NCBI GenBank assembly: GCA_045613345.1
Contig: JAZLAT010000031.1
Location: 50,722 to 114,721, forward strand
DNA length: 64,000 nt
Reading direction: 5' to 3'
DNA from: Candidatus Enterousia sp.
GTDB lineage: Bacteria; Pseudomonadota; Alphaproteobacteria; Rs-D84
Shown here: one piece after another, positions 1 to 64,000 of the stretch
Layout of the letters: every line of letters begins with the position of its first letter
Position numbering within the stretch: the stretch's first letter is position 1
Translations under genes and position numbers: made by a program
The notes under the pieces: model-generated
Told to the model about the DNA's origin: nothing
Database searches by the model: none
The model's input: only the letters and a program-made list of their open reading frames with translations

Positions 1-174
1 GCGCGTCTGTATAAAAATGGTGGTATGACGGCAAAAGAATTGCATGTGGCGCTTGGGTATGCGCCGAATGCGACGACACATACTGTGGAAACGGCGATTT
101 ATGGGTTGCGCAAATTGTTTGGGCGTGATTTTATAAAAAATACAGATGGCAGGTTTGTAATTGGCAACATATAA
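1..174 (+). CDS. OmpR/PhoB-type winged-helix protein, C-terminal part (truncated by window edge)
   Basis: Frame 1 reads ...LGYAPNATTHTVETAIYGLRKLFG...GRFVIGNI*, which matches the trans_reg_C motif THTVETHIYRLRQK. Confidence 0.7.
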   Translation, partial: ARLYKNGGMTAKELHVALGYAPNATTHTVETAIYGLRKLFGRDFIKNTDGRFVIGNI

Positions 175-829
175 ATTATTATCTTTTGATAAAATCTCAA
201 GCACACAAACATATGCTCACGAAGCGTTGGCAAATGGGACCGCAGTCGATCATATGATAATCTGTGCGGCGGCGCAATCTGCGGGACGTGGGCGATATCG
301 GCGTCGTTGGGTGTCACATCATGGAAATTTATACGCAAGTTTTGTCTTTGGTTGCGAAGAACGCGATCCGCGCTTGTCTTATGCGGTTGCGGTTGCAATT
401 GCGGATACATTGGCCGCGTATGGCATGTCGCCACAAATAAAATGGCCAAATGATATCTTGGTTGATGGCAAAAAAATATCGGGTGTATTAATTGAATATT
501 CTGGTCGATTTGTTATCATTGGAATCGGAATAAATGTGCATACAAATCCAACGGTTGCTGAATATAAAACAACCAAGATGGATGATTATGTAAAAGATGT
601 TGAATTGTCCGAATTGCTTTCGCGTCTTGCCAAGAACATAGACAAATGTATGAATTCTGATTTTGATTCTGTGCGCCGCAGATGGATGGATATGGCGATG
701 GGATTAAACCGGCTGGTAAAATATCGTGGCGAATGGGTTGAATTGATTGGTATAAACGATTCTGGCTCACTTGTTGTACGTTCTGGGCCGGAATATTTCC
801 ATATTCATGGTGACGAGATTTTGATTTAA
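161..829 (+). CDS. birA: Biotin--[acetyl-CoA carboxylase] ligase
   Basis: SSTQ, QSAGRGR, GNLYAS, IKWPND and KKISGVLIE motifs. Confidence 0.95.
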   Translation: MATYKLLSFDKISSTQTYAHEALANGTAVDHMIICAAAQSAGRGRYRRRWVSHHGNLYASFVFGCEERDPRLSYAVAVAIADTLAAYGMSPQIKWPNDILVDGKKISGVLIEYSGRFVIIGIGINVHTNPTVAEYKTTKMDDYVKDVELSELLSRLAKNIDKCMNSDFDSVRRRWMDMAMGLNRLVKYRGEWVELIGINDSGSLVVRSGPEYFHIHGDEILI

Positions 830-978
830 TCGTTTATGGATTGTGGTATAAAAGTTATTTTTAAACGCGCCGTATTTTTAAGATGTTTGTATGTTATGAA
901 TGATAAGTCACGGCAAAAAATTGTAAAAGCTTTAATAAGCTGATGTGATATCTGTTTAAATATTCTTTTTCTATCAAC

Positions 979-997
979 CGACATACGGATTAACAGT
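979..997. repeat. 19-bp direct repeat (att-like, derived from a tRNA-Asn anticodon arm), left copy
   Basis: CGACATACGGATTAACAGT is identical to 7254-7272. Confidence 0.8.
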
Positions 998-1443
998 ACC
1001 TTCCAAAAGCCTCAAAATCGACTTGTGTAAATCGGCTGTAAGCCACGGCTACTGCGGCTTACGGCGATTTTATAATGTCAAAAAATTGCCCTCAAAATTT
1101 TATTGATATAGCTTCGGTATAAAAAGTATTTTGTACTTTCGTGGCGCTAAATAGAAATAAATCAAAATGTATCCAATTTTTTCAGCGCATAATTTTAATT
1201 TTTACGGAAAGTTTTTACGCAATCGTTTTTACATGTACAACTTCCGTACGTAGCATAAAAATCAAGACGTTGCAATATATTGTATGATGTAGTTTGATAA
1301 CGATAAATTTTTCTTGCCGGTATAATTTGCAAAAAATCCGTATAAAAATGTATAATTCTCGGTATAATGAAAATGGTATATGCAATGTATATCTTTTCTC
1401 AAATTTGCAAATATAATGAATATATAAAAACAGTTATGGATGT

Positions 1444-2202
1444 TTGCGTGAAATCTGTTTGAACTTTTTATCTTTGTTTGATAGGATTACAAGTATGAGA
1501 AAGCTAATTGGTTTTTTGTCAGCATTATTTCCAAAAAGATATGACTATGCGTATGGTCATGTTTTCTGGCCTAAAAGACATGACGAAAGATTAGATGAAA
1601 TAACATCTGAAGAACGAGGAACAGAGTCAGAACGGGATTTGATAAGTTCATTACTTGATTATGGTATTTCACCGAAAGCAATATTTCATGATTTGTATGT
1701 AAAAAATGGCAAATACGGTTTTTCACAGATAGATATCGTTGTCGCAACAAAAGTTGGTTTGATTGTATTTGAAGTTAAAGACTACTCTGGATGGATTTTT
1801 GGTAAAGGGCGACAAAATCAATGGACACAAGTTTTGAATTATGGAAATCAAAAAAATAGATTTTACAATCCTGTGTTGCAAAATGATTCCCATATAAAAG
1901 TACTACAAAAGCAGTCAAAACAATTTAAAGATTTGCCGTTTTATTCGGTCGTTGTTTTTGATGGTAATTGCGAGTTGCGTGATATTAGTTTTATTCCAGA
2001 TGGAACGTTTGTTATAAAACCCCACAGATTAGATGATGTGTTAGATATAATTTTTGATAATGAAGATGCAAAATACACAGATAAACGTGAGGTAATACGA
2101 ATTTTAAAGGCAGCTGTTAACAACGGAACTAGTTCAGACACACAAACTGAACATGTTGAGAATGTTAGGGATATGTTGGGTAAGAATAGAGTACTAGATT
2201 AA
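1444..2202 (+). CDS. NERD-domain nuclease-related protein
   Basis: SQIDIVV...GLIVFEVKDYSGWIFG...W...FYNPVLQN..HI signature. The start may be the ATG at 1495. Confidence 0.9.
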   Translation: MREICLNFLSLFDRITSMRKLIGFLSALFPKRYDYAYGHVFWPKRHDERLDEITSEERGTESERDLISSLLDYGISPKAIFHDLYVKNGKYGFSQIDIVVATKVGLIVFEVKDYSGWIFGKGRQNQWTQVLNYGNQKNRFYNPVLQNDSHIKVLQKQSKQFKDLPFYSVVVFDGNCELRDISFIPDGTFVIKPHRLDDVLDIIFDNEDAKYTDKREVIRILKAAVNNGTSSDTQTEHVENVRDMLGKNRVLD

Positions 2203-2219
2203 ATGTTGAGTGTGATTAT

Positions 2220-2666
2220 ATGATAGATACATTAACTTTTTTACAACAAAATGCTACATGGATTTGTGGTTTTGGGATGCTTATTTTTGCTGGTGTGCAA
2301 GTTTGGTTAATGTTCGCGCAAGGGCGTCAACAATTACGATTAAAACGTTTAGAATTGGTTCAGCAATTAGATGAAGTTGCTTTTGACTTTGATGGCACGA
2401 GAGATACAGCCATAAAAGTTCAAGAGTGGCTTGGTAGACGCCAAGGTATTTGTGCATTATTATTGAAAAAGAAAGACGCAAAAGCTATAGAAAGGTTGTT
2501 TTCGTATCTAGTCGAACTTCGTAGTGATTTGAGGCCAATAAGCGCAGAATGTGCACTTGAACGTATACAAAAGTTTAATACTCTCGTAAATGACGTTACC
2601 AGATGTTTAGGGACAGCCAGGTATGGATTTACAAAAGAAAATATGCCTAAAGAGAACAAGAAATAA
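2220..2666 (+). CDS. Hypothetical protein with N-terminal transmembrane helix
   Basis: 148-aa ORF, hydrophobic at residues ~14-33. Confidence 0.6.
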   Translation: MIDTLTFLQQNATWICGFGMLIFAGVQVWLMFAQGRQQLRLKRLELVQQLDEVAFDFDGTRDTAIKVQEWLGRRQGICALLLKKKDAKAIERLFSYLVELRSDLRPISAECALERIQKFNTLVNDVTRCLGTARYGFTKENMPKENKK

Positions 2667-2750
2667 ACTGTCTACGTTCTATTACTTGTATTTCGAATTA
2701 TTTTGCATCTGTTGTTCTTTTAGTATTGCATAACACAATATATTAAAATG

Positions 2751-3827
2751 TCACACTAAATCTATATCTTCACCCAAAATGAAGTCTTCATATGTTAAAT
2801 TTGATACGATTTTAAGTGTTTGTAGCTTTGCGCCCATAGGAGAAATGTTTTTATCCAATTGTAGTATGGACTCTAAGATTTTCAAAGCATACGATTGATA
2901 ATTACCGCATATTTTCAATTTCTTTATAGCATCATTGCAGTTGTAAATTCTATAAACGCAATATTTATTGGGAGTATTAGCTATAAAACTAAGTTCTTGT
3001 AGACTAAATACGATAGGTTGGTTGAATGTCGAAGAAGTGGTTTTTACGTCAATATATGTTATATCACCAGCTTCTTGAATCGAGAAGTCATATGGCAACC
3101 CACTTTCTCCATCTCTATTAAACCAAGTAAAATTTTCTATTTCTCCGTTGGTCATTTTTGTAGATAAGTAACTGTCTATAAGTTCTTCACCAGAACGGCC
3201 TAATTTTTCAAAGATTTTTTCTGCCCTTTTTATGTCATAAGGTCTATACCTTCTTGCTCTCGGTGAGAAGCCCAAAGTAACAGTTGTTTCCACATCTCTG
3301 ATAATCTCTTTCCCGTTATCGTTTACAATTCTCTCTAAATAACTCATCAGAGGGGTAAAGTATGTATCTGTGTTAGTAATTCTGTTCTTTACGCCAGGCT
3401 GCAGAGAGATCCCCATAGATGTTATTTGTTGAAATGTGTCGGATTGGTCGTTAAACAAAAAAAATACCGGTTGTTCACTTTTTAATCCGAACCAAAACAA
3501 ATACCAATCTTTGATATCTGGATTGTTTTTGCTAATTTCTCTAACTGTAGATACTATCGAAACGACACCTGTGCCACCAGTACTAATTTTAGGACTATTA
3601 TAGTCGCCATTTTCTCTTAATATGCGATCAAATTTCACGGTCATTGTATCGCATCTGTTTTCATAAATTAGAAGAGCGTCATCTATTTCTTTGTTGTGTG
3701 GTAAATATGTAAGTACATCATCAAACAAGCCTATATGCGTTTGATGAGATCTTGGACTTCTGCCCAAATCAGCATCTGTTAAGTGCTTATATCCAATTCT
3801 TCCCTCATCATGTATCTCAAAGAACAT
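2751..3827 (-). CDS. DUF3883 (NOV C-terminal, PD-(D/E)xK) putative restriction endonuclease
   Basis: C-terminal LGRSGEE...GESGLPYDF...YIDVKTT...FSLQE...VYRI; lies directly downstream of two C5-MTases. Confidence 0.75.
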   Translation of the reverse strand: MFFEIHDEGRIGYKHLTDADLGRSPRSHQTHIGLFDDVLTYLPHNKEIDDALLIYENRCDTMTVKFDRILRENGDYNSPKISTGGTGVVSIVSTVREISKNNPDIKDWYLFWFGLKSEQPVFFLFNDQSDTFQQITSMGISLQPGVKNRITNTDTYFTPLMSYLERIVNDNGKEIIRDVETTVTLGFSPRARRYRPYDIKRAEKIFEKLGRSGEELIDSYLSTKMTNGEIENFTWFNRDGESGLPYDFSIQEAGDITYIDVKTTSSTFNQPIVFSLQELSFIANTPNKYCVYRIYNCNDAIKKLKICGNYQSYALKILESILQLDKNISPMGAKLQTLKIVSNLTYEDFILGEDIDLV

Positions 3828-3836
3828 ATTATCTCC

Positions 3837-4907
3837 TTATGATAATTTCCAGATTACAAACAGATAGTATAAAATTGCATAAACAGTATTAACACTGACC
3901 GCATTGCCGGCTTGTTTATATAATTGATGATTGCTTATGCCAGCATTTTTTGCATTTGAATAGAAATCTTCACTAAATCCCTGTAACAAGAAAGCTTCTT
4001 TTGGTGTTATTTTTCTTATGCGTTTTCGGATCAGATCTTGCTTAGTAAAAGTTTTAGAAAGGTAGGTTTCTGGATCGTCTATAAAGTCTTGGCTATAATA
4101 ATTATCTTGACAAGCCCTATGCATTTTAACCATTGTAGCAGTTAAAGGCTTAGCAATTAACTGGTTTATTTCAGATTTTGATTTAAAATTTTTTGTGCCA
4201 TCCGACAATATTGTTGGCTTAAGAATATCAGATAAGAAAAATTTGTCTTCAACGTTTTTTTCTAAAATATCCAAGACATTTTTCTGTCTCAATATAGAAT
4301 CGCATCCTATGGCATCAATAAAACTTTTGCGTACTGCTTCCGCCGAAAAAACAAATTTATTTGGCAATTTTTTACGGGAAGCAAAGATATATACTCGGTT
4401 TCTTGTTTGAGCTAATCCGAAATCTGCGGTATTAAAAATATCATAGTAGATATATGGATATCCAGCGGACTTTATGAAGTCCAACACTGTTTTGAACGTA
4501 TCGCCTTTATTATGACTGATAAGATTACGAACATTTTCAAGTAATATAAAACTAGGTTTTTTTTCTTTAATTATATCAATAATTTGAAAAAACACATTGC
4601 CTCGCATATCTTTGAAGCCTTTTTGTTTTCCCATCATACTAAATGACTGACAAGGAAAGCCACCCGTCAAGATATCGAACTTTTTTAGTTTTTTGAGATT
4701 ATTAGGGCTATTAACAAATGCCACTATGTCACCCATTTCCAAATTGTCTGACACATCAAAGTTTGCTTTATATGTTTTGGTTGCATTAGCGTCTATTTCA
4801 GAAAAACCCACACAAGGAAACTCTAGATTATGGTCTAATCCAACAAGATCAAACGCCCGTCTAAAACCACCAATGCCCGAGAATAATTCTAAATGTTTGA
4901 TAGCCAT
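3837..4907 (-). CDS. DNA (cytosine-5) methyltransferase
   Basis: LFSGIGG, GFPCQ, ENV, QTRNRVY and KQAGNAV motifs; start MAIKHLELF at 4907. Confidence 0.95.
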   Translation of the reverse strand: MAIKHLELFSGIGGFRRAFDLVGLDHNLEFPCVGFSEIDANATKTYKANFDVSDNLEMGDIVAFVNSPNNLKKLKKFDILTGGFPCQSFSMMGKQKGFKDMRGNVFFQIIDIIKEKKPSFILLENVRNLISHNKGDTFKTVLDFIKSAGYPYIYYDIFNTADFGLAQTRNRVYIFASRKKLPNKFVFSAEAVRKSFIDAIGCDSILRQKNVLDILEKNVEDKFFLSDILKPTILSDGTKNFKSKSEINQLIAKPLTATMVKMHRACQDNYYSQDFIDDPETYLSKTFTKQDLIRKRIRKITPKEAFLLQGFSEDFYSNAKNAGISNHQLYKQAGNAVSVNTVYAILYYLFVIWKLS

Positions 4908-6022
4908 TTTAAAATGCTCCTTCCAATGGATTCTGCTAATTTGACGGGAACAGCATTTCCAACTTGATGGTACCAACTGTTCTGAGGGCCGGTTAAGATG
5001 AAATCGTCGGGAAATGTCTGAACTCTAGCCGCTTCACGAGGTGACAGTCCGCGAGATTGTTCGGGATGAATATACATATTACAATCATACTTCATATGAG
5101 ATGTTATAGTTTTGCATGGTGCAGAATATTTTAACTTGAAATATTTATCTTTAAATATACCATTGCGTTTTTTATACGGCATTATGTCCGCTATGGATTC
5201 ATGCAAAGAATTTTCACCTTGAGGTAAACGCGAAAATATTTCTATGTCTCTATCATTATTATATCTGTTTTTATGGTTATATAATTTATTTACAGTTCGA
5301 CCATTGTTAATAAATTTATAAAATGGTGTTTTTTTATAAACAAAATCCCGTTCTACAAACCCGATTTCTTCATTTTCGCGCTTTGAATCATTTTTTATCC
5401 TATTTGGTGATAATGCAGGTAAATCGGCGATAGCATCAGATAAAGAGAATGAACGTTTTTTGGGGTTCATAATATCATCAAATATTTTCTTTGATTTTAC
5501 ACCAATTCGGTTTCCTATAATAATTAGTCTTTCGCGCGTTTGTGGTACACCAAAATCCACAGCCTTTAATACAGCATAAGCAATATCATAATCTTGACCA
5601 ACAATGCGTTTAAAGTCATCAATTATTTCATCAATTTTGTTAAGCATCCCTTTCACATTTTCCATGACAAAAAATTTAGGACGCGTAAAAGCGACGAACT
5701 TTAAATATTCACGGTATAACGTGTTACGCGGATCATTAAATAATCTTTGTCGGTTCGCATTAGAAAAACCTTGGCAAGGAGGTCCGCCGCAAACCAAGTC
5801 TAAGTTTTTAAGAACGTTTTTATAGTTATCTAAATTCTTATTTAATTCACATATGTCACCCACAAAATAAGAACCTCGATCAAGTGGCAAATTTGTCAAA
5901 TATGTTTTTGCGCATACGGGATCAATTTCATTCATGAAAACATGCTTAAAACCAGCCTGTTTTAACCCCAGACTTAATCCTCCGCAACCAGCAAATAAAT
6001 CCGCAAAAACATATTGTTGCAC
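4889..6022 (-). CDS. DNA (cytosine-5) methyltransferase
   Basis: LFAGCGG, GPPCQ, ENV, PQTRER, REAARVQTFPD and QVGNAVP motifs. Confidence 0.95.
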   Translation of the reverse strand: MQQYVFADLFAGCGGLSLGLKQAGFKHVFMNEIDPVCAKTYLTNLPLDRGSYFVGDICELNKNLDNYKNVLKNLDLVCGGPPCQGFSNANRQRLFNDPRNTLYREYLKFVAFTRPKFFVMENVKGMLNKIDEIIDDFKRIVGQDYDIAYAVLKAVDFGVPQTRERLIIIGNRIGVKSKKIFDDIMNPKKRSFSLSDAIADLPALSPNRIKNDSKRENEEIGFVERDFVYKKTPFYKFINNGRTVNKLYNHKNRYNNDRDIEIFSRLPQGENSLHESIADIMPYKKRNGIFKDKYFKLKYSAPCKTITSHMKYDCNMYIHPEQSRGLSPREAARVQTFPDDFILTGPQNSWYHQVGNAVPVKLAESIGRSILKWLSNI

Positions 6023-6204
6023 GAAAATTCCTTACCTTGCCTAAGTATTATAACATACTATAAATTAAATTATAAGATAAAATCAAGGGGTTTTGTGATT
6101 GATTTTTGCTTCAAATATGTCACAATGAATCGTGAGACGAGTTACAGTGCGTACGTTTAAAATTAGTGGTTGCACTGGTGAACTTGTGAGGAGAATGATG
6201 CGGC

Positions 6205-6603
6205 ATGTCTTTATTTGTTGGTAATTATGAAACATTTTATAAATTTATTGATGGTTATGCCAGAAATAAAACACTGTCTTTGACTCGTAAACATAAATCA
6301 GGTGTATGTGCATGTTGTGGAACAAAAGAAGCAGAAATTCAGTCTGCACACAAACGCGGAAGTGAACGTGTGGATTTAGTAAGAAAGCTTTTTAATGCAT
6401 CTGTTTTAAAAACAGAAAAGGGCGAATTTTTTGTTGATTTAGATAAATTTGAGAAACTATTCATAGATTTTACTTCGGACATGTCAAATTTTCATTTTCT
6501 TTGCGGTTCTTGTCATACAAAATACGATAAAGGTGAAATAACGGAACACGATTTCAAATATAAGTCAGAAAGTTTAAAAAAATTAAATAAAATAAGAAAA
6601 TAG
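6205..6603 (+). CDS. HNH-like zinc-binding protein
   Basis: CACCG...SAH...NFHFLCGSCHTKYD pattern. Confidence 0.55.
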   Translation: MSLFVGNYETFYKFIDGYARNKTLSLTRKHKSGVCACCGTKEAEIQSAHKRGSERVDLVRKLFNASVLKTEKGEFFVDLDKFEKLFIDFTSDMSNFHFLCGSCHTKYDKGEITEHDFKYKSESLKKLNKIRK

Positions 6604-7226
6604 GTTTATATTTTTGCCTCCCCAGATGTTTGTATGTTGTGCAGGTATAACAATTGTATAAATGACATACGGAGTAGCATTCAGTGTGTCATTAGAAAAA
6701 AGAAGATCAATAAGTGGCAGATTTCAGCTGTGTATAAACAATGTATAAAAATGTATAAATATTTTGGCATCAAAAATCGTTCGTTGTATCCCAAAATGTA
6801 TCCAAAAAATACATCAATTTGATCTGGTATAAACAAAATCGTATAAAAAATGTAAAATTCCGTATGATAGTTAAAAACAAAAAACCCAGAAATCCGGACT
6901 TTTTTGCGCTACTGACACACGGACTAGCATTTTGCGCGCTTTTGCAATATAACCTATTGATTTTTGTGTGAAAACAGCTGTTTTTTACAAGTGACACACG
7001 GACGAGTAGTCCGTGTGTCGGTGTGTTGCGAATCTTTTGAAAGCCTTGCTGGCATTGGTGTTGCGCTTGTTGGTACAACAGGCCAAAAATCCTGGTATAA
7101 TCATAGTATAAATTTGTGTAAAAAATGTATAATTTTGGGGTCATTTTTGGCCTTTTTGGGCCTTTTATACCGGAACAAGTTGCCGCAGCAAAAGTAAAGA
7201 AAAACCGCAGAAATCTGCGGAAAATC

Positions 7227-7273
7227 TGGCTCGGGCAGTTGGACTCGAACCAACGACATACGGATTAACAGTT
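7227..7273 (-). pseudogene. 3' half of a tRNA-Asn(GTT), att-site remnant containing the right 19-bp repeat
   Basis: Reverse complement AACTGTTAATCCGTATGTCGTTGGTTCGAGTCCAACTGCCCGAGCCA gives anticodon loop, T-arm and CCA; there is no D-arm or 5' acceptor strand. Confidence 0.85.
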
Positions 7274-7464
7274 ATAAGAATTCCGGACAAAAAATCGCCC
7301 GAAAGCCGCAGAAATCAGCCGTTTTTTAATTTTGCGAGACACGCGGATTGCTAGTTGAGTTCTTGGGGTTTTGTATTCAAATAAAGGCACGGCGTTAAAA
7401 ACGATCTTTGTCAAAGCAAATACCTAAAAACATTATGATATAACCGCCCAAACGGGCGGTTTTC

Positions 7465-8475
7465 TTAATTCTGTATTCCGGATATGCCTTTTCTACATAA
7501 TTCGGCATAGATCGGCTTATCAAGACCGTATGCTTTTATCAGTGTGCTGGGTGTTTGACTGCACCAGAGATCTCGATACGACACAATGTTGTTTTTAACT
7601 GTTTTTATCAGCCCGCTGGGCAATTCGCTACGTCCGATGCACGAAGAGAGAAAAACGAAACATTCGTCGTTGTCGACCAAATTTTCGCATGCCAGAATAC
7701 GGGCATAGATATTAAGGGTCAAATCTGCCTTGCTGGCGTCCTTGGTCCACGGGCTGCCACCACCAATCGGGCAAGCGGCGGAATAAAAATCGCACGCCAA
7801 TTTTCGCCCTGTAATGCCGCAGTCTGCGATGGAACTGTGATAAGTATACTGTCCGGTGCCGTTTACAATGATGTGCTCCGGTCTTTCACCTAATACAGAT
7901 ACGATCAAATCCGTCAGGTCTTTGCCCTTTAACATCGGTATTGCCACAATAGCCGTTTCAATTCGGTCATCATTAAGGGTAATTTGAGTTTTGATGTCCA
8001 GACCCAGATTATCGGATCGGCGTGCCACCGTGTACAAGGCATCGTTCAGCTTTCGTGCAAGGAATAATTCCCGATTTATCTTCCCTTCGCCTTGGGCAGC
8101 ATAGCCAACAAACACACCTTGATCGCCCCAGCCGTCATGATTGACACCCTGTGCAATGTCAGTGGATTGTACGCCGATCATATTGATAACCTTGATGTGC
8201 GCCGGCTCAATGGCATAGTTGCCCCATATAGATGCGTAACGTTCATCATAGCCTATCTTTGATAGGGCAGACTTAACATATACGGTCAAATCGCCGAGGT
8301 CGGCAGAAGTGGTGACTTCACCACCAAGGACAACGGTATTATCCTTGATCATCACTTCAACGGCGTACCTTGTATGTGGGTCTTGTTCGATTAACCGATC
8401 CAAGATATAACTTGAAATGTAATCGGCGATTTTATCTGGGTGTCCCAATGACACCGCTTCGGCTGTTCTTTGCAT
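7465..8475 (-). CDS. metK: S-adenosylmethionine synthetase (short, divergent)
   Basis: AEAVSLGHPDK, GWGDQG, DCGITGRK and GGGSPWTKDASKAD motifs. Confidence 0.85.
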   Translation of the reverse strand: MQRTAEAVSLGHPDKIADYISSYILDRLIEQDPHTRYAVEVMIKDNTVVLGGEVTTSADLGDLTVYVKSALSKIGYDERYASIWGNYAIEPAHIKVINMIGVQSTDIAQGVNHDGWGDQGVFVGYAAQGEGKINRELFLARKLNDALYTVARRSDNLGLDIKTQITLNDDRIETAIVAIPMLKGKDLTDLIVSVLGERPEHIIVNGTGQYTYHSSIADCGITGRKLACDFYSAACPIGGGSPWTKDASKADLTLNIYARILACENLVDNDECFVFLSSCIGRSELPSGLIKTVKNNIVSYRDLWCSQTPSTLIKAYGLDKPIYAELCRKGISGIQN

Positions 8476-8791
8476 GTTTTACTCCTTTGGTTTTTTGCAT
8501 TAGAACCAAAGGTGGATTGCGGCGTTGTACCACGCATTGCGAATGTTAAAAAAAACAGGGAATAGCATATAACAACTCCTTTTTTAGTCCATTTATAAGG
8601 CAGGACAAGTCAGGTTAAATCCACCTTTATAGACTTGGATTATATCAATTTTTGCCAAAAAATCAAGGCCAAAACTATAAACAGGGGCGGTCGCGGCAAT
8701 CGGGAATGCGTTGATATTGAAAATTCTTTTGATTAAGCCATACAAAATACTTGACTTATGTGGTTCAGGGGTATATTATATGCGCTGTCAT

Positions 8792-8867
8792 TCCGGCATA
8801 GCTCAGTCGGTAGAGCACTTGACTGTTAATCAAGGTGTCACTGGTTCGAGTCCAGTTGCCGGAGCCA
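8792..8867 (+). tRNA. tRNA-Asn(GTT)
   Basis: 76-nt cloverleaf TCCGGCA...CTGTTAA...GGTTCGAGTCC...TGCCGGAGCCA with an upstream TTGACT/TATATT promoter. Confidence 0.97.
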
Positions 8868-8986
8868 CAGTTTACACCGTTCCCAAAAGGAGCGGTTTTT
8901 CTTTGGGTTTCTGGGCTTTTTGTGTTTCGATAATTCCATTTTAAAAATCGTCATTTTTTAAGCATTATTGAACTCTTTAATAAAAA
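8862..8986 (+). repeat. ~120-bp imperfect direct repeat (tRNA 3' end, terminator and trailer), copy 1
   Basis: Shares TTTGGGTTTCTGGGCTTTTTGTGTTTCGATAATT and flanks with 9905-10027. Confidence 0.8.
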
Positions 8987-9152
8987 GCCCTGAAGTCCAT
9001 TTGTTTTTTTGTTGTGATTAATAGTAGTAAAAAACATCTTTTTATGATACAATGCGATGATAATAGTACGGAGAATGGAGTGTGCATTGAACACTTTTAT
9101 CAATAAACCCTGAATATTTTATCTGGTAAAATTGCTGGCAGGAGAGAAATAA

Positions 9153-9797
9153 ATGAAACGATATTTTTTTACATTGCTTGGTTGTTTTTTGTCTATGGAT
9201 GTATTTGCAACCACAATATCGATATTCTCAAAACCGAATTGTTCTTTATGTAATGAAGCAAAAAAGTTTATTTTAAATCAAGCCATTGATGGATATACGA
9301 CAGTAACAGTTAATGTTGTTGACGTATCCGAAACGGATAACAAAAGTTTATATGCTCGGACACTAGATGTTTGCAAACTTACAGAACCGGTACAATTTCC
9401 AGTGATATTGTTTAACACGACATGTTTAACTGGTTTTAATGAAGCTAATAAAACTTTTATACGTAATAATTCTCAGATTACTAACACTACACAAAATTCA
9501 GAGCAATCAAAAGCATATTCGGCTAAAAACATTAAAGACGAATGGTCAAAAAACTCATTTGCGTTTGAGAAAGAGTATGAGAATAAACCAATCCGGATAA
9601 GAGGTAAAATCGTTTATATTTGGTCAAACGGAATGGTTGGATTGGCAACAAATAGCTCTTTACCAGAAGTCAAATGTACTTTCAAAAACACCGATGTTGT
9701 GTTGAATTTATCAATGGATCAAGCGATTGAGGTAGAATGCGTTTCAGAATCTGGAGGTATGCTCTACCCAGATTTTACAAGTTGTGTTTTAAAGTAA
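9153..9797 (+). CDS. Secreted protein with glutaredoxin-like CxxC domain and C-terminal OB-fold (tRNA_anti-like)
   Basis: Signal peptide; FSKPNCSLC; YENKPIRIRGKIV...VKC.F. Confidence 0.6.
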   Translation: MKRYFFTLLGCFLSMDVFATTISIFSKPNCSLCNEAKKFILNQAIDGYTTVTVNVVDVSETDNKSLYARTLDVCKLTEPVQFPVILFNTTCLTGFNEANKTFIRNNSQITNTTQNSEQSKAYSAKNIKDEWSKNSFAFEKEYENKPIRIRGKIVYIWSNGMVGLATNSSLPEVKCTFKNTDVVLNLSMDQAIEVECVSESGGMLYPDFTSCVLK

Positions 9798-9904
9798 ATA
9801 AACGGCTCGTAAAGGGCCGTTTATTTTTTTATACAAATTCCTCGTATGCGATGTTGTTCTGGTCTGTCTATTGGATTTTCTGCCCGATATGAACAAGGTG
9901 ATTC

Positions 9905-10027
9905 GAGCCATAAATTACACCGCTCTTTTTGGGGCGGTTTTTGTTTGGGTTTCTGGGCTTTTTGTGTTTCGATAATTTAAATTTAAAAATTGTACTTTGT
10001 TGGATATTATCGCACTCTTTAATAAAA
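9905..10027 (+). repeat. ~120-bp imperfect direct repeat, copy 2
   Basis: GAGCCA, then hairpin ACCGCTC/GGGCGGT, then the shared trailer. Confidence 0.8.
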
Positions 10028-10160
10028 AAAAGCAAAAATTATTTACATCGGTTTTTCTTTAATTCTGGCTGGTTGGGCCAATGATCATATTATTTAATCA
10101 CCAATAAAATACAGCGACCATCAAGCCAGCGTACAAGGGCAAAAGTATTGAGTACCGTCA

Positions 10161-10730
10161 TTAATTTTCTAAACTTCTTTTTTTATTCCCAATTTTTAAA
10201 ACTTTTAAATCAGAGCGAAATTCAAAAATAAGCACAAATAACCAAAACAGGAATATCAAGGTCACGATATCATCGCACATGCGTTCACCCATAATTCCAA
10301 CAAGCGCGAAAATGTAACTTTGTTCTGTTGTCACAAAAAGCATAGCCGTTTCCCATGCAAACATAGAAAATCTTTTATCAACAATCGGGATTAGTTTATT
10401 GTTTTTATCATAAGCAATACGATGAATACGTTTTATTTTGTACGAAACATGTTTCATCATAAATACAAAAAAACAAATAAACATCTGTAACAAAAGATTG
10501 TACCATATCCACTTTTTCTCGCAAACATTATTGGCCACACCAGAAAAATCATAATCATATTGAATCATATTCGGAATAGAATCCCAATGAGTATAAAACA
10601 CCACAATTTCTATAATAATCACAGAAAAAGTCAGAATCACAGATAAAATGGTTCTAAATCTGATTCCTTGTAATTTGTTCCCAGATATAAACTGTTTAAT
10701 AACTTGTACAAAAGACGATAATTTTCTCAT
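10161..10730 (-). CDS. Membrane protein, DUF1648-like
   Basis: TM helix followed by WDSIPNMIQYDYDFSG.A; four hydrophobic segments. Confidence 0.55.
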   Translation of the reverse strand: MRKLSSFVQVIKQFISGNKLQGIRFRTILSVILTFSVIIIEIVVFYTHWDSIPNMIQYDYDFSGVANNVCEKKWIWYNLLLQMFICFFVFMMKHVSYKIKRIHRIAYDKNNKLIPIVDKRFSMFAWETAMLFVTTEQSYIFALVGIMGERMCDDIVTLIFLFWLFVLIFEFRSDLKVLKIGNKKRSLEN

Positions 10731-10956
10731 TTTTTGTTTTCTTTATGATTAGGTTTTGCGTCATAAATTATAAAACAGATAAGACAAAATGCAAATTAAA
10801 TGTCATGCATATCAATCTTGCATAAATATTACAGATGCCTAAATGGGCGATTTCTTGTTTAGAATTCTAAGATTTTAATAGTTTAATAATCCAAATTAAA
10901 AAACTATCAAAAAATACCAAACATTCACAAAAAAGCATTCTAATGAAAATTTACAA

Positions 10957-12258
10957 TTAAAATTTTCTTTTTATGCCGATACCAAGTGACCATTTATCAT
11001 TTTCATACATTGGTATATTTGATTTGTTATTTGTATAATTAAGTTTTAAAACCGGGATAAGACCTAAAAATTCTATTTTTGTATTAGATAAAGATAAAGT
11101 ATACTTTTGAGAAACATCCCTTTCTTTGATACGTTTAGTCACACCATTTTTGATGACATCAATTTCACCATCATAATCTGCCCTAAAGAAATAAGATTCA
11201 AGATAGACAATAAAGCCATAAGGCATTTCCATGCCAAAGCCTAAACCCGCGCCATAATTATAATTGGCAAAGGAATCTACTTTGGCGGTTTCGCGCCCCA
11301 ATTCACCAAGCAATGCGATATATTTTGTGGAATCAATATAATACGTAAAATGTGGTACAGCAGTATATGTCTGGCCGCCCATCAAATAATCGTATTCATC
11401 ATATACATTATTTGCAAAAAGCAAAATCAAACCAGACGACAATTTGCGTGTCCAGTCATAATTAGTATCTAGCTTGGCACCATATGACCAAACATATTTT
11501 TCGCGTCCATACCATCCACGACCAACAATTCCGGCAACCCAGATATCACCTTTGTCCCAAACATAGCGTGGACCCGTTGAGCCAGCCAAATATAAATCAT
11601 TATATCTGTTCCATTCATATAAATTTGTCTGAAATTCGGCATCACTTTTCCAACGCCAATCATCAGATAATTTGAATTCATAATCAGCGCCCGCCGCAAA
11701 ATAAGTACCAGATCCACCTTTTAATTCTGTTAATTGTTCACATATGCCATTTATTCCATCGCCCATACAGCCGTTGTTACCATCAGCGATACTTGCACGG
11801 GTATCAGGTGCCCCGCCATAATCAAACCAAAAATCCCAGTTTTTATTTTGACGCACCAAATACCGATAAGATTCCATTTCTTGTTTTACATCTTCTGGCA
11901 AATTGTCGGCTGCCATAGCCATGCGTAAATAATAATCTGCACGGTCCCAGCGCTTATCCGCAATATAACACAAAGCCAATTCAAAACGTGCGCGCACAAA
12001 ATCAGGCCGTTCATCAAGAACCTTTCTATAAAGATGTATCGCTTCTTTAATGTTGCCTTTTTTAAATGCTGTTAGAGCCGACGCATATAAGCCCTTGATT
12101 TTGTCAGACAAGTCTTTGGGTAAAGGCATTTTCCCCAAAACATTTTGTTCAACCGTATCATACGCAGATACAACCGTGTTATTTTTCGTATTCGCCCCAG
12201 CCACCGAAACCATCGATGAAACCAATACCATGACAAATGACAATAATTTTTTTACCAT
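10957..12258 (-). CDS. Surface lipoprotein assembly modifier (Slam/DUF560): TPR plus outer-membrane beta-barrel
   Basis: Signal peptide, TPR (PDFVRARFELA), beta-strand-rich C-terminus ending in RKF. Confidence 0.8.
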   Translation of the reverse strand: MVKKLLSFVMVLVSSMVSVAGANTKNNTVVSAYDTVEQNVLGKMPLPKDLSDKIKGLYASALTAFKKGNIKEAIHLYRKVLDERPDFVRARFELALCYIADKRWDRADYYLRMAMAADNLPEDVKQEMESYRYLVRQNKNWDFWFDYGGAPDTRASIADGNNGCMGDGINGICEQLTELKGGSGTYFAAGADYEFKLSDDWRWKSDAEFQTNLYEWNRYNDLYLAGSTGPRYVWDKGDIWVAGIVGRGWYGREKYVWSYGAKLDTNYDWTRKLSSGLILLFANNVYDEYDYLMGGQTYTAVPHFTYYIDSTKYIALLGELGRETAKVDSFANYNYGAGLGFGMEMPYGFIVYLESYFFRADYDGEIDVIKNGVTKRIKERDVSQKYTLSLSNTKIEFLGLIPVLKLNYTNNKSNIPMYENDKWSLGIGIKRKF

Positions 12259-12585
12259 ACGTGTTATTGTAACGAATAAAAACCTAAAAGCAAAACTATA
12301 TTTACTAAATTTTTTTCAGCCCCGTTTTATAACAATAACAATTTAAAATACAGCCATATAAAATCAGAAATATTTTTACCAAGACTAATTAAATCCAAAG
12401 TGTTCCCATTATTACCGCTGTTTGTACACATGGACCAAAATTTGCACATTCCGATGCGTTTTGATTCGGCTTTTTTAACTTGGGCTGATTTTTCAAAGCT
12501 GTCTTGGCACCGTCACAAGTTTGGCCAAGATTCGTGCAATCACGATGCCGTTTTGTTACTGTTTAATTTATGCGCAAGTTTTGTT

Positions 12586-13602
12586 TTAATCTTTGGCGAT
12601 ATCCCTGCCCAACATAGCATTGGAGGTCTTGTTCAAAATCGGACCAGCAATTGCGCGCGCCTTGGTCGCGCCACGTGCCAAAATTGCATCTATTTCGGTC
12701 GGATTTTGCATCAAATATTCGTATTTTTCACGTGCAGCTTTTAATTTTTCGTTTACTGCTTCGAACAGAATTTGTTTTGCGGTGCCATATCCCATGCCAC
12801 CCGCACGAAAACGTGCCGCCAAGTCTTGGATTTCTTGTTCGTTGGCGAAATGTTTATAAAGGTTGAAAATCGAAGATTCTTCGGGGTCTTTCGGTTCTTC
12901 GGGTTGTTTGCAATCCGTAACGATGCGCATAATCAGTTTTTTTAGCTGGGCTTCGGGTGCAAAAATCGGGATATAGTTATCATAACTTTTGCTCATTTTC
13001 CGCCCGTCCAGCCCCGGTACCAATCCTGCATCTTGTTGTATGTATGGTTCCGGCATTTTCAGAATGTCTTTGCCATATATATGATTAAAGCTGCCTGCGA
13101 TATCGCGTGCGAATTCCACATGCTGTTTTTGATCTTTGCCAACCGGCACAATATCTGCGCCATAAAGCAAAATATCCGCCGCCATCAATACCGGGTATGT
13201 ATAAAGTCCCATATTTATACCGCTGTCGATGTCTTCGCCTTTTTCGCGGTTTATATCGATGCGCGCCTTGTAAGAATGTGCGCGATTCATAAGCCCCTTT
13301 GGTGTGACATTTGATAACAAGGCACTCATTTGGGCGACTTCGGGCACATCAGATTGTCGGAAAAATATTGTTTTTTCTGGATCCAACCCCAAAGCAAGGA
13401 AAGTGGCAGCCACTTGATACGAGTACTCAGAAATCGTCTTCGCATCAGAAATCATATTTAACGCATGCATATCGGCAATAAATATTACCGCCTTGTGATT
13501 TTGTGCCAATTCCAACACTGGTTTTATCGCGCCGACATAGTTTCCCAAATGTGGTGTTCCTGTTGGTTTTACACCCGTCAAAATAATTTTGTCATCAAAC
13601 AT
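12586..13602 (-). CDS. trpS: Tryptophan--tRNA ligase
   Basis: TGVKPTGTPHLGNY, YPVLMAADIL, VPVGKDQKQH and KMSKS motifs. Confidence 0.97.
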   Translation of the reverse strand: MFDDKIILTGVKPTGTPHLGNYVGAIKPVLELAQNHKAVIFIADMHALNMISDAKTISEYSYQVAATFLALGLDPEKTIFFRQSDVPEVAQMSALLSNVTPKGLMNRAHSYKARIDINREKGEDIDSGINMGLYTYPVLMAADILLYGADIVPVGKDQKQHVEFARDIAGSFNHIYGKDILKMPEPYIQQDAGLVPGLDGRKMSKSYDNYIPIFAPEAQLKKLIMRIVTDCKQPEEPKDPEESSIFNLYKHFANEQEIQDLAARFRAGGMGYGTAKQILFEAVNEKLKAAREKYEYLMQNPTEIDAILARGATKARAIAGPILNKTSNAMLGRDIAKD

Positions 13603-13682
13603 AATCGCACCTTTTACCATAAATGTAGTACATTTGTTCTATGTTTTCAAGCGCGATATTTTCAAACTTTGATGCGAATACA

Positions 13683-13964
13683 TTACTTGCGTTTTTTTGG
13701 GCCTGTTTTTGATCGGGCGGCGCGCGCCCTGTGAGTGTCCGAAGGCAAAAATCGCGCAAATTCTTCCAAAGTCAATCCAGTTGCGTCCAAGATTTGTGCA
13801 ATACTTGACATGTTCGGCCAACGAAGCTGGCCATACTTTGAATAAGTCTTGCTGTGATTAAAAGTCGTCGGGTCCAATCCCGATATTACCGCCAATCGTG
13901 AACAAGATATCTTTAAATGCTTTGCAAGGTTTTGTATGCCCGCCCAAAGTTCTGAATGTGTCAT
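13683..13964 (-). CDS. Stand-alone XRE/HTH regulator (N-terminal domain of the alphaproteobacterial HTH-S24 family)
   Basis: H.ELW.GI..LA....S.S.LA..SGLDPTTFN.SK...RWP...SIA.IL.ATG..LEEF. Confidence 0.75.
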   Translation of the reverse strand: MTHSELWAGIQNLAKHLKISCSRLAVISGLDPTTFNHSKTYSKYGQLRWPNMSSIAQILDATGLTLEEFARFLPSDTHRARAARSKTGPKKRK

Positions 13965-14126
13965 CGAAAACTCCCTTTGTTTGTTAAGACAATATTCATT
14001 TTAACGCATGTGGCGAATAAAACAATATGTTCTCGTATTGTGCGAATTTATGTTCGGTAAACAGTGTTGTTTAATGGTGTGCTGGGACTAAAAACCCATC
14101 GGTTTTATACGTCTATAAAAAACATC

Positions 14127-14156
14127 TTGACCCATTTCCGCAAATTTTGCTAGCAT
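14127..14156 (+). promoter_or_regulatory. Sigma70-type promoter of RNA leader A
   Basis: TTGACC-N18-TAGCAT; same spacing and TTTGC-TA as the promoters of copies B and C. Confidence 0.6.
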
Positions 14157-14163
14157 AAAAGAC

Positions 14164-14378
14164 GAATCGAATGGGAATTCGGTTTGGGGCCTGAGAAGCC
14201 CATAAAACACCGGCACATTATGTCGTAATCCACAAAAATTTCGATTTTTTGTGCCGTGATTCTGTTTAACCCCGCGTTGGGGTGCCATTGGTTATAATGC
14301 ATTCACGCAAAAGGCCTTTGGGGTCATTGTGTTTTATGATTTCTCAACACCCCGACATGTCGTTCGACGTGTTTGTTT
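14164..14378 (+). ncRNA. Unassigned structured leader RNA, copy A
   Basis: Stems covary with 28292-28512 and 52610-52789; conserved GGGGTGC, ATGATT and ACACCCCGAC. Confidence 0.75.
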
Positions 14379-14412
14379 AATGGTTAACGAAAAGAACAAA
14401 GGGAGTTAAATC

Positions 14413-15564
14413 ATGAAGAAATTTATAATCGCGGTTATGTGTGCGTTCTGTGTCGTGGGTGCATACGCCGCGGGTGAAAATGAACGCGCAACTTCGGTGG
14501 GCTATGTTGCCGAAGAATTAGAAACACGCCAAGACAAATTCAACAAATTGGGTGCCGATACCGCAATGACTTACAGTGGTTCAACCGATGGTGCGATTGG
14601 TACGTGTACTATCACGGGCGATTTGGGCGCGGAAACAAATACAACAAATACTGCGTTACCGACGGTTGGTGCGGTAAATACAAAAGTTGCAAACAAACAA
14701 GATGAATTGAACTTTGCGGCGAATACGGTTTTGATGGATACCGGTATTTCGGGCGAACCCGCCGCCAAAGGCATTTATCAATCGTCGGGTGATTATAATA
14801 CTCAAACAGATTCGCTTGTTGAAGCGGCGACTTTTAATGCGGCACTGCAAAATGCAATAAACAGTGAATTCACATGCGCACAACGCAAAGACCCCAACGA
14901 CCCCACCAGTAAATGTTTATTATTCAACATCTTTGCCCCGACACAAAATCTGATAATTCCAAACACATATACGCGGTTGGAATATTTGGAAAGCACTGGG
15001 ACCGAGTATATAGACAGCGGTGTAGAAGCGAAACCCGGCACCGTGGTCAAAACCAAATTTCAGATAATAGGAACGCCACCATCTAACACCGATAGAGGAT
15101 TTTTGGGATGTTATGGTTCATCTGGTTACCCATCATATTATTTATATCTGCATACTTTTCATGGTTCAGTTATCAATTCTTGGTTAGGAACAGGAGTAAA
15201 CAGCTTGTTTGTTCCGGATCACGATGAACACACACTTGAATTTGATGAAAATGGTAATGTCAATTTTGATGGAACACATATAGACAGTAATGTTTATGCG
15301 AACAGCATTGATGGTCCGAATATCGGGATATTTCGGTCCATACATCTTTATAGCTACACTATGCCATCAGTGGCATCAAGATTCTATTATGTGAAATTAG
15401 ATAATGGCACAATCAGACGCGACTTTATCCCCGCAAAACGCAACAGTGACGGCGAATTGGGGATGTATGACACGGTGTCGGGAACTTTCTTTACAAATGC
15501 GGGGACCGGAACATTTATTGCCGGACCAGAGCTCAGTTCAAATATTTATTTGCCGATGAATTAG
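14413..15564 (+). CDS. Secreted fibre/adhesin-like protein, paralog A
   Basis: Signal peptide; conserved N-terminal stalk; C-terminal YTRLEYLESTGTEYID...FIPAKRNSDGELGMYDTVSGTFFTNAGTGTF domain. Confidence 0.7.
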   Translation: MKKFIIAVMCAFCVVGAYAAGENERATSVGYVAEELETRQDKFNKLGADTAMTYSGSTDGAIGTCTITGDLGAETNTTNTALPTVGAVNTKVANKQDELNFAANTVLMDTGISGEPAAKGIYQSSGDYNTQTDSLVEAATFNAALQNAINSEFTCAQRKDPNDPTSKCLLFNIFAPTQNLIIPNTYTRLEYLESTGTEYIDSGVEAKPGTVVKTKFQIIGTPPSNTDRGFLGCYGSSGYPSYYLYLHTFHGSVINSWLGTGVNSLFVPDHDEHTLEFDENGNVNFDGTHIDSNVYANSIDGPNIGIFRSIHLYSYTMPSVASRFYYVKLDNGTIRRDFIPAKRNSDGELGMYDTVSGTFFTNAGTGTFIAGPELSSNIYLPMN

Positions 15565-15566
15565 TT

Positions 15567-15652
15567 TTAGTGTAAGCGGATAGTGGTTAGTATTATTTTG
15601 AATTATTTCGTAATTATGGATTGATTCCAGATACTACTAACCTCTGCCACTA
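15567..15652. repeat. Heptamer-bounded miniature inverted-repeat element, copy 1
   Basis: Reverse complement aligns with ~29385-29460 (GGTTAGTAG.ATCTGGAA...TAATTACGAAA...AATACTAACCACTATCC). Confidence 0.75.
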
Positions 15653-15667
15653 TTGCAAAAAAACATC

Positions 15668-15696
15668 TTGACTTTTGGGTCGATTTGTGATATTAT
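15668..15696 (+). promoter_or_regulatory. Promoter upstream of the phage-like cluster
   Basis: TTGACT-N17-TATTAT with an extended -10 TG. Confidence 0.6.
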
Positions 15697-15721
15697 ACAA
15701 CGCATAAACAGGGGAATTTAT

Positions 15722-15778
15722 ATTCACACATTCGTGTGGATTTTTTTATGCCGCGCATTTTGCGCGGTTCTTTTTTAT
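15722..15778 (+). terminator. Two tandem terminator-like hairpins in the cluster leader
   Basis: ATTCACAC/GTGTGGAT plus T-run, then GCCGCGCA/TGCGCGGT plus TCTTTTTT. Confidence 0.6.
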
Positions 15779-15802
15779 CAAAATGCCAAGGAGGGTACAA
15801 TC

Positions 15803-16213
15803 ATGCAAATGACCATAATCGAAGCAAACGATGAAACAATGACTTTGGCATATGCGGTCGCACGAATCGTTTATGCGGAAACTTTGGCAAAATCACTGCG
15901 TGTTGTCGAAGCATTAACATCGATGATTGCAAATGCATCACATGCGCGTGATGAAAGTGTTGCAAAAATAATTGCGGACAAAATACTTTTCGAATCGTTG
16001 ACCACCGAATCGATTCGCCATGAATATATAAATGTTGATGCATCGCGACGTGACTTTCAAATGTGCTTGCGTGTGGCGGTGCGAATGTTGCATGGCAATT
16101 TGCCCGATATGTGTCGTGGCGCAACGCGATTCCATCGCGAAGAATTGTTACCAGAATGGGCGATTTCGCGCGGATACATCGCGGACATAGATGGAATTTT
16201 ATTTTATGCATAA
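15803..16213 (+). CDS. SleB/Hydrolase_2-family cell wall hydrolase (lysin-like)
   Basis: RBS AGGAGG; ARIVYAET...D...GATRFH...PEWA...I.GILFY. Confidence 0.75.
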   Translation: MQMTIIEANDETMTLAYAVARIVYAETLAKSLRVVEALTSMIANASHARDESVAKIIADKILFESLTTESIRHEYINVDASRRDFQMCLRVAVRMLHGNLPDMCRGATRFHREELLPEWAISRGYIADIDGILFYA

Positions 16214-16229
16214 CGAATCGGTTTTTAAT

Positions 16230-16418
16230 ATGAGAAATTTTATTCATGGCGGTTTTTTTGCGAATCGCAAAACACAAATTATGACATGTGTCGGAATTGC
16301 ATCGGCATTGTGTGCATATTTAGTTGGCGATTCGGATCTGTTTGCTACACTCCAATCGCTGATTGCGATTGGCGGTGTTTATATGTTGCATAAATCAAAC
16401 AAAACAAAAGGAAAATAA
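16230..16418 (+). CDS. Small two-TM protein, holin-like
   Basis: 62 aa, two hydrophobic segments, basic C-tail, next to the lysin. Confidence 0.45.
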   Translation: MRNFIHGGFFANRKTQIMTCVGIASALCAYLVGDSDLFATLQSLIAIGGVYMLHKSNKTKGK

Positions 16419-16419
16419 A

Positions 16420-17079
16420 ATGGAAAATGTACCAGAAAAATTTCTGAAAGAAGACGGAACATTGAACAGTGACGCATTGATAAAATCATATACAGAATTA
16501 GAAAAAAAGATGGGGAATATGATTTCGGTGCCGGATGAAAATTCTGATGAATCGGCGCAAAGCCGCTTTCGCCATGCGATTGGTGTGCCCGACAGTGCCG
16601 AAGATTACCCACACAATGAATTATTTGATGATGAAAATGTGCGTCAAGAATTTCATAAAATTGGTTTAACAAAAACACAAGTCGAAAAAATTTATAACAT
16701 CGCAAATGAATTTTTATCACCGATGTTATCCGAAATTATTTCTGTGCGTAATGAATCAAATGCGATTAGTGAATTAAAAGAATTTTTTGGTTCTGATGAA
16801 AAAATGCATGATGCATTGGTTGCAATAAAATCATTTGGTGAAAAATTTTTACCAACCGATGCGTTTAACGAACTGTGCTCTACACCCCGCGGAATCCAAG
16901 GTGTGTATAGGATGATGCAATCTATGGAACCACGTGTAGAAATTGAAAATTCTGAATCAAAAAAATTAACAGATTCCGATTTACGACGTATGATGCGTGA
17001 CCCAAAATATTGGCGCGATAACGATGCGGAATATGTTCGTAAAATTGAAAATGGATTTAAAAAATTGTATTCAGAATAA
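16420..17079 (+). CDS. Capsid assembly scaffolding protein
   Basis: PEKF...DALIKSYTELEKKMG, PDSAEDY, MMRDPKYWRD..AEYVRK...F..LY; located upstream of the capsid gene. Confidence 0.8.
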   Translation: MENVPEKFLKEDGTLNSDALIKSYTELEKKMGNMISVPDENSDESAQSRFRHAIGVPDSAEDYPHNELFDDENVRQEFHKIGLTKTQVEKIYNIANEFLSPMLSEIISVRNESNAISELKEFFGSDEKMHDALVAIKSFGEKFLPTDAFNELCSTPRGIQGVYRMMQSMEPRVEIENSESKKLTDSDLRRMMRDPKYWRDNDAEYVRKIENGFKKLYSE

Positions 17080-17205
17080 AAATTTTTGTAAAAAAAATAT
17101 AAAAAAATAATTTTTTTCTTTACTAATTTTTTTCTTTCGTATAAAATAAAATCAAGAACAAAAGAATTTGTTCTGTATAAAGAAACAATACGAAAGGAGA
17201 GAAGA

Positions 17206-17520
17206 ATGGCATTTACATTCTTGAAAACTGCGGCAAAGAAACCTGCTGCGAAAAAACCTGTTGCGGCTAAGAAGCCTGCGGCAAAGAAAGTTGCTGTGAA
17301 AAAACCTGCGGCGAAAAAAGTTGCGGCGAAGAAACCAGCAGTGAAAAAAGTTGCGGCAAAGAAACCGGTTGCAAAGAAAGTCGCTGTGAAAAAAGTTGCA
17401 GCAAAAAAACCAGTTGCTAAAAAAGTCGCGGCAAAAAAACCGGTCGCAAAGAAAGTTGCGGTTAAAAAACCGGTTGCCAAAAAAGCGTGTGCCAAAAAGG
17501 CATGTGCCAAGAAAAAATAA
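17206..17520 (+). CDS. Histone H1-like Lys/Ala/Pro/Val repeat protein (Hc2/BpH1-like)
   Basis: RBS AAGGAG; KKPAAKK/KKVAAKK pentapeptide repeats with varied codons; own terminator. Confidence 0.85.
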
Positions 17521-17539
17521 TGATATCGTATGATATCCC

Positions 17540-17566
17540 AAAATGCCCGCATCGCGGGCATTTTTT
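17540..17566 (+). terminator. Intrinsic terminator
   Basis: AAAATGCCCGC-ATC-GCGGGCATTTTTT. Confidence 0.8.
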
Positions 17567-17753
17567 AATGTAAAATTTTTCAGTTCGATATGCATATGTC
17601 TGTCGAACTGAATTTTTTTATATGGACAATCCATAACATATGGACCCGTGCAATTTGCAATTGGCGCCGTGTGCGGCATAACCAAGAACAAATTTTTTGG
17701 TTGGGCAAAAATATTTTGCTTTGGAATAAATTTTATAAACAAAAGGAATAAAT

Positions 17754-18572
17754 ATGTCTGTTTCCATAGATCAATCGTTTGTGAAACAATTCGAAGCGGA
17801 TGTTCATTTGGCGTATCAACAGATGGGAACCAAATTGCGTTCAACAATTCGCAGTAAATCTGGCGTCATCGGTGCATCTACAACATTTCAAAAAATCGGC
17901 AAAGGCATGGCCAGCACGAAATCTCGTCATGGTATTGTACCGGTAATGAACCTTAATCATACTCCGGTAGAATGCACTTTGGCAGATTACTATGCGGGTG
18001 ATTGGGTTGATGCGTTGGACGAATTAAAAGTCAATGTTGATGAACGTCGTGTTGTCGCGTCTGCGGGTGCGTATGCATTGGGACGCAAGACCGATGAACT
18101 GATTGTTGGCGCAATGAACAGCGCAACTCAATATGTTGGTGATTATTCTACTGGTTTGACCAAGACGCTGATTTTAGGTGCTTTGGAAAAACTGAATGAA
18201 AATGATGTGCCCGATGACGGTCGCAGATTTGCAGTTGTTGGCGTAAAACAGTGGAACGAATTGTTGGGAATTTCCGAATTTTCGTCGGCTGATTATGTTG
18301 GCACTGATTTGCCGTTTATCAACGGATGCGAAACCAGAAAATGGCTTGGCATTACATGGGTGATGTATAACGCGTTGCCGTTGTCTTCATCTACACATCG
18401 TGACTGCTTTATCTATCACGCTTCCAGCATTGGTCATGCGTGTGGTCAAGAAGTCAAAACAGACATCACATGGCATGGCGAACGCGCCGCGCACTTTATC
18501 AGCAACAGTATGTCCCAGGGCGCTGTGATGATTGATGGCGATGGCATTGTTCGCGTGAAGTGTGGTGAATAA
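17754..18572 (+). CDS. Phage major capsid protein (podovirus type)
   Basis: IDQSFVKQFEADVHLAYQQMGTKLR, DYYAGDWVD.LDELK, AYALGRKTDELI, ENDVP. Confidence 0.9.
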   Translation: MSVSIDQSFVKQFEADVHLAYQQMGTKLRSTIRSKSGVIGASTTFQKIGKGMASTKSRHGIVPVMNLNHTPVECTLADYYAGDWVDALDELKVNVDERRVVASAGAYALGRKTDELIVGAMNSATQYVGDYSTGLTKTLILGALEKLNENDVPDDGRRFAVVGVKQWNELLGISEFSSADYVGTDLPFINGCETRKWLGITWVMYNALPLSSSTHRDCFIYHASSIGHACGQEVKTDITWHGERAAHFISNSMSQGAVMIDGDGIVRVKCGE

Positions 18573-18597
18573 CATCAATAATCAAAAGGGGTAAACC

Positions 18598-18828
18598 ATG
18601 GCTTTTCAAAACAAAAATTTGTCGGTAATTGCATATGCAAACGGCTTTACATTGTGGCACTATGTTGCAAATGAAACATTGGCAACCATCACGGCAAGCG
18701 GTTATTTCAATGCGGTAAAAACATTGATGAACACCGGGGATGTCGTTATTATCAACGCTTCGGATAAAACTTCGATTATGAAAATCGCGGTATCCGACAG
18801 TGCAGTTACAACTGCGGCGTTAGATTAA
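18598..18828 (+). CDS. Small phage structural protein (possible capsid decoration)
   Basis: MAF..KNLSVIAYANGFTLWHY...GYFN; directly follows the capsid gene. Confidence 0.6.
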   Translation: MAFQNKNLSVIAYANGFTLWHYVANETLATITASGYFNAVKTLMNTGDVVIINASDKTSIMKIAVSDSAVTTAALD

Positions 18829-18908
18829 AATTGATTATTGTTTCATACGAATCGGGTCGGATTTCTTCCGACCCAAATTTTAATTTTCTAGATACGGGGT
18901 AAATAAAA

Positions 18909-19427
18909 ATGCTAACTAAAATAGATTTATGCTCTATGGCATTATTAAAGTTGGGAGAAAATCCCATTCAATCGTTGTCTGATGATACAGCCGCAGCAAA
19001 GTTAGGACGAACGTTATCAGATTTTGTTATCGACACTTTATTGTCTTTACATCCGTGGCGTTTTGCTTGTCGCACTTATACATTAGCGCGAGATGAAAAC
19101 GGTGATTTTAATATTCCGTCTGATGTATTGCGTATCGTCAAGACAAATGGTCATATCATGGAAGACAAAATTGTTTCTGACACAGATACATTGAATATCA
19201 CAGCCATAGTTCGTGTCGCACCAGATAAATTCCCAAGTTATTTTGCGTCATTAGTTGCAACAAAGTTAGCGGTTGAATTTTGTATGCCGTTGATTTCTGA
19301 TCAAACAGTATTTCGCACAATGGTTGCATTATACGAAACAGAATTGCAAACGGCAAAATTTGTGGACAGCACGACATCAATAAATTCCACCATAGAAAAC
19401 TTTTCTTTAATAGATACCAGATTTTAA
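18909..19427 (+). CDS. Tail tubular protein A / adaptor (T7 gp11-like)
   Basis: DLCSMALLKLGENPIQSL, HPWRFA, IPSDVLR, FPSYF...LA.E. Confidence 0.8.
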   Translation: MLTKIDLCSMALLKLGENPIQSLSDDTAAAKLGRTLSDFVIDTLLSLHPWRFACRTYTLARDENGDFNIPSDVLRIVKTNGHIMEDKIVSDTDTLNITAIVRVAPDKFPSYFASLVATKLAVEFCMPLISDQTVFRTMVALYETELQTAKFVDSTTSINSTIENFSLIDTRF

Positions 19428-19430
19428 AAC

Positions 19431-21152
19431 ATGGGGGCAAATACAATGGTAAACTTTATCAAAACACAAACGTCTTTTGCGAATGGCGAAGTTTCACCGA
19501 AATTCTTTGCCAATGAAGATATTCATGGATTGTCCCATATGGAAAATATGGATGTGATTTCTGGGGGTGGATTGGCGCGTCGCCCAGGGTTAAAGAAAGT
19601 TGCAAAATTGCCGTCCAGTGCAAGGCTTGTTTCATTATCCGTTTCCGAAAACAATAAATATGTATTGGCGATAATGAACGGTTTAACGCGTATATTTTCA
19701 GGGGAAAATTTTGTTCAAGATCTTTTTACACCGTGGGCTTATTCCGACCTTGATTTGTTACAATACGCGGAACGTTTTGGTACGATAATTTTCGTTCATC
19801 CGAATTACAGACCAAAAATTTTATATTTGGATAATGGCGTTTTTAAAATAAGTGATTTCACTTTCTCGTGGAATGCGGCCATAGATAACGTAAATATACC
19901 ATTTATGCGTTTTGAAGATTCCAAAGATATTACACTGACATTGACAAGCACAGACAACGGAACCAAAATCACAACGAATCATGATTTTTGGACAGCCGAC
20001 AATGTTAATGGATATTTGTCCTTTTTGGGTAAGACTTGGACAGTAACATCTTATATAAACGCGACAACAATTATTGCAACATGCCACGGTGTATTTACAA
20101 TGCCAAATGACCCTATTACGGATTGGTCCGAAGCAGTATTCAGTAATCGACGTGGTTGGCCGGCGGCAATAACTTTCCATCAAGACAGGTTGGTCTTTGG
20201 GGGTGCAAAATCATGGCCGGGCGGCATATGGATGTCATGTGTTGGCCGTCATGATGATTTTAATGTTGGAACCGGTCTTGATGATGATGCCATACATTTC
20301 ACATTGTTATCGGGACATCGTCAGCATGTATGCACGTTGGTCAGCAGTGATAATTTACAGATACTTACTTCCGAAGGTGAATGGGCGGTGTCCAGCAAAC
20401 CTTTGACACCAGAGTCTGTGGATATCAAGATGCACACTTCTATTGGCAGTCCATCGGACATATATCTGCCACCGCAACAGATGGAAGACAAAACGGTTTT
20501 TGTTGCCAACAACAAACGCGACGTTCGCGAATTAGTTTTGGATAATATTTCGGGAAATTATAATGCCGAAAACCTTAGTGAATTATCAGCGCATCTTATA
20601 AATAATCCGATTGATATGGCGTACAACAAAGTACAAAAGAAATTATTTGTTGTTATGTCATCGGGTGATATTGCAGTGTTGAATTATAATGCAGCGCTTG
20701 ATATATCCGCATGGGGGCGTTATACAACAAACGGAAAGTTTTATTCTGTGGTGGTGTCCAATGGGGATACATACACGGTGACAAAACGTGATACAGATTT
20801 TTATCTTGAATATTTTTCTGATTCAGAAACCCAAGATGCAACAACCAATACATACACGGTTCGCGCGGTTGGATTACCATTGATGTCTTCGGGACACAAT
20901 GTTCATCATTCGCGAATCAAGAAAATTACGGTTCGCCTGTATGATTCTAAAACTTTGTTCGTGAACAATCTGCGTGCGGATTTACCGAATGAAATCTATG
21001 CTGATGATGCGCCGGGATTTTCCGGAGATGTATCGGTGAATGTATTGGGCACAGGAAAAGAAATAGTCGATGCGCCATGGGAAATTTCAACCACAGACGC
21101 ATTACCAATCACTGTATTATCAGTCACGATATATGGTCGATATCAAATATAA
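19431..21152 (+). CDS. Tail tubular protein B / nozzle (T7 gp12-like)
   Basis: QTSFANGEVSP, GGLARRPG, GWPAAITFHQDRLVFGG, AWGRYTT.G. Confidence 0.8.
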   Translation: MGANTMVNFIKTQTSFANGEVSPKFFANEDIHGLSHMENMDVISGGGLARRPGLKKVAKLPSSARLVSLSVSENNKYVLAIMNGLTRIFSGENFVQDLFTPWAYSDLDLLQYAERFGTIIFVHPNYRPKILYLDNGVFKISDFTFSWNAAIDNVNIPFMRFEDSKDITLTLTSTDNGTKITTNHDFWTADNVNGYLSFLGKTWTVTSYINATTIIATCHGVFTMPNDPITDWSEAVFSNRRGWPAAITFHQDRLVFGGAKSWPGGIWMSCVGRHDDFNVGTGLDDDAIHFTLLSGHRQHVCTLVSSDNLQILTSEGEWAVSSKPLTPESVDIKMHTSIGSPSDIYLPPQQMEDKTVFVANNKRDVRELVLDNISGNYNAENLSELSAHLINNPIDMAYNKVQKKLFVVMSSGDIAVLNYNAALDISAWGRYTTNGKFYSVVVSNGDTYTVTKRDTDFYLEYFSDSETQDATTNTYTVRAVGLPLMSSGHNVHHSRIKKITVRLYDSKTLFVNNLRADLPNEIYADDAPGFSGDVSVNVLGTGKEIVDAPWEISTTDALPITVLSVTIYGRYQI

Positions 21153-21173
21153 ATATAACCAAAAGGAAAAAAT

Positions 21174-21521
21174 ATGGGACAAATTGTTTCAGACGTTACA
21201 GATATTTTAAACTATAAAGACAGCAAGAAAGATGCAAACGCAACAAAAAAACAAATATTGGCGGAAATTGCAGAAAATGAAGCCGAAAAACAAAACTTGG
21301 TAAAGAAAGTTTTGGCTTCGCAACGTGCGAAATACGGCGCTTCGGGTATGTCGGGCAAAGGATTAACCGAAACAGCGGTGTTAAATCGCATGAAGGCCGA
21401 AACCGAAGAACCATATGAAAATAAAAAGAAAGCAAGTTTGAAAAAATTAAACAATACCAAAGCAGCAAAAAAGAATTTGGTGTTATCGGTGTTGCAACAT
21501 TTGGATAAATTGATCGGATAG
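21174..21521 (+). CDS. Small coiled-coil protein, internal-virion-protein-like
   Basis: LASQRAKYGASGM.G motif; position after the nozzle gene. Confidence 0.5.
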   Translation: MGQIVSDVTDILNYKDSKKDANATKKQILAEIAENEAEKQNLVKKVLASQRAKYGASGMSGKGLTETAVLNRMKAETEEPYENKKKASLKKLNNTKAAKKNLVLSVLQHLDKLIG

Positions 21522-21526
21522 GGCAA

Positions 21527-22120
21527 ATGAGTGAATATAACCAATTCTTGGATTCTTGGAATTCGATATTGGGACTGACCACACCCGAACATCACCATAT
21601 TATGACAAATTTTCTTTGTGATGTTGTCAATGGCGATGTTCGGCGTGGATTGATGATGGCGTTTCGTCATTCAGGAAAATCAACAATAGTCGGGATATTT
21701 GCCGCATGCACATTATTTTTGCATCCTGAAACACGCATATTGATATTGTCTGCAGAAACACACCTTGCAACACGTATGGTTATGCATATACGTAATATAC
21801 TGGAAAACCATTCTTGGTGTGCAGATATGGTTCCGAAAAACAAGCGTGAATGGGCGGAAAACAAGATAACAATAAATCGTCCTATTGGTATTCGCGAACC
21901 GTCGGTTGTATGCCAAGGTATCATGGGGAATATCACCGGTATGCGTGCAGATTTAATAATATGTGATGATGTCGAAGTTCCAAATACTTGCAACACATCG
22001 CGAAAACGTGCGGCATTGCGAGAAAGATTGCGTGAATTGGATTTTATATTATCGCCACATGGTGGTATGATATACATCGGCACACCACATACATTGGATA
22101 CAATCTATCGGACGACTTAG
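21527..22120 (+). CDS. Terminase large subunit, N-terminal ATPase half
   Basis: Walker A AFRHSGKST, ITGMRADLIICDDVE (Walker B), IYIGTPH coupling motif, then a stop. Confidence 0.88.
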   Translation: MSEYNQFLDSWNSILGLTTPEHHHIMTNFLCDVVNGDVRRGLMMAFRHSGKSTIVGIFAACTLFLHPETRILILSAETHLATRMVMHIRNILENHSWCADMVPKNKREWAENKITINRPIGIREPSVVCQGIMGNITGMRADLIICDDVEVPNTCNTSRKRAALRERLRELDFILSPHGGMIYIGTPHTLDTIYRTT

Positions 22121-22128
22121 TATGTTTG
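22117..22128. repeat. 12-bp inverted repeat, left end of the dnaB block
   Basis: TTAGTATGTTTG matches the reverse complement of 25431-25442 (TTACTATGTTTG) at 11/12. Confidence 0.5.
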
Positions 22129-22767
22129 TTTTGATAAAGAACTTGTCAATTCATGCAAGCGATGCAAAAGTTCCAATCCTTCATCACCGAATCGAGGTAA
22201 ATATGTTTCATATTCGGGCATGTCAATTTGAACCTGGGCACGCAAGCGATCATTCACAGGATGACTTAAAGTGTCTTTTGCCATGTCCCAAACCTTGTAT
22301 GCATTCGCTGTTTGAACAATTTCATCAAATTGTTTGCGTTTGTCGGAATGGTTTTTCAAAATACGTTGACCCAATATAACCCAATCAACACCCATTCCAC
22401 GAACCACAGGCGTATTCATAAAATGATCTAAACCTGAATGCGATGGAGTAAAAGAATCAATTGCTTCAATTAATTCGTGTATAGTATCTGGTTCGACATC
22501 GGTATTGACATTGGATTCTGCCAACATGCCACCATAAGGCAACAACTCGCGCGCAATGGAATTCATTGGTGTCTTACCGCTGCGCAGATTTTGTATATGT
22601 TGAATCAAAAACTTCCCGGTCGGCAAATCTTGCAGTTCAACCATAACGTCATCGGTTGCTTCATCAACGAATATCTTGTTGACCGCACCCCAACCGCCAA
22701 CAATAACATGTGCTTGGCGATAAAGGTTCAACAGTTTTTGAGCAATAACGCTTGCCTTGGCTTTCAT
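22117..22767 (-). CDS. Hypothetical protein
   Basis: 216-aa ORF with RBS CAGGAG, in an operon with the XRE regulator. Confidence 0.7.
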   Translation of the reverse strand: MKAKASVIAQKLLNLYRQAHVIVGGWGAVNKIFVDEATDDVMVELQDLPTGKFLIQHIQNLRSGKTPMNSIARELLPYGGMLAESNVNTDVEPDTIHELIEAIDSFTPSHSGLDHFMNTPVVRGMGVDWVILGQRILKNHSDKRKQFDEIVQTANAYKVWDMAKDTLSHPVNDRLRAQVQIDMPEYETYLPRFGDEGLELLHRLHELTSSLSKQTY

Positions 22768-22792
22768 CTCCTGGACCCTCCGTATAAAGTGG

Positions 22793-23803
22793 TTATTCGG
22801 TCAAAATCATAATGACTTTGTGCATGGTTTTTGCCGTAATTTTTTCGTCTGGACCCGACATTTGACCGTAAACATTACCTTTTGAATCGCGACGAACCAC
22901 GGCGATATTTGCCATAATTTGTTCTTCAGGATTTAATGATTTAAAATCTGCATCAATAAATACCGCCAAATCGCCAACAGCCGGGGTCTTTTTAGAATCA
23001 GCGAACACATAAGATTTGGTTGGAATAAATCCGCCCAAACGTTTGGAATTTGGCACCACGGCATACACGTTTGTGCGACCTTCAAGGTTGGCGGGTGCCG
23101 GAATAATCTTTGTGTCGGACTTTTTGAATACGATGGCTTTTCCATCGGGTGTGCCGAATACAGGAATCAATTTGCGACGCGCATTGTTATACAATTTTGC
23201 ACCGAACAAATGTTCATGGTTTTCGTCAAAATCAGCCGCCGAATCACCCGGTGACAGCACCGCGGTCACTTTTTCTTTGACCTTGTTCATTTGTTTGACC
23301 AATTCGCCCGATTTATAAAGTTCGGCAATCTTGTCAAACATGCTTTCGACACTGTGCGCAAAAGAACGTGCCAAAGGTTCGATTTCGTTTTCGTATATTT
23401 CGCGTTGACCGACTTCTATCTTGTGATATACCGATAAAGTCATACCGGCATCTTTGGCGGCCTGGGCAATAGTTTTGCCGGATTCTTGGCGGATTTTGCG
23501 TAATCCACTGCCAAAGATTTTCAAACCGCTGTCTTCGTTGTCATTCATACGGCGCGCGATTTCATTTTGCCATTTCGTTGCGACTTCGTCCGTATCTTTG
23601 ATAAAGATATCAGACAACCGGCATCCCAAAATGTTGCAGATATTTAATAACTGCTTTTGGTTCAAGCGTCGTACACCTTTTTCAATTTTTGAAATTGCCG
23701 ATAATGAAAGTCCCGAACGTCGTGCCAATTCGGTCATTTTCATTCCCGCGGCAAGACGGATGTTGCGAATATTATTTGGAAAAATGATTTCTTCTTGGGC
23801 CAT
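22793..23803 (-). CDS. Tandem XRE-HTH transcriptional regulator with S24-like C-terminus
   Basis: Two HTH_3 motifs (IRNIRLAAGMKMTELARRSGLSLSAISKIEKG; LRKIRQESGKTIAQAAKDAGMTLSVYHKIEVG) and a C-terminal IPVFG...YAV...P.VGD region. Confidence 0.8.
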   Translation of the reverse strand: MAQEEIIFPNNIRNIRLAAGMKMTELARRSGLSLSAISKIEKGVRRLNQKQLLNICNILGCRLSDIFIKDTDEVATKWQNEIARRMNDNEDSGLKIFGSGLRKIRQESGKTIAQAAKDAGMTLSVYHKIEVGQREIYENEIEPLARSFAHSVESMFDKIAELYKSGELVKQMNKVKEKVTAVLSPGDSAADFDENHEHLFGAKLYNNARRKLIPVFGTPDGKAIVFKKSDTKIIPAPANLEGRTNVYAVVPNSKRLGGFIPTKSYVFADSKKTPAVGDLAVFIDADFKSLNPEEQIMANIAVVRRDSKGNVYGQMSGPDEKITAKTMHKVIMILTE

Positions 23804-23886
23804 AGAAAACTCCTTGGGTAAATCTTGACAAAATGATAATGAATTTTGTTAAACTTGGCAAGAAAATAATTCAAGGCTTTGAACTA

Positions 23887-25437
23887 TCAATCAATATCGT
23901 CGGGAATCTCAGAAATATCAATTGGTGTCGCATCAGATACATCGGTTTCTGGGGCAACCGGATTTTCAGCAAATTCAGGAACACGACCCGCCATTTCATC
24001 AAGGTTGTCGAATAAACTGAATTCTGCCAAGAAAGCCAAGTTTATTGTATCGGTGCGACCATGACGATTCTTGCCGATAATAAGGTCGGCTTTGCCACGA
24101 GCCTTTTCAAGGCGGTGTTGCCATGAATCCACGGATTTTTCACTTGCCGTATTTGATAAACGATTCGATGGGTCACGGTTTTGCAGATAATATTCTTCAC
24201 GATATGTGAACATAACAATGTCGGCATCTTGTTCAATAGACCCTGATTCACGCAAATCTGATAATTGTGGACGTTTGTCATCGCGTGATTCGACACTGCG
24301 TGACAATTGTGACAAGGCAATCACAGGAACATTGAATTCCTTGGCCATCATTTTAAGTCCACGTGTAATTTCGGACAATTCTTGGACGCGGTTATCTTTA
24401 TTCTTGCCGCCCGGTGAAGTCAAAAGTTGCAGATAATCAATCACAATCAGTGCAATGCCATGATATTTGCGCGCCAAACGTCTAACACGTGTGCGAATCA
24501 TCGGTACCGACATACCCGGAGTATCATCAATGAAAAGCGGAATGCGTCCAATTGCATCGGAAAACTGCGTCATTTTAAGGAAGTCTTCATCACTTAAAGA
24601 ACCTTCACGCATAGCCGATGCCGAAATCCTTGATTGCGAAGACAAAACACGTGCCGCCAATTCTGATGCGCCCATTTCCAAACTGAAAAACGCCACGGCA
24701 CCATTATATTGCGGATTGGCACGCCCAGAAAAGATTGCGTTTGCAGCATTAAATGCGATATTCATGGCAAGTGCCGTTTTACCCATACCGGGTCGTCCTG
24801 CAATAATAATAAGATTGGATTTATGCATACCACTTATTGCGCGATCCAAATCGGTAAGCCCCGTGGTAAGACCAGACAGCTTTCCATCGGCCTTGTACGC
24901 GATTTCTGCTTCGGTCAATGCATCTTTTAATGCACTTGCAATCGGTGTCACATCGCGCCCGATGTCACCAATGGTTGCCATATTGAAAAGTTTTTGTTCG
25001 GCGACTTCGATCTGGCTTGATACCGGGTTGTCAATATCTTCAACAAAAGCGGCGTCCGTAATAGATTGTCCAATACCAATAAGTTCGCGTCGCATTGCGT
25101 TTTCGTGCACAATGCGTCCATATTGCTCCACATTGACAACGGTTGCACCCGCGCCGGCAAGTTGAGTTAAATAGTCAACGCCACCGACAGATTCCAAAGT
25201 GCCCTGTTGGTCAAGGTAATTTTTGATGGTGATTATATCAAACAATTCACCCGTAGAAAATTGCCGCAAAGCCAATTTATAGATTTCTTGGTGTGCAGGA
25301 TGGGAAAAATCTTCGGGACGCAAGAATTCGGAAATCTTTTCCAATGCGCGATTGTTCATCAACACCGCCGCCAACACGGCTTGTTCGGCTTCTATATTCG
25401 TTGGCAAAGATTTGGGAGTAAAGTCCATGTCAAACAT
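23887..25437 (-). CDS. dnaB: Replicative DNA helicase
   Basis: EAEQAVL, AGRPGMGKT, FFSLEM, IDYLQL, LSQLSR and DLRESGSIEQDAD motifs; full N-terminal domain. Confidence 0.97.
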   Translation of the reverse strand: MFDMDFTPKSLPTNIEAEQAVLAAVLMNNRALEKISEFLRPEDFSHPAHQEIYKLALRQFSTGELFDIITIKNYLDQQGTLESVGGVDYLTQLAGAGATVVNVEQYGRIVHENAMRRELIGIGQSITDAAFVEDIDNPVSSQIEVAEQKLFNMATIGDIGRDVTPIASALKDALTEAEIAYKADGKLSGLTTGLTDLDRAISGMHKSNLIIIAGRPGMGKTALAMNIAFNAANAIFSGRANPQYNGAVAFFSLEMGASELAARVLSSQSRISASAMREGSLSDEDFLKMTQFSDAIGRIPLFIDDTPGMSVPMIRTRVRRLARKYHGIALIVIDYLQLLTSPGGKNKDNRVQELSEITRGLKMMAKEFNVPVIALSQLSRSVESRDDKRPQLSDLRESGSIEQDADIVMFTYREEYYLQNRDPSNRLSNTASEKSVDSWQHRLEKARGKADLIIGKNRHGRTDTINLAFLAEFSLFDNLDEMAGRVPEFAENPVAPETDVSDATPIDISEIPDDID

Positions 25438-26275
25438 AGTAAACGAAAAAAATGTTTTTTCAACGCCTTTTTTATCAGGCTATGTCGAATTAAAGATTCC
25501 GATTATGGATTCGAACGGAAATTCCGCATGGCCAGCGGTTTTTCCGGCGGAAAAAATAGAACAAATTCGGCAAACTGTGGGACCGCGACATTTTTCGGCG
25601 CAAATGATGCTGGAATACGTGCCACCAGACAAAATCAGGCTTGACCCGGGCGGAATAAAAATTTACGCAGACGAATTTGATGGTCGGTTCGGTCGCATCG
25701 GCGAACACCGAATCACTGGTGCCGCCATTTACTGGGACCCGTCCGGTGGCAGGCGCGGTGGCGACAACAGTGTATGCGTGCTTGTCTATCGTGATGATAA
25801 TAACAGGTATATTTTTATACATGATGTCATGTATATGGTTGTACCTGATTCGGTTGAATACCCATTGGCGTACCAGTGTGAGCGTGCTTTGGACTTCGTT
25901 CGTCGCTATGGTTTGCACAGTTTATCGGTTGAAACGAACGGCATTGGTGGTGCATTGCCAGAAATCTTGCGCAACACAGTTAAACGTGCGGGATACGGCA
26001 TACAAATAACACCAATAACCAACAGCCGCCGCAAAGAAGACCGAATCTTGGATGCAATTGAACCATTGTTATCTACGGGGCGACTTTTTGCACATCAAAG
26101 AATTACGCAAACACCACTGATTTCAGAAATGCTGGCTTGGACACCCCTTGGTGGGGCGGAACATGATGACGGATTGGACGCAGTGGCGGGTGCGATTACA
26201 TGCAATCCTGTACCGGTGCGCGCAACAAATTATGCGCATCATCGGTATATGGCAAATACAGACTTTAAGGTTTAA
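25427..26275 (+). CDS. Terminase large subunit, C-terminal lid/nuclease half
   Basis: SAWP..F, FSAQMML, YWDPS, VETNGIG, RKEDRI, HDDGLDA; the in-frame ATG at 25427 overlaps the dnaB start head-to-head. Confidence 0.85.
   Translation: MSNIVNEKNVFSTPFLSGYVELKIPIMDSNGNSAWPAVFPAEKIEQIRQTVGPRHFSAQMMLEYVPPDKIRLDPGGIKIYADEFDGRFGRIGEHRITGAAIYWDPSGGRRGGDNSVCVLVYRDDNNRYIFIHDVMYMVVPDSVEYPLAYQCERALDFVRRYGLHSLSVETNGIGGALPEILRNTVKRAGYGIQITPITNSRRKEDRILDAIEPLLSTGRLFAHQRITQTPLISEMLAWTPLGGAEHDDGLDAVAGAITCNPVPVRATNYAHHRYMANTDFKV
25431..25442. repeat. 12-bp inverted repeat, right end of the dnaB block
   Basis: CAAACATAGTAA, spanning the dnaB start codon. Confidence 0.5.
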
Positions 26276-26296
26276 CAAACAAAAAAAGGAAAAAAA

Positions 26297-27523
26297 ATGA
26301 AATATGATTTGGAAAAAATGTATCGGCGGGCGATTGCCTTGCGTGAACCTTGGTTAAAGCGTTGGGACGATGCGCGCCGCTATACAATGCCGCAATCAGA
26401 TTCAGACATGGCAACATTGTTCGATGCGACGGCGGCGGATGCGGCAGACAATTTGGCGGCGTGTATGTATTCGTTGTTGACGCCACCGGAATCTTTGTGG
26501 ATTCACCTTGTCCCCGAAAGCGACGAATCGCCCAATGCAGAAGTTGCGACGGCGGCATTGCGCGCGAACCTTAACGATTCGAATTTCTATACGACGGTTC
26601 ATCAATGCTATCTGGATTTAGTGACTTTGGGAACGGCATGTCTGTTTATGGCGGAAAGCCCAATTGGTGCCGCCAGTGCGTTCACATTTACGGCGATACC
26701 AATGACCGATATAGCGATTTTGCCGAATGCGGTTTTCCACACGGCGTCTATCACATTACAAGATGTCGCGACACGTTATCCTGAATGGACACCGCCGCGC
26801 GAATTTCGCGACAAAATGAAACAGAACCCAGAAACCACGGTGCGGTTGGTCCAAGCTTTGGTCGATAAAGAATTTACGGCATGGTTGGATGTTGGTGGCG
26901 ATATAGAAAACAATATCGTATCCCGTGGAGAATTCGAAACAAATCCTTATTTGATTTTCCGTTGGGCGTTGCTTAGTGGCGAACAATACGGCATTGGTCC
27001 AATTTTGCGCGCGTTGCCGGACATCAAGACGGCAAATAAAGTTGTCGAATTGGTCTTGAAAAATGCGACTATCGCGGTCAGTGGTATATGGCAGGCGGAC
27101 GATGATGGGGTTATAAACCTTGGTAACATCAACCTGACCCCGGGGGCGATTATACCCAAAGCCGTGGGCAGTTCGGGTCTGACGCCATTGGCAACGGGTG
27201 CGAATTTCGATGTATCACAAATAGTCTTGCGCGATTTGCGCGACCGCATACGCCACACAATGTTGGCAGACCGGCTTGGGTTACTTTCTGAAAAAGAAAT
27301 GACCGCCACAGAAATATTGGCGCGCAACGCCGATATGCTGCGTATTTTGGGCGCGACATATGGACGGTTGCTGCATGAATTTATAAGACCATTGTGCGAT
27401 CGCGGACTTCAAATTTTGGCGCGTCGTGGTGTAATTGACAAGATTTCGTTGCATGGTGATGCAGAATTAAAATACATTGCGCCAATCGCACAAATGGTTG
27501 CAAATAACGATACGATAATTTAA
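26297..27523 (+). CDS. Portal / head-tail connector protein (T7 gp8/Bbp21 family), compact
   Basis: LFDATAADAADNLAA, SNFY...YLDLVTLGTA, RW...GEQYG.GP...ALPDIK, MTATEI. Confidence 0.9.
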   Translation: MKYDLEKMYRRAIALREPWLKRWDDARRYTMPQSDSDMATLFDATAADAADNLAACMYSLLTPPESLWIHLVPESDESPNAEVATAALRANLNDSNFYTTVHQCYLDLVTLGTACLFMAESPIGAASAFTFTAIPMTDIAILPNAVFHTASITLQDVATRYPEWTPPREFRDKMKQNPETTVRLVQALVDKEFTAWLDVGGDIENNIVSRGEFETNPYLIFRWALLSGEQYGIGPILRALPDIKTANKVVELVLKNATIAVSGIWQADDDGVINLGNINLTPGAIIPKAVGSSGLTPLATGANFDVSQIVLRDLRDRIRHTMLADRLGLLSEKEMTATEILARNADMLRILGATYGRLLHEFIRPLCDRGLQILARRGVIDKISLHGDAELKYIAPIAQMVANNDTII

Positions 27524-27744
27524 TGGTGACCATAATGAAAAAAATAGAACACGCATACGCGCGAACTTTTTCGTCTGAATCTGGGGCGATTGTGTTGGGA
27601 CACTTGCGCCGTATCACGATTGAACGCGTCTTGGGGCCAAATGCAACGGACGCGGAACTTCGCACACTTGAAGGTATGCGGTCATTGGTTCATCAAATAG
27701 AGCAACTGATATCACGGGGGCGGGGCGATGCAGAAACAACATAA
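27523..27744 (+). CDS. Bbp19-like small phage protein
   Basis: YARTFSSESGAIVLGHLR...EGMRSLV..I; follows the portal gene. Confidence 0.7.
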   Translation: MVTIMKKIEHAYARTFSSESGAIVLGHLRRITIERVLGPNATDAELRTLEGMRSLVHQIEQLISRGRGDAETT

Positions 27745-27988
27745 CAGTTTATCAAACATCATCGACACCCTGCGTAATGGTTGGTTTTTAATCGCATTTA
27801 TCGCGGGTCTGATATATTGGGTTGCGCGGCAAGATAATGCGCTTGTGGAACTGGACCGATTGACGGCACGAATGACGACATTGGAAAATCGCACGACTAT
27901 TCTGGAAACCGGAATAGGGCAATTACAATTAAAAATTGATGGAATCAAAGAAGATTTGACGCTGATTAAAACGGCGGTAATAAAATAG
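27728..27988 (+). CDS. Single-TM plus coiled-coil protein (possible lysis accessory)
   Basis: Hydrophobic residues ~18-31, then a heptad pattern. Confidence 0.5.
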   Translation: MQKQHNSLSNIIDTLRNGWFLIAFIAGLIYWVARQDNALVELDRLTARMTTLENRTTILETGIGQLQLKIDGIKEDLTLIKTAVIK

Positions 27989-27993
27989 TAATG

Positions 27994-28022
27994 AAAAACC
28001 GCGGGGAATTACCCCGCGGTTT
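27994..28022. terminator. Bidirectional terminator
   Basis: AAAAACCGCGGGG-AATTA-CCCCGCGGTTT between convergent genes. Confidence 0.8.
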
Positions 28023-28037
28023 AACTTTTTTATTTGA

Positions 28038-28178
28038 TTAATTACAGCTGCCAATCAACTTAGAAATCGAAATATCCTTATGCAGCAAGAAATCATATTC
28101 GCAATTACCAGAACGATAAGACCCTGTGCATGCCGCCAAAGTCAGAACAGCAAACAATGCCAAAATAATTTTTTTCAT
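28038..28178 (-). CDS. Small lipoprotein, YhfL/DUF4223-like (46 aa; absent from the ORF track)
   Basis: MKKIILALFAVLTLAACTGSYRSGNCEYDFLLHKDISISKLIGSCN; lipobox LAAC; RBS AAGGAG. Confidence 0.8.
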   Translation of the reverse strand: MKKIILALFAVLTLAACTGSYRSGNCEYDFLLHKDISISKLIGSCN

Positions 28179-28254
28179 ATGTTTTCTCCTTTATTTTGTT
28201 AACACATTTGGGATTATATTCATACATATTCATATTTGCAAGTATAAAAAATCC

Positions 28255-28284
28255 TTGCATTTATTTTCCTGTTTTTGCTAAACT
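28255..28284 (+). promoter_or_regulatory. Promoter of RNA leader B
   Basis: TTGCAT-N18-TAAACT. Confidence 0.55.
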
Positions 28285-28291
28285 GTCCATT

Positions 28292-28512
28292 GAATCGAAC
28301 GAGGGTTTGGTTCGGGGCTGTAGCGGCCTGTACTAGTTCGGTGCATTTTGTTCATCGTTATCCTGCGATTTTTCACATTTTGCACCGTGATTTAATTCCC
28401 TGACTGGTTCGGGGTGCCGATGGATATACCAAAGGTTTTACCAAAGTCCATCGGAATCACATAACTAGTATGATTCGCTAACACCCCGACCGTCATTTAG
28501 ACGGTTTGATTT
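28292..28512 (+). ncRNA. Unassigned structured leader RNA, copy B
   Basis: Same stem architecture as copies A and C, with compensatory changes. Confidence 0.75.
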
Positions 28513-28552
28513 AGTGTAAGTGGTTAGTGTAAGGAACAAAGGGAGTTAAATT

Positions 28553-29359
28553 ATGAAAAAAGTTTTATTTGCAATTATATGTTTGTTTTGTGTATGTGGC
28601 GCACGTGCGGCAAATGAAAATGCGGCAACAAGTAAAGAATATGTTGATACAGAACTTGCCACAAAACAGCCAACAATCCCCGCGGCGGGTGATAATGTCG
28701 TTATGACATTTGATTCAAACGCCACTGATGGCATAGGGACAAAAAATATTTATGACCCGTCGGGCGATTATGCATCACAGACGGACGCACTTGTCACCGC
28801 CGCAACGGCGAACGCCGCCGTTCAAATGGCAATAAATGGTGAATTTTATTGCAAAGAATGGAGTACCATCGTCGAAAACGATTGCTGGCTTTGGGGTATA
28901 AAAAGCGAATTACACAACAGCCCAAACCTTTTGTGCACCGTATCGGCTCGAGAAATTGCTTCGTTTGATCCACAAACATCGATTATGTCCAATACCTATA
29001 CAGATACCAGAGATCATGTACAGTTATGTTTATTCCATTCCAACGGTATCGTCGTTGCGGGTTCGGGTATTGGATGTATAGATTTGTTAGATGCTGGTCA
29101 AACCAAGCATTATCATTTTACTAGCGCGAATGACAGCGACCATATACAAATAAAACATAATGGTAAAGCACGGGATTTTCGCCTGTGGTTTCCGGTGGAA
29201 CCCTCCACAGAATATACATTCGTTGCCAAGGCACTAAGTGTTGACCCAACCACAATCGGTGGAATGCAGGTGCAAATAATGTTGGTGCCCGGCAATTACA
29301 CCGGCGATGAAATTATTCCATGCGGACAGAATATATATATCCCACAGAACCAGCAATAG
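28553..29359 (+). CDS. Secreted fibre/adhesin-like protein, paralog B (different C-terminal domain)
   Basis: Signal peptide plus AANENAATSKEYVDTELATKQPTI...AVQMAINGEF.C; C-terminus unrelated to the other paralogs. Confidence 0.7.
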   Translation: MKKVLFAIICLFCVCGARAANENAATSKEYVDTELATKQPTIPAAGDNVVMTFDSNATDGIGTKNIYDPSGDYASQTDALVTAATANAAVQMAINGEFYCKEWSTIVENDCWLWGIKSELHNSPNLLCTVSAREIASFDPQTSIMSNTYTDTRDHVQLCLFHSNGIVVAGSGIGCIDLLDAGQTKHYHFTSANDSDHIQIKHNGKARDFRLWFPVEPSTEYTFVAKALSVDPTTIGGMQVQIMLVPGNYTGDEIIPCGQNIYIPQNQQ

Positions 29360-29487
29360 AGTGTTTAGTGTTAGTGTTTAGTGTTAGTGGTTAGTAGCAT
29401 CTGGAACAAGCCCCTAATTACGAAACTATTCCAGAGAATACTAACCACTATCCACTAACACTAACCACTAACACTAACACTAACCAC
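29360..29487. repeat. Heptamer-bounded miniature inverted-repeat element, copy 2
   Basis: (TTAGTG/TTAGTGG)n, then core, then (CACTAA/CCACTAA)n. Confidence 0.8.
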
Positions 29488-30057
29488 CTAGCGTCCATGA
29501 TAAATCCGATTAAAATGTTCGCGACATACAGATTTATAGTTGCTGTCGCCCAGTGCGAATTGTTCGCCCGCGCGAATCACATTACCGTTTGAATCAAACC
29601 GCAAATGATGCGTTGCGCGATGCATACAACCATTTATCTGGCAATTAGATTCCAAACGGTGCAGTTTCGCACCAACTTCGACCAACCTTTGTGATGCGGG
29701 GAACATCTTTTCATTGCTGTCCACCATTAAACCATAACACATAACCAATTTTCCGCCGCCGTCCGCAATTTCTACCATTTTATCAATATCGCTTGGCATA
29801 AAGAATTGCACTTCGTCAATCAACAGTACTTGTGTTTCGGGTTTGATTTGATATTCGCCCATGTCCGGAATCGCAAGCGCGTCAACAAACAAATCGCCCG
29901 CCCGCGATTTAATTTGAGATTTGCTGAAACGGGTGTCACACGCGGGTTTTATAATCTCTACATTGATTCCATTTTTGCGGAAATTATATGCTTCGATAAT
30001 CAATCTTGCGGACTTGGAACTGCCCATCACTCCATAGTGAAAATGTAAATTTGCCAT
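29488..30057 (-). CDS. tdk: Thymidine kinase
   Basis: YGVMGSSKS, IDEVQF, CYGL..D and Y.SVCREHF motifs. Confidence 0.9.
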   Translation of the reverse strand: MANLHFHYGVMGSSKSARLIIEAYNFRKNGINVEIIKPACDTRFSKSQIKSRAGDLFVDALAIPDMGEYQIKPETQVLLIDEVQFFMPSDIDKMVEIADGGGKLVMCYGLMVDSNEKMFPASQRLVEVGAKLHRLESNCQINGCMHRATHHLRFDSNGNVIRAGEQFALGDSNYKSVCREHFNRIYHGR

Positions 30058-30078
30058 ATCTTTTTCTCCTTTCGTTTT

Positions 30079-31041
30079 TTACATTGATTCCAATCTTTTA
30101 ATTCTTTCGCGCACCGGCGGGTGAGTCGCGAAAATTTCGCCCCAAAATGCGTTCCGCCGCGTCGGGTTTTCAATACATACCGCCGACATAGTGCTTTGTT
30201 TTGCGATACTGTCCACATAAGAATTTTCCGAAATTTTCCGCAATGCATTCGCCAATGCACGCGGATTCCGCGTAATTTGTGCCCCGCACGCGTCCGCCGC
30301 AAATTCGCGTTTGCGCGAAATCGCCATACGCAAAATCGGTGTGATAATAACATTGAATACCATAAACGCCAACCACACCATAAATAAAATCGCCGCCGAA
30401 TTATTCTTGTCATCGCGGTCATGGTGCGCATAGGCGATGTTTCGCAAAATCATATCCGCAATAAATACAGTGACACCAACCCCCGTGATAATCAGCATAT
30501 CAAGCCGTATGTCGCGATTTCCAATATGCGACATTTCATGTGCAATCACACCTTGCAATTCCAATCGGTCAAGTTTGTTTATAATTCCACGGGTCAAAGC
30601 AATTGTCGCGTCGCGTGGGGTTCGCCCCGTGGCAAAGGCGTTTAGTGCGTTGGTATCAATAATATACACCCGCGGTGTTGGCAACCCCGCCGCCAACGCA
30701 ACATTTTCCACACTTTTATAGATATATTTATAATCGGGGTCTGTATCATTTATCTGTTTTGCGCCCGCCATATTCAATATCATAGAATCGCCAAACGCCC
30801 ACGATATAATCATCCATATAACACACGCAAATCCTGTTGTAACGGCGACCGTCACAGCGGTTCGAATCGCGTCATCCGTTGGCGCAACAATCCGCACAAA
30901 TAAAAACACTAACGCAATAAAGATAATCGGGAACATCGCAACCAAGACGGCTGTTTTGATATTATTTGCCTGAATATGGTCGTAAACAGTTTTGACTTTC
31001 TTCATGTCGGCATAATACGAAAAAAAATCACCAGATTTCAA
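30079..31041 (-). CDS. htpX: HtpX-family M48 zinc protease
   Basis: NAFATG, HEMSH, SRKREF.AD and THPP..ERI motifs. Confidence 0.9.
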   Translation of the reverse strand: MKSGDFFSYYADMKKVKTVYDHIQANNIKTAVLVAMFPIIFIALVFLFVRIVAPTDDAIRTAVTVAVTTGFACVIWMIISWAFGDSMILNMAGAKQINDTDPDYKYIYKSVENVALAAGLPTPRVYIIDTNALNAFATGRTPRDATIALTRGIINKLDRLELQGVIAHEMSHIGNRDIRLDMLIITGVGVTVFIADMILRNIAYAHHDRDDKNNSAAILFMVWLAFMVFNVIITPILRMAISRKREFAADACGAQITRNPRALANALRKISENSYVDSIAKQSTMSAVCIENPTRRNAFWGEIFATHPPVRERIKRLESM

Positions 31042-31051
31042 GATTTATTTT

Positions 31052-31939
31052 TTGCCAAAAATATGGTATAATGTCGCCGTGAATATGAAATATTGTGTTT
31101 TCTTTTCAATTGTATGTTTGTGCTTTGCGGGGCATGCGGGTTTCTTGCAACCCACAACTTTTCCAAAAGTCGCCGAAGATTTGTCTTTTATAGATAAAAT
31201 TCGTTTGCGCACAGATGGTTATGCCCAGATTGACACAGTATATGACGAAAACGGTAAATGTATTTCGGGTTGTGCTTATGCGGAATTGAATTTAGAAGAC
31301 GAATTATCGGCAATGGCGCGACGCGATGCCTTGTTGCGTATTGAATTGGTTGAAAATTATGGTTTTGTTGAACACCAAGATGGTCATTTGACGCCGTCTC
31401 AGACCGTTGACGATAATACATATGCCACATCTGGCGCCCAAATGTTTCCGGGCGAAGTTCAAAAAAATTGCGCTGTATCACATCCCCGTCTTACAAGCAG
31501 TACGGTTCCTTATGGTTCGCCATTGGGTTATGTTTCGTGTATTGTGTCCGACTATGGGGTACAAAGAAAATTGGAATGGGATAATAAAACAAATATTCAC
31601 CGCGGAATCGATTTACGTGCGGCTGTTAATACGCCAGTATATGCGCCGGCAGATGGCACAGTAATCAAAGTTTTCAATATGAATGAATCATGTGGTAATG
31701 GCGTTATTATCCAACATGCCGGTGGTTTCAGAACACAATATTGCCATTTTACCGAAGTGTTGGTCGGTCATTCTGAAAAAGTTTCTGTGGGGTGTCTGAT
31801 TGGCAAAGTCGGCAGCACAGGCCACAGCACAGGCCCCCATTTACATTATGCGGTTCAAAAATGGAATGGCAAAGCGTACCAGCCGGTTGATCCGAAACCT
31901 TTTTTAGAACCTGAACACACTATGTGTTCTGGGAAATAG
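31052..31939 (+). CDS. M23-family peptidase
   Basis: HRGIDL, YCH and STGPHLHY motifs. Confidence 0.9.
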   Translation: MPKIWYNVAVNMKYCVFFSIVCLCFAGHAGFLQPTTFPKVAEDLSFIDKIRLRTDGYAQIDTVYDENGKCISGCAYAELNLEDELSAMARRDALLRIELVENYGFVEHQDGHLTPSQTVDDNTYATSGAQMFPGEVQKNCAVSHPRLTSSTVPYGSPLGYVSCIVSDYGVQRKLEWDNKTNIHRGIDLRAAVNTPVYAPADGTVIKVFNMNESCGNGVIIQHAGGFRTQYCHFTEVLVGHSEKVSVGCLIGKVGSTGHSTGPHLHYAVQKWNGKAYQPVDPKPFLEPEHTMCSGK

Positions 31940-32300
31940 CAGTTTTTCGAAATTGAACGGCGAAACTGCCGTTATTTAATGGAACGCACGACACAATATA
32001 TGGTGCCATTATGCTTTCACGCGCCCATTCTTGGAATTTGATTTTTAACACACCACTTGCACCTGTAATTATGGTGGCATTGCGTGTCCCAGAAGTTGCG
32101 ATTTCCATTATTTCATTCCACGCTTGTTCGATGGTGTGCATATGCAAATCAAGCGTCACGTGCGACGGTATTTCGGTGGTTTTGGGAATCCTTTGTGACA
32201 ATTTCAATTCTGCGCGCACGCGTCGCCGTGCCGCATCATTATCCGGCGTAAAGTCCGCGCCAATCATATCGGCAATATCTTGGTCGTTCAATTGTCGCAT
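31920..32300 (-). CDS. Smr/MutS2-domain protein
   Basis: LDLHMHT...IITG.SGVLK...NGSF.V. Confidence 0.8.
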   Translation of the reverse strand: MRQLNDQDIADMIGADFTPDNDAARRRVRAELKLSQRIPKTTEIPSHVTLDLHMHTIEQAWNEIMEIATSGTRNATIITGASGVLKIKFQEWARESIMAPYIVSCVPLNNGSFAVQFRKTAISQNT

Positions 32301-32301
32301 A

Positions 32302-33024
32302 TTATTTATCTAACTTTTTTGCCCAATTGCTGTCTGGGAAATTCAGTTTCAACATTTCGGCATATCCATCCGCCTGACTTGGGACACCGATTGCCGTATA
32401 AGCCTGGGTCAGCCGATACATTGCCTCGGCGGGCATAACGGTTTCGGGTGCATCGGTCAAAACAGACTGTAATTTTGTAATTGCCGCGCCCCAGTTTTCT
32501 TTGCGCATATCGTCGCGTGCAGCATACATAACTTTGCCTGCAATATAGTTCTTTAATATATTGATTTTGTTTTTCGCATTTTCGGCATATGGCGAACGCG
32601 GGAATCGGTCAACCAATTGTTGGAATTGATTCAAAGCATATACAGACATGCCGGGTTCGCGCCTAACATCACTGACTTGGCGATAATAGCACATGCCACG
32701 CAGATAAAGCATATAAGGTACATCGGTGTGCCCCGGATGAAACCGCATAAAACGGTCAACAGTCAAAATTGCATTTGGAAAATCGCCATCCAAATATTGT
32801 GAATATGCCGCCATAACCAACGCATCTGCCGCCCATTCACTTGCGGGGTATTGTGTTTCGACACTTAAAAACTTTTCTGCGGCGTTGTCATAATCACCAT
32901 CATTAAATTCGTTATATGCCGCATCATACAAATCGGTCAAAGATTCGGTTTGGACAATTTTATCGCCCCCGCCACAGCCCGCCATAAACATACAAATAAT
33001 TCCAAACAAAAATATTTTTTTCAT
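32302..33024 (-). CDS. bamD: Outer membrane protein assembly factor BamD
   Basis: Lipobox MAGC, TPRs, YP.SEWA, HPGH.DVPY..YLRG, FP.SPYA. Confidence 0.92.
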   Translation of the reverse strand: MKKIFLFGIICMFMAGCGGGDKIVQTESLTDLYDAAYNEFNDGDYDNAAEKFLSVETQYPASEWAADALVMAAYSQYLDGDFPNAILTVDRFMRFHPGHTDVPYMLYLRGMCYYRQVSDVRREPGMSVYALNQFQQLVDRFPRSPYAENAKNKINILKNYIAGKVMYAARDDMRKENWGAAITKLQSVLTDAPETVMPAEAMYRLTQAYTAIGVPSQADGYAEMLKLNFPDSNWAKKLDK

Positions 33025-33076
33025 TTTATTATTCCTATCTTGATTTTGGTTATTTGATTCTAGTATAATCTAAACT

Positions 33077-34540
33077 ATGAAACTTGGCAAACATATTTTC
33101 GGGGTCGGGCTTATGACCGGAATAAGTCGCATATTCGGATTTGTCCGCGATATGCTGATCGCGCGGGTTTTGGGCGCGGGGCGTCTTTCTGATATTTTCC
33201 TTGCCGCGTTCAAGTTGCCAAATTTATTTCGTGATTTGCTGGGCGAAGGGGCGTTGTCTACGATTTTTATCCCAATGTACGCGGATTCAAAACGTGACGA
33301 ATCGTTTGCCAAGAATGTGTTTTCATGGCTGATGGTTGTGCTTTTGGGCATAACGGTGGTGTTTGAAATTTGTATGCCATTGATTGTGTGGGTCTTGGCA
33401 CCGGGATTTGCCGATGTGCCGGGCAAGATGGAATTGACCGTCGTAATATCACGCATAATGTTTTTCTATGTCATATTTGTATGTGCGGCGGCGTTTTTGT
33501 CGGCGGTTTTGAATGCTTTTTCTCGTTTTATGCTTGCGGCGTTTATGCCGGTGTTGCTGAATATCATGCTGATTGGCGCATTGTTGTTTTCAATGTATAT
33601 TGGGGCATCGGATACAGTGTTATATATCATGGCGGGAACGGTGGTTGCATCGGGAATAATTCAATGCCTTGTATTATTGGCGCGTATTCGTCACAAACAT
33701 TTCGGATTACATTTGATTGTTCCGCGCTGGACACCGGCGATAAAGACTATGTTCAAACGATTCGGGGTCAGTATTATTGGCAATGGTTTTTACCAGATAA
33801 CTATAATTTTGGGCACATTAGTCGCAAGTTTTGAAAGCGGTGCGGTTTCGTGGCTTTATTATTCTGACAGAATTGTCCAGTTACCCTTTGCGATGATTGG
33901 TTTGGCGGTTGGCACGGTTTTGATGTCTTCTATATCGAATGCGATTGCGGACAAGAATATGCGCAGTGTGTATATCCAACAGAATTCATCTATGCGGCAA
34001 TCTATGATGCTGATTATGCCGTGTGTGGCGGGGCTGTTCGTTTTGGCGCGACCGATTATTAAATATCTGTTTGAATATGGTGCGTGGACGGCGGAATCTA
34101 CGCATGCGGTGTCGATTGCCATAATGATTCAGGTTTTTGTCTTGCCCGCGATGTTAATCAGCCAGATTTACAGCAAAACTCTGTATGCAAGTCAAGATGT
34201 CAAAACACCGGTCAAGACAAGTATTACATCGTTGGCGGTCGCTTCGTGCATATATTTGGGGCTGTTCCATTTTGTTGGATATTTGGCAATTCCAATAGGC
34301 GTAGTGGTAAGTGGTTATGTTAAAAATTACCTTTTGGGGCGCGCATGCCGTCGTCGCGGTTTGATAAAGATGGATTCGCGCACGGTTCGTGCGATGGTTG
34401 CGTTTGGTGCGTTGTCGGTTGCATTGGGGGTGGGACTGTGGTTTATCCCGATAACCGGCATAGTCCCGTTGGTTTTGGCAATTGCGGGATTTGGAATCGT
34501 CTATTTGCCGATTGCGTTTATAATAAATCGAAAAATATAA
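33077..34540 (+). CDS. murJ: Lipid II flippase
   Basis: SRIFGFVRD, AFKLPNLFR.L.GEGAL and L.Y.DR..QLP motifs. Confidence 0.95.
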   Translation: MKLGKHIFGVGLMTGISRIFGFVRDMLIARVLGAGRLSDIFLAAFKLPNLFRDLLGEGALSTIFIPMYADSKRDESFAKNVFSWLMVVLLGITVVFEICMPLIVWVLAPGFADVPGKMELTVVISRIMFFYVIFVCAAAFLSAVLNAFSRFMLAAFMPVLLNIMLIGALLFSMYIGASDTVLYIMAGTVVASGIIQCLVLLARIRHKHFGLHLIVPRWTPAIKTMFKRFGVSIIGNGFYQITIILGTLVASFESGAVSWLYYSDRIVQLPFAMIGLAVGTVLMSSISNAIADKNMRSVYIQQNSSMRQSMMLIMPCVAGLFVLARPIIKYLFEYGAWTAESTHAVSIAIMIQVFVLPAMLISQIYSKTLYASQDVKTPVKTSITSLAVASCIYLGLFHFVGYLAIPIGVVVSGYVKNYLLGRACRRRGLIKMDSRTVRAMVAFGALSVALGVGLWFIPITGIVPLVLAIAGFGIVYLPIAFIINRKI

Positions 34541-34607
34541 CAATTTAATATTGCAACTGAATTTTTTATGTGTTAAAATCATTATATAAGAATGTAAGGA
34601 GTCCCAA

Positions 34608-35495
34608 ATGAAAAAATTGGTATCTTTGGCGGTTTTGACCGCTTTGGTTGCGGGGTGTGCTGAAAATGGTCAACCCGTTGGTACGGAATATGGTTCTGAT
34701 GGTTTTGGCGAAGAAACGCTTGTAACCGAAAATCCGTCTTTGAACGACACATATTTAATGGCGCCGGCGCCACGCTATTACATTGGCAATGCATACAAAG
34801 TTGAAGATATTCAATATATCCCAACCGAAGATTATGCATATAACCAAGCGGGTATGGCGGGTATAATCCCATCGGAATTAAATGGAACAAAAACCAGTAA
34901 CGGTGAAACATACGACATGAATCAATTGGTCGCAACAAGCAAGACTTTGCCGTTGCCGACAATTGCGCGCGTGACTAATCTTGAAAACGGTGAAGCGGTC
35001 GTTGTTCGTATAAATAATCGTGGTCCATTTGTAAATACTCGGATTATGGATTTGTCACCGGCGGCGGCGCAAAAAATTGGTATGACGAACCAATCAAAGA
35101 TTCAAATCCAAGTTTTGCCGGAACAATCCGTGGCGGTCAAGAATGCGACATTGGGTGTGAATCCTGCGCAACCGGTTGTGACCGAACAAGTTGTTGTTGC
35201 TGAACCTGCGCCTGCATCCGCACCTGAGGCTGCACCTGTGGCTGCGGCACCGGCGGGGGAATACAGTGTCCAAGTTGCGGCGTTCTATGCCGAAGACAGT
35301 GCGAATACATTGCTGAATCGTATGCGTAATTATGGTGATGCGGTCGTTGTACGCGAAGGTGATATGTTCAAAGTTCGTATCGTGAACTTGGACGCGACCA
35401 ATGCACGCCGTGTGATTGATGCGTTGCGCAGCAACGAAGGCATGGCGCCGGGTCTGTTAAAGAACGGTCGTTGGATAAATGCGGACAGCATCTAA
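34608..35495 (+). CDS. rlpA: Septal ring lytic transglycosylase RlpA with SPOR domain
   Basis: Lipobox, TSNGETYD, TLPLP...VTNLENG...RINNRGPF...RIMDLS, C-terminal VQVAAF. Confidence 0.9.
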   Translation: MKKLVSLAVLTALVAGCAENGQPVGTEYGSDGFGEETLVTENPSLNDTYLMAPAPRYYIGNAYKVEDIQYIPTEDYAYNQAGMAGIIPSELNGTKTSNGETYDMNQLVATSKTLPLPTIARVTNLENGEAVVVRINNRGPFVNTRIMDLSPAAAQKIGMTNQSKIQIQVLPEQSVAVKNATLGVNPAQPVVTEQVVVAEPAPASAPEAAPVAAAPAGEYSVQVAAFYAEDSANTLLNRMRNYGDAVVVREGDMFKVRIVNLDATNARRVIDALRSNEGMAPGLLKNGRWINADSI

Positions 35496-35519
35496 AAAGT
35501 TTGTGTGCCTCCTGACAAC

Positions 35520-35545
35520 AATCCCCGCAAAAGCGGGGATTTTTT
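35520..35545. terminator. Bidirectional terminator
   Basis: AATCCCCGC-AAAA-GCGGGGATTTTTT. Confidence 0.75.
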
Positions 35546-36035
35546 ATCGAGACTGGGTATTATTCACACCAATCGATTTATATATAACTTTTGCTTCATC
35601 GAACATTTTAAAAGATGTTGCCAATTGGTCGCGCCAACCCGCAATTTTTTGGCTTTTATCGGTGGGCATATCAAGATAGATCACCTCACGAATTCCACTT
35701 TGTATAATGCCGCGTGCACAATCCACGCATGGCGGAAATGTCACATACAGCACGCAATTTCTAACCGATGCACCATAAAGGCATGCATTGTATATCGCAT
35801 TGCGTTCTGCGTGTTCGGTGAATTCGTATTTAGCGGGGCGCTGTTTCCGTTCCGCGATACTGTCATCGACACCGCGGGGAAATCCATTATAACCCGTAGA
35901 ACGAATTTCTTTATCGGGTCCGATTATAACACAACCAACCTTGGTGCTTTCGTCTTTGGACCATGTAGCAATCAATTTAGCCAAGTCCATAAACCGTGAA
36001 TTCCACTTATCTGAAAATGTAAAACCTTTTTTCAT
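35544..36035 (-). CDS. dCMP deaminase (ComEB family)
   Basis: SKD.STKVG, GYNG, HAERNAI and PCVDC motifs. Confidence 0.9.
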   Translation of the reverse strand: MKKGFTFSDKWNSRFMDLAKLIATWSKDESTKVGCVIIGPDKEIRSTGYNGFPRGVDDSIAERKQRPAKYEFTEHAERNAIYNACLYGASVRNCVLYVTFPPCVDCARGIIQSGIREVIYLDMPTDKSQKIAGWRDQLATSFKMFDEAKVIYKSIGVNNTQSR

Positions 36036-36145
36036 ATTTATACCTTTTTTGTTCTACATTCTCGCTTTTCATGCAATTTACAATAAAATGGCGAAATTTC
36101 AAGTTTTTTGTTCACTTTTGAAATATGTGTGCTATGGTTGGCTTT

Positions 36146-37039
36146 ATGAGCAAGACATATTCTGGATTTATTGCGATTGTTGGGCCGACAAATGCCGGCA
36201 AAAGCACCCTTTTGAACCAAATTATGGGGCGCAAGGTGTCAATCGTTTCGCACAAGGTTCAAACCACGCGAACGAACCTGCGTGCTGTCAAGATGATGGG
36301 TTCGCGTCAGTTGATATTTGTTGATACACCGGGAATTTTTCGTCCCGCGCGGCGATTGGATCGTGCCATGGTTGGTGCGGCGATGGACGCGCTGGATGAT
36401 GCGGACGCGGTGTTGTTGATTATTGATGCGACACACGGCGTAACCGATACAGTGCGCGGAATTGTGGAAAAAATTCGCGACCACAAGAATTTGTTCGTTG
36501 CATTGAACAAAACCGATGCCACCAAGAAGCCGGAACTTTTGCCGATTGCGGCGGAATTAAATAAAATGGCTGATTTTCGCGAGATATTCATGATTTCGGC
36601 AATGAAAAATGACGGTGTCAACGAAATGTTAAAGTCTTTGGCGGCTGTGATGCCTGAATCACCGTATTTGTTCGATACGCGCGACAGTGTGGATGTGCCG
36701 GATAACCTTTATTTGGCGGAGTTGACGCGCGAAAAGATATATCGATTTATCCACCAAGAATTGCCTTATCATATAAATGTTGTGACCGAACGCGTTGATG
36801 TTGATGCCGATGGAGTTTTGGACATTTATCAAAAGATTGTCGTCGCCAATGAAGCGCACAAAAAGATTGTTGTTGGTCGCGGCGGGGCGCAACTGAAACA
36901 AATTGGCACGGCGGCGCGGCATGATATCCAAGACCAATGGGGTGTGAATGCACGGTTGCACCTGTTCGTGCGGGTCGAAGAAAATTGGGAAGAAGTGGCG
37001 GAAAACTACACCGACCAAGGTTTAGAGTTTAAGAAATAA
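36146..37039 (+). CDS. era: GTPase Era
   Basis: GPTNAGKSTL, QTTR, DTPG, NKTD and KH domain. Confidence 0.95.
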   Translation: MSKTYSGFIAIVGPTNAGKSTLLNQIMGRKVSIVSHKVQTTRTNLRAVKMMGSRQLIFVDTPGIFRPARRLDRAMVGAAMDALDDADAVLLIIDATHGVTDTVRGIVEKIRDHKNLFVALNKTDATKKPELLPIAAELNKMADFREIFMISAMKNDGVNEMLKSLAAVMPESPYLFDTRDSVDVPDNLYLAELTREKIYRFIHQELPYHINVVTERVDVDADGVLDIYQKIVVANEAHKKIVVGRGGAQLKQIGTAARHDIQDQWGVNARLHLFVRVEENWEEVAENYTDQGLEFKK

Positions 37040-37042
37040 TAA

Positions 37043-39559
<2,517 letters not shown>

Positions 39560-40549
39560 ATGCCAAAAAAAATCAAAGAAATTGAAGTAATCGATCGTGG
39601 TGGCGCAAAAACCGTGGCGAAAAAGACATCTGTGGTCACGCACGCGCGCCGCATATTTTTAATTGTCAGTGTGTTATGGTTGGGCTTTGTTGCGTGGTTT
39701 CCATTGTATGTGAAATCGCATTATGCGGGACCGATTAAGAAATCGATTGTTGTATCAATGTTCTTTGATTTGCAACGCAACATTGTTGAACAGTATGAAA
39801 AATTGCTTGGCGGAATCAAGGATGCGATAAACCTTGAAAAGCCGGTTGGTATCGCAATTCAAAAGGTTAAAATTGTAGAGTCCAAAGTCGATAAAGTAAC
39901 AGATACCACGGCCGCCGCAAAGCAAAAAACCGCCAAGGCAAAGCAACAAACATCTGGGGTTCGCGCATTGACGGGTATCGCGAATAAATTTGGAGTAAAA
40001 ACTGATGCGGTTGATAATGTCGTGAACAGCGCGGACGGCGCGATTGATAAAGCAAATGCGGCGGTGGATAAAGTAGATAATGTCGCAAAAATGGTGAACG
40101 AAAAATTGGACAGTGTCGAAAAAGAACTGGTCAAAGTTACGCAAACCGAGGTTGATAAAGTTATAGATGAAGCCGTCAAAAAACAGTTGGACAAGAATTC
40201 TGGCGGATTGGGGACAACTTTGTTGACCAATTACGGAATCAAGCACGTTTATCCATGGCGTCCTTCGTCTTGGCCGGTGGCGACAAAAATCTATAATGAT
40301 TTAGAAAAATCAAATCTTGGTGTTGTCCAGATTTTGACAAATACGGTGAATCAATATTTCGGCTATGTCGCGTGGGGATTGGTAATTGCGGCATGGGTTG
40401 TGGGTCTGTTTGTTTGGTCGCTGATTCGCAAGAAATATAAATCGACAATCGGTGCGTTTATCGTGTGTCCGCGTTGCGGTCATGCATTTGCGGACAAACG
40501 AACGGCGATGAGTTTCCTGAAAGTTTTCCAACCATGGAAATGGTTTTAA
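39560..40549 (+). CDS. Two-TM protein with periplasmic coiled coil and C-terminal CPRC motif
   Basis: Two hydrophobic segments flanking an amphipathic helical region. Confidence 0.65.
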   Translation: MPKKIKEIEVIDRGGAKTVAKKTSVVTHARRIFLIVSVLWLGFVAWFPLYVKSHYAGPIKKSIVVSMFFDLQRNIVEQYEKLLGGIKDAINLEKPVGIAIQKVKIVESKVDKVTDTTAAAKQKTAKAKQQTSGVRALTGIANKFGVKTDAVDNVVNSADGAIDKANAAVDKVDNVAKMVNEKLDSVEKELVKVTQTEVDKVIDEAVKKQLDKNSGGLGTTLLTNYGIKHVYPWRPSSWPVATKIYNDLEKSNLGVVQILTNTVNQYFGYVAWGLVIAAWVVGLFVWSLIRKKYKSTIGAFIVCPRCGHAFADKRTAMSFLKVFQPWKWF

Positions 40550-40556
40550 ACAGATT

Positions 40557-40588
40557 AAAAAAAACCGGCGGATTACCGCCGGTTTTTT
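40557..40588. terminator. Bidirectional terminator
   Basis: A-run CCGGCGG-ATTA-CCGCCGG T-run. Confidence 0.8.
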
Positions 40589-40709
40589 ACTCGTATAATG
40601 ACCGCCAACCCGCATGATGACATATCGAACATTTACATGAGCCAGAGCCACCATACCCCGAGCTTGAATACGAGTGGTTAGCGTGCCACCCGTGTTTTTT
40701 AATTTCCAT
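40587..40709 (-). CDS. Putative 40-aa His/Cys/Gly/Ser-rich peptide (absent from the ORF track)
   Basis: MEIKKHGWHANHSYSSSGYGGSGSCKCSICHHAGWRSLYE; the stop codon abuts the terminator. Confidence 0.4.
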   Translation of the reverse strand: MEIKKHGWHANHSYSSSGYGGSGSCKCSICHHAGWRSLYE

Positions 40710-41007
40710 ATATGATAATATTCCAAAGAACTGCCATGGTGGACGGGCGTTTGGTGCGTTTTTGAGGCATATAAAGTGGTCTAAATTAAACCAAGGTTAA
40801 AAGTCAACCACTTTTTTCAATATTAAAAAAAACAAATTTTATCAATAAAAACAATACACAAACCGCAAATGGCGGATTTCAAAAATAGGGTGGTTTAAAA
40901 ACCTTGGTTTTTTATACACTTTTCTATAGGGAAATTCTTGAATAAATTGGTATCCGGTGTGAAGCAAAATGAGAGGAAATATTAGAGATAAAGAGATTAT
41001 TCCAGAA

Positions 41008-41130
41008 ACTGTCATTCCGGACTTGGTCCGGAACAGGGCTAAGTAGTTTAGGACGGATTATTCAGAATAATTCTGAGAACACCGGCTCACATTTCCTGGC
41101 CCTATGGCGGACCAAGCCCGCCATGACAGT
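41008..41130. repeat. Paired REP/RPE-like palindromic element
   Basis: ACTGTCATTCCGGACTTGGTCCGGAA ... ATGGCGGACCAAGCCCGCCATGACAGT: two inverted GTCAT-hairpin units. Confidence 0.7.
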
Positions 41131-41176
41131 ATCAGGAGTAATAAAGATAGAACCTAAAAAACAAAGGGGGAAAAAC

Positions 41177-42121
41177 ATGAAACAATTTATATTTGCAATT
41201 ACATTGGCATTGTGTACGACCGTTGTGCAGGCGGCAAATGAAAATGCGGCAACAAGCAAAGAATATGTTGACACCGAACTTGCAACGAAACAGCCAACAA
41301 TTTCGGCACAGGGAAACAATGTTGTTATGACTTTTGACAGTACCGCGACCAATGGCATCGGCACAAAAAATATTTATGACCCGTCGGGCGATTATGCATC
41401 GCAACAAGACGCACTTGTTACCGCCCAAACCGCAAATGCCGCCGTCCAAATGGCAATAAATGGGGAATTTGAATGTGTCCTTTATGATCCGGACAATCCG
41501 ACCGATTGCTGGTGGTGGAATATAAAGCGATTGCCAAATGGGTACACTGAATTACCCTATATCGAAAGCACCGGAACACAATGGGTTCAGACAAATGTAA
41601 CCAGTACTGGCAATATAACAATAGATGCGAACATATTTATTACCAATCAATCTTATATTGCCGACAGTCAGTTTTGCTGTATAGCCGGGGCACATGCAGT
41701 ATCCCGATATTTCGGCATAAATGTTTATAATAATTCTAATTACAACAACTACACTATTGGTGGTCATGAAGGTTCTGTATGGACACCGAACATATGGCAA
41801 CATTATAAATTTACATCTGGCACAGAGGGTGGAAATTTGTACGTTGACGGGGTATTGGTTGCAGATAGAAGTGCTTCAGCATATTCATCATCACAACCTA
41901 TCGGTATTTTTAATATGGGTGATGGATTGGCACGTTCTTTTGCCGGCAGAATGAGAACGGTGACAATATTAAAAGATGGTTCATTGGTTTTTAATGGGGT
42001 TCCCGCACAAAGAAATTCTGATGGCGCGGTCGGTTTTTATGACACCATATCAAATACATTTTTAACAAATTCTGGTACCGGAGATTTTATTGCCGGCACA
42101 TATTTGCCAAATGAACAGTAA
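41177..42121 (+). CDS. Secreted fibre/adhesin-like protein, paralog D (no RNA leader)
   Basis: Same N-terminal stalk as B and C; LPNGYTELPYIESTGTQW...VPAQRNSDGAVGFYDTIS..FLTN.GTG.F. Confidence 0.7.
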   Translation: MKQFIFAITLALCTTVVQAANENAATSKEYVDTELATKQPTISAQGNNVVMTFDSTATNGIGTKNIYDPSGDYASQQDALVTAQTANAAVQMAINGEFECVLYDPDNPTDCWWWNIKRLPNGYTELPYIESTGTQWVQTNVTSTGNITIDANIFITNQSYIADSQFCCIAGAHAVSRYFGINVYNNSNYNNYTIGGHEGSVWTPNIWQHYKFTSGTEGGNLYVDGVLVADRSASAYSSSQPIGIFNMGDGLARSFAGRMRTVTILKDGSLVFNGVPAQRNSDGAVGFYDTISNTFLTNSGTGDFIAGTYLPNEQ

Positions 42122-42140
42122 TAATTTTGGCGTGTCGTTT

Positions 42141-43250
42141 TTACACCGAATATTTTTCGAATACCCGGTTTAATTGGTTGTGGACTTGGATAATGGTTGC
42201 GCATTTTGCCATATGTTTTACCGATGTCGCACCGATATATGTGCAACAAGACGCGATGCCACCCGTAATATCTTGTAAAATTTTATCCAATGCGCCAGTA
42301 TAAGGTATCAATAATTCACGCCCTTCGGATGTTTTATAGTCCCCCATACCGCCCGCAAATTTATTATTCGCATATTCAGATGACATTCCATAATATGCCT
42401 TGAAATACTTTGTTTGAATCACCTTTGCACCATCAATTATTTCATTTGTTTCGAATTGTTTTTCTTGTTTTTCGCCTTCGGCTTCATCAGTGCCCGCAAA
42501 CATTCCGCCAATCATAACAAAATCCGCGTTCAGGCATAGTGCCTTGCATATGTCGCCAACATCAACAATTCCACCATCGGCACAAATATGTCCGTTCACC
42601 GAATGAGCAATATCTGCACATTCCATAATCAATGAAACCATTGGTGTTCCGCAACCGGTTTGCTTGCGCGTTAAACATGCCGAACCACTGCCGATGCCGC
42701 ATTTTATAATGTCGGCATAGTCCAAAAGTTTAAGGCAAATATCACCACTGGCAATATTCCCCGCCATAATAACCGCATCGGGAAATTCTTGGCGGACGCG
42801 CGCCAGCACATCCAAAGCATTTGGAATATAGAAATTCGGCGCATCAATACATATATTCTGTGAATTTGTCCAACCGTATTTTGATTCCAATTCTTTCAAT
42901 TTTTGCATTTCGGAATCTGTATTCTTTAATCCGATTGTTATAAACAAATTGTCCAAAGGCACATTTTCTTGCCGTGCATTTATCATAAAGTTGCTGATTT
43001 CATCAACAGTATAATGTTTGTGAATTGTTGCAAACATTCCGCGTGACAATAACTTTTGCGCAATAACAAAATTTCCAACGGTCGCCATATTTGCGTTGAA
43101 TATGCCCAGTCCTGTTCTTACCTGGCCATGTTTAAACTTGAAAATTCGCTGCAAATTGACTTCCTTGCGCGAATTCAGGTTGATGCCCATTTTGGGGCGA
43201 ATCAAAATATCAGAATAATCAAGATATGTTTCCGAAAGAATTTGTGTCAT
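42141..43250 (-). CDS. guaC: GMP reductase
   Basis: LDYSDILIRPK, ANM, GIGSGSACLTR, ADGG, YYGMSS and SEGR motifs; no CBS domains. Confidence 0.85.
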   Translation of the reverse strand: MTQILSETYLDYSDILIRPKMGINLNSRKEVNLQRIFKFKHGQVRTGLGIFNANMATVGNFVIAQKLLSRGMFATIHKHYTVDEISNFMINARQENVPLDNLFITIGLKNTDSEMQKLKELESKYGWTNSQNICIDAPNFYIPNALDVLARVRQEFPDAVIMAGNIASGDICLKLLDYADIIKCGIGSGSACLTRKQTGCGTPMVSLIMECADIAHSVNGHICADGGIVDVGDICKALCLNADFVMIGGMFAGTDEAEGEKQEKQFETNEIIDGAKVIQTKYFKAYYGMSSEYANNKFAGGMGDYKTSEGRELLIPYTGALDKILQDITGGIASCCTYIGATSVKHMAKCATIIQVHNQLNRVFEKYSV

Positions 43251-43372
43251 AATATATCTCCGTTGGTACGGCGATTATAGATAAAATCTTTGTCGTTTCC
43301 AGTAAAAAGTTGCCACATTGCCAATAGCGACGACGACCAAAAATTAAAACCGTCTAAGACGGTTTGAATTTT

Positions 43373-43448
43373 TGGTGGAGCTGATCGGACTCGAACCGAC
43401 GACCCCTTGCATGCCATGCAAGTGCTCTACCAACTGAGCTACAACCCC
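43373..43448 (-). tRNA. tRNA-Ala(GGC)
   Basis: Reverse complement GGGGTTGTAGCTCAGTTGGTAGAGC...TGGCA...GGTTCGAGTCC...CTCCACCA, 76 nt. Confidence 0.97.
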
Positions 43449-43529
43449 ATATGGCAAGTTATTTTATATTTCTTCTTGCCAAATGTCAAATATATTTGCT
43501 AACCTGTATTCAAGTTAAAGGAGTTAAAA

Positions 43530-44090
43530 ATGGATTTTCAATTATTAAAAGGTGAAGTCGAACAAAAAACCGCGCAAACAATCGATGTTCTGCGTAATGA
43601 ATATGCGGGGTTGCGCACGGGGCGTGCTTCGGTGCACTTGCTTGACGGGGTGCGCGTGGAAACATACGGTTCGGATATGCCACTGAATCAATTGGCGACG
43701 GTTTCTACGCCCGATAACCAGACTCTGTCTGTGACGGTGTGGGATATTTCCAATGTCGGTGCGGTCGAAAAAGCGATTCGCGATTCGGGTTTGGGTCTGA
43801 ACCCGATGAGTGCCGGCGGTGTTATTCGCTTGAACATGCCACCGCTTACCGAAGAACGTCGTCGCGAATTGACCAAGGTTGCGGGGAAATATGCCGAAGA
43901 AGCCAAAATTTCTATGCGCAACATTCGCCAAGACGCAATGGGCAAAATCAAGCGCGCCGTAACCGACAAAGAAATTTCCGAAGACGACCAACGCAAATAT
44001 GAAAACGATTTACAGAAAGTTTTCGATGCTCGCAGTGCCGAGGTTGATTCAATCGCAAAGCAAAAAGAAGCGGACATTATGTCTGTATAA
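43530..44090 (+). CDS. frr: Ribosome recycling factor
   Basis: LRTGRAS, LGLNP and PPLTEERRREL motifs. Confidence 0.97.
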   Translation: MDFQLLKGEVEQKTAQTIDVLRNEYAGLRTGRASVHLLDGVRVETYGSDMPLNQLATVSTPDNQTLSVTVWDISNVGAVEKAIRDSGLGLNPMSAGGVIRLNMPPLTEERRRELTKVAGKYAEEAKISMRNIRQDAMGKIKRAVTDKEISEDDQRKYENDLQKVFDARSAEVDSIAKQKEADIMSV

Positions 44091-44117
44091 GTCCAACCCA
44101 AAAATATCGGTGTAAAA

Positions 44118-44882
44118 ATGTTTAGATTGTTCAAAAAAAAGTCTGTCGCGCCCAGTGCAACCAAAAAAATCCCATCCCATGTCGCATTTATTTGTGACGG
44201 GAATCGTCGGTGGGCTGAATCACGCGGCTTGCCGCCATTAATGGGGCATCGCGCGGGAATTTCTAATTTTGAAAACTTGGTTGATTGGTTTGTTGCGCGT
44301 GGCGTAACAACTGTGACTTTCTTTATATTTTCTACCGAAAATTGGAATCGTTCTGATGAAGAAGTCAAATTTTTGATGGATTTATTTTATACGGAATTAA
44401 AGAAAAACCTTGAACACGCGATAGAGAAAAACCTGCGCTATCGGGTGATTGGCACACGTGAACGATTGCCGAAAAAATTGGCGGACATGTGCGATAAATT
44501 GGAATCTGAATCCGCCGAAAATACGGGTGGAACGGTAGTGTTTGCATTGAATTATGGCGGTCAAGACGAAATAGTGAACGCCGTGAATGCTGCGGTTGAT
44601 GCGGGCGAACATGTAACGCGCGAAAGTTTTGAAACATTTCTTGATACGGGGGATTTGTTGCCGATTGACCTTATGGTTCGCACAAGCAACGAATTTAGGA
44701 TTTCTAACTTCTTGTTGTGGAAATTGGCGTATGCAGAATTATTGTTTGTGCCCGAACATTGGCCGGAACTGGTAAAATCGGAAAAACTTTGGCAATTCGT
44801 CTTGGATGAATACGCACACCGCAATCGTAGATTCGGTGGCGGCAAAAAAGCAAATTATTCTGGGAAAAATCGGGGGAAATAA
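44118..44882 (+). CDS. uppS: Undecaprenyl diphosphate synthase
   Basis: DGNRRWA, FSTENWNR, NYGG and RTS.E.RISNFLLW motifs. Confidence 0.95.
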   Translation: MFRLFKKKSVAPSATKKIPSHVAFICDGNRRWAESRGLPPLMGHRAGISNFENLVDWFVARGVTTVTFFIFSTENWNRSDEEVKFLMDLFYTELKKNLEHAIEKNLRYRVIGTRERLPKKLADMCDKLESESAENTGGTVVFALNYGGQDEIVNAVNAAVDAGEHVTRESFETFLDTGDLLPIDLMVRTSNEFRISNFLLWKLAYAELLFVPEHWPELVKSEKLWQFVLDEYAHRNRRFGGGKKANYSGKNRGK

Positions 44883-44883
44883 A

Positions 44884-45528
44884 ATGTCGGATACAATAAA
44901 CAGGATTCTGGTTGCCATCGCATTGGTTGTTGCGGTGTTGGTGGTGTGGTTCGGTTTTGGCGCGCGCGGAATTTATTGGATAAGCATACTGGTCGGTGCG
45001 GGTATGATTTTTGAATTCTTGCGTGTTTTATGGCACGCCCCCCGCGATGTGATGTTTAACGGAAAAAATCTTGCATTGTTTGGTGGATTTTTGGTTTTGT
45101 TATGTTTGGACTTTGCGTCTTTATTGACGATTGGTCGGCGACCAATGCTGTTGCTTATGATTTTGGTTATCGTTGCCGCCGCTGATATATGTGCGTGGCT
45201 TTTTGGGCGAATAATTGGCGGCGATAAAATGTGGGAGAAAATTTCCGAACACAAAACATGGGCGGGACAAATTGCCGGAATTATCGGCGGTATGTGCGCG
45301 GGGATTTTATATGGTCGTGTTGTTATGGGGGGCTTTGTGCCCCAGATGATTTGGATTGGTATAAGTGTTGCGTTGCTGTCGCAATACGGCGATTTGACCG
45401 CAAGTTTTATAAAACGCAAAATCGGTATCAAAGATTTCAGTAACGTCCTTGGCAAACACGGTGGAATCATTGATCGGTTTGACGGGTGGACTTATGTTTT
45501 ACCACTTATTTGGATGATTTTGGCATAA
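44884..45528 (+). CDS. cdsA: Phosphatidate cytidylyltransferase
   Basis: IS..KTWAG, GDL..S.IKR..GIKD and HGGIIDRFD motifs. Confidence 0.93.
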   Translation: MSDTINRILVAIALVVAVLVVWFGFGARGIYWISILVGAGMIFEFLRVLWHAPRDVMFNGKNLALFGGFLVLLCLDFASLLTIGRRPMLLLMILVIVAAADICAWLFGRIIGGDKMWEKISEHKTWAGQIAGIIGGMCAGILYGRVVMGGFVPQMIWIGISVALLSQYGDLTASFIKRKIGIKDFSNVLGKHGGIIDRFDGWTYVLPLIWMILA

Positions 45529-45540
45529 AGGAAGGGAAAC

Positions 45541-46596
45541 ATGCATACGTTGACTACTATTATTGCGTTGTTGATTGTTTTAGGTGTTGTGGTTTTTATT
45601 CACGAATTGGGGCATTTTTTGGCTGCGCGATGGGCGGGGGTGCGCGTCGATGCATTTTCTATTGGTTTTGGACCGGCAATTATCAAGTGGCACGACAAAC
45701 GCGGCACAGTTTGGAAGATTGCATGTTTGCCACTTGGTGGATATGTTTCCATATATGGTCAAGAAGATATGTTTAATCGCAAGAAATATGCTGATTTGCC
45801 TGCGGATAAAAAAGTCGGACATTATCTGTCTGTACCTGCATGGAAGCAATTTATTATTATCGGCGCGGGTGTATTTATGAACTTTATGTTGGCATGGGGG
45901 ATATATTCGGCGATATTTATGTTTAAACCGCGCACTGTGCAATTGCCTGTGATTGGGCAAGTCATCCAAGAAAGTGTCGCATTTCGGGCGGGCGTAAAGC
46001 CGGGTGATGTTGTGGTGCAAATTGACGGTGAAAAAATAACAAATTGGGGCGAATTGGTTATTGCCAAAGAATTGGCAACATCACGCGATGCAAATGTTAA
46101 AATTTCGCGCGGCGATAACATAATCGATGTTAAATTTGAACCCGCAGAACGTTGGGGATTGGTCGCAGACGGCGGAAAAACGGAGTTCCGCAAAAAAGGA
46201 TTTTTTGGTGCAATTTATTCTGGGGCGCGTGAAACTTATTATCAATCGAAAACTTTGTTGACGGTGCTTAAACAAATTATTACTGGCGACCGTTCATCAA
46301 AGCAACTTGGGTCGTTCATTACGATTGCAGAAATTTCTGGACGTGCGATGGCAAACGGAATATTTGCGTTGTTGTCTATTATTGCGTTGTTGTCTGTGAA
46401 TTTGGGGGTGATAAATTTATTGCCCTTACCGGTTTTAGACGGGGGGTACCTTCTGATTTTAATTATCGAAGGTGCAACACGCAAAAAACTTGGTGGGCGC
46501 GGTATGGAAATCGTCATCGTTTGCGGCTGGGTATTCTTGGCGTTTGTATTTGCGCTTACTATGTGGAATGATATAGCACGGGTGTTTGGATTATGA
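45541..46596 (+). CDS. rseP: RIP metalloprotease RseP
   Basis: HELGH, PDZ domain and NLLPLPVLDGG. Confidence 0.95.
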   Translation: MHTLTTIIALLIVLGVVVFIHELGHFLAARWAGVRVDAFSIGFGPAIIKWHDKRGTVWKIACLPLGGYVSIYGQEDMFNRKKYADLPADKKVGHYLSVPAWKQFIIIGAGVFMNFMLAWGIYSAIFMFKPRTVQLPVIGQVIQESVAFRAGVKPGDVVVQIDGEKITNWGELVIAKELATSRDANVKISRGDNIIDVKFEPAERWGLVADGGKTEFRKKGFFGAIYSGARETYYQSKTLLTVLKQIITGDRSSKQLGSFITIAEISGRAMANGIFALLSIIALLSVNLGVINLLPLPVLDGGYLLILIIEGATRKKLGGRGMEIVIVCGWVFLAFVFALTMWNDIARVFGL

Positions 46597-48857
46597 GAAA
46601 TAAAACAATTGGATTTTTAACGGTCTTGGGCACGATTGGTATCGCCAAAGCGGATGTTGTGTCGCGTATTGACGTCACCGGAAACCAGCGTATGGATGCA
46701 GAGTCTGTACGTATATTGGCGGGTGTAAAAACCGGAATCAATGTCAATGACGAACATATAAATCAGATTGCAAAGCAATTACAGGAAAGTGGGTATTTTT
46801 CGCATGTATCTGTTCAAATGAACGGTGGTGTGATAAAGATAAATGTGACCGAATCGCCAATTGTAAATATTGTGACGGTCGAAGGTAATGACGAAGTTTC
46901 CACCGATGATTTAAAAAAAGAAATTAAACTTGCGGAACGTTCTGCGTATGATGAAACCGTAATTGGTGCGGATGTTGGGCGTATGCTGACGGTGTATCAA
47001 CGCAAGGGCTTTTTTGGAACGAAAATAAATCCCAAGAAAATCGTATTGGACGATAATCGCGTAAATGTGGTTTACGAAATTAAAGAAGGTCATCCGACTT
47101 ATATCGATTCTATTGATTTTGAAGGAAACGAAAAGTTTAATGATAAAACTTTGCGTGGTGAAATATTGTCACGTGAACACGCATGGTGGCGTTTTATGAC
47201 TCAATTTGATGTATATGATGAAGACCGCATCATGTATGATCAACAAATGTTGCGGCAATTTTACCTTCGTAATGGATATGTCGATTTCCAAGTTAAAAAT
47301 GCCAAGGGAACTTTTACCCCAGACCGCGAATATTATTCGGTTGTCTTTACGGTCGACGAAGGCGCAAAGTATAATATTGGCAGTGTGACAATTGATAATC
47401 CTTTTGATGATGTTCCAACGGGCGAACTGCGCGATGTTTTAAAAATTTCAAAAGGTGACACTTATAATATTGATGAAATTGATGCAACGGTTTCGGCGTT
47501 ACGCGGTGCGGTTGCTGACCATGGATATGCGTTTATAAATATTGAACCTGTGCCGACCAAGAATGACAAGACTCATACTATTGATATTGATTTTAAAATT
47601 CAAAAAACTCAACGTGTGTATTTAAATTCTATCAATATATTGGGTAATGTTCGTACATTTGATTCGGTTATCAACCAAATGATTCCGATGCGGGCAGGCG
47701 ATCCTTTTTCATTACAAACGATTGAACAAGGTCGTCAACGTTTAATGCGAACACGGTATTTCAAAGATGTGCAAATGGTTCCAACACGAATTCCAGATGC
47801 AAATATGATGAATTTGGATATCAAAGTCGAAGAACAACCGACTGGTGAATTGTCGGGTGGATTTGGTTGGTCAAACATCAATGGTTTTATGGTTGATGCG
47901 GGTATTACCGAAAATAACTTTATGGGACGTGGACAAACGGTGCAATTGCGGGGTTCTATTGCGCAATATCAAAAGCAAGCATTATTCAGTTTTACTGAAC
48001 CGTTTTTGTTTGGACGTGCGCTGTCTGGTGGATTTGATGTTTCTTATACTATGTACGATTATAAAAAGTTGGGTGGTTTTGGTTATGATCGTGATTCTTT
48101 GACTGTGTCGGGGCGCCTGGGGTGGCAATTGACCGACCATTGGACCCAGGTTTTGCGTATTTCGGCTTCATTTGATCAAAACTATGATCTCCAGGCCGGC
48201 GGATGGCAAGATGCGACTCTTTATACTGTTGGAACTTATTTGAAGTATTATAATCTGGACACGAATTTCGAGCAAAATACACATACTGGTTTGGTTGGTA
48301 ATTTGGGTGTCGCATATACCGGTTTTGGTGGCACAGAAACATTTCTGCGATATAATGCCGATGTAATTGCGATGGTGAATTTCTGGGATGACCGCTGGCA
48401 GTTACGAACATCATTGGATTTTGGTTTAATCCAAACGATTGGTGACGATTATGTCCCGCGTGTATATCGGTACTTTTTGGGTGGCGAATCTTTGCGCGGA
48501 TTTGATATCGCGGGCGTAGGCAGTCGCAATTGGCGTTACATGTCGTATTCTTTGGGCGGTATGTGGAAAGCCAATGGTTCGACCCAGTTGAATTTCCCAA
48601 TCTTTATTCCCGATGAATATCAAATCAAGGGTTTTGTGTTTATGGATTATGGTATTTTGGGTAAACCACCGGCGCGTGAAGATACATATGACGGTCAGCC
48701 GAATTATATCGAAAGCGGTTTTCGTACTTCTGCGGGTGTTGGTATATATTGGAATACGCCAATGGGACCAATGAATTTCAGTTGGGGTTGGCCGTTAAAA
48801 GTCGGACCACATGATCGCGAACGTCGTTTCTTGTTATCATTTGAAACCCAGTTTTAA
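46593..48857 (+). CDS. bamA: Outer membrane protein assembly factor BamA
   Basis: POTRA repeats, LGGESLRGF, TPMGP and terminal F. Confidence 0.95.
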   Translation: MRNKTIGFLTVLGTIGIAKADVVSRIDVTGNQRMDAESVRILAGVKTGINVNDEHINQIAKQLQESGYFSHVSVQMNGGVIKINVTESPIVNIVTVEGNDEVSTDDLKKEIKLAERSAYDETVIGADVGRMLTVYQRKGFFGTKINPKKIVLDDNRVNVVYEIKEGHPTYIDSIDFEGNEKFNDKTLRGEILSREHAWWRFMTQFDVYDEDRIMYDQQMLRQFYLRNGYVDFQVKNAKGTFTPDREYYSVVFTVDEGAKYNIGSVTIDNPFDDVPTGELRDVLKISKGDTYNIDEIDATVSALRGAVADHGYAFINIEPVPTKNDKTHTIDIDFKIQKTQRVYLNSINILGNVRTFDSVINQMIPMRAGDPFSLQTIEQGRQRLMRTRYFKDVQMVPTRIPDANMMNLDIKVEEQPTGELSGGFGWSNINGFMVDAGITENNFMGRGQTVQLRGSIAQYQKQALFSFTEPFLFGRALSGGFDVSYTMYDYKKLGGFGYDRDSLTVSGRLGWQLTDHWTQVLRISASFDQNYDLQAGGWQDATLYTVGTYLKYYNLDTNFEQNTHTGLVGNLGVAYTGFGGTETFLRYNADVIAMVNFWDDRWQLRTSLDFGLIQTIGDDYVPRVYRYFLGGESLRGFDIAGVGSRNWRYMSYSLGGMWKANGSTQLNFPIFIPDEYQIKGFVFMDYGILGKPPAREDTYDGQPNYIESGFRTSAGVGIYWNTPMGPMNFSWGWPLKVGPHDRERRFLLSFETQF

Positions 48858-48917
48858 TACTTGACCAAACACAAGAAAATTTTTTATAATCAAAAAGTAA
48901 TATGGGAGAAAAAGAAT

Positions 48918-49064
48918 ATGAAAAAGTTGATACTTGGTTTGTTTGTTGGGCTTGCACTTGCCGGATGTGGTCAGATTTATGATCGCGAACCGGTTGGTGT
49001 TGGATACGACACAAACGAATTGAAACTTAGTCCGTGCGCATGCATTATGGTGTATCGTGCATAG
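48918..49064 (+). CDS. Small lipoprotein, VirB7-like
   Basis: Lipobox LAGC; C-terminal LKLSPCAC. Confidence 0.5.
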   Translation: MKKLILGLFVGLALAGCGQIYDREPVGVGYDTNELKLSPCACIMVYRA

Positions 49065-49088
49065 AACTTGATTTGTGGAGGGGGGTAT

Positions 49089-49796
49089 ATGGTTTACCCG
49101 GACGATTTTGATACGTCGGCATTTCCGGCGGGAAGATTGGTTGCAGCTTCCCGCACTTTGGGTATTTGGATTGCAGTATCGTTGTTTTTAATTGCCATTT
49201 GTGCAATTGCGTTGCCGTGGATTCGGATGAATCAAAAGATTGACCCGTTGGTTATTTATGTTGATGGTGCGAATGGTCAATGGGAACTTGTCCCGAATGG
49301 TCAAATAAAAATGAATTTGCATCAAGATTGGACTTATTATTACGCAACCCAGCGCGCCTTGGTCGGAATATTTACAAAAAAGTGGTTTACTATATCGAAC
49401 AACAGTGAATCAAACGATAAAATGTGGGCACGATGCGCCCGTACATCTGAATGCAACGAACGTGTATTGAACGCTTTCCCGAACAAAGACGGGTGTGATA
49501 TTTTCTGTATGTCGGGTGAAGATTTATACAAAAAATTTACAACAAATGTGTTGCCGACATATGAAACTGCAATATCTTTTGGTGAACGGTGGCGCATAAG
49601 CCCGTCTCGCCTGGATATTAAACCAAGTGGAAATATTACTGCCAACGGGGGTACTTGGGTTGTGCGGAGTCGGGTTTATTCTAATAATGGCGAATTTGAC
49701 ATTGTTGCGTACGTTGTTGTTGCGCGGAACGAAGCGTATTATCCGCAAACATTGGGATATTATGTATCCGAATTTAATGCATACAGGGAAAATTGA
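49089..49796 (+). CDS. Bitopic membrane protein, VirB8-like
   Basis: Short cytoplasmic tail, TM helix, periplasmic domain ending P..LGYYVSEF. Confidence 0.45.
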   Translation: MVYPDDFDTSAFPAGRLVAASRTLGIWIAVSLFLIAICAIALPWIRMNQKIDPLVIYVDGANGQWELVPNGQIKMNLHQDWTYYYATQRALVGIFTKKWFTISNNSESNDKMWARCARTSECNERVLNAFPNKDGCDIFCMSGEDLYKKFTTNVLPTYETAISFGERWRISPSRLDIKPSGNITANGGTWVVRSRVYSNNGEFDIVAYVVVARNEAYYPQTLGYYVSEFNAYREN

Positions 49797-50440
49797 TGAA
49801 GAAGTTGCTTGGGTTTATTGTTGGACTATTGACTATGTTGGTGGTATTCGCCATGGTGTATATGTCGGGCGCTATATATGATATGGGTGGCAAGGCTTAT
49901 ATTGAACCGTTCTTTATGCGTATTGGTGTTAATGCCGCCGATATTACGGAAAGCCCGCGACCATTAAAAGATTTTCAACAAAGTCGCTTGCGCGATTGGA
50001 TGATTCAAAAATTTGTTTACGAATATCTTTATATTGAACCAACCGCCCAAAACATTGAACGCCGAACCAGTGCCCAGGGTTTTTATGCGCCATTGTATAT
50101 GATGGCAAACGAAGATGTCTTTAAAACATGGTGCGATACCGAGGCCAAAGATATGGGCGAATTGGCGGCCAAGGGTGTTCATCGCACTGTGCGCGTTTTT
50201 GACGAAATTTTAACCGACGGTGATTATTATGTGGTTGATTACGAGACAAAAACGTGGTACAAACCAAACGATATGACGGTTGGACCGATTACGGAGCGCG
50301 GCACGATGTATTTGGGTATAGAATATACTGGGCAACTGCGTCAACCACAAGAACGGGCGGTTGAATTGTTGCGTGATGGTATTGACCCCGCCACAATGTT
50401 CGGATTTTCGGTCACCAAGGTAATAAAAATCGAGAAATAA
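49793..50440 (+). CDS. Bitopic membrane protein, VirB8-like
   Basis: TM helix; IQKFVYEY...LYMMANEDVFKTW...RTV...FGFSVTK. Confidence 0.45.
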   Translation: MMKKLLGFIVGLLTMLVVFAMVYMSGAIYDMGGKAYIEPFFMRIGVNAADITESPRPLKDFQQSRLRDWMIQKFVYEYLYIEPTAQNIERRTSAQGFYAPLYMMANEDVFKTWCDTEAKDMGELAAKGVHRTVRVFDEILTDGDYYVVDYETKTWYKPNDMTVGPITERGTMYLGIEYTGQLRQPQERAVELLRDGIDPATMFGFSVTKVIKIEK

Positions 50441-50442
50441 TA

Positions 50443-51246
50443 ATGAAGCATTTGTTTTTAATTTTTGCGTGTTTGTTTTGGGGCGCGTGTGCATGCGCAG
50501 ACGAATTTGATTATGGATATTTTGCAGACTATGAATCGTCGGACATGTCGGAATATGATATCCAAACCACTGATGATGAAAACGCATCGTGCAATGTGAC
50601 AAATGTGAATATCAATCCTGGGGCAGAACCTTTGGGGGTTGGTGACTTTGATATTGCGGGGATTATGTTGGGTATGGATTTTGAATCGGCACAAATGGTG
50701 GCGCGTGAAAATGGTATCTATGTGAATCGTCCGAAAAACAGTGTCGTATATTCTATGCACAAAGATTGGCGATACAATTTGGATTATGAATGTCGGCAAC
50801 AAAAGATTTATGTCCCTGCGCAATTGGAAAAGTGTATAAATTCGCTGGCGCGTAGCCGTGGTGTGCTGTATGCGTCCGAATTGCACTTGGTGCGCGATAT
50901 TACGGGCGAAACAATCGATGTATATTTTACAAGCAACGCAACCGATAATGTTGTATGGAAAATCGTGTATAAAAACGATGCCGATGAAACCGAAGGCGCG
51001 GATGAAAAGTTCGATAATCAACGCAACAAGAAAATTATGTCTTGGTGGCAAAATGTGTTGGAAAAATATGGCGCACCAAATGCGGATACTGATAAATGGG
51101 CATCATCGGATAATGCCTATGATCCGTTGATGACGGCGTATTATGGTGAACTTGAATTGGTTGATTGCGGTCGCGCCGCCGAAGACAGCACCCGCAATGT
51201 GCGCCAAGCGATGGATAATTTTGCCGCAAAACCTTATGCTTTTTAA
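50443..51246 (+). CDS. Secreted hypothetical protein
   Basis: Signal peptide; FDIAGIMLGM...EKYGAP. Confidence 0.65.
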   Translation: MKHLFLIFACLFWGACACADEFDYGYFADYESSDMSEYDIQTTDDENASCNVTNVNINPGAEPLGVGDFDIAGIMLGMDFESAQMVARENGIYVNRPKNSVVYSMHKDWRYNLDYECRQQKIYVPAQLEKCINSLARSRGVLYASELHLVRDITGETIDVYFTSNATDNVVWKIVYKNDADETEGADEKFDNQRNKKIMSWWQNVLEKYGAPNADTDKWASSDNAYDPLMTAYYGELELVDCGRAAEDSTRNVRQAMDNFAAKPYAF

Positions 51247-51251
51247 TAGTT

Positions 51252-51596
51252 ATGGATTCTTATAAAACTGGATTATTTTCGGAATTTTTGGCATGTGTGT
51301 ATCTGGTGTTGCACGGATTTCGGATTGTTCGGCGGCGATACACGACGGGTCGCAATACAAATCGTGCCGAGATAGATATCATCGCGCGTCGTGGAAATTT
51401 AATCGTATTTGTCGAGGTTAAAAAACGCAAAACCATCACCGCGGCATTTGACGCGATAACTGTGCCGCAAATTCGACGGCTGCGTGCGGCGGCAGAAACA
51501 TATTTGTTAAAGACTCATTGGCGTGGCGACGCACGATTTGATGTAATAATAATTCATAACGGTTACCGAATTAAATGGATTTGTGGCGCGATTTAA
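51252..51596 (+). CDS. yraN: YraN (UPF0102) nuclease
   Basis: G...E..A..YL...G, EIDIIA...LIVFVEVK and RFDV motifs. Confidence 0.9.
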   Translation: MDSYKTGLFSEFLACVYLVLHGFRIVRRRYTTGRNTNRAEIDIIARRGNLIVFVEVKKRKTITAAFDAITVPQIRRLRAAAETYLLKTHWRGDARFDVIIIHNGYRIKWICGAI

Positions 51597-52588
51597 TTCG
51601 CATGTCCCGTATAAACACCACTGATGAATTTGCCGGTGCCTTGGTTGGTCAGGAAATTTCCAGATACCGTATCGTACATACCAATTTCACCGTCGCTATC
51701 CCGTCGCGCAGGAATTAAATTCATTTTCCCATCAACCCGAAAATAATATATGCGCATAATACGACATACGGTATTGGGGTTGTATTCTACCTGTGTTCTA
51801 AATAACCATGCATTCTTTGTCGGAGTATATAAATAGTTTGAAGCTGTGATCTCAGTATTGTACCATGTTATCTGGGGGGTTAATATGGGGGCTTTAAATG
51901 GATTTCCATACCAGTTTATTGTATATGGTGTGCCAATCTCACAAGGAGATGCCGCATAATAATAACGTGCATGCAAGTTAGTATTGGACGTTGAATAAAT
52001 CATAAATACTAGGTTGTTTACGCTCGGATAAGAAAATGAGAACTTTGGACTGCGCCAATCGTCGCCATCACTGGCACCAAACCATTCGCAAGTTCCGTCA
52101 TCCAAATATGCGAATTTCGCGGTTATATTCTCACCCGAACCAATTGGTTGGCCAAGATCAATATATTCTTTACCCGTTGCGTTTTCAATATACGGTAATG
52201 CGGTGTATCCCGCGGGCAAAGTGCGTTCGGGAACACTGTTCAAATTCCAAAGCCAACAATCCGTGGGATTGTCTGGGACATACATTCCACATGTCAATTC
52301 GCCGTTCAGTGCCATTTGCACCGCGCCATTTGCCGTTGCCGCGGTCACCAGTGCAGTTTCTTGCGTGGAATAAGATGCGCTTTCATCGTAAATATTTTTT
52401 GTGCCGATACCGTCCGTCGCGGTTGAATCAAAGGTCATTACAACATCATTACCCGCCGCGGGGATTGTTGGTTGTTTTGTAGCAAGTTCCGCATCAACAT
52501 ATTCTTTGCTTGTTGCCGCATTGTTGTTTTCGGCATATGCACCGAATGCACACAACGCACACATAATCGCAATTATAAATTTTTTCAT
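51593..52588 (-). CDS. Secreted fibre/adhesin-like protein, paralog C
   Basis: Same N-terminal stalk; LPAGYTALPYIEN...LIPARRDSDGEIGMYDTVSGNFLTNQGTG.F. Confidence 0.7.
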   Translation of the reverse strand: MKKFIIAIMCALCAFGAYAENNNAATSKEYVDAELATKQPTIPAAGNDVVMTFDSTATDGIGTKNIYDESASYSTQETALVTAATANGAVQMALNGELTCGMYVPDNPTDCWLWNLNSVPERTLPAGYTALPYIENATGKEYIDLGQPIGSGENITAKFAYLDDGTCEWFGASDGDDWRSPKFSFSYPSVNNLVFMIYSTSNTNLHARYYYAASPCEIGTPYTINWYGNPFKAPILTPQITWYNTEITASNYLYTPTKNAWLFRTQVEYNPNTVCRIMRIYYFRVDGKMNLIPARRDSDGEIGMYDTVSGNFLTNQGTGKFISGVYTGHAN

Positions 52589-52609
52589 GATTTGCTCCTT
52601 TTCTTTATT

Positions 52610-52789
52610 AAAAACCGATGTCTAAAAGACATGTCGGGGTGTTCGTAAATCATAAGAGTATAATTCCAGCGGTCTTTTGCAAAGCATTATAACCAACTGC
52701 ACCCCGATATGGGGCATAAAACCAAATGGTGTTTTTCACCTTACTCTTATGGGCCTACGACGACCCCGAATCGAAATCCTGTTCGACTC
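52610..52789 (-). ncRNA. Unassigned structured leader RNA, copy C (shortest)
   Basis: Same architecture as A and B; the variable stem is reduced to GGTG-AAAAA-CACC. Confidence 0.75.
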
Positions 52790-52796
52790 TGACTTT

Positions 52797-52826
52797 AACT
52801 TAGCAAATTATGAAATCCCAAGTCAA
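52797..52826 (-). promoter_or_regulatory. Promoter of RNA leader C
   Basis: TTGACT-N18-TAAGTT on the minus strand. Confidence 0.55.
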
Positions 52827-52841
52827 TAATAAAAATAAAAA

Positions 52842-53792
52842 CTATGCAATCAAATATGTCAAATACGCAATATACGCACATAAAAAGACAATGCCCGCAA
52901 CGCGTCCGATTCTTGGATTTTTTGCGGAAAACATCATCAACATTGCCACTGCTAAAATTGCAATTGCGCCGTCTGTGACAAAGGCCGCATTAAATGGTAC
53001 GGGGTGTATAATCGCCGTCATTCCCAACACAAACAAGATGTTAAATATGTTCGACCCAACGATGTTTCCAATTGCCATGTCATATTCGCCTTTTATTGCG
53101 GCGGCAACACATACGACCAATTCAGGCAAGCTTGTTCCCAACGCAACAATGCTCAACCCCACTATGCGATCCGAAACCCCGATGCGTGTTGCAATATCAA
53201 CCGCAGAATCCACGGTTAAGTTTGCACCGATAATCAATGCGGCGATTCCCGCGATAATCATAATCGTGGTTTCAAGCCCCGATGTCTTTTTAAATTTAGG
53301 TATGGGTTCGTGACTGTGTCGTGCCGCCCAAATTGTGTACAAAATGAAAAGAATAAACAAAACCAAAAACATCGCCGCCGCAATTCGTGAAATATTTCCA
53401 AACCACATTCCGCAAAGGCACAACAACAAAGTTATAATGCCAACAAAAGGCAATTCATATTGTTTTGTGTTTTTGTGAATGGGCGTGCGTGCAATAATTG
53501 CGGTCAAGCCCAAGATAAGAAATATATTTGTAATATTGCTGCCTATAACATTACCGATTGAAACACCGGCGGCACCATGTAATGCAGCCGTAATACTGAT
53601 TGCGGCTTCGGGCGCACTGGTGCCGATGGCGACCAATGTAGTCCCAATAATAATCGGTGGAATTTGAAACTTTCGTGCAACACTAACTGCGCCGTCAACC
53701 AATGTGTCTGCACCACGCATCATAAGGATAAAACCGACCGTCAATAAAATCAAAGAGACAACCATAAGAAACAGTATACCATAACAAAACAC
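52842..53792 (-). CDS. Calcium/sodium antiporter (YrbG family)
   Basis: GTSAPE and GTSLPE repeats; GNVIGSNI and GNIVGSNI. Confidence 0.92.
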   Translation of the reverse strand: MFCYGILFLMVVSLILLTVGFILMMRGADTLVDGAVSVARKFQIPPIIIGTTLVAIGTSAPEAAISITAALHGAAGVSIGNVIGSNITNIFLILGLTAIIARTPIHKNTKQYELPFVGIITLLLCLCGMWFGNISRIAAAMFLVLFILFILYTIWAARHSHEPIPKFKKTSGLETTIMIIAGIAALIIGANLTVDSAVDIATRIGVSDRIVGLSIVALGTSLPELVVCVAAAIKGEYDMAIGNIVGSNIFNILFVLGMTAIIHPVPFNAAFVTDGAIAILAVAMLMMFSAKNPRIGRVAGIVFLCAYIAYLTYLIA

Positions 53793-53854
53793 TTTTTTTA
53801 TATAATTTTTTGTGATAAAATAAAAAATAATAAATAGTAATAGGGAGTCCCAAT

Positions 53855-56800
53855 ATGCCAGAAAATAATGTCAATAACATTGTTCGTGAATATGCGTTGA
53901 ATTCAGACCAAAATTTGCTTGCTTTGTACAAGCGTATCGCATACGCGTACGGCACAATTGAATTGGCGGACGGTAAAAAATATGGTCCGGGTTTATTGTC
54001 TGAACAAGAAATCCAAGATATCCAAGAAATGGATTCGGTAAGTGCAATCCAAGAAATGTTTGCGGTCAAAGATTTACCGAACTTGACTGAAAATCAAAGA
54101 TTGGAATTCTGTGACATATTTGTTGGTGACGACATGGACAATTTCCATGGTGCAACACCGGCAATTTTGGCAGGTGCATATCGGGCGATTCGTGAACGCG
54201 CAAAAGAAGATTCTGTGCAACGTGGTCGTTTGGAAAAATTGGCGGCGTATATTGACCGTGAATCTTTGGATTTTGCAAATTCTAATGGTATGGTTATTGG
54301 CAACCGCGTTGTTGATATCGTGAATGTCGCCGATGTTTACGCGGGATTTATGGATATGTTGAACGCGCGTCGTGAAGATTTGGATGAAACGGCGGATGCG
54401 GGTAAGATTGCACAAATTGACGCGAATATCGCATACATGGAATCTGTGATTGGCGAATATGATAAAAATTGGGGATTGGATAAATTATCTCCATCAAACG
54501 CCAAAAAGTTGGGCAAGCGTTGGGATAAATTATGGGGTGATGCTTCGCGTGCAGATATGTTGCCCGATACAAAAAATATCGCCAAGAAATTTAAGTTTTT
54601 GGATGAAAACAATCAAGAAATCCCACAGTTCTTGTCGGATGGGCGTGTCGATAAAAATGGTCGTCTTGCGGCGGTGTGGCATGCGTCTTGCATTGATACA
54701 ACAAAGCGGCATGTTGCAAAAACAGACGAAGCCGTGGACGCAAATGCGTTGGAATTAGAAATCAACCAAGATGTATTGTTCAAATTACAGGCCATGACAA
54801 CGACAAGTGACGCGATAAACTTGTCTGTGGAAGATATAGACGAACTGAACGATATAAAAGCGCGTGAAGAAGCAATCAAAGATATCGAAGCCCAAAAACC
54901 ATTTGGCGGAACAATTTCAAATGATACATATAATGCCGCCATGGATGTCTATGCAAACGATAATGCGGCTTGGGGTGCGCGTGTTAAAAATAAAGTCGGG
55001 CGTTTTGCATCGCGGGTTCGTGGGTTCTTTGGCAAGTATACTCGTGCCACAGAAAAGATTGATGCTTTGTCTGATACTCGTATGGGACGCGAAGCGACGA
55101 CTAAACGTAAAAAACGTATTCAGTTATTTGGCGGTGTTTTAAAGGGTGTTGCCAGTGGTTTTGTGGCAAGTGCGCTTATTACGACAATCGCAACCGCTGC
55201 AGCGGCGGCAACTGGTATGACCATGGCTTCGGCTTTGGCAATGATTGGCGGAACTTTGGCGCTGGGAATCATTGCATCACAACTTTTGCGTTGGCGTCGT
55301 GAACAGAAAGAGGCGGGCAAACCGGTAACTTTCCGTGAGTTCCGTAAGAATCGTCAATTGATTACATCAATCGCAATCAGTGCGGTTGCGTCTGCGGCGA
55401 TGGGTTTGGCGGCGGGTGGATTTGCCACTGCGGCTATGCTGGTCGGCGGCGTCGCAATGGGTGCGGGCATGGTCAATAACGGTATGACAACTTCTGAACG
55501 CTTGAAAAACTACAAGGATATGAGCAAGGCTGAACGTATTGCGTGGGTTGTTGCAAATGCAACGGCTCCATTAGCAGGTGGTATAGCAGGTCGGTTCGCT
55601 GCAAACAGTTTTGTCAATTGGTACAATCAACAAAATCCAGAAAATACATTGTTCCAAAACAAACGCACGTATACAGAAATGCGTGATGCTACGCGTGAAG
55701 TCGAACACAGCAAGACAGTCACAGATTATACAGATGATATGTTGAAAAATTCCGAACGCGCCGTAAAGATGTGGTATCGTGATAATCCTGAATTATTAGA
55801 ACAACGTGTCGCAGAAATTAAAGCATATGGCGAAGCAAACGGAATCGATGTTGATCCGTATCGTATACTGCGCATAATTGGTTTGGCGGGTGAAAGAACC
55901 CCAGATGATATGTTGTTGCACGTTAATAACAGCCATCTTGATCCAACTATCAATGATGTTCACAGTCATGGTATGCACGGTTCATACAATGCACCGGGTT
56001 GGATGAAAACATATGGATATACCCCAGAGCAAATAGATGTTTTGGCACATACATTTAATCCTGATGGTTCAATTAACCCCGAAGGTATGAATCTTGCTGT
56101 TGATTTTGATTTGAATCACCTTGGTACCAAAGGGACAATCGGATATATAGAAGGTCGTGGTTACCATAATGATAATTTCTTGTCACAAACAGATATTGCA
56201 CGTGGCACAGAAACCAGTCCAAACGGTCGTGTGCACAGTGTGTTTTCGCCGATTGACGAACATCCAACTCAACATACCGAAACATGGACAGAAACCGAAC
56301 ATTATACGCAAAATGTTGATGTTACCGAATTTAATCGTGCCAATACAAATGCCGGTTTGAATGCGTTTGGAAATTACACACGTGGTGATCGGCGGACATT
56401 ACGTAATCGTCTTGGTGCGTTCTTGGGACGTGTGCGTGGCGAACAAACAAAAGTCACACCACAAGATACTAAACATGATGATGTGATTGTGCCGGTGTTT
56501 GACGAAGAAGAAAAACCGATTCGTGCAATCGTGCCGGCGCATGATGATGCCGAACAAGAAATTGTTGATGCTGAATACAACCAAGAACCTCGTGCTTTGT
56601 TGCAACCTCACGGTGGTGAATTGGTCCCAGTCGTTGGTCACAAATTGCCGAAACTTGAAGATGTGATCGGTCAAAAAGAAAAAGATTTTGTCCTGGATAC
56701 GCCAAAACCGAAACTGTTAGAGGCGGGGCGTAAACAGCAACAAGAACGTGTATTGCGCTTTGGATTGACTTATCAACAGGCCAAGAATTATAACGATTTA

Positions 56801-58168
56801 GTTCAAAATATCGAACGTGAAACACGTAAAAAGAATTTTGATCCGAAAAAAATTACTCGTTGGAAACAAGAACTGCAAGAATTGTATAACAAATATGGTC
56901 GTCCAGATTCTATTGAATATGAGATTGCACGGAACGAGGCATATGCGCGTGAAGAAATTGATGCAAAATTGTTGCCCCAGCTGGATGGAATTCAAGCACA
57001 GATTAGAATTATTTCATCTGAAATGGCGGATATAATGCAACAAAGACCCAATGTTGATGTTAACGAACCGCACGCGATGGAAAAATGGCAAAAGAAATAC
57101 GATAAAAAAGCGCGGAAATTAGACAGTTTGCGCAAGCAAGAAGCCAAAGTTGAAAATAAAATCAAAGAACTTGGTGGATTAGCATTGTTGGATACTTCGG
57201 ATTTGTATTTCCCGTCGCCGGTACAAAGCGAGAGTCGTAAACGTAAAGAAGATAAATGGGCGCGACTTGACGCGGAAAAAGCCGAACGCGATGCAAATGC
57301 GGCGGTCAAAGCCGAAATGGCGCGTGCCGAACGTGAAATTCGCGAACAAGAAAGAATTGCGGCACATCAAAAAGCCGAAGAAGAATCAAAACAACGCGAA
57401 ACGGAATCGGTGCAACCGGAAATTATTAACCCGTTTGAAATCGAAAATACACATGAAGGTTCACCTTCAATCGACGATGTAACACCGTCTGCATTTGTTG
57501 GTAAAGTTCCGTTGCCGACATGGCCTGTTGCGTCTGAACATGTTCCGTTTGTAATTTTGGATACCCCCCAAGAACAGGAAGCAAAGGCAAACAAATCGAT
57601 AACGAACAGAATTGATAAAGAAATGCCACCGGTGGAAACTATACCAACACCATTGGAATTTCGTCCGGAAATTACCAAAATCCGTGGTGTTTCGGTGAAT
57701 TTAGTTCCGGTCGGCGAAAATGGTGCTTATATTGCACAAAATAACGGTATTGCGGTTGTTTTGGTAAATGTTGATGGTGTTCATGTCCCGTTCTATTTGA
57801 ATGAAAAGGATCATATGTGGCGACCGATTTATCGGTTTAACAGAAACGGCAAGCTTTATTTAGGCGATTCTGTGAAGCAATATCATCCCGCAGAAATTAT
57901 TCAAATTGCTGGTGCCTTAGGTTCGGAACTTGGAACAGAGTTTTTTGTTGAATCTTTACCACAATTGGATATTGATAATGTGGCAGATGCTGTGTTGGAA
58001 CCGATAAATAACAAGCAAGCATATGGTTTATATGCCGGTAGCGCGATTTATGCTGATACTGGTATATTACAAAGAGTGTTGTCCAATGTTGGTATGCAAG
58101 AACCAGAGAAAAACAACCTGTTAAGACGGTGGCTGGGTCATCATGGAATGAATGACGGTCATAAATAA
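53855..58168 (+). CDS. Large (1437 aa) hypothetical protein with central Ala/Gly-rich hydrophobic helices and coiled coils
   Basis: Long ORF with RBS GGGAG and a downstream terminator. Confidence 0.75.
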   Translation: MPENNVNNIVREYALNSDQNLLALYKRIAYAYGTIELADGKKYGPGLLSEQEIQDIQEMDSVSAIQEMFAVKDLPNLTENQRLEFCDIFVGDDMDNFHGATPAILAGAYRAIRERAKEDSVQRGRLEKLAAYIDRESLDFANSNGMVIGNRVVDIVNVADVYAGFMDMLNARREDLDETADAGKIAQIDANIAYMESVIGEYDKNWGLDKLSPSNAKKLGKRWDKLWGDASRADMLPDTKNIAKKFKFLDENNQEIPQFLSDGRVDKNGRLAAVWHASCIDTTKRHVAKTDEAVDANALELEINQDVLFKLQAMTTTSDAINLSVEDIDELNDIKAREEAIKDIEAQKPFGGTISNDTYNAAMDVYANDNAAWGARVKNKVGRFASRVRGFFGKYTRATEKIDALSDTRMGREATTKRKKRIQLFGGVLKGVASGFVASALITTIATAAAAATGMTMASALAMIGGTLALGIIASQLLRWRREQKEAGKPVTFREFRKNRQLITSIAISAVASAAMGLAAGGFATAAMLVGGVAMGAGMVNNGMTTSERLKNYKDMSKAERIAWVVANATAPLAGGIAGRFAANSFVNWYNQQNPENTLFQNKRTYTEMRDATREVEHSKTVTDYTDDMLKNSERAVKMWYRDNPELLEQRVAEIKAYGEANGIDVDPYRILRIIGLAGERTPDDMLLHVNNSHLDPTINDVHSHGMHGSYNAPGWMKTYGYTPEQIDVLAHTFNPDGSINPEGMNLAVDFDLNHLGTKGTIGYIEGRGYHNDNFLSQTDIARGTETSPNGRVHSVFSPIDEHPTQHTETWTETEHYTQNVDVTEFNRANTNAGLNAFGNYTRGDRRTLRNRLGAFLGRVRGEQTKVTPQDTKHDDVIVPVFDEEEKPIRAIVPAHDDAEQEIVDAEYNQEPRALLQPHGGELVPVVGHKLPKLEDVIGQKEKDFVLDTPKPKLLEAGRKQQQERVLRFGLTYQQAKNYNDLVQNIERETRKKNFDPKKITRWKQELQELYNKYGRPDSIEYEIARNEAYAREEIDAKLLPQLDGIQAQIRIISSEMADIMQQRPNVDVNEPHAMEKWQKKYDKKARKLDSLRKQEAKVENKIKELGGLALLDTSDLYFPSPVQSESRKRKEDKWARLDAEKAERDANAAVKAEMARAEREIREQERIAAHQKAEEESKQRETESVQPEIINPFEIENTHEGSPSIDDVTPSAFVGKVPLPTWPVASEHVPFVILDTPQEQEAKANKSITNRIDKEMPPVETIPTPLEFRPEITKIRGVSVNLVPVGENGAYIAQNNGIAVVLVNVDGVHVPFYLNEKDHMWRPIYRFNRNGKLYLGDSVKQYHPAEIIQIAGALGSELGTEFFVESLPQLDIDNVADAVLEPINNKQAYGLYAGSAIYADTGILQRVLSNVGMQEPEKNNLLRRWLGHHGMNDGHK

Positions 58169-58249
58169 TAACACGGGGATTTTTCCCCGTGTGTGTTTTT
58201 TATAATAAATATGTTTTTAATTTATAAAATTTGTGGTATAATATAAAAC

Positions 58250-59188
58250 ATGAAAGTTAGGATTTTACCTTTTATTGTTGGTGTTATTGTTGCAAATTGC
58301 GGGGTTGCACACGCGAATTGGCAATATTCCGGCGAATATACTTATGATACGTCGGCATACGATACCGGTGAACGTGTCGCGGTATCTTTGCGTGGTGGTG
58401 CAAGTTGGGCAATGGCCAAGATGCATAATGATGCGGATACAATTGTTTATTCTTTCTGTGTCAATACCACCACTGGTGCGATTACAGATTACACCGGAAG
58501 TTGCGCCGAAGGCGAAGTTTATGCTACGGGTGCTTTGAATTCTTTGGGGATGTCAAATTTGTCTGGTTTCGGATTCAGTGCCGGCGCAAGCGTCGGTTGG
58601 GTTTTACCAAATACACCACAATGGCGACTGGAATTAGGTTGGGACCATTTTTCTGAAACGGATTATAATGAAACACCTGTGTTTTCGGGTAATATGCCGC
58701 TTAGTGATGGTCATGTTTATCCGGGGTTTGGTGTTGGGTCGGTTCAATCTACGATATCGACAGATATGATAAGCGCGATGGCTTTTTACGATTTCTTTGA
58801 CGGTTTGTATAAACCTGTGCGCCAGTTTATTCCGTATTTTGGGTTTGGTGTCGGATATGCAGACAGCAAAACCGTAATGAATATGTTCGATTATTCGGGC
58901 GATTTGTCGTCTTTTGAAATTTTGTTGGATTTTGGTGAAGTATCCGATTCTGTTTTACATTTTTATCAATCCACAACAAACACCACCAATATTGCAGGTA
59001 TTGCGGCATTGGGTGTATCGTACAGTGTAAATAAAAACTTGTTCGTTGATTTTGGGGCGCGTGTGACGTATTTACCACGTGTGAAATATCAACTAGTAAA
59101 TGCTGATGATACACGTCGTCTTGATTGGTTCAGTGCCAAAAACTTGATTTATACCAATGTCATGCTTGGTGTGCGTTTAGAATTCTAA
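58250..59188 (+). CDS. Outer membrane beta-barrel protein (OmpA/opacity-like)
   Basis: Signal peptide, WRLEL, PYFGFGVG and terminal VRLEF. Confidence 0.8.
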   Translation: MKVRILPFIVGVIVANCGVAHANWQYSGEYTYDTSAYDTGERVAVSLRGGASWAMAKMHNDADTIVYSFCVNTTTGAITDYTGSCAEGEVYATGALNSLGMSNLSGFGFSAGASVGWVLPNTPQWRLELGWDHFSETDYNETPVFSGNMPLSDGHVYPGFGVGSVQSTISTDMISAMAFYDFFDGLYKPVRQFIPYFGFGVGYADSKTVMNMFDYSGDLSSFEILLDFGEVSDSVLHFYQSTTNTTNIAGIAALGVSYSVNKNLFVDFGARVTYLPRVKYQLVNADDTRRLDWFSAKNLIYTNVMLGVRLEF

Positions 59189-60715
59189 TTATTTGACGCT
59201 GTATTTCCCGCGATGTAATGGACGATAAGAAATTGCTTCGGCTATGTCGTTCATTTCAATGTTTTCGGCACCGCGCAGGTCGGCGATAGTTCGTGCGATT
59301 CTTTTTATACGGTTATATCCGCGTGCCGACATTCCCATTTTTTCTGCCGCATTGTTCAAGAAATTTGTTAATTCATCGGATAACACAACATATTTTTCCA
59401 AATCTGCACCATCAAGGCGCGCATTTACATATCCTTGGCGTGCGATTTGACGATTGCGTGCGGCAATTACGCGGGCGCGAACAGTTTCGCTTGTCTCGGT
59501 TGGAATATTATCGTTTTTGTTCATATCCCATGGGTTTACTGGGTCAACATCCACATGCAGGTCGATACGATCCAATAATGGCCCCGAAATCTTGTTTTGG
59601 TATGCTTCGGCACATCTTGGTGCGCGGGAACAGGCCAGGGCGGCATTCCCCAAATGCCCACATGGACACGGATTCATTGCCGCAATCAGTTGAAATTGTG
59701 CGGGATATGTTGCATTACGGCGTGCACGTGAAATCATAATTTTACCTGATTCCATTGGTTGACGCAGTATTTCCAATGTTGCGCGATTAAATTCTGGCAA
59801 TTCATCCAAGAACAAAACGCCATTGTGTGCCAAAGATATCTCGCCTGGTTTTGCGTCTGAACCGCCACCCGCCAATGCAACCGGACTTGAAGTGTGGTGT
59901 ACACTGCGGAATGGGCGATGTGACATAAGCGTTTTGCCGTCCAACCCCCCGGCAATAGAATAAATCACAGATGTTTCCAAAATCTCGTCCGCGGTCATTT
60001 CCGGCATAATCGTCGCCAACCGTGATGCCAACATGGTTTTACCCGATCCCGGCGGTCCAATCATCAACATTGCATGTCCGCCCGCCGCCGCGATTTCCAG
60101 TGCGCGTTTTGCCGCTGCTTGTCCCCGAACTTCGGACATATCGGGACCACTTGTAATATGGTTGGCTTCATGATTGATGGGTGCATCTGGGGCGGACATT
60201 GGGCACTTGCCATTAAAATGGTTTATCAATTCCAATACATGGAACGGTGCCAAAATGTTCGTATGTCCTGCAAGTCGTGCTTCAATTCCTTGGTTGCCTG
60301 GACAAATTATTCCCATATTGTTTTTATTTGCCCAAACACTTGCCGCCAAGACACCGCTTGTCTTGGTAACAGCCCCGTTCAGACCAATTTCACCGATAAT
60401 TATATATTTTGATAATTCTTCTTGGGGCAGTACATCAAAAGCACATAAAATTCCACATAATATAGGCAAATCAAAATGTGCACCGGTTTTTTCCACATCG
60501 GCGGGCGAAAGATTCACCGTCAATCGCCGTGGTGGCAATTGCAGCCCCAATGCCGCCAAGACATTTGTTATGCGTTCCGCAGATTCTTTGACGGCGCGGT
60601 CGGCAAGCCCGATAATATTGAAACTTTGTTTGCCAAGTCCCGCCGAAAGTTGAACTTGGACATCAATCTTGGTTGCTTCCATGCCGTTAAAGATAATAGA
60701 ACTTAAAGAAATCAT
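59189..60715 (-). CDS. comM: ComM / YifB Mg-chelatase-like AAA+ helicase
   Basis: VNLSPA, GPPGSGKTMLA, PGEISLAHNGVLFLDELPEF and AAMNPCPCG motifs. Confidence 0.93.
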   Translation of the reverse strand: MISLSSIIFNGMEATKIDVQVQLSAGLGKQSFNIIGLADRAVKESAERITNVLAALGLQLPPRRLTVNLSPADVEKTGAHFDLPILCGILCAFDVLPQEELSKYIIIGEIGLNGAVTKTSGVLAASVWANKNNMGIICPGNQGIEARLAGHTNILAPFHVLELINHFNGKCPMSAPDAPINHEANHITSGPDMSEVRGQAAAKRALEIAAAGGHAMLMIGPPGSGKTMLASRLATIMPEMTADEILETSVIYSIAGGLDGKTLMSHRPFRSVHHTSSPVALAGGGSDAKPGEISLAHNGVLFLDELPEFNRATLEILRQPMESGKIMISRARRNATYPAQFQLIAAMNPCPCGHLGNAALACSRAPRCAEAYQNKISGPLLDRIDLHVDVDPVNPWDMNKNDNIPTETSETVRARVIAARNRQIARQGYVNARLDGADLEKYVVLSDELTNFLNNAAEKMGMSARGYNRIKRIARTIADLRGAENIEMNDIAEAISYRPLHRGKYSVK

Positions 60716-60797
60716 GATTTTTACATTATAGACTTGCCTTATTTGAATTCAAGTTCTAAAATGCGAAAAATTGGTTTATATAAAGAAAGGAAGTTTT

Positions 60798-61676
60798 ATG
60801 CCTAAAAAGCCTAAAAATCGTGCGCGTGAATGGTTTGATACGCTGTTCTATGGTATATTGATTGCCGTGGTATTCCGCAGTTTATTTTTGGAACCATTTA
60901 ATATTCCGTCGGGTTCAATGATTCCATCGTTGCACATCGGTGACCATATTTTTGTTACCAAGTGGTCTTATGGATATTCGCGATATTCTTTTCCTTTTGG
61001 GTCTTGGCACCTTTGGAATGGTCGTATGTTTGGGCGCACGCCAAAGGTTGGCGATGTCATAGTATTTCGTAATCCGCGTAATGAATCGGTTGATTATGTT
61101 AAACGTTTAATTGCGTTGCCGGGTGATACGGTTCAAATGAAGGATGGTCGGTTGTACATAAATGGCAATATGGTGGAACGGCGTGATCCGCGTCCGTACG
61201 TGGTTGCGGTTTTGCCGCGGTCACTGCGACGGATTGGGTATTTTCGTGATAATATGACGGTGCGCGGAAATAAGGTTTATGTTGACGATAACCCCGCGGA
61301 CTTTAATTATACTATTGAATATAAATCGGACAACGAATGCCGTAAGTACGAAGGAATGTGCGGAGTGTTTTCTGGCACAGAATATACCGAGGTTTTGCCA
61401 AATGGGGTTGAACACAGTATTGTTGAGTTTACTGATAAAGGCCACTTGGATAATACCGAACCATATTTGATTCCAGAAAACCATTTGTTCTTTATGGGTG
61501 ATAATCGCGATAACAGTAATGACAGTCGCGCCGACGTTGGATTTGTCCCGATGGAAAATGTTTTGGGGCGCGTATGGTTTATTTGGTATTCGCATAATTA
61601 TTCTTCGCCGATGGTTGCGTTTTGGAATTGGAATGCTAAAATGCGGTGGAACAGATTTGGTCAAGGAGTAAAATAA
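60798..61676 (+). CDS. lepB: Signal peptidase I
   Basis: IPSGSM, YVKR and GDNRDNSNDSR motifs. Confidence 0.95.
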   Translation: MPKKPKNRAREWFDTLFYGILIAVVFRSLFLEPFNIPSGSMIPSLHIGDHIFVTKWSYGYSRYSFPFGSWHLWNGRMFGRTPKVGDVIVFRNPRNESVDYVKRLIALPGDTVQMKDGRLYINGNMVERRDPRPYVVAVLPRSLRRIGYFRDNMTVRGNKVYVDDNPADFNYTIEYKSDNECRKYEGMCGVFSGTEYTEVLPNGVEHSIVEFTDKGHLDNTEPYLIPENHLFFMGDNRDNSNDSRADVGFVPMENVLGRVWFIWYSHNYSSPMVAFWNWNAKMRWNRFGQGVK

Positions 61677-61677
61677 A

Positions 61678-62388
61678 ATGAGACTAACATACACCTTTAA
61701 AGATGAAACGATATTAAAATTGGCACTGACTCAGCGTGGTGTAAATTGTTATCACAACAATGAACGTTTGGAATTCGTTGGCGATCGTGTATTGGGGCTT
61801 TCGGTTGCGACGATGCTTTATGAAATGTTCCCAAAGGAAAAAGAAGGCGAATTGGCGCGTCGTTTATCGGTATTGGTATCCACAGAAACATTGGCGGATG
61901 TCGCATTGTTTTTGGGCATAGACAAAGAATTAAAGCATGGGCATCTTACTGCGGGTCGTCAACGTCATACATTGGCGAACGCGATGGAGGCTGTTCTTGG
62001 TGCGATATTCTTTGATGGTGGTTTTGATGCTGCGCGCAAGTTTATATATGGAATCTGGCACAGTTTGGCGGCGGCAGAATTGCGGGCACCCAAAGATGTT
62101 AAAACCGAATTGCAAGAATTGGTGCAACAACGTACTGGTGGCACGTTACCAAAGTATGAATATGGCGAAAGGGAAGGCGAAGCGCATTGTCCAACCTTTA
62201 CTGCAACGGTAAGTGCGATGGGGCAAAGTGCGACCGGATCGGGCCCATCCAAGAAAGCCGCAGGCAGTGCCGCTGCGGAAGAGCTGTTAAAGAAACTTAT
62301 GGCATTGCGTCCGGATGATAACGGTCATTTAGACGATGAAGAAAATACGACCAAGGTTGTCGGGGAAAATGCGGAATCAAACAAATAA
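61678..62388 (+). CDS. rnc: Ribonuclease III
   Basis: NERLEFVGD and dsRBD (KTELQE, SKK.A). Confidence 0.95.
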   Translation: MRLTYTFKDETILKLALTQRGVNCYHNNERLEFVGDRVLGLSVATMLYEMFPKEKEGELARRLSVLVSTETLADVALFLGIDKELKHGHLTAGRQRHTLANAMEAVLGAIFFDGGFDAARKFIYGIWHSLAAAELRAPKDVKTELQELVQQRTGGTLPKYEYGEREGEAHCPTFTATVSAMGQSATGSGPSKKAAGSAAAEELLKKLMALRPDDNGHLDDEENTTKVVGENAESNK

Positions 62389-62404
62389 AAATAAAGGATA
62401 AAAA

Positions 62405-62782
62405 ATGTTTTCAATTTTACTGGTATTACTGATTATTGTCGCGGTGTTTATGATTGGTATTATATTGCTCCAAAAATCCGAAGGCAGTGGCATGTCTGGT
62501 TCGGCGGCGGCATCTGTGTTGGGTGGCGCATTTACTGGTGCGGCGGCTGGGAATTTCCTGACCAAACTTACAACCTGGTTGGCGGTGATATTCTTTGTGC
62601 TTTGTGCGGCATTGGCATTGGTTTCGGCAAAGTCAAATATCGCGAATCCACAAAGTGATTTGCGTGCTGAATTGGCGGCTGACGAATTGGCGGGCGAACC
62701 AACACCATCGGATGCAGTGGGTGCGGCGGAAACTCCGACGGAACCAGTACCAACCCCGGCGGAACCCGCGACAAAAAAATAA
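62405..62782 (+). CDS. secG: Preprotein translocase SecG
   Basis: ILLQKSEGSG...NFLTKLT.WLA.IF. Confidence 0.9.
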   Translation: MFSILLVLLIIVAVFMIGIILLQKSEGSGMSGSAAASVLGGAFTGAAAGNFLTKLTTWLAVIFFVLCAALALVSAKSNIANPQSDLRAELAADELAGEPTPSDAVGAAETPTEPVPTPAEPATKK

Positions 62783-62826
62783 AGTTTTCTTAGTTATTGT
62801 AAAAAAAACGCCCAATCGGGCGTTTT

Positions 62827-63996
62827 TTATATTTTGGCTTCGAAATGTTTTGCAAACTCTGCAATTTTGTCTGCCAAATCTTTCCCTTTGTTCAAGACAC
62901 CGCCTTTTGCACGTTCTGTGGCTTCTTTGATAAAGGTTTTTATTGTGCCCAACATAACGGCATTTTTTGATTTTAATGTCCCGTTTTCAGACTCTAATTT
63001 TGCGATCTTATCCTGTAACTCGCGAATTTCACTAAATCGTTCATCAAGCGTTTTGCGCATTTCGTTACCATATTTTTGTGACGCATTTAATTGCTGAGTG
63101 GTTTTGGTTAATTCCGTATTAGCGCGTTCTAATTGCACACTTTGTTCGGCAAGTTTGTGTTCAGCGCTTTTTTCGTATTCTGTGATATAATTGCCCTGTT
63201 TGAATTCAAGGATACTATTTATATTGTATTTTTTTGTCAACTCGTCTGTCAAATTTAATGCGGCAAGTACTTCTTCTGGTGTACGCATTCCTTTATCTTT
63301 TTGTTCGGATATAATCGTACTGATGTTTGTCGCAACATTTGCTAATAATCCTGGTCTCATTTGGCTGATAAATTGTTGATTCGGAAAATCTTTATCTAAT
63401 TCTTTTTTGATAGTTGCATCCATTTGTTTAATTTGTTTATCCAACAATTCATACAGTTCTTCTGGTGCTTTGGCATAAAGTGGCGAATTTTTTTCGGATC
63501 TTATATCACTGGCGTATTGATTAACGTCAATAACCGTTGCCAGAGGATGCAGAGCCAACAAATGCTTAACCGCTATTTCTATTTCTTTATTCTGTGTTCG
63601 CCCCAGAATATTATCCAATACAAATTTCGATAGTTTTGGATCCTTGATTTTGTTGTTTGAAACCAAGTAAAGTTGCGTTCTTATAGCTTGGTCTTTTTCT
63701 GATTGTGGCGCATTGTACTGGTATTGTAATATGAAAGTATTAGCCATATTCAAAAAATCCGATGCTTCCTGACTGGGGTCTGCCAAAGACGCCAATATTT
63801 GGGTCGCCAAATCCTGAGCTTCATCAGAATTCATCTTCAGATCGTATATATCAGCTAACTGTTGTATATTTTGTTGATTTGATACGCGGTTAAAATTCAC
63901 TCTATTTCTGGCAAACTCATGTTGCATAATGTCTTTAATAGCGGCCAAATCGTTATTGAATTTATTGTCAGTAAATAAAGTATGAAACTCTCTCAA
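62827..63996 (-). CDS. Hypothetical coiled-coil protein (5' end beyond the window)
   Basis: ORF runs to the window edge; heptad-rich C-terminus. Confidence 0.6.
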   Translation of the reverse strand: MREFHTLFTDNKFNNDLAAIKDIMQHEFARNRVNFNRVSNQQNIQQLADIYDLKMNSDEAQDLATQILASLADPSQEASDFLNMANTFILQYQYNAPQSEKDQAIRTQLYLVSNNKIKDPKLSKFVLDNILGRTQNKEIEIAVKHLLALHPLATVIDVNQYASDIRSEKNSPLYAKAPEELYELLDKQIKQMDATIKKELDKDFPNQQFISQMRPGLLANVATNISTIISEQKDKGMRTPEEVLAALNLTDELTKKYNINSILEFKQGNYITEYEKSAEHKLAEQSVQLERANTELTKTTQQLNASQKYGNEMRKTLDERFSEIRELQDKIAKLESENGTLKSKNAVMLGTIKTFIKEATERAKGGVLNKGKDLADKIAEFAKHFEAKI

Positions 63997-64000
63997 AAAA

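What the first reader, a model, noticed from the sequence alone, without database searches (positions are those of the whole stretch)
14164..14378. Unassigned ~180-220-nt multi-stem RNA motif leading three paralogous secreted-protein genes (also 28292-28512 + and 52610-52789 -)
Seen: each copy starts 7 nt after a TTG-N18-TA promoter and folds identically, with compensatory changes. Elements in order: a 5' hairpin (GAATCGAA/TTCGGTTT; GAATCGAAC/GTTTGGTTC; GAGTCGAA/TTCGATTC); a closing GGGG/CCCC pair; TGAGAAG/TTTCTCA vs TAGCGG/TCGCTA vs CGTAGG/TTTACG; CATAAAACAC/GTGTTTTATG vs TGTACTAGTT/AACTAGTATG vs CATAAGAGTA/TACTCTTATG; a variable-length stem (CGGCACA/TGTGCCG, CGGTGCA/TGCACCG, GGTG/CACC); a CCC..GGGG hairpin; and a TGGnTATA...CAAA(A)G stem. 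Invariant strings are GGGGTGC, ATGATT and ACACCCCGAC. A terminator-like hairpin with a U-rich tail follows directly, before the RBS. G-U wobbles fit the sense strand. It matches no riboswitch or ribozyme I recognise. Inference: a novel riboswitch/attenuator or protein-binding leader that selects which surface-fibre paralog is expressed.
Basis: partly seen in the sequence, partly recalled or inferred. Interest (0 to 1): 0.85.

Follow-up and report, generated by a model that had tools for sequence, protein, structure and literature searches.

The report
Multi-copy two-state leader RNA switch
A roughly 190-base folded RNA sits in front of dozens of exported-protein genes in a tiny gut bacterium, can fold in two mutually exclusive ways next to a transcription stop signal, and looks like the overlooked full-length form of a known small RNA called sRNA-Xcc1.

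Summary
The three window copies belong to 34 matches in this 1.07-Mb genome. A covariance model finds the RNA in 127 of 151 genomes of the same order and in 10 other alphaproteobacterial families.

One is a 5' hairpin, Px, which presents P2a in a U-turn-like loop. The other is a 9-bp helix, PA (GUYGGGGNG with CNCCCCGAC).

In 63 of 82 copies an intrinsic terminator begins inside PA's last bases. PA would therefore act as an antiterminator.

No Rfam family reaches its threshold. The 3' half matches sRNA-Xcc1 (RF02221) weakly, and bona fide RF02221 loci carry the same 5' half upstream.

Best reading: a two-state transcription-attenuating leader that co-regulates exported-protein genes. The signal is unknown. 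Nothing supports a role in choosing one paralog.

The parts
14127..14156 (+). Copy A promoter: TTGACC, 18 nt, TG-extended -10 TAGCAT
   Evidence: Consensus scan. The position is conserved in the alignment of 31 genome copies. Function is inferred.
14164..14356 (+). Copy A leader RNA core (P0 to C2), 193 nt
   Evidence: R1 match of 182.6 bits. MFE fold. Pair counts.
14164..14185 (+). P0, the 5' hairpin at the predicted transcript start (UGGGA loop)
   Evidence: helix 1: 9 of 9 pairs changed on both sides. 39 of 78 copies have a GNRA tetraloop.
14186..14201 (+). G1 (GGGGCC), P2a (UGAGAAG) and Cx (GCCC). They form either hairpin Px (G1 with Cx, P2a in the loop) or the 5' strands of P1 and P2.
   Evidence: Px and the P2 core. 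P1 (helix 2). Loop U in 82 of 82 copies and a purine two bases on in 78 of 82.
14201..14210 (+). P3a, the 5' strand of hypervariable stem P3
   Evidence: helices 4-5: all 10 pairs changed on both sides.
14211..14256 (+). P4, a variable-length hairpin (13 nt in copy C)
   Evidence: helix 6.
14270..14284 (+). C1-loop-G2. This is hairpin P5 (CCCC with GGGG). G2 plus the two bases UG is also the 5' strand of the alternative helix PA.
14285..14321 (+). P6, a long hairpin with a conserved internal loop (UUAUAAU opposite AAAAG)
   Evidence: helices 10-11. It aligns to the first hairpin of RF02221 in relatives.
14322..14346 (+). GGUCAU, P3b, AUGAUU and P2b. These are the 3' strands of P3 and P2, or alternatively hairpin Hx (GGUCAU with AUGAUU).
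   Evidence: P2 and P3. Hx is 88.8% paired but does not covary beyond shuffles.
14348..14356 (+). C2 (CACCCCGAC). It is the 3' strand of P1 (CCCC) or of PA (all 9 nt).
14354..14381 (+). Copy A intrinsic-terminator-like hairpin plus U-rich tail. Its 5' arm begins with the GAC of C2.
14399..15564 (+). Copy A RBS (AAGGGAG) and a 383-aa signal-peptide protein gene (ATG at 14413)
   Evidence: No Pfam, PHROG or NCBIfam hit.
28255..28284 (+). Copy B promoter-like TTGCAT, 18 nt, TG-extended TAAACT
   Evidence: Read. It falls below the scanner's threshold.
28292..28490 (+). Copy B leader RNA core, 199 nt
   Evidence: R1 match of 140.1 bits. Element coordinates.
28488..28514 (+). Copy B terminator-like hairpin GACCGUC...GACGGUU plus a U-rich tail
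   Evidence: It did not pass the strict scanner.
28553..29359 (+). Copy B downstream gene, a 268-aa signal-peptide paralog
52797..52826 (-). Copy C promoter-like TTGACT, 18 nt, TG-extended TAAGTT
   Evidence: Read. It falls below the scanner's threshold.
52633..52789 (-). Copy C leader RNA core, 157 nt (short P4)
   Evidence: R1 match of 130.7 bits. MFE fold.
52607..52637 (-). Copy C terminator-like hairpin CCGA-CAUGUC...GACAU-CGG followed by UUUUU. It overlaps CCGAC of C2.
51593..52588 (-). Copy C downstream gene, a 331-aa signal-peptide paralog with a beta-sandwich C-terminal domain

Best explanation
This is a cis-acting leader RNA of about 160-215 nt, transcribed from its own sigma-70-type promoter. 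It works as a two-state transcription attenuator for genes of exported proteins.

It leaves the last three bases of C2 (GAC) free, so the adjacent intrinsic terminator can form and transcription stops.

State I has three parts. G1 is held in the local hairpin Px, with P2a in a U-turn-like loop. G2 leaves C1 and pairs with all of C2 in the 9-bp helix PA. PA encloses P6 and possibly hairpin Hx, which gives a 3' domain built like sRNA-Xcc1. PA takes the bottom base pairs of the terminator stem next to the U tract, so RNA polymerase reads through into the gene.

The two extra bases of G2 that P5 leaves unpaired would act as a toehold for C2.

Shown here: the helices, their covariation, their mutual exclusivity, the terminators and the gene context. 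Inferred: that the states switch, which state is 'on', and that an unknown factor (small molecule, protein or processing enzyme) stabilises the less stable State I.

Because every copy carries the same conserved switch parts, the RNA most likely co-regulates the whole set of surface and secreted protein genes.
For: Copy number and spread:
- 34 matches in the 1.07-Mb genome.
- 127 of 151 genomes of the order, and 10 of 149 other alphaproteobacterial families sampled, have a match.

Structure:
- Nested fold: 91.4% paired, 48 of 51 pairs with changes on both sides, 0 of 500 shuffles reach the observed values.
- PA: 95.5% of 727 cells paired (shuffles 88.8 +/- 0.6, 0 of 500; slid controls 42-55%). 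The toehold pair is A-U in 36 copies, U-A in 34 and G-U in 8. Multi-base compensations occur, such as UUGGGGGAG with CUCCCCCAA and GUCGGGAAG with CUUCCCGAC.
- The same 9-bp closing helix is part of Rfam's consensus structure for RF02221.
- Px: pair 44:53 is CG 45, UA 10, GC 6, AU 5, UG 5. Pair 43:58 is GC 49, AU 9. The alignment was not fitted to Px.
- The Px loop has U in 82 of 82 copies and a purine two bases later in 78 of 82.

Terminator:
- 63 of 82 copies have a hairpin starting within the last bases of C2 and followed by at least 4 U in 8 nt. By group: this genome 28 of 30, L079 1 of 1, other genomes of the genus 17 of 19, two other families 17 of 32.
- In a distant family the C2 end GCC, the G2 start GGC and the terminator 3' arm GGC change together.

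Folding and context:
- Folding with PA forced gives exactly Px, P4, PA, P6 and Hx.
- Of 70 copies with a called downstream ORF (of 82 examined), 65 encode a hydrophobic N-terminus and 11 have a lipobox.
Against: - There are no expression data. No RNA run holds the locus, so the transcript start, premature termination and switching are all untested.
- The nearest-neighbour model puts State II on average 10.3 kcal/mol below State I (range -8.9 to +22.8, 82 copies). State I needs outside stabilisation or a kinetic route.
- In 19 of 82 copies, mostly in family f3, no terminator meeting the criteria overlaps C2. In some f3 copies the hairpin starts just after C2 or lacks a U tract. Direct PA-terminator competition is therefore not universal.
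- Hx shows conserved complementarity but no covariation beyond shuffles (105 of 500 shuffles reach the paired percentage).
- P1 is short (4 pairs, 89% paired), and the alignment was fitted to it.
- The junction strand of State I (P2b) is variable, which argues against a conserved small-molecule pocket there.
- No ligand or binding protein is identified. GGDEF, RelA/SpoT and Hfq genes were not found, and there is only one NusG (the genome is 93.6% complete).
Confidence: 0.5

Rival explanations
1. The element is mainly a factory for a stable small RNA. The leader terminates at its own terminator, and the 3' domain (PA, P6, Hx) is released or processed as an sRNA-Xcc1-like RNA that acts in trans. 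Control of the downstream gene would be secondary.
For: - The 3' half aligns end to end with RF02221 at 30-36 bits in relatives.
- sRNA-Xcc1 was detected as an ~88-nt RNA by Northern blot and end mapping in Xanthomonas (PMC2996969, passages read).
- Its homologues are transcribed from multi-copy clusters in Xylella (PMC12189769, passages read).
- Six of 10 RF02221 loci have N-CCA directly after the closing helix, and two more have ACCA shifted by one base (read). 9 of 19 genus relatives have NN-CCA. This is a tRNA-acceptor-like end that could invite RNase P. That last idea rests on recall of the phage P1/P7 c4 RNA.
Against: - In this genome 0 of 30 copies have the CCA.
- Every copy sits directly upstream of a gene, with an RBS 40-70 nt after the terminator.
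- The variable single-stranded parts of each copy are complementary to that same copy. No second matching site was found downstream: 5 of 57 copies against 9.0 expected from cross-pairs.
- Hfq was not found.
Confidence: 0.2
2. It is a constitutive structural 5' UTR. It stabilises abundant mRNAs of surface proteins, or tunes their translation, without switching. The alternative helices would be folding intermediates.
For: - A hairpin sits at the very 5' end (P0).
- The nested fold is very stable and is the predicted minimum-energy structure in most copies.
- The genes encode exported, probably abundant proteins.
- Long structured stabilising leaders are known for outer-membrane and S-layer genes (recalled).
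Against: - A canonical terminator lies inside the leader in 63 of 82 copies.
- PA and Px covary although they are incompatible with the stable fold.
- The toehold bases are conserved, and a pure stabiliser has no use for them.
Confidence: 0.15
3. One reading: the leader picks which single paralog of the family is expressed (mutually exclusive or phase-variable expression).
For: There are many paralogs with variable C-terminal domains. P2 and P3 are copy-specific sequences.
Against: - The sensor-like parts are the same in all copies.
- No invertible segment, slippery repeat or shared single expression site was seen. All 82 copies have one orientation relative to their gene.
- In relatives the leader precedes unrelated genes such as lipoproteins, a nuclease-like protein and an outer-membrane-protein-like protein.
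Confidence: 0.05
4. It is a DNA-level repeat, such as a recombination site or mobile promoter cassette, and not a functional RNA.
For: It is multi-copy and dispersed. RF02221 relatives occur in integron cassettes, phages and islands (passages read in 10.1101/2025.06.18.660453, 10.1101/2020.03.17.996009 and PMC12189769).
Against: - G-U pairs occur on the sense strand only, with extensive compensatory changes.
- The position between promoter and RBS is fixed.
- No flanking direct repeats or transposase association was noticed.
Confidence: 0.03

Closest known systems
sRNA-Xcc1 (Rfam RF02221)
   Same: The 3' half has the same build: a 9-bp G/C-rich closing helix, a first hairpin with an AUACAA..AA-type internal loop, a second hairpin, then a short junction before the closing strand (alignments). 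Both are multi-copy in some genomes and sit directly upstream of genes (papers as cited). By my reading, 7 of 10 RF02221 loci from Alphaproteobacteria carry upstream a Px-like hairpin and strands complementary to P2b and P3b. In 5 of 10, at most 2 of 200 shuffles pair as well.
   Different: - Scores are below the family's 53-bit threshold: at best 22.3 bits in this genome (3 weak matches) and 30-36 bits in relatives.
- My model R1 finds only 1 of 10 RF02221 loci (18.2 bits).
- The Rfam model covers 87 nt and is filed as a trans-acting sRNA gene. Here the domain is the last ~85 nt of a ~190-nt leader with a competing 5' half and a terminator.
- The copy number (34 here, up to 49 matches in one relative) and the exported-protein context are new.
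Riboswitch-type transcription attenuators (generic class)
   Same: A conserved, covarying multi-helix domain in a 5' UTR, mutually exclusive helices, and an intrinsic terminator that shares bases with one of them.
   Different: No ligand is known and no known aptamer class matches. The conserved core does not resemble any Rfam riboswitch at E up to 10. The more complex fold is the less stable one.
c4 antisense RNA of phages P1/P7 and relatives (recalled; Rfam family named in PMC12189769, Table 4)
   Same: A small Y-shaped RNA embedded in the leader of the operon it controls. It has variable, specificity-giving segments that match sequences elsewhere in the same transcript. One RF02221 locus (L093) has a second copy of the P2a/P3a-like sequence at the RBS.
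   Different: No Rfam c4 match appeared in any scan. No second target site was found downstream in this order. The details of c4 are recalled and were not checked here.

Membership tests
sRNA-Xcc1 (RF02221) | Score at or above Rfam's gathering threshold (53 bits) | tested here: not met
   The window has no match at gathering, and copy A has none at E up to 10. The whole genome gives 3 weak matches, the best 22.3 bits. Relatives give 30.2-36.1 bits.
sRNA-Xcc1 (RF02221) | 9-bp closing helix that encloses two hairpins | tested here: met
   PA is 95.5% paired, and 6 of 9 pairs have changes on both sides. It aligns to the model's closing helix.
sRNA-Xcc1 (RF02221) | First hairpin with a conserved AUACAA..AA internal loop | tested here: inconclusive
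   Present in relatives (AUACAAC...AAAG). In this genome it is replaced by AUAAU...AAAAG, UAUAUAUAAAG or AUAC/AUAG-type variants.
sRNA-Xcc1 (RF02221) | Second hairpin between the first hairpin and the closing strand | tested here: inconclusive
   Hx (RRUCAU with AUGAUU) is 88.8% paired, but 105 of 500 shuffles do as well. Isolated compensations were seen: UCG with CGA, and GGCCG with CGGUU in a distant family.
sRNA-Xcc1 (RF02221) | Accumulates as a free RNA of about 88 nt | not testable with these tools
   No RNA run holds the locus.
Riboswitch (transcriptional) | Conserved structured domain with covariation in a 5' UTR | tested here: met
   The promoter lies 7 nt upstream.
Riboswitch (transcriptional) | Expression platform: a terminator that shares bases with an alternative helix | tested here: met
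   Found in 63 of 82 copies. Not met in 19 of 82.
Riboswitch (transcriptional) | Direct, selective binding of a small molecule | not testable with these tools
   No candidate ligand. GGDEF and RelA/SpoT were not found in the genome.
c4-type cis-encoded antisense RNA | A second target site matching the variable segments, downstream at the RBS of the controlled gene | tested here: not met
   5 of 57 copies have a P3a-like 8-9-mer (at most 1 mismatch) within 300 nt downstream, against 9.0 expected from cross-pairs. 25 of 82 copies were dropped for short flanks or short P3b.

The most novel reading that the evidence does not exclude
The RNA is a new orphan riboswitch-like 'RNA regulon'. One structured sensor, copied in front of 3-5% of all genes of a genome-reduced, partner-dependent gut bacterium, would turn the whole exported-protein repertoire on or off in response to a single signal, perhaps one from the partner cell. 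The long-known 'trans-acting' sRNA-Xcc1 of plant pathogens, phages and integron cassettes would then be only the 3' domain of this widespread two-state cis-regulator.
Probability: 0.3. Interest if true: 0.85.

Novelty: new variant of a known kind. Interest (0 to 1): 0.72.

Why it matters
- It may be the main gene-control device of these bacteria. They have about 1-Mb genomes, and no GGDEF, RelA/SpoT or Hfq was found in this one. One RNA element is placed before dozens of surface and secreted protein genes, the proteins most likely to mediate contact with a partner cell.
- It offers a sequence-defined, testable two-state RNA with three covarying pairs of competing helices. That makes it suitable for termination assays and ligand or protein screens.
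- It suggests that Rfam family RF02221 (sRNA-Xcc1), treated in the literature as a stand-alone trans-acting sRNA, is a truncated view of a larger leader with a competing 5' half. This would change how its copies in Xanthomonas, Xylella, phages and integron cassettes are interpreted.

Tried and rejected
Tools that gave nothing usable:
- Pfam, PHROGs and NCBIfam gave no family for the three downstream proteins.
- Foldseek against the PDB gave only weak laminin-G/lectin-like matches for the C-terminal beta-sandwich: best E 1.3e-3, TM about 0.5 on the target length. 'Surface fibre' is therefore not shown. I treat 'secreted, lectin-like binding protein' as a lead.
- Public runs: no RNA holder is listed, only DNA-type holders with shares of 0.35 or less. 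Read laying was therefore not used, and nothing is concluded about expression.
- The promoter and terminator scanner passed only copy A.
- The 2011 sRNA-Xcc1 paper (PMC3256417) is not held, so its content is known only through citing papers. Supplements were closed. Supplementary tables of the sRNA-Xcc1 papers might list leader-like contexts that I could not see.

Candidate signalling and RNA-binding genes, all tested by absence only in a genome that is 93.6% complete:
- GGDEF: 0 matches. RelA/SpoT: 0. Hfq: 0. NusG: 1 copy, with no paralog.

Ideas tested and rejected or left open:
- A c4-like second target site. Two first scripts were badly designed and uninformative. The proper test was negative.
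- A CCA tail after PA is absent from this genome.
- Hx covariation is not significant.
- R1 against 10 RF02221 loci gave a single weak match. The link to RF02221 therefore rests on weak RF02221 scores, on my reading of the upstream sequences and on duplex energies. In 3 of those 10 loci no upstream partner was evident, and one of the three had only 72 nt of upstream sequence.
- A small leader-peptide ORF, an invertible DNA segment and a K-turn reading of the P1/P2 internal loop were considered from the sequence and dropped. None is conserved.

Literature. I found no description of the extended leader. The searches were 'Rs-D84'+'Alphaproteobacteria', 'candidate structured RNAs'+4 terms, 'sRNA-Xcc1' (24 papers; passages read in 5) and 'Enterousia'.

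Organism. Assignment to Rs-D84/Enterousia is an inference. It rests on genome size, habitat labels of DNA holders, the named relatives (rumen MAGs labelled Alphaproteobacteria) and PMC12306168 (passages read). It was not tested.

Unpublished genome. The tally '26 of 151 genomes with an RF02221 match' includes G202, which is flagged unpublished. No other claim rests on it.

Full report
**What is there**

Each begins 7 nt after an extended -10 box and folds into the stems described. Copy B's minimum-energy fold differs in part. Rfam has no family that reaches its threshold in the window, apart from two tRNAs. A permissive scan of copy A gave only chance-level rows.

**How many copies, and where**

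The window lies in a 1.07-Mb assembly of 33 contigs, 42% G+C and 93.6% complete.

- The invariant 10-mer occurs 34 times. 31 of these lie in leader copies.
- A covariance model (R1) built from 30 copies finds 34 matches in the genome. 33 are full length and one is 5'-truncated.
- R1 matches 127 of 151 genomes sampled from the same order: family f1 111 of 121, f3 13 of 19, f2 2 of 4, and f4-f6 0 of 6. One genome gave up to 49 matches.
- In a one-genome-per-family sample of the class, 10 of 149 other families have it, including genomes of 2-3.5 Mb.
- E-values from R1 are rough, but bit scores are 117-196 in this genome and 24-158 elsewhere.
- The only named relatives are rumen MAGs labelled Alphaproteobacteria.
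This assignment is an inference.

**The nested fold**

I aligned 82 copies to R1: 30 from this genome, 19 from other genomes of the genus, 1 from a named MAG, and 32 from two other families.

- 48 of 51 pairs have changes on both sides, and slid controls give 37-51%.
- The alignment was fitted to this structure, so it leans towards it. P2 and P3 nonetheless show three or four pair types at most positions.
- G-U pairs are frequent and fit only the sense strand.

1. *PA.* The 3' arm of P5 plus two more bases (G2, GUYGGGGNG) is complementary over 9 bases to the 3' end (C2, CNCCCCGAC).
   - The two 'extra' positions covary: A-U in 36 copies, U-A in 34, G-U in 8.
   - Whole-helix compensations occur.
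   - PA excludes P5 and P1.
2. *Px.* G1 and the two bases after it pair with the bases that follow P2a.
   - Pair types include GGGC with GCCC, GGUC with GACC, GGGA with UCCC, GGCA with UGCC, GGAAU with AUUCC and GAGG with CCUC.
   - Px excludes P1 and the last two pairs of P2.
   - It presents the 5-nt core of P2a in a loop. That loop has an invariant U and a purine two bases later (82 of 82 and 78 of 82).
   - This pattern resembles the loops that start fast RNA-RNA pairing in antisense systems (recalled).
3. *Hx.* The conserved RRUCAU and AUGAUU could form a hairpin with P3b in its loop. Here I found only conserved complementarity and no covariation beyond shuffles.

**The terminator**

- In 63 of 82 copies a hairpin begins within the last bases of C2 and is followed by at least 4 U in 8 nt.
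- In relatives it is a textbook terminator of the form GACCGCC...GGCGGUC followed by a U run.
- The GAC that closes PA is then also the bottom of the terminator stem.
- In one distant family the three partners change together: C2 ends in GCC, G2 starts with GGC, and the terminator arm is GGC.
- In 19 of 82 copies, mostly in family f3, this overlap or the U tract is missing.

**The model**

These facts give two self-consistent states.

- State II is P1, P2, P3, P5 and P6. It is fully nested and leaves GAC free for the terminator.
- State I is Px, PA and P6, possibly with Hx. It removes the terminator's base.
- Forcing PA in the folding program returns exactly this second architecture.
- State I is on average 10.3 kcal/mol less stable than State II. 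It would need a stabilising factor or a kinetic path.
- I infer an 'on' switch in which an unknown factor favours State I. This step is not shown.

**Gene context**

- In this genome the downstream genes form a paralog family. Each has a signal peptide, a conserved N-terminal part and a variable C-terminal domain.
- A model of one member has a confident beta-sandwich C-terminal domain that weakly resembles laminin-G or lectin folds.
- In relatives the genes are unrelated lipoproteins, small cysteine-rich secreted proteins, an outer-membrane-protein-like protein and a nuclease-like protein. A few encode non-exported proteins.
- By a simple heuristic, 65 of 70 called ORFs start with a strongly hydrophobic segment.

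**Relation to known RNAs**

- Permissive Rfam scans of relatives repeatedly placed RF02221 (sRNA-Xcc1) end to end on the last ~90 nt, at 30-36 bits (threshold 53). The model's closing helix lies on PA and its first hairpin on P6.
- In this genome only 3 copies reach 19.5-22.3 bits. It is therefore not a member by Rfam's rule.
- RF02221 matches 26 of 151 sampled alphaproteobacterial genomes at E of 0.01 or less, and 5 genomes above threshold (the tally includes one unpublished genome, G202).
- R1 finds only 1 of 10 such loci.
- Reading their upstream sequence shows a Px-like hairpin and strands complementary to P2b and P3b in 7 of 10. Duplex energies are beaten by at most 2 of 200 shuffles in 5 of 10.
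- I conclude that the Rfam model probably describes only the 3' domain of a larger leader, and that the RNA here is a divergent, greatly amplified branch of it.
- The papers I could read treat sRNA-Xcc1 as an ~88-nt trans-acting sRNA of unknown mechanism. They report it upstream of symE in integron cassettes, in a phage, and in clustered copies in Xylella (PMC2996969, 10.1101/2025.06.18.660453, 10.1101/2020.03.17.996009 and PMC12189769; passages only).

**Verdict**

- The interpretation as an attenuator is supported in outline. The idea of choosing one paralog is not.
- The RNA is a new variant of a known kind: a two-state, terminator-coupled leader related to sRNA-Xcc1.
- Confidence that it is a functional structured leader is high. 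Confidence in the specific PA-antiterminator switch is about one half. The signal is unknown.

Noticed in passing
window 8792-8864 (+) and 43376-43448 (-): Two tRNA genes. They are the only Rfam matches at gathering score in the window.
   Followed up: no
L026 (G000:C31:114342-116141), L011 (G000:C15:31567-33366), L027 (G000:C33:38141-39940): Decayed copies. One full leader is followed only by a 41-aa remnant carrying the family's C-terminal motif. Another is followed by a 25-aa frame. A third leader lacks its 5' half and has no paralog gene behind it.
   Followed up: partly
L015, L016, L024 (G000 contigs C18, C20, C31): A leader subtype in which P4 is replaced by two hairpins. The second (GACGCC..GGCGUC followed by a U run) itself looks like a terminator inside the leader. 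The downstream proteins are a different subfamily.
   Followed up: no
L089 (G176:C1:749239-752323): Three RF02221 matches above threshold, spaced exactly 994 nt apart. This is a tandem array of leader-plus-gene units in a 2-Mb alphaproteobacterial genome.
   Followed up: no
L087, L090-L093, L095 (RF02221 loci); L032-L034, L038, L044-L047 (genus relatives): N-CCA directly after the closing helix in 6 of 10 RF02221 loci, and NN-CCA in 9 of 19 genus relatives. It is absent in this genome (0 of 30). The end is tRNA-acceptor-like and might be an RNase P signal.
   Followed up: partly
L093 (G248:C1:977044-980130), about 20-50 nt after the RF02221 match: A second copy of the P2a/P3a-like sequence overlaps the RBS region. 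The variable 3' strands could therefore also mask the ribosome-binding site. This was not seen generally in the order studied here.
   Followed up: partly
P0 loops of 78 leader copies (alignment A5 columns 1-36): Half of the 5' hairpins (39 of 78) end in a GNRA-type tetraloop (GGGA 21, GAGA 15). This hints at a tertiary docking contact.
   Followed up: partly
window 51593-52588 (-) and its 84 homologues: The paralog family has no named relative. Its predicted C-terminal domain (residues ~120-325) is a confident beta-sandwich with weak laminin-G/lectin likeness. The N-terminal ~120 residues are modelled poorly.
   Followed up: partly
L032 and L074:520-684: Two leaders precede genes without a signal peptide. 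By eye, one looks like a methyltransferase and the other like a helix-turn-helix protein.
   Followed up: no

Follow-up and report, generated by a model that had tools for sequence, protein, structure and literature searches.

The window analysed here (the whole 64,000-nucleotide stretch of DNA) comes from a MAG of the gut bacterium Candidatus Enterousia (order Rs-D84, with a tiny genome of 1.07 Mb, 93.6% complete) and carries, at positions 15803-27988, a set of particle genes of the T7/HTVC010P podovirus type. Our main reading, to which we assign a probability of roughly 60%, is that this module represents a vertically inherited, chromosomally fixed, podovirus-derived and GTA-like particle system (a 'viriform'), known from its genes alone. 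Domestication of the module is well supported. We infer that its particles would package and transfer host DNA, and the particle genes probably serve to ship DNA between cells. The best reading of its ancestry is an older alphaproteobacterial element that originated from a T7/HTVC010P-type podovirus. No published description of the module was found in the literature searched.

The module encodes a full set of head, neck and short-tail proteins together with lysis genes and a large terminase of the T7 type, while the fibre is encoded elsewhere. The lysin, scaffold, capsid, adaptor, nozzle, portal and Bbp19-like genes proposed in the first-pass annotation are all present, open and recognised by profile matches (plus strand unless stated otherwise). 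A putative endolysin of 136 aa (15803-16213), with a weak match to the endolysin family phrog_938 (E 1.7e-6), comes first; in other alphaproteobacterial modules its homologues come after TerL. It is followed by a 75-aa protein (16191-16418) that is kept in Enterousia loci and had been labelled holin-like: the open reading frame and its hydrophobic stretch are there, but the PHROG scan gave no family match behind the label, and the protein may be regarded as holin-like from its position and hydrophobic stretch only. The T7 gp9-like scaffolding protein (16420-17079; PF05396, E 2.9e-10; phrog_3742) and the major capsid protein (17754-18572, 272 aa; PF19821, E 1.4e-71) flank the gene for a Lys/Ala-rich, histone-H1-like protein of 104 aa (17206-17520; PF07382 HC2, E 1.7e-16), which contains a 15-nt periodic repeat (repeat family D1). 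Of 74 Enterousia loci, 73 have an ORF rich in Lys and Ala between scaffold and capsid, and the H1-like protein is also matched in the f3 locus L098. The capsid gene is followed by that of a 76-aa protein (18598-18828; phrog_18004, E 1.3e-12; dN/dS 0.10), a candidate minor head protein whose gene occupies the same place in pelagiphage Hodr.

The neck and tail are represented by a T7 gp11-like adaptor (18909-19427; phrog_394, E 7.3e-32, and a weak match to PF17212 Tube) and a T7 gp12-like nozzle of 573 aa (19431-21152; phrog_376, E 2.8e-80), the latter being the fastest-diverging part of the module, with 44-69% identity within the genus among the loci listed. The next gene, o115 (21174-21521, 115 aa), had no match of its own in the family profile scans; tblastn matches it to loci L171 and L187, with 35% identity over a stretch of L171. 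Larger Alphaproteobacteria have a gene at the same post-nozzle position that is o115-like by eye, not by alignment, and the 159-aa version in L170 reaches T7_gp14 (PF24072) at E 7e-4 and 20 bits, below the 27-bit cut-off; o115 is thus possibly a small internal virion protein of the gp14 kind. At the far end, the T7 gp8-like portal protein (26297-27523, 408 aa; PF12236, E 1.1e-80), whose ORFs measure 488-585 aa in three other Alphaproteobacteria, is directly followed by the Bbp19-like protein (27523-27744; PF25181, E 5.4e-12), as it also is in Hodr and other Alphaproteobacteria. The last gene (27728-27988) encodes a protein of 86 aa that has a single hydrophobic helix and probably forms a coiled coil. 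It is matched by phrog_736 alone (E 0.001), with 57-92% identity across the Enterousia loci listed and a dN/dS of 0.12, and is a possible lysis or assembly accessory. The tail-fibre gene is absent from this locus, and a 759-aa fibre with a matching gp17-like N-terminal domain is encoded on contig C22, unlinked to the module. Genomes carry either a short in-module fibre or a long unlinked one, and its C-terminal region is very different between them.

The large terminase, taken as one gene in the earlier reading, is present as two. The N half (21527-22120; phrog_38 positions 276-459; NF033889 positions 2-190 of 500, 217.8 bits) is the ATPase core with Walker A, Walker B and motif III, and it terminates right after GTPHT. 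The C half (25427-26275; PF22530 and PF17289; phrog_38 positions 481-704; NF033889 positions 332-500) contains the remaining ATPase domain and the RNase-H-like nuclease; with its start placed from homology and sequence, its ATG lies head to head with dnaB, the 5' ends of the two genes sharing 11 nt. The fission point thus lies after ATPase motif III, and the 3.3-kb gap holds three opposite-strand host genes, dnaB included. The fission is present in 6/6 Rs-D84 families sampled, whereas in the rest of Alphaproteobacteria 26 of 27 related loci encode TerL as a single uninterrupted frame. A search of the gaps between the halves and their surroundings detected no Rfam intron. The invariant residues comprise G50, K51, S52, D147, D148, E150 and G185-H188 in TerL-N, and D104, E169, D247, D248 and D251 in TerL-C, the latter in split and unsplit forms alike. 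TerL-C evolves faster than TerL-N (dN/dS 0.17 versus 0.07). A model of the TerL-N/TerL-C complex scored 0.87 against 0.00 for the best of three controls, a level that 58 of 80 solved complexes attained, as against 2 of 110 mismatched pairs, although this calibration is only rough, our own alignments having been used; at least 80% of the contacts were common to the runs, with a partner pLDDT of at least 79. Since T7 gp19 has been solved as one chain (8dgc, 4bij), the score may stem from resemblance to that structure. From its catalytic residues and the complex model, the split terminase looks functional, although the fissioned enzyme might also be crippled. Two half-length PHROG TerL families, phrog_4758 (243 positions) and phrog_5573 (250 positions), hint at similar fissions in some phages.

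As had been noted on first inspection, the module is interleaved with host genes, namely the H1-like gene and dnaB (23887-25437, minus strand; PF03796 and PF00772). In Enterousia the TerL halves are kept apart by dnaB together with hth336 (22793-23803, minus strand; PF01381, E 2.6e-20), a host Xre-type HTH protein of 336 aa, and o216 (22117-22767, minus strand; 216 aa), the second gene of the hth336 operon. A search for a second dnaB, one of the checks suggested with the annotation, detected none in this 93.6%-complete genome (one match, G000). The gene was matched in 40 of 41 relatives, at one locus in nearly all of them (extra matches being split hits or belonging to G023), and in other families it and the capsid gene are on separate contigs or over 90 kb apart. 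Likewise, hth336 gives a single match in 5/5 genomes of other families, away from the contig or place of dnaB and capsid, and the o216 homologue adjoins that of hth336, again off the module contig or place, in three other Rs-D84 families (G035, G029, G027).

The absences that the annotation had listed were all borne out. The element itself lacks both an integrase and a replication module: no integrase occurs on the 118-kb contig, the five PF00589 matches of the genome all being on other contigs, and no att-like repeats bracket the module. Direct repeats that do bracket it were rejected as att sites, since they are fragments, 71-73% identical, of genes from a multicopy surface-protein family. 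No TerS was recognised by family profile scans and tblastn, and the search for large ejection proteins related to those of the nearest phage gave none. The genome encodes ComEC and DprA, and a ComM-like gene lies within the window. A 93-aa HTH protein (13683-13964, minus strand) that matches the N-terminal DNA-binding domain of a LexA/CI-like repressor, and that lacks the S24 domain, is a candidate regulator of the module. In other Alphaproteobacteria a LexA/CI-like repressor with HTH and peptidase S24 domains adjoins the module (PF00717 in that of L171), and the L171, L170 and L165 repressors match the 93-aa ORF with 41-46% identity (tblastn). Among the Enterousia loci fetched, 59 have a homologue, which precedes the lysin by about 1.3 kb where coordinates were compared; orthology is unsure because G000 has three paralogues.

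The distribution and selection checks put forward with the annotation all support domestication. Of the 328 genomes of order Rs-D84, 295 gave a match to the capsid gene (211/224 high-quality genomes; 28/30 genera), as did 38 of 41 relatives, and nearly all genomes of the order that have a match have a single one. Four genomes of 91-98% completeness (G090, G159, G293, G294) lack both capsid and portal, so the module is dispensable. Among the loci listed, gene order is identical in every Enterousia locus and the flanks vary from genome to genome. A module tree built from concatenated capsid, portal, TerL-N and adaptor has 21 of 25 bipartitions in common with the BamA tree (28 genomes), whereas label shuffles gave 0.24 on average and at most 3. 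Median dN/dS values, which are approximate because dS is near saturation (medians 0.8-0.9), span 0.05-0.27 across module parts: portal 0.046, TerL-N 0.066, capsid 0.070, nozzle 0.102, adaptor 0.166, TerL-C 0.166 and scaffold 0.274, compared with 0.045 for dnaB. Internal stops are absent from capsid (0/93), TerL-N (0/77) and TerL-C (0/76), with one stop-bearing sequence each for nozzle (1/79), o216 (1/77), portal (1/71) and Bbp19 (1/61). Purifying selection acts on all module parts, and their phylogeny follows the host tree. The capsid is better conserved than the host proteins DnaB and BamA, both within the genus (79-86% identity versus 61-82% and 72-79%) and across families (64-72% versus 42-55% and 32-43%); across families it is by far the most conserved part of the module (portal, 38-42%).

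The domestication strongly supported by these data had been proposed as an independent one, and in this respect it is not special to Rs-D84, since the module occurs in many alphaproteobacterial families. The capsid is found at 51-68% identity in 46 of 298 sampled Alphaproteobacteria outside the order, and most of the longer ones among 36 loci fetched, with GC from 0.34 to 0.71, have the same gene order. Inspection by eye of L165, L170 and L171 from their ORF starts revealed no integrase or replication genes, and one module has a PF11351 'GTA_holin_3TM' protein (E 1.1e-20). Members of the same family are sisters in the module tree in 8 of 9 pairs. Class-wide vertical descent is read from family labels and partial flank conservation only, and family-specific phages could mimic the pattern.

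It is proposed that the module would be derepressed in some cells, the adjoining LexA-like HTH lineage being the candidate control, and that the scaffold would aid procapsid assembly on the portal. TerL-N and TerL-C would re-associate non-covalently, with the first strand of TerL-C completing the ATPase sheet. As no TerS is recognised, the motor is proposed to start on host DNA without sequence preference, with headful cuts by the TerL-C nuclease. The particle would then be closed by adaptor, nozzle and fibres and released by the lysin and membrane proteins. Once a fibre had bound a related cell, the DNA might enter via the retained ComEC, DprA and ComM, a route proposed because no large ejection proteins were found, and be recombined. 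Without recognisable TerS and large ejection proteins, however, the particles could also fail to package or deliver DNA at all. In addition, if capsid capacity resembles that of the ~35-kb relatives, a headful could hold the whole 12-kb locus, and the particles may then depart from the classic picture of a GTA, in which the cargo is smaller than the element that encodes it.

The annotation had offered a GTA or a nanocompartment; GTA-like domestication is supported, with GTA function as the conditional part, and other uses have to be weighed. It is rather unlikely, but deserves serious consideration, that the phage-like particles or parts serve another purpose than gene transfer, e.g., programmed lysis with release of contents, killing of competitors or interaction with a partner organism, DNA packaging being incidental. 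Excerpts of PMC12306168 describe Rs-D84 genomes as reduced and predict their dependence on other cells, and George et al. 2022, in the part seen of PMC9254644, raise the repurposing of GTA head genes in reduced endosymbionts; the lack of a recognised TerS and of large ejection proteins fits this view, and the fast-evolving nozzle and variable fibre C-terminus fit arms races with target surfaces. On the other hand, the terminase ATPase and nuclease residues and the portal, needless for a function that does not involve DNA, are conserved like the capsid, ComEC, DprA and ComM are retained in a ~1-Mb genome, and the full tail is kept here, as opposed to the head-only pattern in that part of PMC9254644. 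A DNA-free nanocompartment or capsid-only structure for storage or enzymology, to which the outstanding conservation of the capsid and the H1-like basic protein gene beside it would be congenial, is improbable: encapsulin-like compartments require no portal, terminase, tail, fibre or lysis genes, and here the TerL catalytic residues are kept and both TerL halves, portal, adaptor, nozzle, fibre and lysis genes are conserved under purifying selection.

The module is not a mobile prophage, in view of the lack of an integrase on the contig, the host-like GC that the annotation had pointed out (42.0% versus 42.4% for the genome), the host core genes inside and the variable flanks. Persistence as a temperate phage or satellite that still excises and spreads horizontally, e.g., via host recombinases, is very improbable, although the genome has five tyrosine-recombinase matches elsewhere. 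It is true that prophage finders have called similar Sinorhizobium regions HTVC010P-like prophages (excerpt of PMC10460002), and that a 5-kb 'Bacteriophage sp.' record from human faeces has a 64.6% identical capsid gene. Against this stand the tree congruence, the single matches, the enclosed dnaB, the only one found, the missing replication genes and att-like repeats, the unlinked fibre, the absence of copies from plasmid records at E 1e-40, and the fact that no excised or circular forms and no near-identical copies in unrelated hosts were seen. A functionless relic surviving only through linkage to essential genes such as dnaB, as the broken terminase and the losses in a few lineages might suggest, is barely credible, being at odds with the selection data, in which the 60-90 sequences per gene are almost free of stops, with equal conservation in families with dnaB elsewhere, and with small genomes that an excerpt of PMC12306168 reports to be 81-94% coding without pseudogene build-up.

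Among known systems, the nearest HTVC010P-type pelagiphage is Pelagibacter phage EXVC031P 'Hodr' (OQ414635.1; capsid 44% and portal 33% identity), which shares with the module the order portal, Bbp19, scaffold, (one gene), capsid, small protein, adaptor and nozzle. Unlike the module, Hodr has a 34-kb phage genome that encodes large virion proteins (its record shows ORFs of 783 and 1247 aa) along with many further genes; its ORFs of at least 80 aa have no match outside the module in the host genome except two weak ones on other contigs, and its TerL has no detectable similarity to either half. Portal and nozzle of the module are shorter, in agreement with their initial description as compact (portal 408 versus 527 aa, nozzle 573 versus about 919). 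T7 gp19 (PDB 8dgc, 4bij; NCBIfam NF033889) shares Walker A, Walker B and motif III with TerL-N over residues 40-211 (8dgc_E, E 5e-22), but is one chain of 586 aa, whereas the module encodes the enzyme in two genes, split at a point near gp19 residue 213. BaGTA (Bartonella) and FpGTA (Faecalibacterium prausnitzii) are likened to the module by description, not sequence. BaGTA is also alphaproteobacterial and distinct from RcGTA; an excerpt of PMC3610622 associates it with a helicase-containing run-off replication (ROR) region and gives adjacent portal and TerL genes of 1863 and 1344 nt. That helicase is described there as phage-derived and beside a phage origin, whereas that of the module is the single-copy host DnaB, located elsewhere in sister families. 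FpGTA is likewise a GTA-like element of a gut bacterium, judged 'most likely podovirus-like', but it has a Firmicute host, two operons with baseplate genes and experimentally shown packaging. The RcGTA type (Rhodobacter, Caulobacter and others) has a different ancestor, as the annotation had recognised: the module, of T7/HTVC010P type, has a PF19821 capsid, a gp8-type portal and gp11/gp12-type adaptor and nozzle, with no tape measure, no long tail, no HK97-type (PF05065) capsid in the genome, no TerS identified and a fissioned TerL. RcGTA recipients need homologues of ComEC, DprA and ComM. Both systems have in common a phage-derived cluster of head, tail and packaging genes free of integrase and replication genes, accessory genes such as fibres elsewhere, vertical inheritance, purifying selection and release by lysis.

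We are highly confident that the locus at 15803-27988 is a domesticated podovirus-type particle system and, judging from its sequence, its most likely role would be the GTA-like packaging and transfer of DNA, a reading to which we assign a probability of roughly 0.6. An ORF listing combined with family scans (Pfam, PHROG and NCBIfam) of the window bears out the gene list of the first-pass annotation, which had read this region as a podovirus-derived gene transfer agent (GTA), or a nanocompartment, domesticated in the core genome. The forward strand carries, in this order, a lysin (15803-16213), a small membrane protein (o75, 16191-16418), a T7-type scaffold (16420-17079), an H1-like Lys/Ala-rich protein (17206-17520, PF07382), the major capsid protein (17754-18572, PF19821, E 1.4e-71) directly followed by a 76-aa protein (p76, phrog_18004), the adaptor (18909-19427, phrog_394), the nozzle (19431-21152, phrog_376), a 115-aa protein (o115, 21174-21521) and TerL-N, the first half of the large terminase (21527-22120). 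Three genes on the reverse strand come next, namely o216 (22117-22767), hth336, which encodes an Xre-type HTH protein of 336 aa (22793-23803), and dnaB (23887-25437), after which the forward strand resumes with the second terminase half, TerL-C (25427-26275), the portal (26297-27523, PF12236, E 1.1e-80), a Bbp19-like protein (27523-27744) and an 86-aa protein (o86, 27728-27988).

According to the family scans, structural, packaging and lysis genes of phage origin are present in the chromosome, as in a GTA or viriform, and they make up the whole phage-type content of the module: the replication, transcription and internal core proteins of a complete podovirus genome are missing from it. No polymerase or primase was found among the module-region ORFs scanned by family profiles, and contig C31, which carries the window, has no PF00589 (integrase) match, the five in the genome all lying on other contigs. 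Both absences had been proposed in the first-pass annotation, as had a host-like composition, which agrees with the GC content of 0.420 in the module versus 0.424 in the genome (12-kb genome windows: mean 0.423, SD 0.022). With neither integrase nor replication module, its genes dispersed, a fibre on another contig and host genes inside, the element displays the inability to propagate itself that is typical of GTAs. The translation-start contexts before the capsid, o115 and portal genes (17741-17756, 21161-21176 and 26284-26299; repeat family D8) are nearly identical, of the form AAAAGGAAxAAAxATG.

The large terminase, initially listed as one gene, is present as two. TerL-N matches phrog_38 at positions 276-459, T7 gp19 (8dgc_E) at residues 40-211, and positions 2-190 of NF033889 (217.8 bits), a T7-type large terminase model of about 500 positions with a cut-off of 150 bits. 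It contains the ATPase motifs Walker A (AFRHSGKS), Walker B (DLIICDDVE) and III (GTPHT), and ends 9 residues past the last of these, its stop codon overlapping that of the convergent o216. TerL-C matches phrog_38 positions 481-704 and the RNase-H-like domain of T7 terminases; against NF033889 it scores 120.3 bits (best stretch, positions 332-500), under the cut-off on its own, and a sequence search against solved structures returned no match for it. Its start is most likely the ATG at 25427, 13 residues ahead of a conserved FLxGYxxLKIP strand; it shares 11 nt with the 5' end of dnaB, to which it stands head to head. The NCBIfam scan gave names to the TerL halves only. Over 17 N halves and 15 C halves, unsplit relatives included, Walker A, Walker B and motif III are invariant, and so are D104, E169, D247, D248 and D251 of TerL-C. 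On sequence grounds, the protein clearly belongs to the T7-type terminases, though not with their single-chain architecture.

Prediction of a TerL-N/TerL-C complex gave a score of 0.87, versus 0.00 for the best of three controls; 58 of 80 solved complexes score at least this high, as do 2 of 110 mismatched pairs, counts that are only rough because our own alignments were used. The runs share at least 80% of contacts, with a partner pLDDT of at least 79, and the predicted interface would set TerL-C residues 14-26 against TerL-N residues 40-47, the strand preceding Walker A. Since T7 gp19 was solved as one chain, the result speaks for likeness to the gp19 fold rather than for binding of the halves in the cell. 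Split inteins were rejected on inspection, since the match of TerL-N to the terminase profile runs to the end of the protein and TerL-C begins 13 residues before the conserved strand. An intron was likewise rejected as the cause of the gap: no Rfam family reached its gathering score in the window or in four loci of other families (L099, L100, L101 and L104), and the gaps of L102 and L100 produced chance-level Rfam matches only (E up to 1).

The terminase fission extends well beyond Enterousia. Eleven loci from five other families of the host order, Rs-D84, were examined; in all of them the module is present without dnaB, and TerL-N is a separate stretch. In five (L099-L102 and L104) the halves are adjacent, TerL-N stopping after ..GTPHxxxIY.. 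and TerL-C following as an ORF in its own right after 166 to about 550 nt; this ORF opens on a Met of its own in L099-L101 and L104, and its frame differs from that of TerL-N in four of the five. In the five loci of family f3 the portal gene lies between the halves, and within the stretch fetched for L097 no TerL-C was found. As the fission is seen in all six Rs-D84 families sampled, it is probably ancestral to the order, and the separation of the halves would be a later event. Family f1 shows several states: one genome (G055) has the Enterousia arrangement, another, from a genus other than Enterousia (G312; L204, G312:C5 771-3991), carries TerL-N, dnaB and TerL-C on a single strand and lacks hth336 and o216 at this place, so that the insert has been rearranged or inverted within the family, and three more (G326, G322 and G305) have no module gene within 1.5 kb of dnaB. 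The arrangement of the window recurs in dozens of independent MAGs.

It could be postulated that the dnaB between the halves is a phage-derived copy that displaced the host gene. This possibility is rejected, since 40 of 41 relatives have a DnaB match, nearly all of them at a single locus, its identity falls with taxonomic rank (61-82% within the genus, 42-55% in other families), and in other families the capsid gene is either on a different contig from dnaB or over 90 kb away from it. Its two neighbours behave alike: hth336 was found in five of five genomes of other families, directly adjoined by o216 in three, and there they are distant from, or on different contigs than, both dnaB and the capsid gene. 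Hence dnaB, hth336 and o216 are host genes inserted in the module, in line with the interleaving with host genes, dnaB among them, reported by the first-pass annotation.

The window's own genome (G000) is a MAG of 1.07 Mb in 33 contigs, 93.6% complete. Its close relatives, MAGs that bear the names Candidatus Enterousia or Alphaproteobacteria, were recovered from guts, among them those of ruminants and horses. A published study assigns Enterousia to the order Rs-D84 and reports reduced genomes and a probable dependence on partner organisms (PMC12306168); a term search of that text returned no mention of phage or capsid. The capsid gene is present in 38 of 41 relatives. Across the order, 295 of 328 genomes have it, nearly always as a single match; the count is 211 of 224 among high-quality genomes and 28 of 30 among genera. 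In four genomes that are 91-98% complete (G090, G159, G293 and G294) neither capsid nor portal was found, and the joint absence indicates real losses; a fifth capsid-less genome (G254) retains the portal. A tblastn comparison of 23 window proteins with fetched Enterousia loci of at least 15 kb revealed, among the matches listed, one gene order, including TerL-N, the opposite-strand block of o216, hth336 and dnaB, and TerL-C, and also flanking genes that vary between loci. On plasmid records the capsid gene had no match at E 1e-40. Among the 120 capsid relatives listed of 3834, source names were 'phage capsid protein' or 'hypothetical protein' only, and the sequencing datasets listed comprised none of RNA and 20 of DNA type (Logan contigs, 12 studies).

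Vertical inheritance was assessed through selection and co-phylogeny. Nei-Gojobori dN/dS was computed on codon alignments of 40-93 sequences per gene, restricted to pairs with dS of 0.05-1 (26 to 2316 pairs per gene) and with dS medians of 0.8-0.9, near saturation. The medians were 0.045 for dnaB, 0.046 for portal, 0.066 for TerL-N, 0.070 for capsid, 0.073 for hth336, 0.102 for nozzle, 0.104 for p76, 0.118 for o216, 0.119 for o86, 0.166 for both adaptor and TerL-C, 0.227 for both o115 and Bbp19, and 0.274 for scaffold, so that the module genes, at 0.05-0.27, are under purifying selection. Stops occur in 13 of 40 lysin, 12 of 42 o75 and 12 of 81 scaffold sequences, probably because the queries were over-long N-terminal ORFs, and in one sequence each of nozzle, o216, portal and Bbp19. 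For the co-phylogeny, 28 genomes with both module and BamA fetched were used (17 Enterousia and 11 of other families), the module or BamA locus being missing or not fetched in 13 of the 41 relatives. Quick LG+G4 searches on capsid, portal, TerL-N and adaptor (1063 columns) and on BamA (763 columns) gave trees with 21 of 25 bipartitions in common, versus a mean of 0.24 and a maximum of 3 in 1000 label shuffles; no family is broken up in either tree, and long-branch warnings apply in both to G027 and to the pair of family f2. The module therefore combines the vertical inheritance, co-divergence with the host and purifying selection by which a GTA or viriform is recognised, and the congruence of particle and host trees envisaged in the first-pass annotation is borne out.

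Several candidate parts lie outside this core. Many Enterousia loci, though not the window, have an extra 185-aa gene between o115 and TerL-N, whose start we take to resemble the N-terminal domain by which the T7 gp17 tail fibre binds the adaptor. On contig C22 of the same genome, a 759-aa ORF (the fibre) is 34-41% identical over its first 140 residues to this short in-module fibre, the remainder being long and repeat-rich by eye. On either side of the module lies a member of a very large signal-peptide protein family, the two paralogues being on the same strand (14413-15564 and 28553-29359), and copies also adjoin the unlinked fibre gene on C22. This family has a conserved N-terminus with the motif ATSxxYVxxELxxKQ and no Pfam or PHROG match, and its 98 HSPs are spread over about 49 places of the 1.07-Mb genome; an 85-nt element with an inverted repeat follows each bracketing copy (15561-15645 and 29365-29449, 71% identity). 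A relationship of the family to the fibre was rejected, there being no blastp match. As regards possible regulation, a 93-aa ORF at 13683-13964 on the reverse strand matches only the HTH domain of the LexA/CI-like repressor that adjoins the module in other Alphaproteobacteria. Homologues of this ORF occur in 59 Enterousia loci and, where coordinates were compared, precede the lysin by about 1.3 kb. Two more LexA-like HTH paralogues occur at G000:C31:50137-50364, a few hundred bases before the window start, and at C5:247910-248137.

The small-terminase candidate of larger Alphaproteobacteria, a gene of 96-106 aa just before TerL, was not found in the window's genome or in the eleven Rs-D84 loci of other families. 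In 14 loci of other Alphaproteobacteria the module has, ahead of the portal, a gene for a conserved 122-128 aa 'AWFWF...RPCE' protein, which might act as a regulator or as a small terminase; G000:C15:42808-43128 encodes a weak homologue (28-30% identity). The roughly 1-Mb genome keeps a putative DNA-uptake and processing set, consisting of ComEC (C5:132060-132875), DprA (C5:56408-57028) and a ComM-type, Mg-chelatase-like protein (window 59189-60715, reverse strand); like the fibre gene, these would relate no more than indirectly to a delivery of DNA to recipient cells. Elsewhere in the window, a 1437-aa ORF (53855-58168) has no Pfam family at E 0.001.

A class-wide survey of 301 evenly drawn Alphaproteobacteria genomes yielded 73 with a capsid match. 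Outside Rs-D84, matches of 51-68% identity occur in 46 of 298 genomes, of 0.9-6.5 Mb; three further genomes match at 41-43% and another 21 at no more than 37%. Carrier genomes measure 3-6 Mb in some cases, and several of these are assembled into one to five contigs. Thirty-six class loci were fetched, with GC contents of 0.34-0.71, and most of the longer ones run portal, Bbp19, scaffold, capsid, p76, adaptor, nozzle, (fibre and small genes), TerL and lysin. In five families (f62, f92, f132, f149 and f48) there is no portal or scaffold within 10 kb of the capsid gene, a condition seen in both genomes wherever two per family were sampled. TerL is one open frame in 26 of the 27 class loci where both parts were found; the sole frame-broken case (L196, G511:C20, 17864-19244) has a span that is not a multiple of three and 11 stops if read through. 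In a 47-row tree Rs-D84 forms one clade (SH-aLRT 99) and same-family pairs are sisters in eight of nine cases, and the flanks of the class loci are conserved within genera and partly within families. Three loci read in detail (L165, L170 and L171) hold modules of 12-15 kb; by eye, from the first residues of the ORFs, their neighbours look host-like (e.g., Lon, class-I lysyl-tRNA synthetase, an ABC transporter) and no integrase or replication genes were seen. A divergent LexA/CI-like repressor with PF00717 adjoins the module in these loci and was found in 12 of 47 loci searched (36 of the class and 11 from other Rs-D84 families), none of the 12 being Rs-D84. L170 also encodes a PF11351 'GTA_holin_3TM' protein (E 1.1e-20) and, in the position of o115, a 159-aa protein with a below-threshold match to T7 gp14 (E 7e-4).

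GTAs are among the few cases of a virus turned by cells into an organelle-like device, and the well-studied alphaproteobacterial GTA is siphovirus-derived. The lineage-specific novelty described here is the conserved TerL fission, with dnaB and a host operon lodged between the halves; more broadly, the module looks like an element that Alphaproteobacteria acquired long ago and have widely kept. We tentatively propose that the class may possess a second ancient, vertically inherited GTA family, podovirus-derived and unrelated to RcGTA, carried by about one in six sampled genomes and kept even at about 1 Mb, whose Rs-D84 version would have a two-polypeptide TerL with halves up to kilobases apart and the host dnaB head to head with one of them. 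If true, such a GTA, conserved more tightly than DnaB or BamA, would mean that domestication took place at least twice in the class. The module takes up about 1% of a 1-Mb genome, and its survival through extreme genome reduction argues for a strong benefit, for example repair by recombination, which might counter mutational decay in small populations that depend on partners. A conserved fission inside the ATPase domain also constitutes a natural experiment on the construction of packaging motors. Should any of the 3-6 Mb carriers be cultured, the idea would be open to genetics, and sequencing of particle DNA, recently used on gut samples, could test it directly in Enterousia.

The nearest phage is the Pelagibacter phage EXVC031P (Hodr, OQ414635.1), with a capsid 44% identical, followed by HTVC010P-type pelagiphages and some Vibrio phages at about 32%. 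Hodr shares the structural gene order of the module; its TerL and large virion ORFs have no counterpart in the window's genome. A 5-kb unannotated record from human faeces ('Bacteriophage sp.', MT838907.1) has a capsid gene 64.6% identical to that of the window, far above any isolated phage; it could represent a piece of an Rs-D84-like bacterial genome, or DNA of that kind from a virome preparation. In the literature searched, no description was found of the module as a GTA or of such a fissioned TerL; one text mentions an 'HTVC010P-like prophage' in Sinorhizobium (PMC10460002). Concerning known GTAs, for BaGTA (Bartogtaviriformidae), characterised by the Bartonella bgt cluster and its linkage to the ROR origin, the published gene sizes differ from those of the module (Guy et al. 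2013, PMC3610622). RcGTA-type head genes are reported to be under purifying selection in reduced endosymbionts (George et al. 2022, PMC9254644). The unlikeness to the siphovirus-like RcGTA pointed out at first pass holds: PF05065, the HK97-type capsid family, has no match in the window's genome (93.6% complete), and, while the RcGTA-like Rhodogtaviriformidae combine an HK97-type capsid with a siphovirus tail and a tape measure, the module encodes a PF19821 capsid and a tail made of adaptor and nozzle.

Follow-up and report, generated by a model that had tools for sequence, protein, structure and literature searches.

The large terminase subunits (TerL) of the T7 group, such as T7 gp19 ('DNA maturase B', 4bij) and PhiV-1 TerL (8dgc), carry an ATPase with Walker A, Walker B and motif III ahead of an RNaseH-like nuclease. 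A terminase of the same family and domain order is encoded in a 64,000-nucleotide stretch of contig JAZLAT010000031.1 from Candidatus Enterousia (the window, to which all coordinates refer), in a T7-like neighbourhood of scaffold, capsid, tail tube A, tail tube B and portal genes. Unlike the T7-group enzymes (the 8dgc chain has 586 aa), it is specified by two genes of 197 and 282 aa cut within the ATPase fold, and it is chromosomal, vertically inherited across an order and has no phage replication module near it.

Essential phage enzyme genes can be found in pieces with their function kept, as would be the case here to judge from the genes. NrdA of phage Aeh1 is one split example. In Felix O1-like phages, nrdD is split by a homing endonuclease gene, as described in an excerpt of PMC4837284. 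In contrast with such interrupted genes, the Enterousia TerL pieces were later displaced, to positions kilobases from each other and in different operons. No homing endonuclease was found in the gap between the halves and, as regards introns, Rfam at gathering thresholds returned only tRNAs for the window and five loci with adjacent halves. Nor is there space for a split intein: TerL-N, the N-terminal half, stops three residues past the TIY motif, and Pfam shows terminase domains only.

GTAs and viriforms (RcGTA, BaGTA, VSH-1) also consist of phage-derived head, tail and packaging genes under purifying selection, and the Enterousia cluster resembles them in being single-copy, inherited with the host lineage, interspersed with host genes and free of adjoining integrase or replication genes. 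The recognised GTA families, in the excerpted text of PMC9662315, are of types other than podovirus/T7. The Enterousia cluster, for which particle production and packaging of host DNA are putative, differs from GTAs in its podovirus/T7-type structural module and in its two-gene terminase.

In herpesvirus UL15, the analogy drawn in an earlier note on this DNA, the terminase coding sequence also lies in two blocks enclosing other genes, on the opposite strand. The UL15 exons are brought together by mRNA splicing and yield a single polypeptide, whereas the Enterousia halves each have their own start and stop with no splicing signal or intron, and the C-terminal half (TerL-C) has its own Shine-Dalgarno sequence. 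The sigK skin and nifD elements likewise interrupt a gene by several kb carrying other genes; they possess their own recombinase and conserved repeats, and their excision restores one ORF. The Enterousia block, unlike them, has no recombinase match and an unconserved repeat, and the halves are separate even where the block is absent. We consider that the locus probably encodes a stable two-chain T7-type terminase, in a vertically inherited and probably domesticated (GTA-like) particle gene cluster.

Gene content of the particle cluster

The source lineage, Candidatus Enterousia (Alphaproteobacteria, order Rs-D84; genome of about 1 Mb), belongs to gut bacteria with small genomes. The leftmost ORF, of 383 aa and uncertain membership (14413–15564, +), is flanked on one side by a class I (Trp/Tyr-type) tRNA synthetase gene (12586–13620) and on the other by the cluster, and had no match in Pfam, PHROG and NCBIfam searches. 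The next gene (15653–16213, +) codes for an endolysin-like protein of 186 aa (PHROG 938 endolysin, E 1.7e-06), weak homologues of which (26–35% identity) are found directly downstream of an intact TerL at 6 of 10 loci in other alphaproteobacteria. It is followed, on the same strand, by the genes of a T7-type capsid assembly (scaffold) protein (16363–17079; Pfam Phage_T7_Capsid, E 2.9e-10), the major capsid protein (17754–18572; Pfam Phage_capsid_2, E 1.4e-71), tail tubular protein A (18909–19427) and a tail tubular protein B-like tail protein (19431–21152; PHROG 376 tail protein, E 2.8e-80). The capsid protein is 68% identical to those of other Rs-D84 families and 55–64% identical class-wide. 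The match of tail tubular protein A (Pfam Tube, E 0.0011) is under the curated cut-off, and syntenic homologues are present in every related cluster.

A lysine-rich protein of 115 aa (21174–21521, +) is possibly an internal virion protein or a small terminase. Pfam and PHROG searches gave no match for it; in the atlas, small viral hypothetical proteins scored 0.97–0.98 and a T7_gp14 cluster 0.90, which is a lead only. TerL-N (21527–22120, +, 197 aa) comes next and is separated from TerL-C (25427–26275, +, 282 aa from the ATG at 25427, in an ORF open from 25352) by three genes on the opposite strand. Downstream of TerL-C are the genes of the portal, or head-to-tail connector (26297–27523, +; Pfam Head-tail_con, E 1.1e-80), a Bbp19-like small phage protein (27523–27744, +; Pfam Phage_Bbp19, E 5.4e-12) and an 86-aa protein (27728–27988, +; weak PHROG 736 match, syntenic in the genus). 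This last gene of the TerL-C/portal unit is followed by a terminator-like hairpin (27996–28022, +; 11 stem pairs, 8 of them G-C, and a T run), detected by consensus scan only.

No phage replication or integration gene was found near the cluster, nor any tyrosine recombinase on the contig. These T7-type genes (scaffold, capsid, tail tubes A and B, terminase, portal and Bbp19-like) would have been passed down vertically in Rs-D84. Where related clusters have 3–4 kb of genes presumed to code for internal virion proteins, the window has a space of only 0.37 kb; the particle specified may fall short of a complete, DNA-delivering one.

Domains, motifs and selection of the two TerL halves

TerL-N matches Pfam Terminase_6N and carries Walker A (SGKST), Walker B (ICDDVE) and motif III (GTPH). 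Its profile match covers residues 28–211 of the TerL of the T7-like phage PhiV-1 and residues 19–210 of T7 DNA maturase B (E 1e-33 to 7e-35). TerL-C, preceded by a Shine-Dalgarno-like GGGAG 8 nt upstream of its ATG, matches the Pfam T7 terminase RNaseH-like domain and Terminase_6C. It begins with the last ATPase strand and a small subdomain (about residues 1–75), followed by the RNaseH-like nuclease (WDPS, ETNG, HDDGLD). The best fold match of its model is the PhiV-1 TerL chain 8dgc_E (E 7e-11), ahead of TerL nuclease domains. In alignments of 22 sequences the catalytic residues of both halves are invariant. These data bear out the description, in the earlier note, of an ATPase half and a nuclease half with intact catalytic motifs.

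The cut interrupts the ATPase fold between motif III (GTPH..TIY) and the strand that follows it (PFL.G[YF].L.IP). Intact TerL of related alphaproteobacteria (457–511 aa) are tiled by the two halves; in relatives of 457–505 aa, TerL-N residues 2–197 correspond to about residues 5–199 and TerL-C residues 12–282 to about residues 204–496, with only 4–10 residues of intact TerL between the two matches. The continuous TerL that had been proposed for the joined halves is thus plausible, and no residues are lost at the junction. Judged from these alignments, the cut would cost TerL nothing and the halves sum to one whole TerL.

The median dN/dS (NG86), 0.114 for TerL-N and 0.206 for TerL-C, was in the range of that for the capsid gene (0.086), the portal gene (0.075) and dnaB (0.064). 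These values are rough, dS being close to saturation with a median of about 1.3. The rate of TerL-C is about double that of TerL-N; neither half is neutral, and both are under purifying selection.

Predicted complex of the two chains

TerL-N and TerL-C would be translated as separate chains and would assemble without a covalent link. The complex model reached an ipSAE of 0.88 versus 0.36 for the best of three controls, a mark that, in the calibration of the tool, solved complexes attained in 58 of 80 cases and mismatched pairs in 2 of 110, although the model was built on alignments of our own and not on the calibrated ones. Contact agreement between runs was at least 92% and the partner pLDDT was 81. 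In this model, TerL-C residues 19–26 pair with TerL-N residues 40–46, and TerL-C residues 14–26 are placed at the interface, where the expected error is low. The ATPase sheet would be completed by the first strand of TerL-C, beside the strand preceding Walker A, and the assembled pair would act on the portal like an ordinary TerL. The complex score may reflect likeness to, or memory of, solved intact TerL structures.

It could be argued that no two-chain motor is formed, the halves having separate ATPase and nuclease roles or the cluster making a DNA-free shell or another structure. Such a reading is compatible with the location of the halves in different transcription units, with their unequal dN/dS and with the much reduced internal-virion gene space. 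We hold it to be improbable, as the cut breaks up the ATPase fold itself instead of separating domains, leaving TerL-N with the counterpart of PhiV-1 residues 28–211 only, and as TerL-C residues 1–23, disordered (pLDDT <50) when TerL-C is folded alone, include part of the interface of the complex. Moreover, the portal and both catalytic residue sets are kept, and most genomes devoid of TerL-N have also lost TerL-C and the capsid gene (see below).

Distribution and age of the split

TerL-N was detected in 37 of 41 relatives (own genome counted) and in 191 of the 201 Rs-D84 genomes with a completeness of at least 85%. Its frame measures 198–233 aa in every match listed, among which one case only, a TAG in genome G030, has an internal stop. 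TerL-N ends 2–5 residues past TIY both at the five loci with adjacent halves and in three variants within the Enterousia family, and TerL-C starts just ahead of PFL in the loci examined, except at locus L024 where the frame begins slightly downstream. The split is therefore kept across the order, with one cut point wherever it was read.

The surroundings of the halves vary. The order TerL-N, hyp216-XRE-dnaB, TerL-C-portal fits 80 of 80 Enterousia loci (71 complete and 9 cut by contig ends). Within the Enterousia family, two genera (g14 and g15) have dnaB in the orientation of TerL, and g17 has no dnaB at the junction. In families f2, f4 and f5 (five loci) the halves are adjacent with a spacer of 170–340 nt; in f3 (five loci) TerL-N is followed after several kb by portal, TerL-C and Bbp19; in f6 the portal comes directly after TerL-N. 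The TerL halves have thus moved independently of each other; chromosomal rearrangements could part them because they are independent genes. The splitting of TerL by the dnaB block, as had been claimed, does not hold: the halves are separate where the block is absent, and the split predates it. A single clade of all split forms is neither resolved nor contradicted in TerL trees, and we think it likely that the terminase was split in a single event, or in any case early, in the history of Rs-D84.

An interrupted gene with no phage replication or integration genes nearby might also denote a decaying prophage remnant with a terminase pseudogene, or an assembly artefact. This is extremely unlikely. 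The frame is open in all the matches listed but one, both halves are under purifying selection, and the identical arrangement of the 80 Enterousia loci comes from independent MAGs, including L082, whose record title denotes a circular long-read MAG chromosome. Furthermore, contigs from four runs of four studies bridge both junctions; the assembly at the split terminase is sound.

In seven of the ten genomes without TerL-N, neither TerL-C nor the capsid gene is present, and these seven are thus devoid of the whole cluster. Loss of the cluster, in about 3.5% of the genomes searched, shows it to be dispensable. The constant split point, the independent movement, the purifying selection, the joint loss with the capsid gene and the complex model all argue for the stable two-chain terminase, the first of three models put forward in the earlier note; that the chains assemble physically, that they package DNA and that particles are produced is inferred.

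The dnaB block and its junctions

The opposite-strand genes anticipated between the halves were confirmed. They are hyp216 (22117–22767, −, 216 aa), a protein with no assigned function and no match in Pfam, PHROG, NCBIfam and atlas searches; XRE336 (22793–23803, −, 336 aa), a regulator with tandem XRE-type HTH (Pfam HTH_3 twice) and a C-terminal domain with no assigned family; and dnaB (23887–25437, −, 516 aa), the host replicative helicase (Pfam DnaB and DnaB_C). The dnaB product scores 608.6 bits with NCBIfam NF006606 (cut-off 540) and 509 bits with TIGR00665 (cut-off 385). A single further DnaB_C match exists in the genome; at 57.5 bits it is far under every helicase cut-off, and the dnaB of the block is, on these scores, the sole bona fide copy of the assembly. 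In five of five genomes from other families, dnaB is unlinked to TerL, and the XRE336 orthologues (34–41% identity) are located elsewhere, unlinked to dnaB and TerL.

Neither junction has a spacer, as had been observed. At the left junction, the two ORFs have 4 nt in common by their coordinates and their stops 2 nt (TAG 22118–22120, +; TAA 22117–22119, −); at the right junction, the overlap of the starts amounts to 11 nt (ATG 25427, +; ATG 25437, −). Among relatives, a left overlap of 4 nt occurs in 47/73, and the right one is 11 nt in 45/73 with a gap of 4 or 7 nt in the other 28. The 11/12 inverted repeat reported at the junctions (22117–22128 and 25431–25442) is present, but its significance was not sustained. 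It is outside the 25 longest of the 248 inverted pairs in 21000–27000, 11/12 is also reached by 8 out of 2000 pairs of 40-nt windows drawn at random, and none of the 73 relatives with identical gene order attains 10/12 at its junctions, the best being chance-like at 6–9. The repeat does not exceed chance and is unconserved; therefore, the dnaB block has no element-like ends.

These results weigh on the second model, a programmed excision or inversion of the block at the repeat that would rebuild TerL and remove or re-wire dnaB. The tight junctions and the presence of the repeat in the window are in its favour. In known systems GTA-type particle production kills the producing cell, and loss of dnaB would be tolerable in principle if the producer dies anyway. 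The model is nevertheless very unlikely. Besides the absence of the repeat in the relatives, an inverted repeat would lead to inversion and not excision, and inversion leaves the halves unjoined. No recombinase family was matched among the three block genes in Pfam, PHROG and NCBIfam, in addition to the lack of a tyrosine recombinase on the contig, and no alternative joint was seen in the contigs from four runs, though contigs drop rare forms. Finally, the halves are already separate genes where the block is absent, excision could not join them in the order portal, TerL-C, Bbp19 of family f3, and the orientation of dnaB is reversed in two genera of the Enterousia family.

In the third model, the two-chain terminase is retained and read-through from the capsid-tail operon, or transcription from a promoter of TerL-C within dnaB, would reduce the expression of dnaB at the time of particle production. 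Most Enterousia have converging and diverging genes without spacer at these places; the TerL-C promoter should therefore lie inside dnaB and the dnaB promoter inside TerL-C. A promoter-like minus-strand site ends at 25436, in a scan that is overall unenriched (49 sites versus 44.4 ± 6.9 expected). No RNA run containing the stretch turned up. We regard this model as improbable: dnaB is on the TerL strand in g14 and g15, off the junction in g17 and unlinked in the five other-family genomes, and any antisense coupling is therefore lineage-specific at best and not a conserved feature.

The block is host DNA and is best read as neither mobile nor invertible. Under the stable two-chain terminase, hyp216, XRE336 and dnaB of the host would have landed later, in the Enterousia family, in the old spacer between the halves. 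The dnaB block would be a passenger of synteny, and the presence of a replication-helicase gene between the halves would represent a later chromosomal rearrangement and no switch. As to the other two block genes, the median dN/dS is 0.226 for hyp216, which is conserved across the genus, and 0.089 for XRE336.

Organization of the cluster around the terminase halves

The analyzed assembly (1.07 Mb, 93.6% complete, the window being part of its contig 31) belongs to Enterousia, a member of the uncultured order Rs-D84 in which genome reduction is order-wide according to the main text of PMC12306168. The closest public loci were MAGs from rumen and gut samples. Pfam and PHROG matches identified the structural module around the split terminase as T7-type. 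An endolysin-like protein (15653-16213) sits before the scaffold gene (starting at 16363), followed by the capsid gene (17754 to 18572), tube A (from 18909), tube B (from 19431), a 115-aa lysine-rich protein (21174-21521) and, directly after it, the N-terminal ATPase part of the large terminase, TerL-N (21527-22120, + strand, 197 aa, Pfam Terminase_6N). The C-terminal part with the last ATPase strand and the nuclease, TerL-C (25427-26275 from its ATG, + strand, 282 aa, Pfam T7 terminase RNaseH-like domain and Terminase_6C), is followed by the portal gene (26297-27523), a Bbp19-like protein and an 86-aa protein, and a strong terminator-like hairpin (27996-28022) closes the module. Between the halves, on the - strand, lies the dnaB block: a 216-aa hypothetical protein, hyp216 (22117-22767), a 336-aa regulator with two HTH_3 domains, XRE336 (22793-23803), and dnaB (23887-25437, 516 aa). 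These limits agree with those of the earlier note, and the tight junctions that it described were found again: the left ORFs overlap by 4 nt, the two ATGs on the right lie 11 nt inside each other, and a GGGAG is located 8 nt upstream of the TerL-C start. The flanking genes are those of the host: a class I Trp/Tyr-type tRNA synthetase gene precedes the cluster, and genes for thymidine kinase and for M48 and M23 peptidases follow it. No match to the T7-type RNA polymerase (PF00940) was obtained in this genome, the control likewise being without a match anywhere.

Terminator-like hairpins were weakly enriched (26 versus 18.7 +/- 4.7). Promoter-like sites were not (49 versus 44.4 +/- 6.9) and are therefore uninformative on transcription units. 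A hairpin of 8 pairs, 6 of them G-C, at 18854-18874, 3' of the capsid gene and ~35 nt before tube A, recalls the terminator found after the T7 capsid gene. The 115-aa protein occupies the position where a small terminase would be expected; its atlas likeness was 0.97-0.98 to small viral proteins and 0.90 to the T7 gp14 internal-virion cluster. Since only 0.37 kb separate tube B from TerL-N in Enterousia, versus 1.2-2.2 kb in other Rs-D84 families and 3-4 kb between tube B and TerL in other alphaproteobacteria, the ejection proteins may be reduced or encoded elsewhere.

The two halves tile an intact T7-type large terminase

Large terminases are textbook single-chain motors. A search of 1.84 billion representative proteins with the TerL-N profile revealed close relatives of 450-510 aa whose sequences run uninterrupted across the junction point. 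By BLASTP, TerL-N 2-197 corresponds to residues about 5-199 of five intact proteins and TerL-C 12-282 to residues about 204-496, with 4-10 residues of the intact proteins between the matches. The halves total 197 + 282 = 479 aa, within the intact range of 457-505 aa; nothing was lost at the junction, in agreement with the continuous TerL that the earlier note considered plausible on joining the halves. A homologue was detected in 29 of the 199 other alphaproteobacterial genomes drawn, nearly all frames measuring at least 493 aa. Ten of these class-level loci were compared (L138-L147; GC 0.30 to 0.72, capsid identity to the window 55-64%); they may be prophages or an old domesticated element. 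Their order was largely portal-Bbp19-scaffold-capsid-tubeA-tubeB-(3-4 kb)-TerL-endolysin-like, not every gene being found in every locus. In six of the ten, a weak endolysin-like homologue follows the intact TerL, and the cluster has gone through more than one reordering. The nearest isolated-phage relatives of TerL-C share less than 30% identity, so there is no close cultured phage.

In 22-sequence alignments spanning the order, G50-K51-S52, D147-D148-E150 and G185-T186-P187-H188 of TerL-N were invariant, as were D104, E169, D247 and D248 of TerL-C. Walker A, Walker B and motif III are thus all retained in TerL-N, as are the acidic residues of the RNaseH/RuvC-like nuclease in TerL-C. The TerL-N profile matched residues 28-211 of PhiV-1 TerL (8dgc) and 19-210 of T7 DNA maturase B (4bij), with E values of 1e-33 to 7e-35, whereas the nuclease part of TerL-C corresponds to residues 407-480 of 8dgc; by fold, the TerL-C model came closest to 8dgc_E, followed by many TerL nuclease domains. 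Given this coverage by TerL-N, the cut falls within the ATPase domain, immediately behind the motif III strand, rather than at the linker between ATPase and nuclease. The ATPase and nuclease features are common to the T7-type TerL, which is a single polypeptide, whereas two ORFs encode them in Rs-D84.

In the predicted fold of TerL-C alone, residues 1-23 had a pLDDT below 50. In the two-chain model the same residues are predicted to form the interface, TerL-C 19-26 pairing with TerL-N 40-46, the strand leading into Walker A. As the strand order of ASCE sheets is 5-1-4-3-2, the model fits with TerL-C supplying strand 5. The ipSAE of this model was 0.88, versus 0.36 for the best of three controls, a mark reached in the calibration of the tool by 58 of 80 solved complexes and by 2 of 110 mismatched pairs; contact agreement between runs was at least 92% and the partner pLDDT was 81. 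This score may simply echo intact TerL structures already known to the prediction model; the modelled complex indicates a resemblance of the halves to a TerL that has been cut, and their binding to each other is a prediction. That each half serves a separate function unrelated to the other appears unlikely with a cut inside the ATPase fold and this predicted interface.

The split is order-wide and older than the dnaB block

TerL-N had a homologue in 37 of 41 relatives and in 191 of the 201 Rs-D84 genomes that were 85% complete or more, with open frames of 198-233 aa among the matches listed. Every Rs-D84 locus read contained two ORFs and never one polypeptide. In a scan of GTDB species-representative genomes, the order TerL-N, opposite-strand hyp216-XRE-dnaB, TerL-C-portal was consistent in 80/80 loci, 71 of them complete and 9 cut by contig ends. 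One of the 80 (L082) comes from a record titled circular long-read chromosome, and both junctions are spanned by Logan contigs of four runs in four studies. A misassembly was rejected on these observations.

In other families of the order the halves are arranged differently. Five loci (families f2, f4 and f5) have them next to each other on one strand; in five loci of f3, TerL-N is followed after several kb by portal-TerL-C-Bbp19; and in one locus of f6 the portal gene comes directly after TerL-N. In the adjacent loci, the end of TerL-N lies 2-5 residues past GTPH..TIY and is separated by 170-340 nt from TerL-C, which starts just before PFL.G[YF].L.IP, except in L024 whose frame starts slightly downstream; the halves are still separate ORFs. 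An identical cut point was found in three variant arrangements within the Enterousia family. Because separate ORFs and the same cut point are shared by other families and family variants, the gene was split before the families separated, and each half has since moved as a gene of its own. The split is consequently older than the dnaB block, which the earlier note took for its cause. Trees of TerL-N and TerL-C (42 and 39 rows) had unresolved backbones, with L021, L022 and L024 as long branches, and are compatible with a single origin of the split as well as with several.

Outside Rs-D84, TerL-N-like frames of 200-230 aa were found in one genome (G380) and among three proteins (P0046, P0097 and P0114), the frame of P0046 ending 9 residues past TIY. 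These frames may have arisen by independent splits, or may be fragments or pseudogenes. Within the order, TerL-N of genome G030 (L023) contains one in-frame TAG.

The dnaB block and its junctions

The dnaB gene passed two NCBIfam replicative-helicase equivalogs (608.6 bits for a cut-off of 540 and 509 bits for a cut-off of 385). Since the only other DnaB_C match of the genome stays well short of all helicase cut-offs, the dnaB of the block is the single dnaB of the host. A 468-aa divergent DnaB/RecA-like ATPase (L114 1072-2478; G000:C25:5324-6109) likewise scored far below each of these cut-offs. In all five other-family genomes, dnaB (42-53% identity) and an XRE336 orthologue (34-41%) were located elsewhere, unlinked to each other and to TerL. 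The dnaB match of genome G010 (L026 5876-7398) is divided into two abutting pieces, pointing to either a frameshift or an assembly error.

Within the Enterousia family, the arrangement of Enterousia is common to three genera, and two genera carry extra DNA inside the block. In genus g14 (L151 73-4904) dnaB is flipped onto the TerL strand, in g15 (L152 4001-7221) dnaB alone lies between the halves and is co-directional, and in g17 (L150 6828-8717) an empty interval of about 0.4 kb separates the halves. In g19, no related sequence was found up to 3.8 kb beyond TerL-N, and in g20 the contig ends inside the block. The region varies as would be expected of ordinary local rearrangement in the spacer between two independent genes. 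According to the earlier note, antisense transcription from the virion operon could silence dnaB. Such a link between the virion operons and dnaB in Enterousia, added to a two-chain terminase, would suit the opposed strands in this genus but is not conserved in the Enterousia family, and we give it only a slight chance.

The same note had also proposed a programmed inversion or excision of the block through an 11/12 inverted repeat at the junctions. The repeat is present, but its meaning as a junction repeat was not upheld. Of the 248 inverted pairs in this 6 kb, 25 or more were ranked above it by length. Only 8 of 2000 random pairs of 40-nt windows reached 11/12. None of the 73 relatives with the same gene order reached 10/12 at the junctions; their best 12-mer inverted-repeat match was 6-9 of 12 in 73/73, like the chance distribution. 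The repeat is thus a chance match found after the fact, and on the ranking and the comparison of relatives it was rejected as a recombination site. Furthermore, excisable elements such as skin and nifD encode a site-specific recombinase and have conserved junction repeats, neither of which was found for the dnaB block. Searches of Pfam, PHROG and NCBIfam highlighted no recombinase among its genes: hyp216 had no match there or in the atlas, XRE336 matched only HTH families as a whole protein and no family over its C-terminal ~130 residues, and dnaB is a helicase. No tyrosine recombinase was found on this contig, those of the genome being on other contigs only. The contigs from the four runs contained no alternative joint, rare rearranged forms, transcript ends and expression being beyond what contigs can show; a search for RNA runs with this stretch gave none. 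A programmed excision or inversion is accordingly very improbable.

Selection, co-loss and the nature of the terminase

The dN/dS ratios were estimated by NG86 on genus loci for pairs with dS of 0.1-1.5; the values are rough, dS being near saturation (median about 1.3). Neutral evolution, which the earlier note had counted against a functional split, was not seen in either half: the medians were 0.114 for TerL-N (217 of 3160 pairs) and 0.206 for TerL-C (251 of 2485). They were 0.086 for the capsid (1565 of 2556), 0.075 for the portal (215 of 2145), 0.064 for dnaB (351 of 2628), 0.089 for XRE336 (415 of 2850) and 0.226 for hyp216 (233 of 2926), all cluster genes falling between 0.06 and 0.25. 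XRE336 is as conserved as a core gene, and its orthologues occur throughout the order at other places. Although a gene in two pieces may look like a pseudogene, the open frames of the relatives and the purifying selection led to the rejection of this reading, and a pseudogene or an assembly artefact has a practically negligible probability.

TerL-C and the capsid gene were also missing in seven of the ten genomes without TerL-N (7/201 searched), including a single-contig genome and one 98% complete. Given this joint absence, the cluster has been lost as a unit and is dispensable. The other three genomes keep TerL-C; two of them, without a capsid gene, are 60-contig assemblies, in which assembly gaps are therefore likely.

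Phage terminase genes interrupted by introns or inteins, in which a single chain is restored, are described in PMC3322345. Here, group I and II introns, spliced in cis or in trans, were rejected after Rfam scans at the gathering threshold of the window and of the five loci with adjacent halves, which gave only tRNAs. In a split intein, the N-extein has to be followed by an N-intein of ~100 aa and the C-extein preceded by a C-intein of ~35 aa. Only 3 residues of TerL-N lie beyond its last TerL-homologous residue, and TerL-C has 11-14 residues before homology resumes, so that there is no room for it, and no intein domain was found in Pfam. Genes in pieces have a precedent in the split NrdA of phage Aeh1. 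The order-wide split, the purifying selection, the co-loss and the complex model all support the stable two-chain terminase that the earlier note had listed among its readings, and a TerL made of two non-covalently associated chains is, in our judgement, quite probable.

A cut that separates strand four from strand five of the ATPase core and is stable throughout an order constitutes a natural protein-complementation experiment, which shows where the ATPase fold tolerates a break and offers a handle on motor assembly and on ATPase-nuclease coupling. If the two-chain reading is true, assembly of the motor in Rs-D84 would depend on two separately transcribed genes.

A probable GTA-like cluster in reduced genomes

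Identity tracks host distance: for TerL-N it was 69-88% in the genus and 45-52% between families, where dnaB shares 42-53% and the capsid 68%. The cluster is single copy, near-universal in the order and interspersed with host genes, and no integration or replication genes were found near it. These features, together with purifying selection, suggest that the cluster is probably a domesticated, GTA-like element. The trees are no formal test of cophylogeny, and the putative vertical inheritance is read from identity and presence. As in the case of GTAs and viriforms, phage-derived structural and packaging genes appear to be vertically inherited and under selection. Roughly 12 kb of T7-type virion genes are maintained by strong selection in genomes of about 0.7-1.1 Mb, and between families the capsid protein has diverged less than dnaB, which argues for a host-beneficial, GTA-like function in this uncultured lineage.

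The recognised GTA families appear to be of other types than this T7-type cluster (PMC9662315), which, if GTA-like in nature, would extend the known domesticated elements by a podovirus-type member. The PhiGT1 paper, in its main text, concerns temperate podophage lineages and not the Rs-D84 cluster (PMC10386132). The main text of PMC12306168 on Enterousia does not mention phage, terminase or capsid; its supplements might list such genes. In the main texts of the literature covered, neither a two-gene TerL kept across a bacterial lineage nor a T7-type domesticated cluster in Rs-D84 or Enterousia was found. We tentatively envisage, as a possible but rather doubtful extension, that Rs-D84, and perhaps many Alphaproteobacteria with an intact TerL, harbor an undescribed podovirus-type GTA, with a heterodimeric TerL in Rs-D84; in the Enterousia family, the helicase gene between the halves could then tie replication capacity to particle production.

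Annotation pipelines would label the halves 'partial terminase' or prophage remnant and may take the dnaB block for an insertion; either label would be misleading. In two genomes of the genus (G011:C30 and G014:C15), a second, distant TerL-like frame of ~480 aa with 25-29% identity was observed, which probably belongs to an unrelated prophage.
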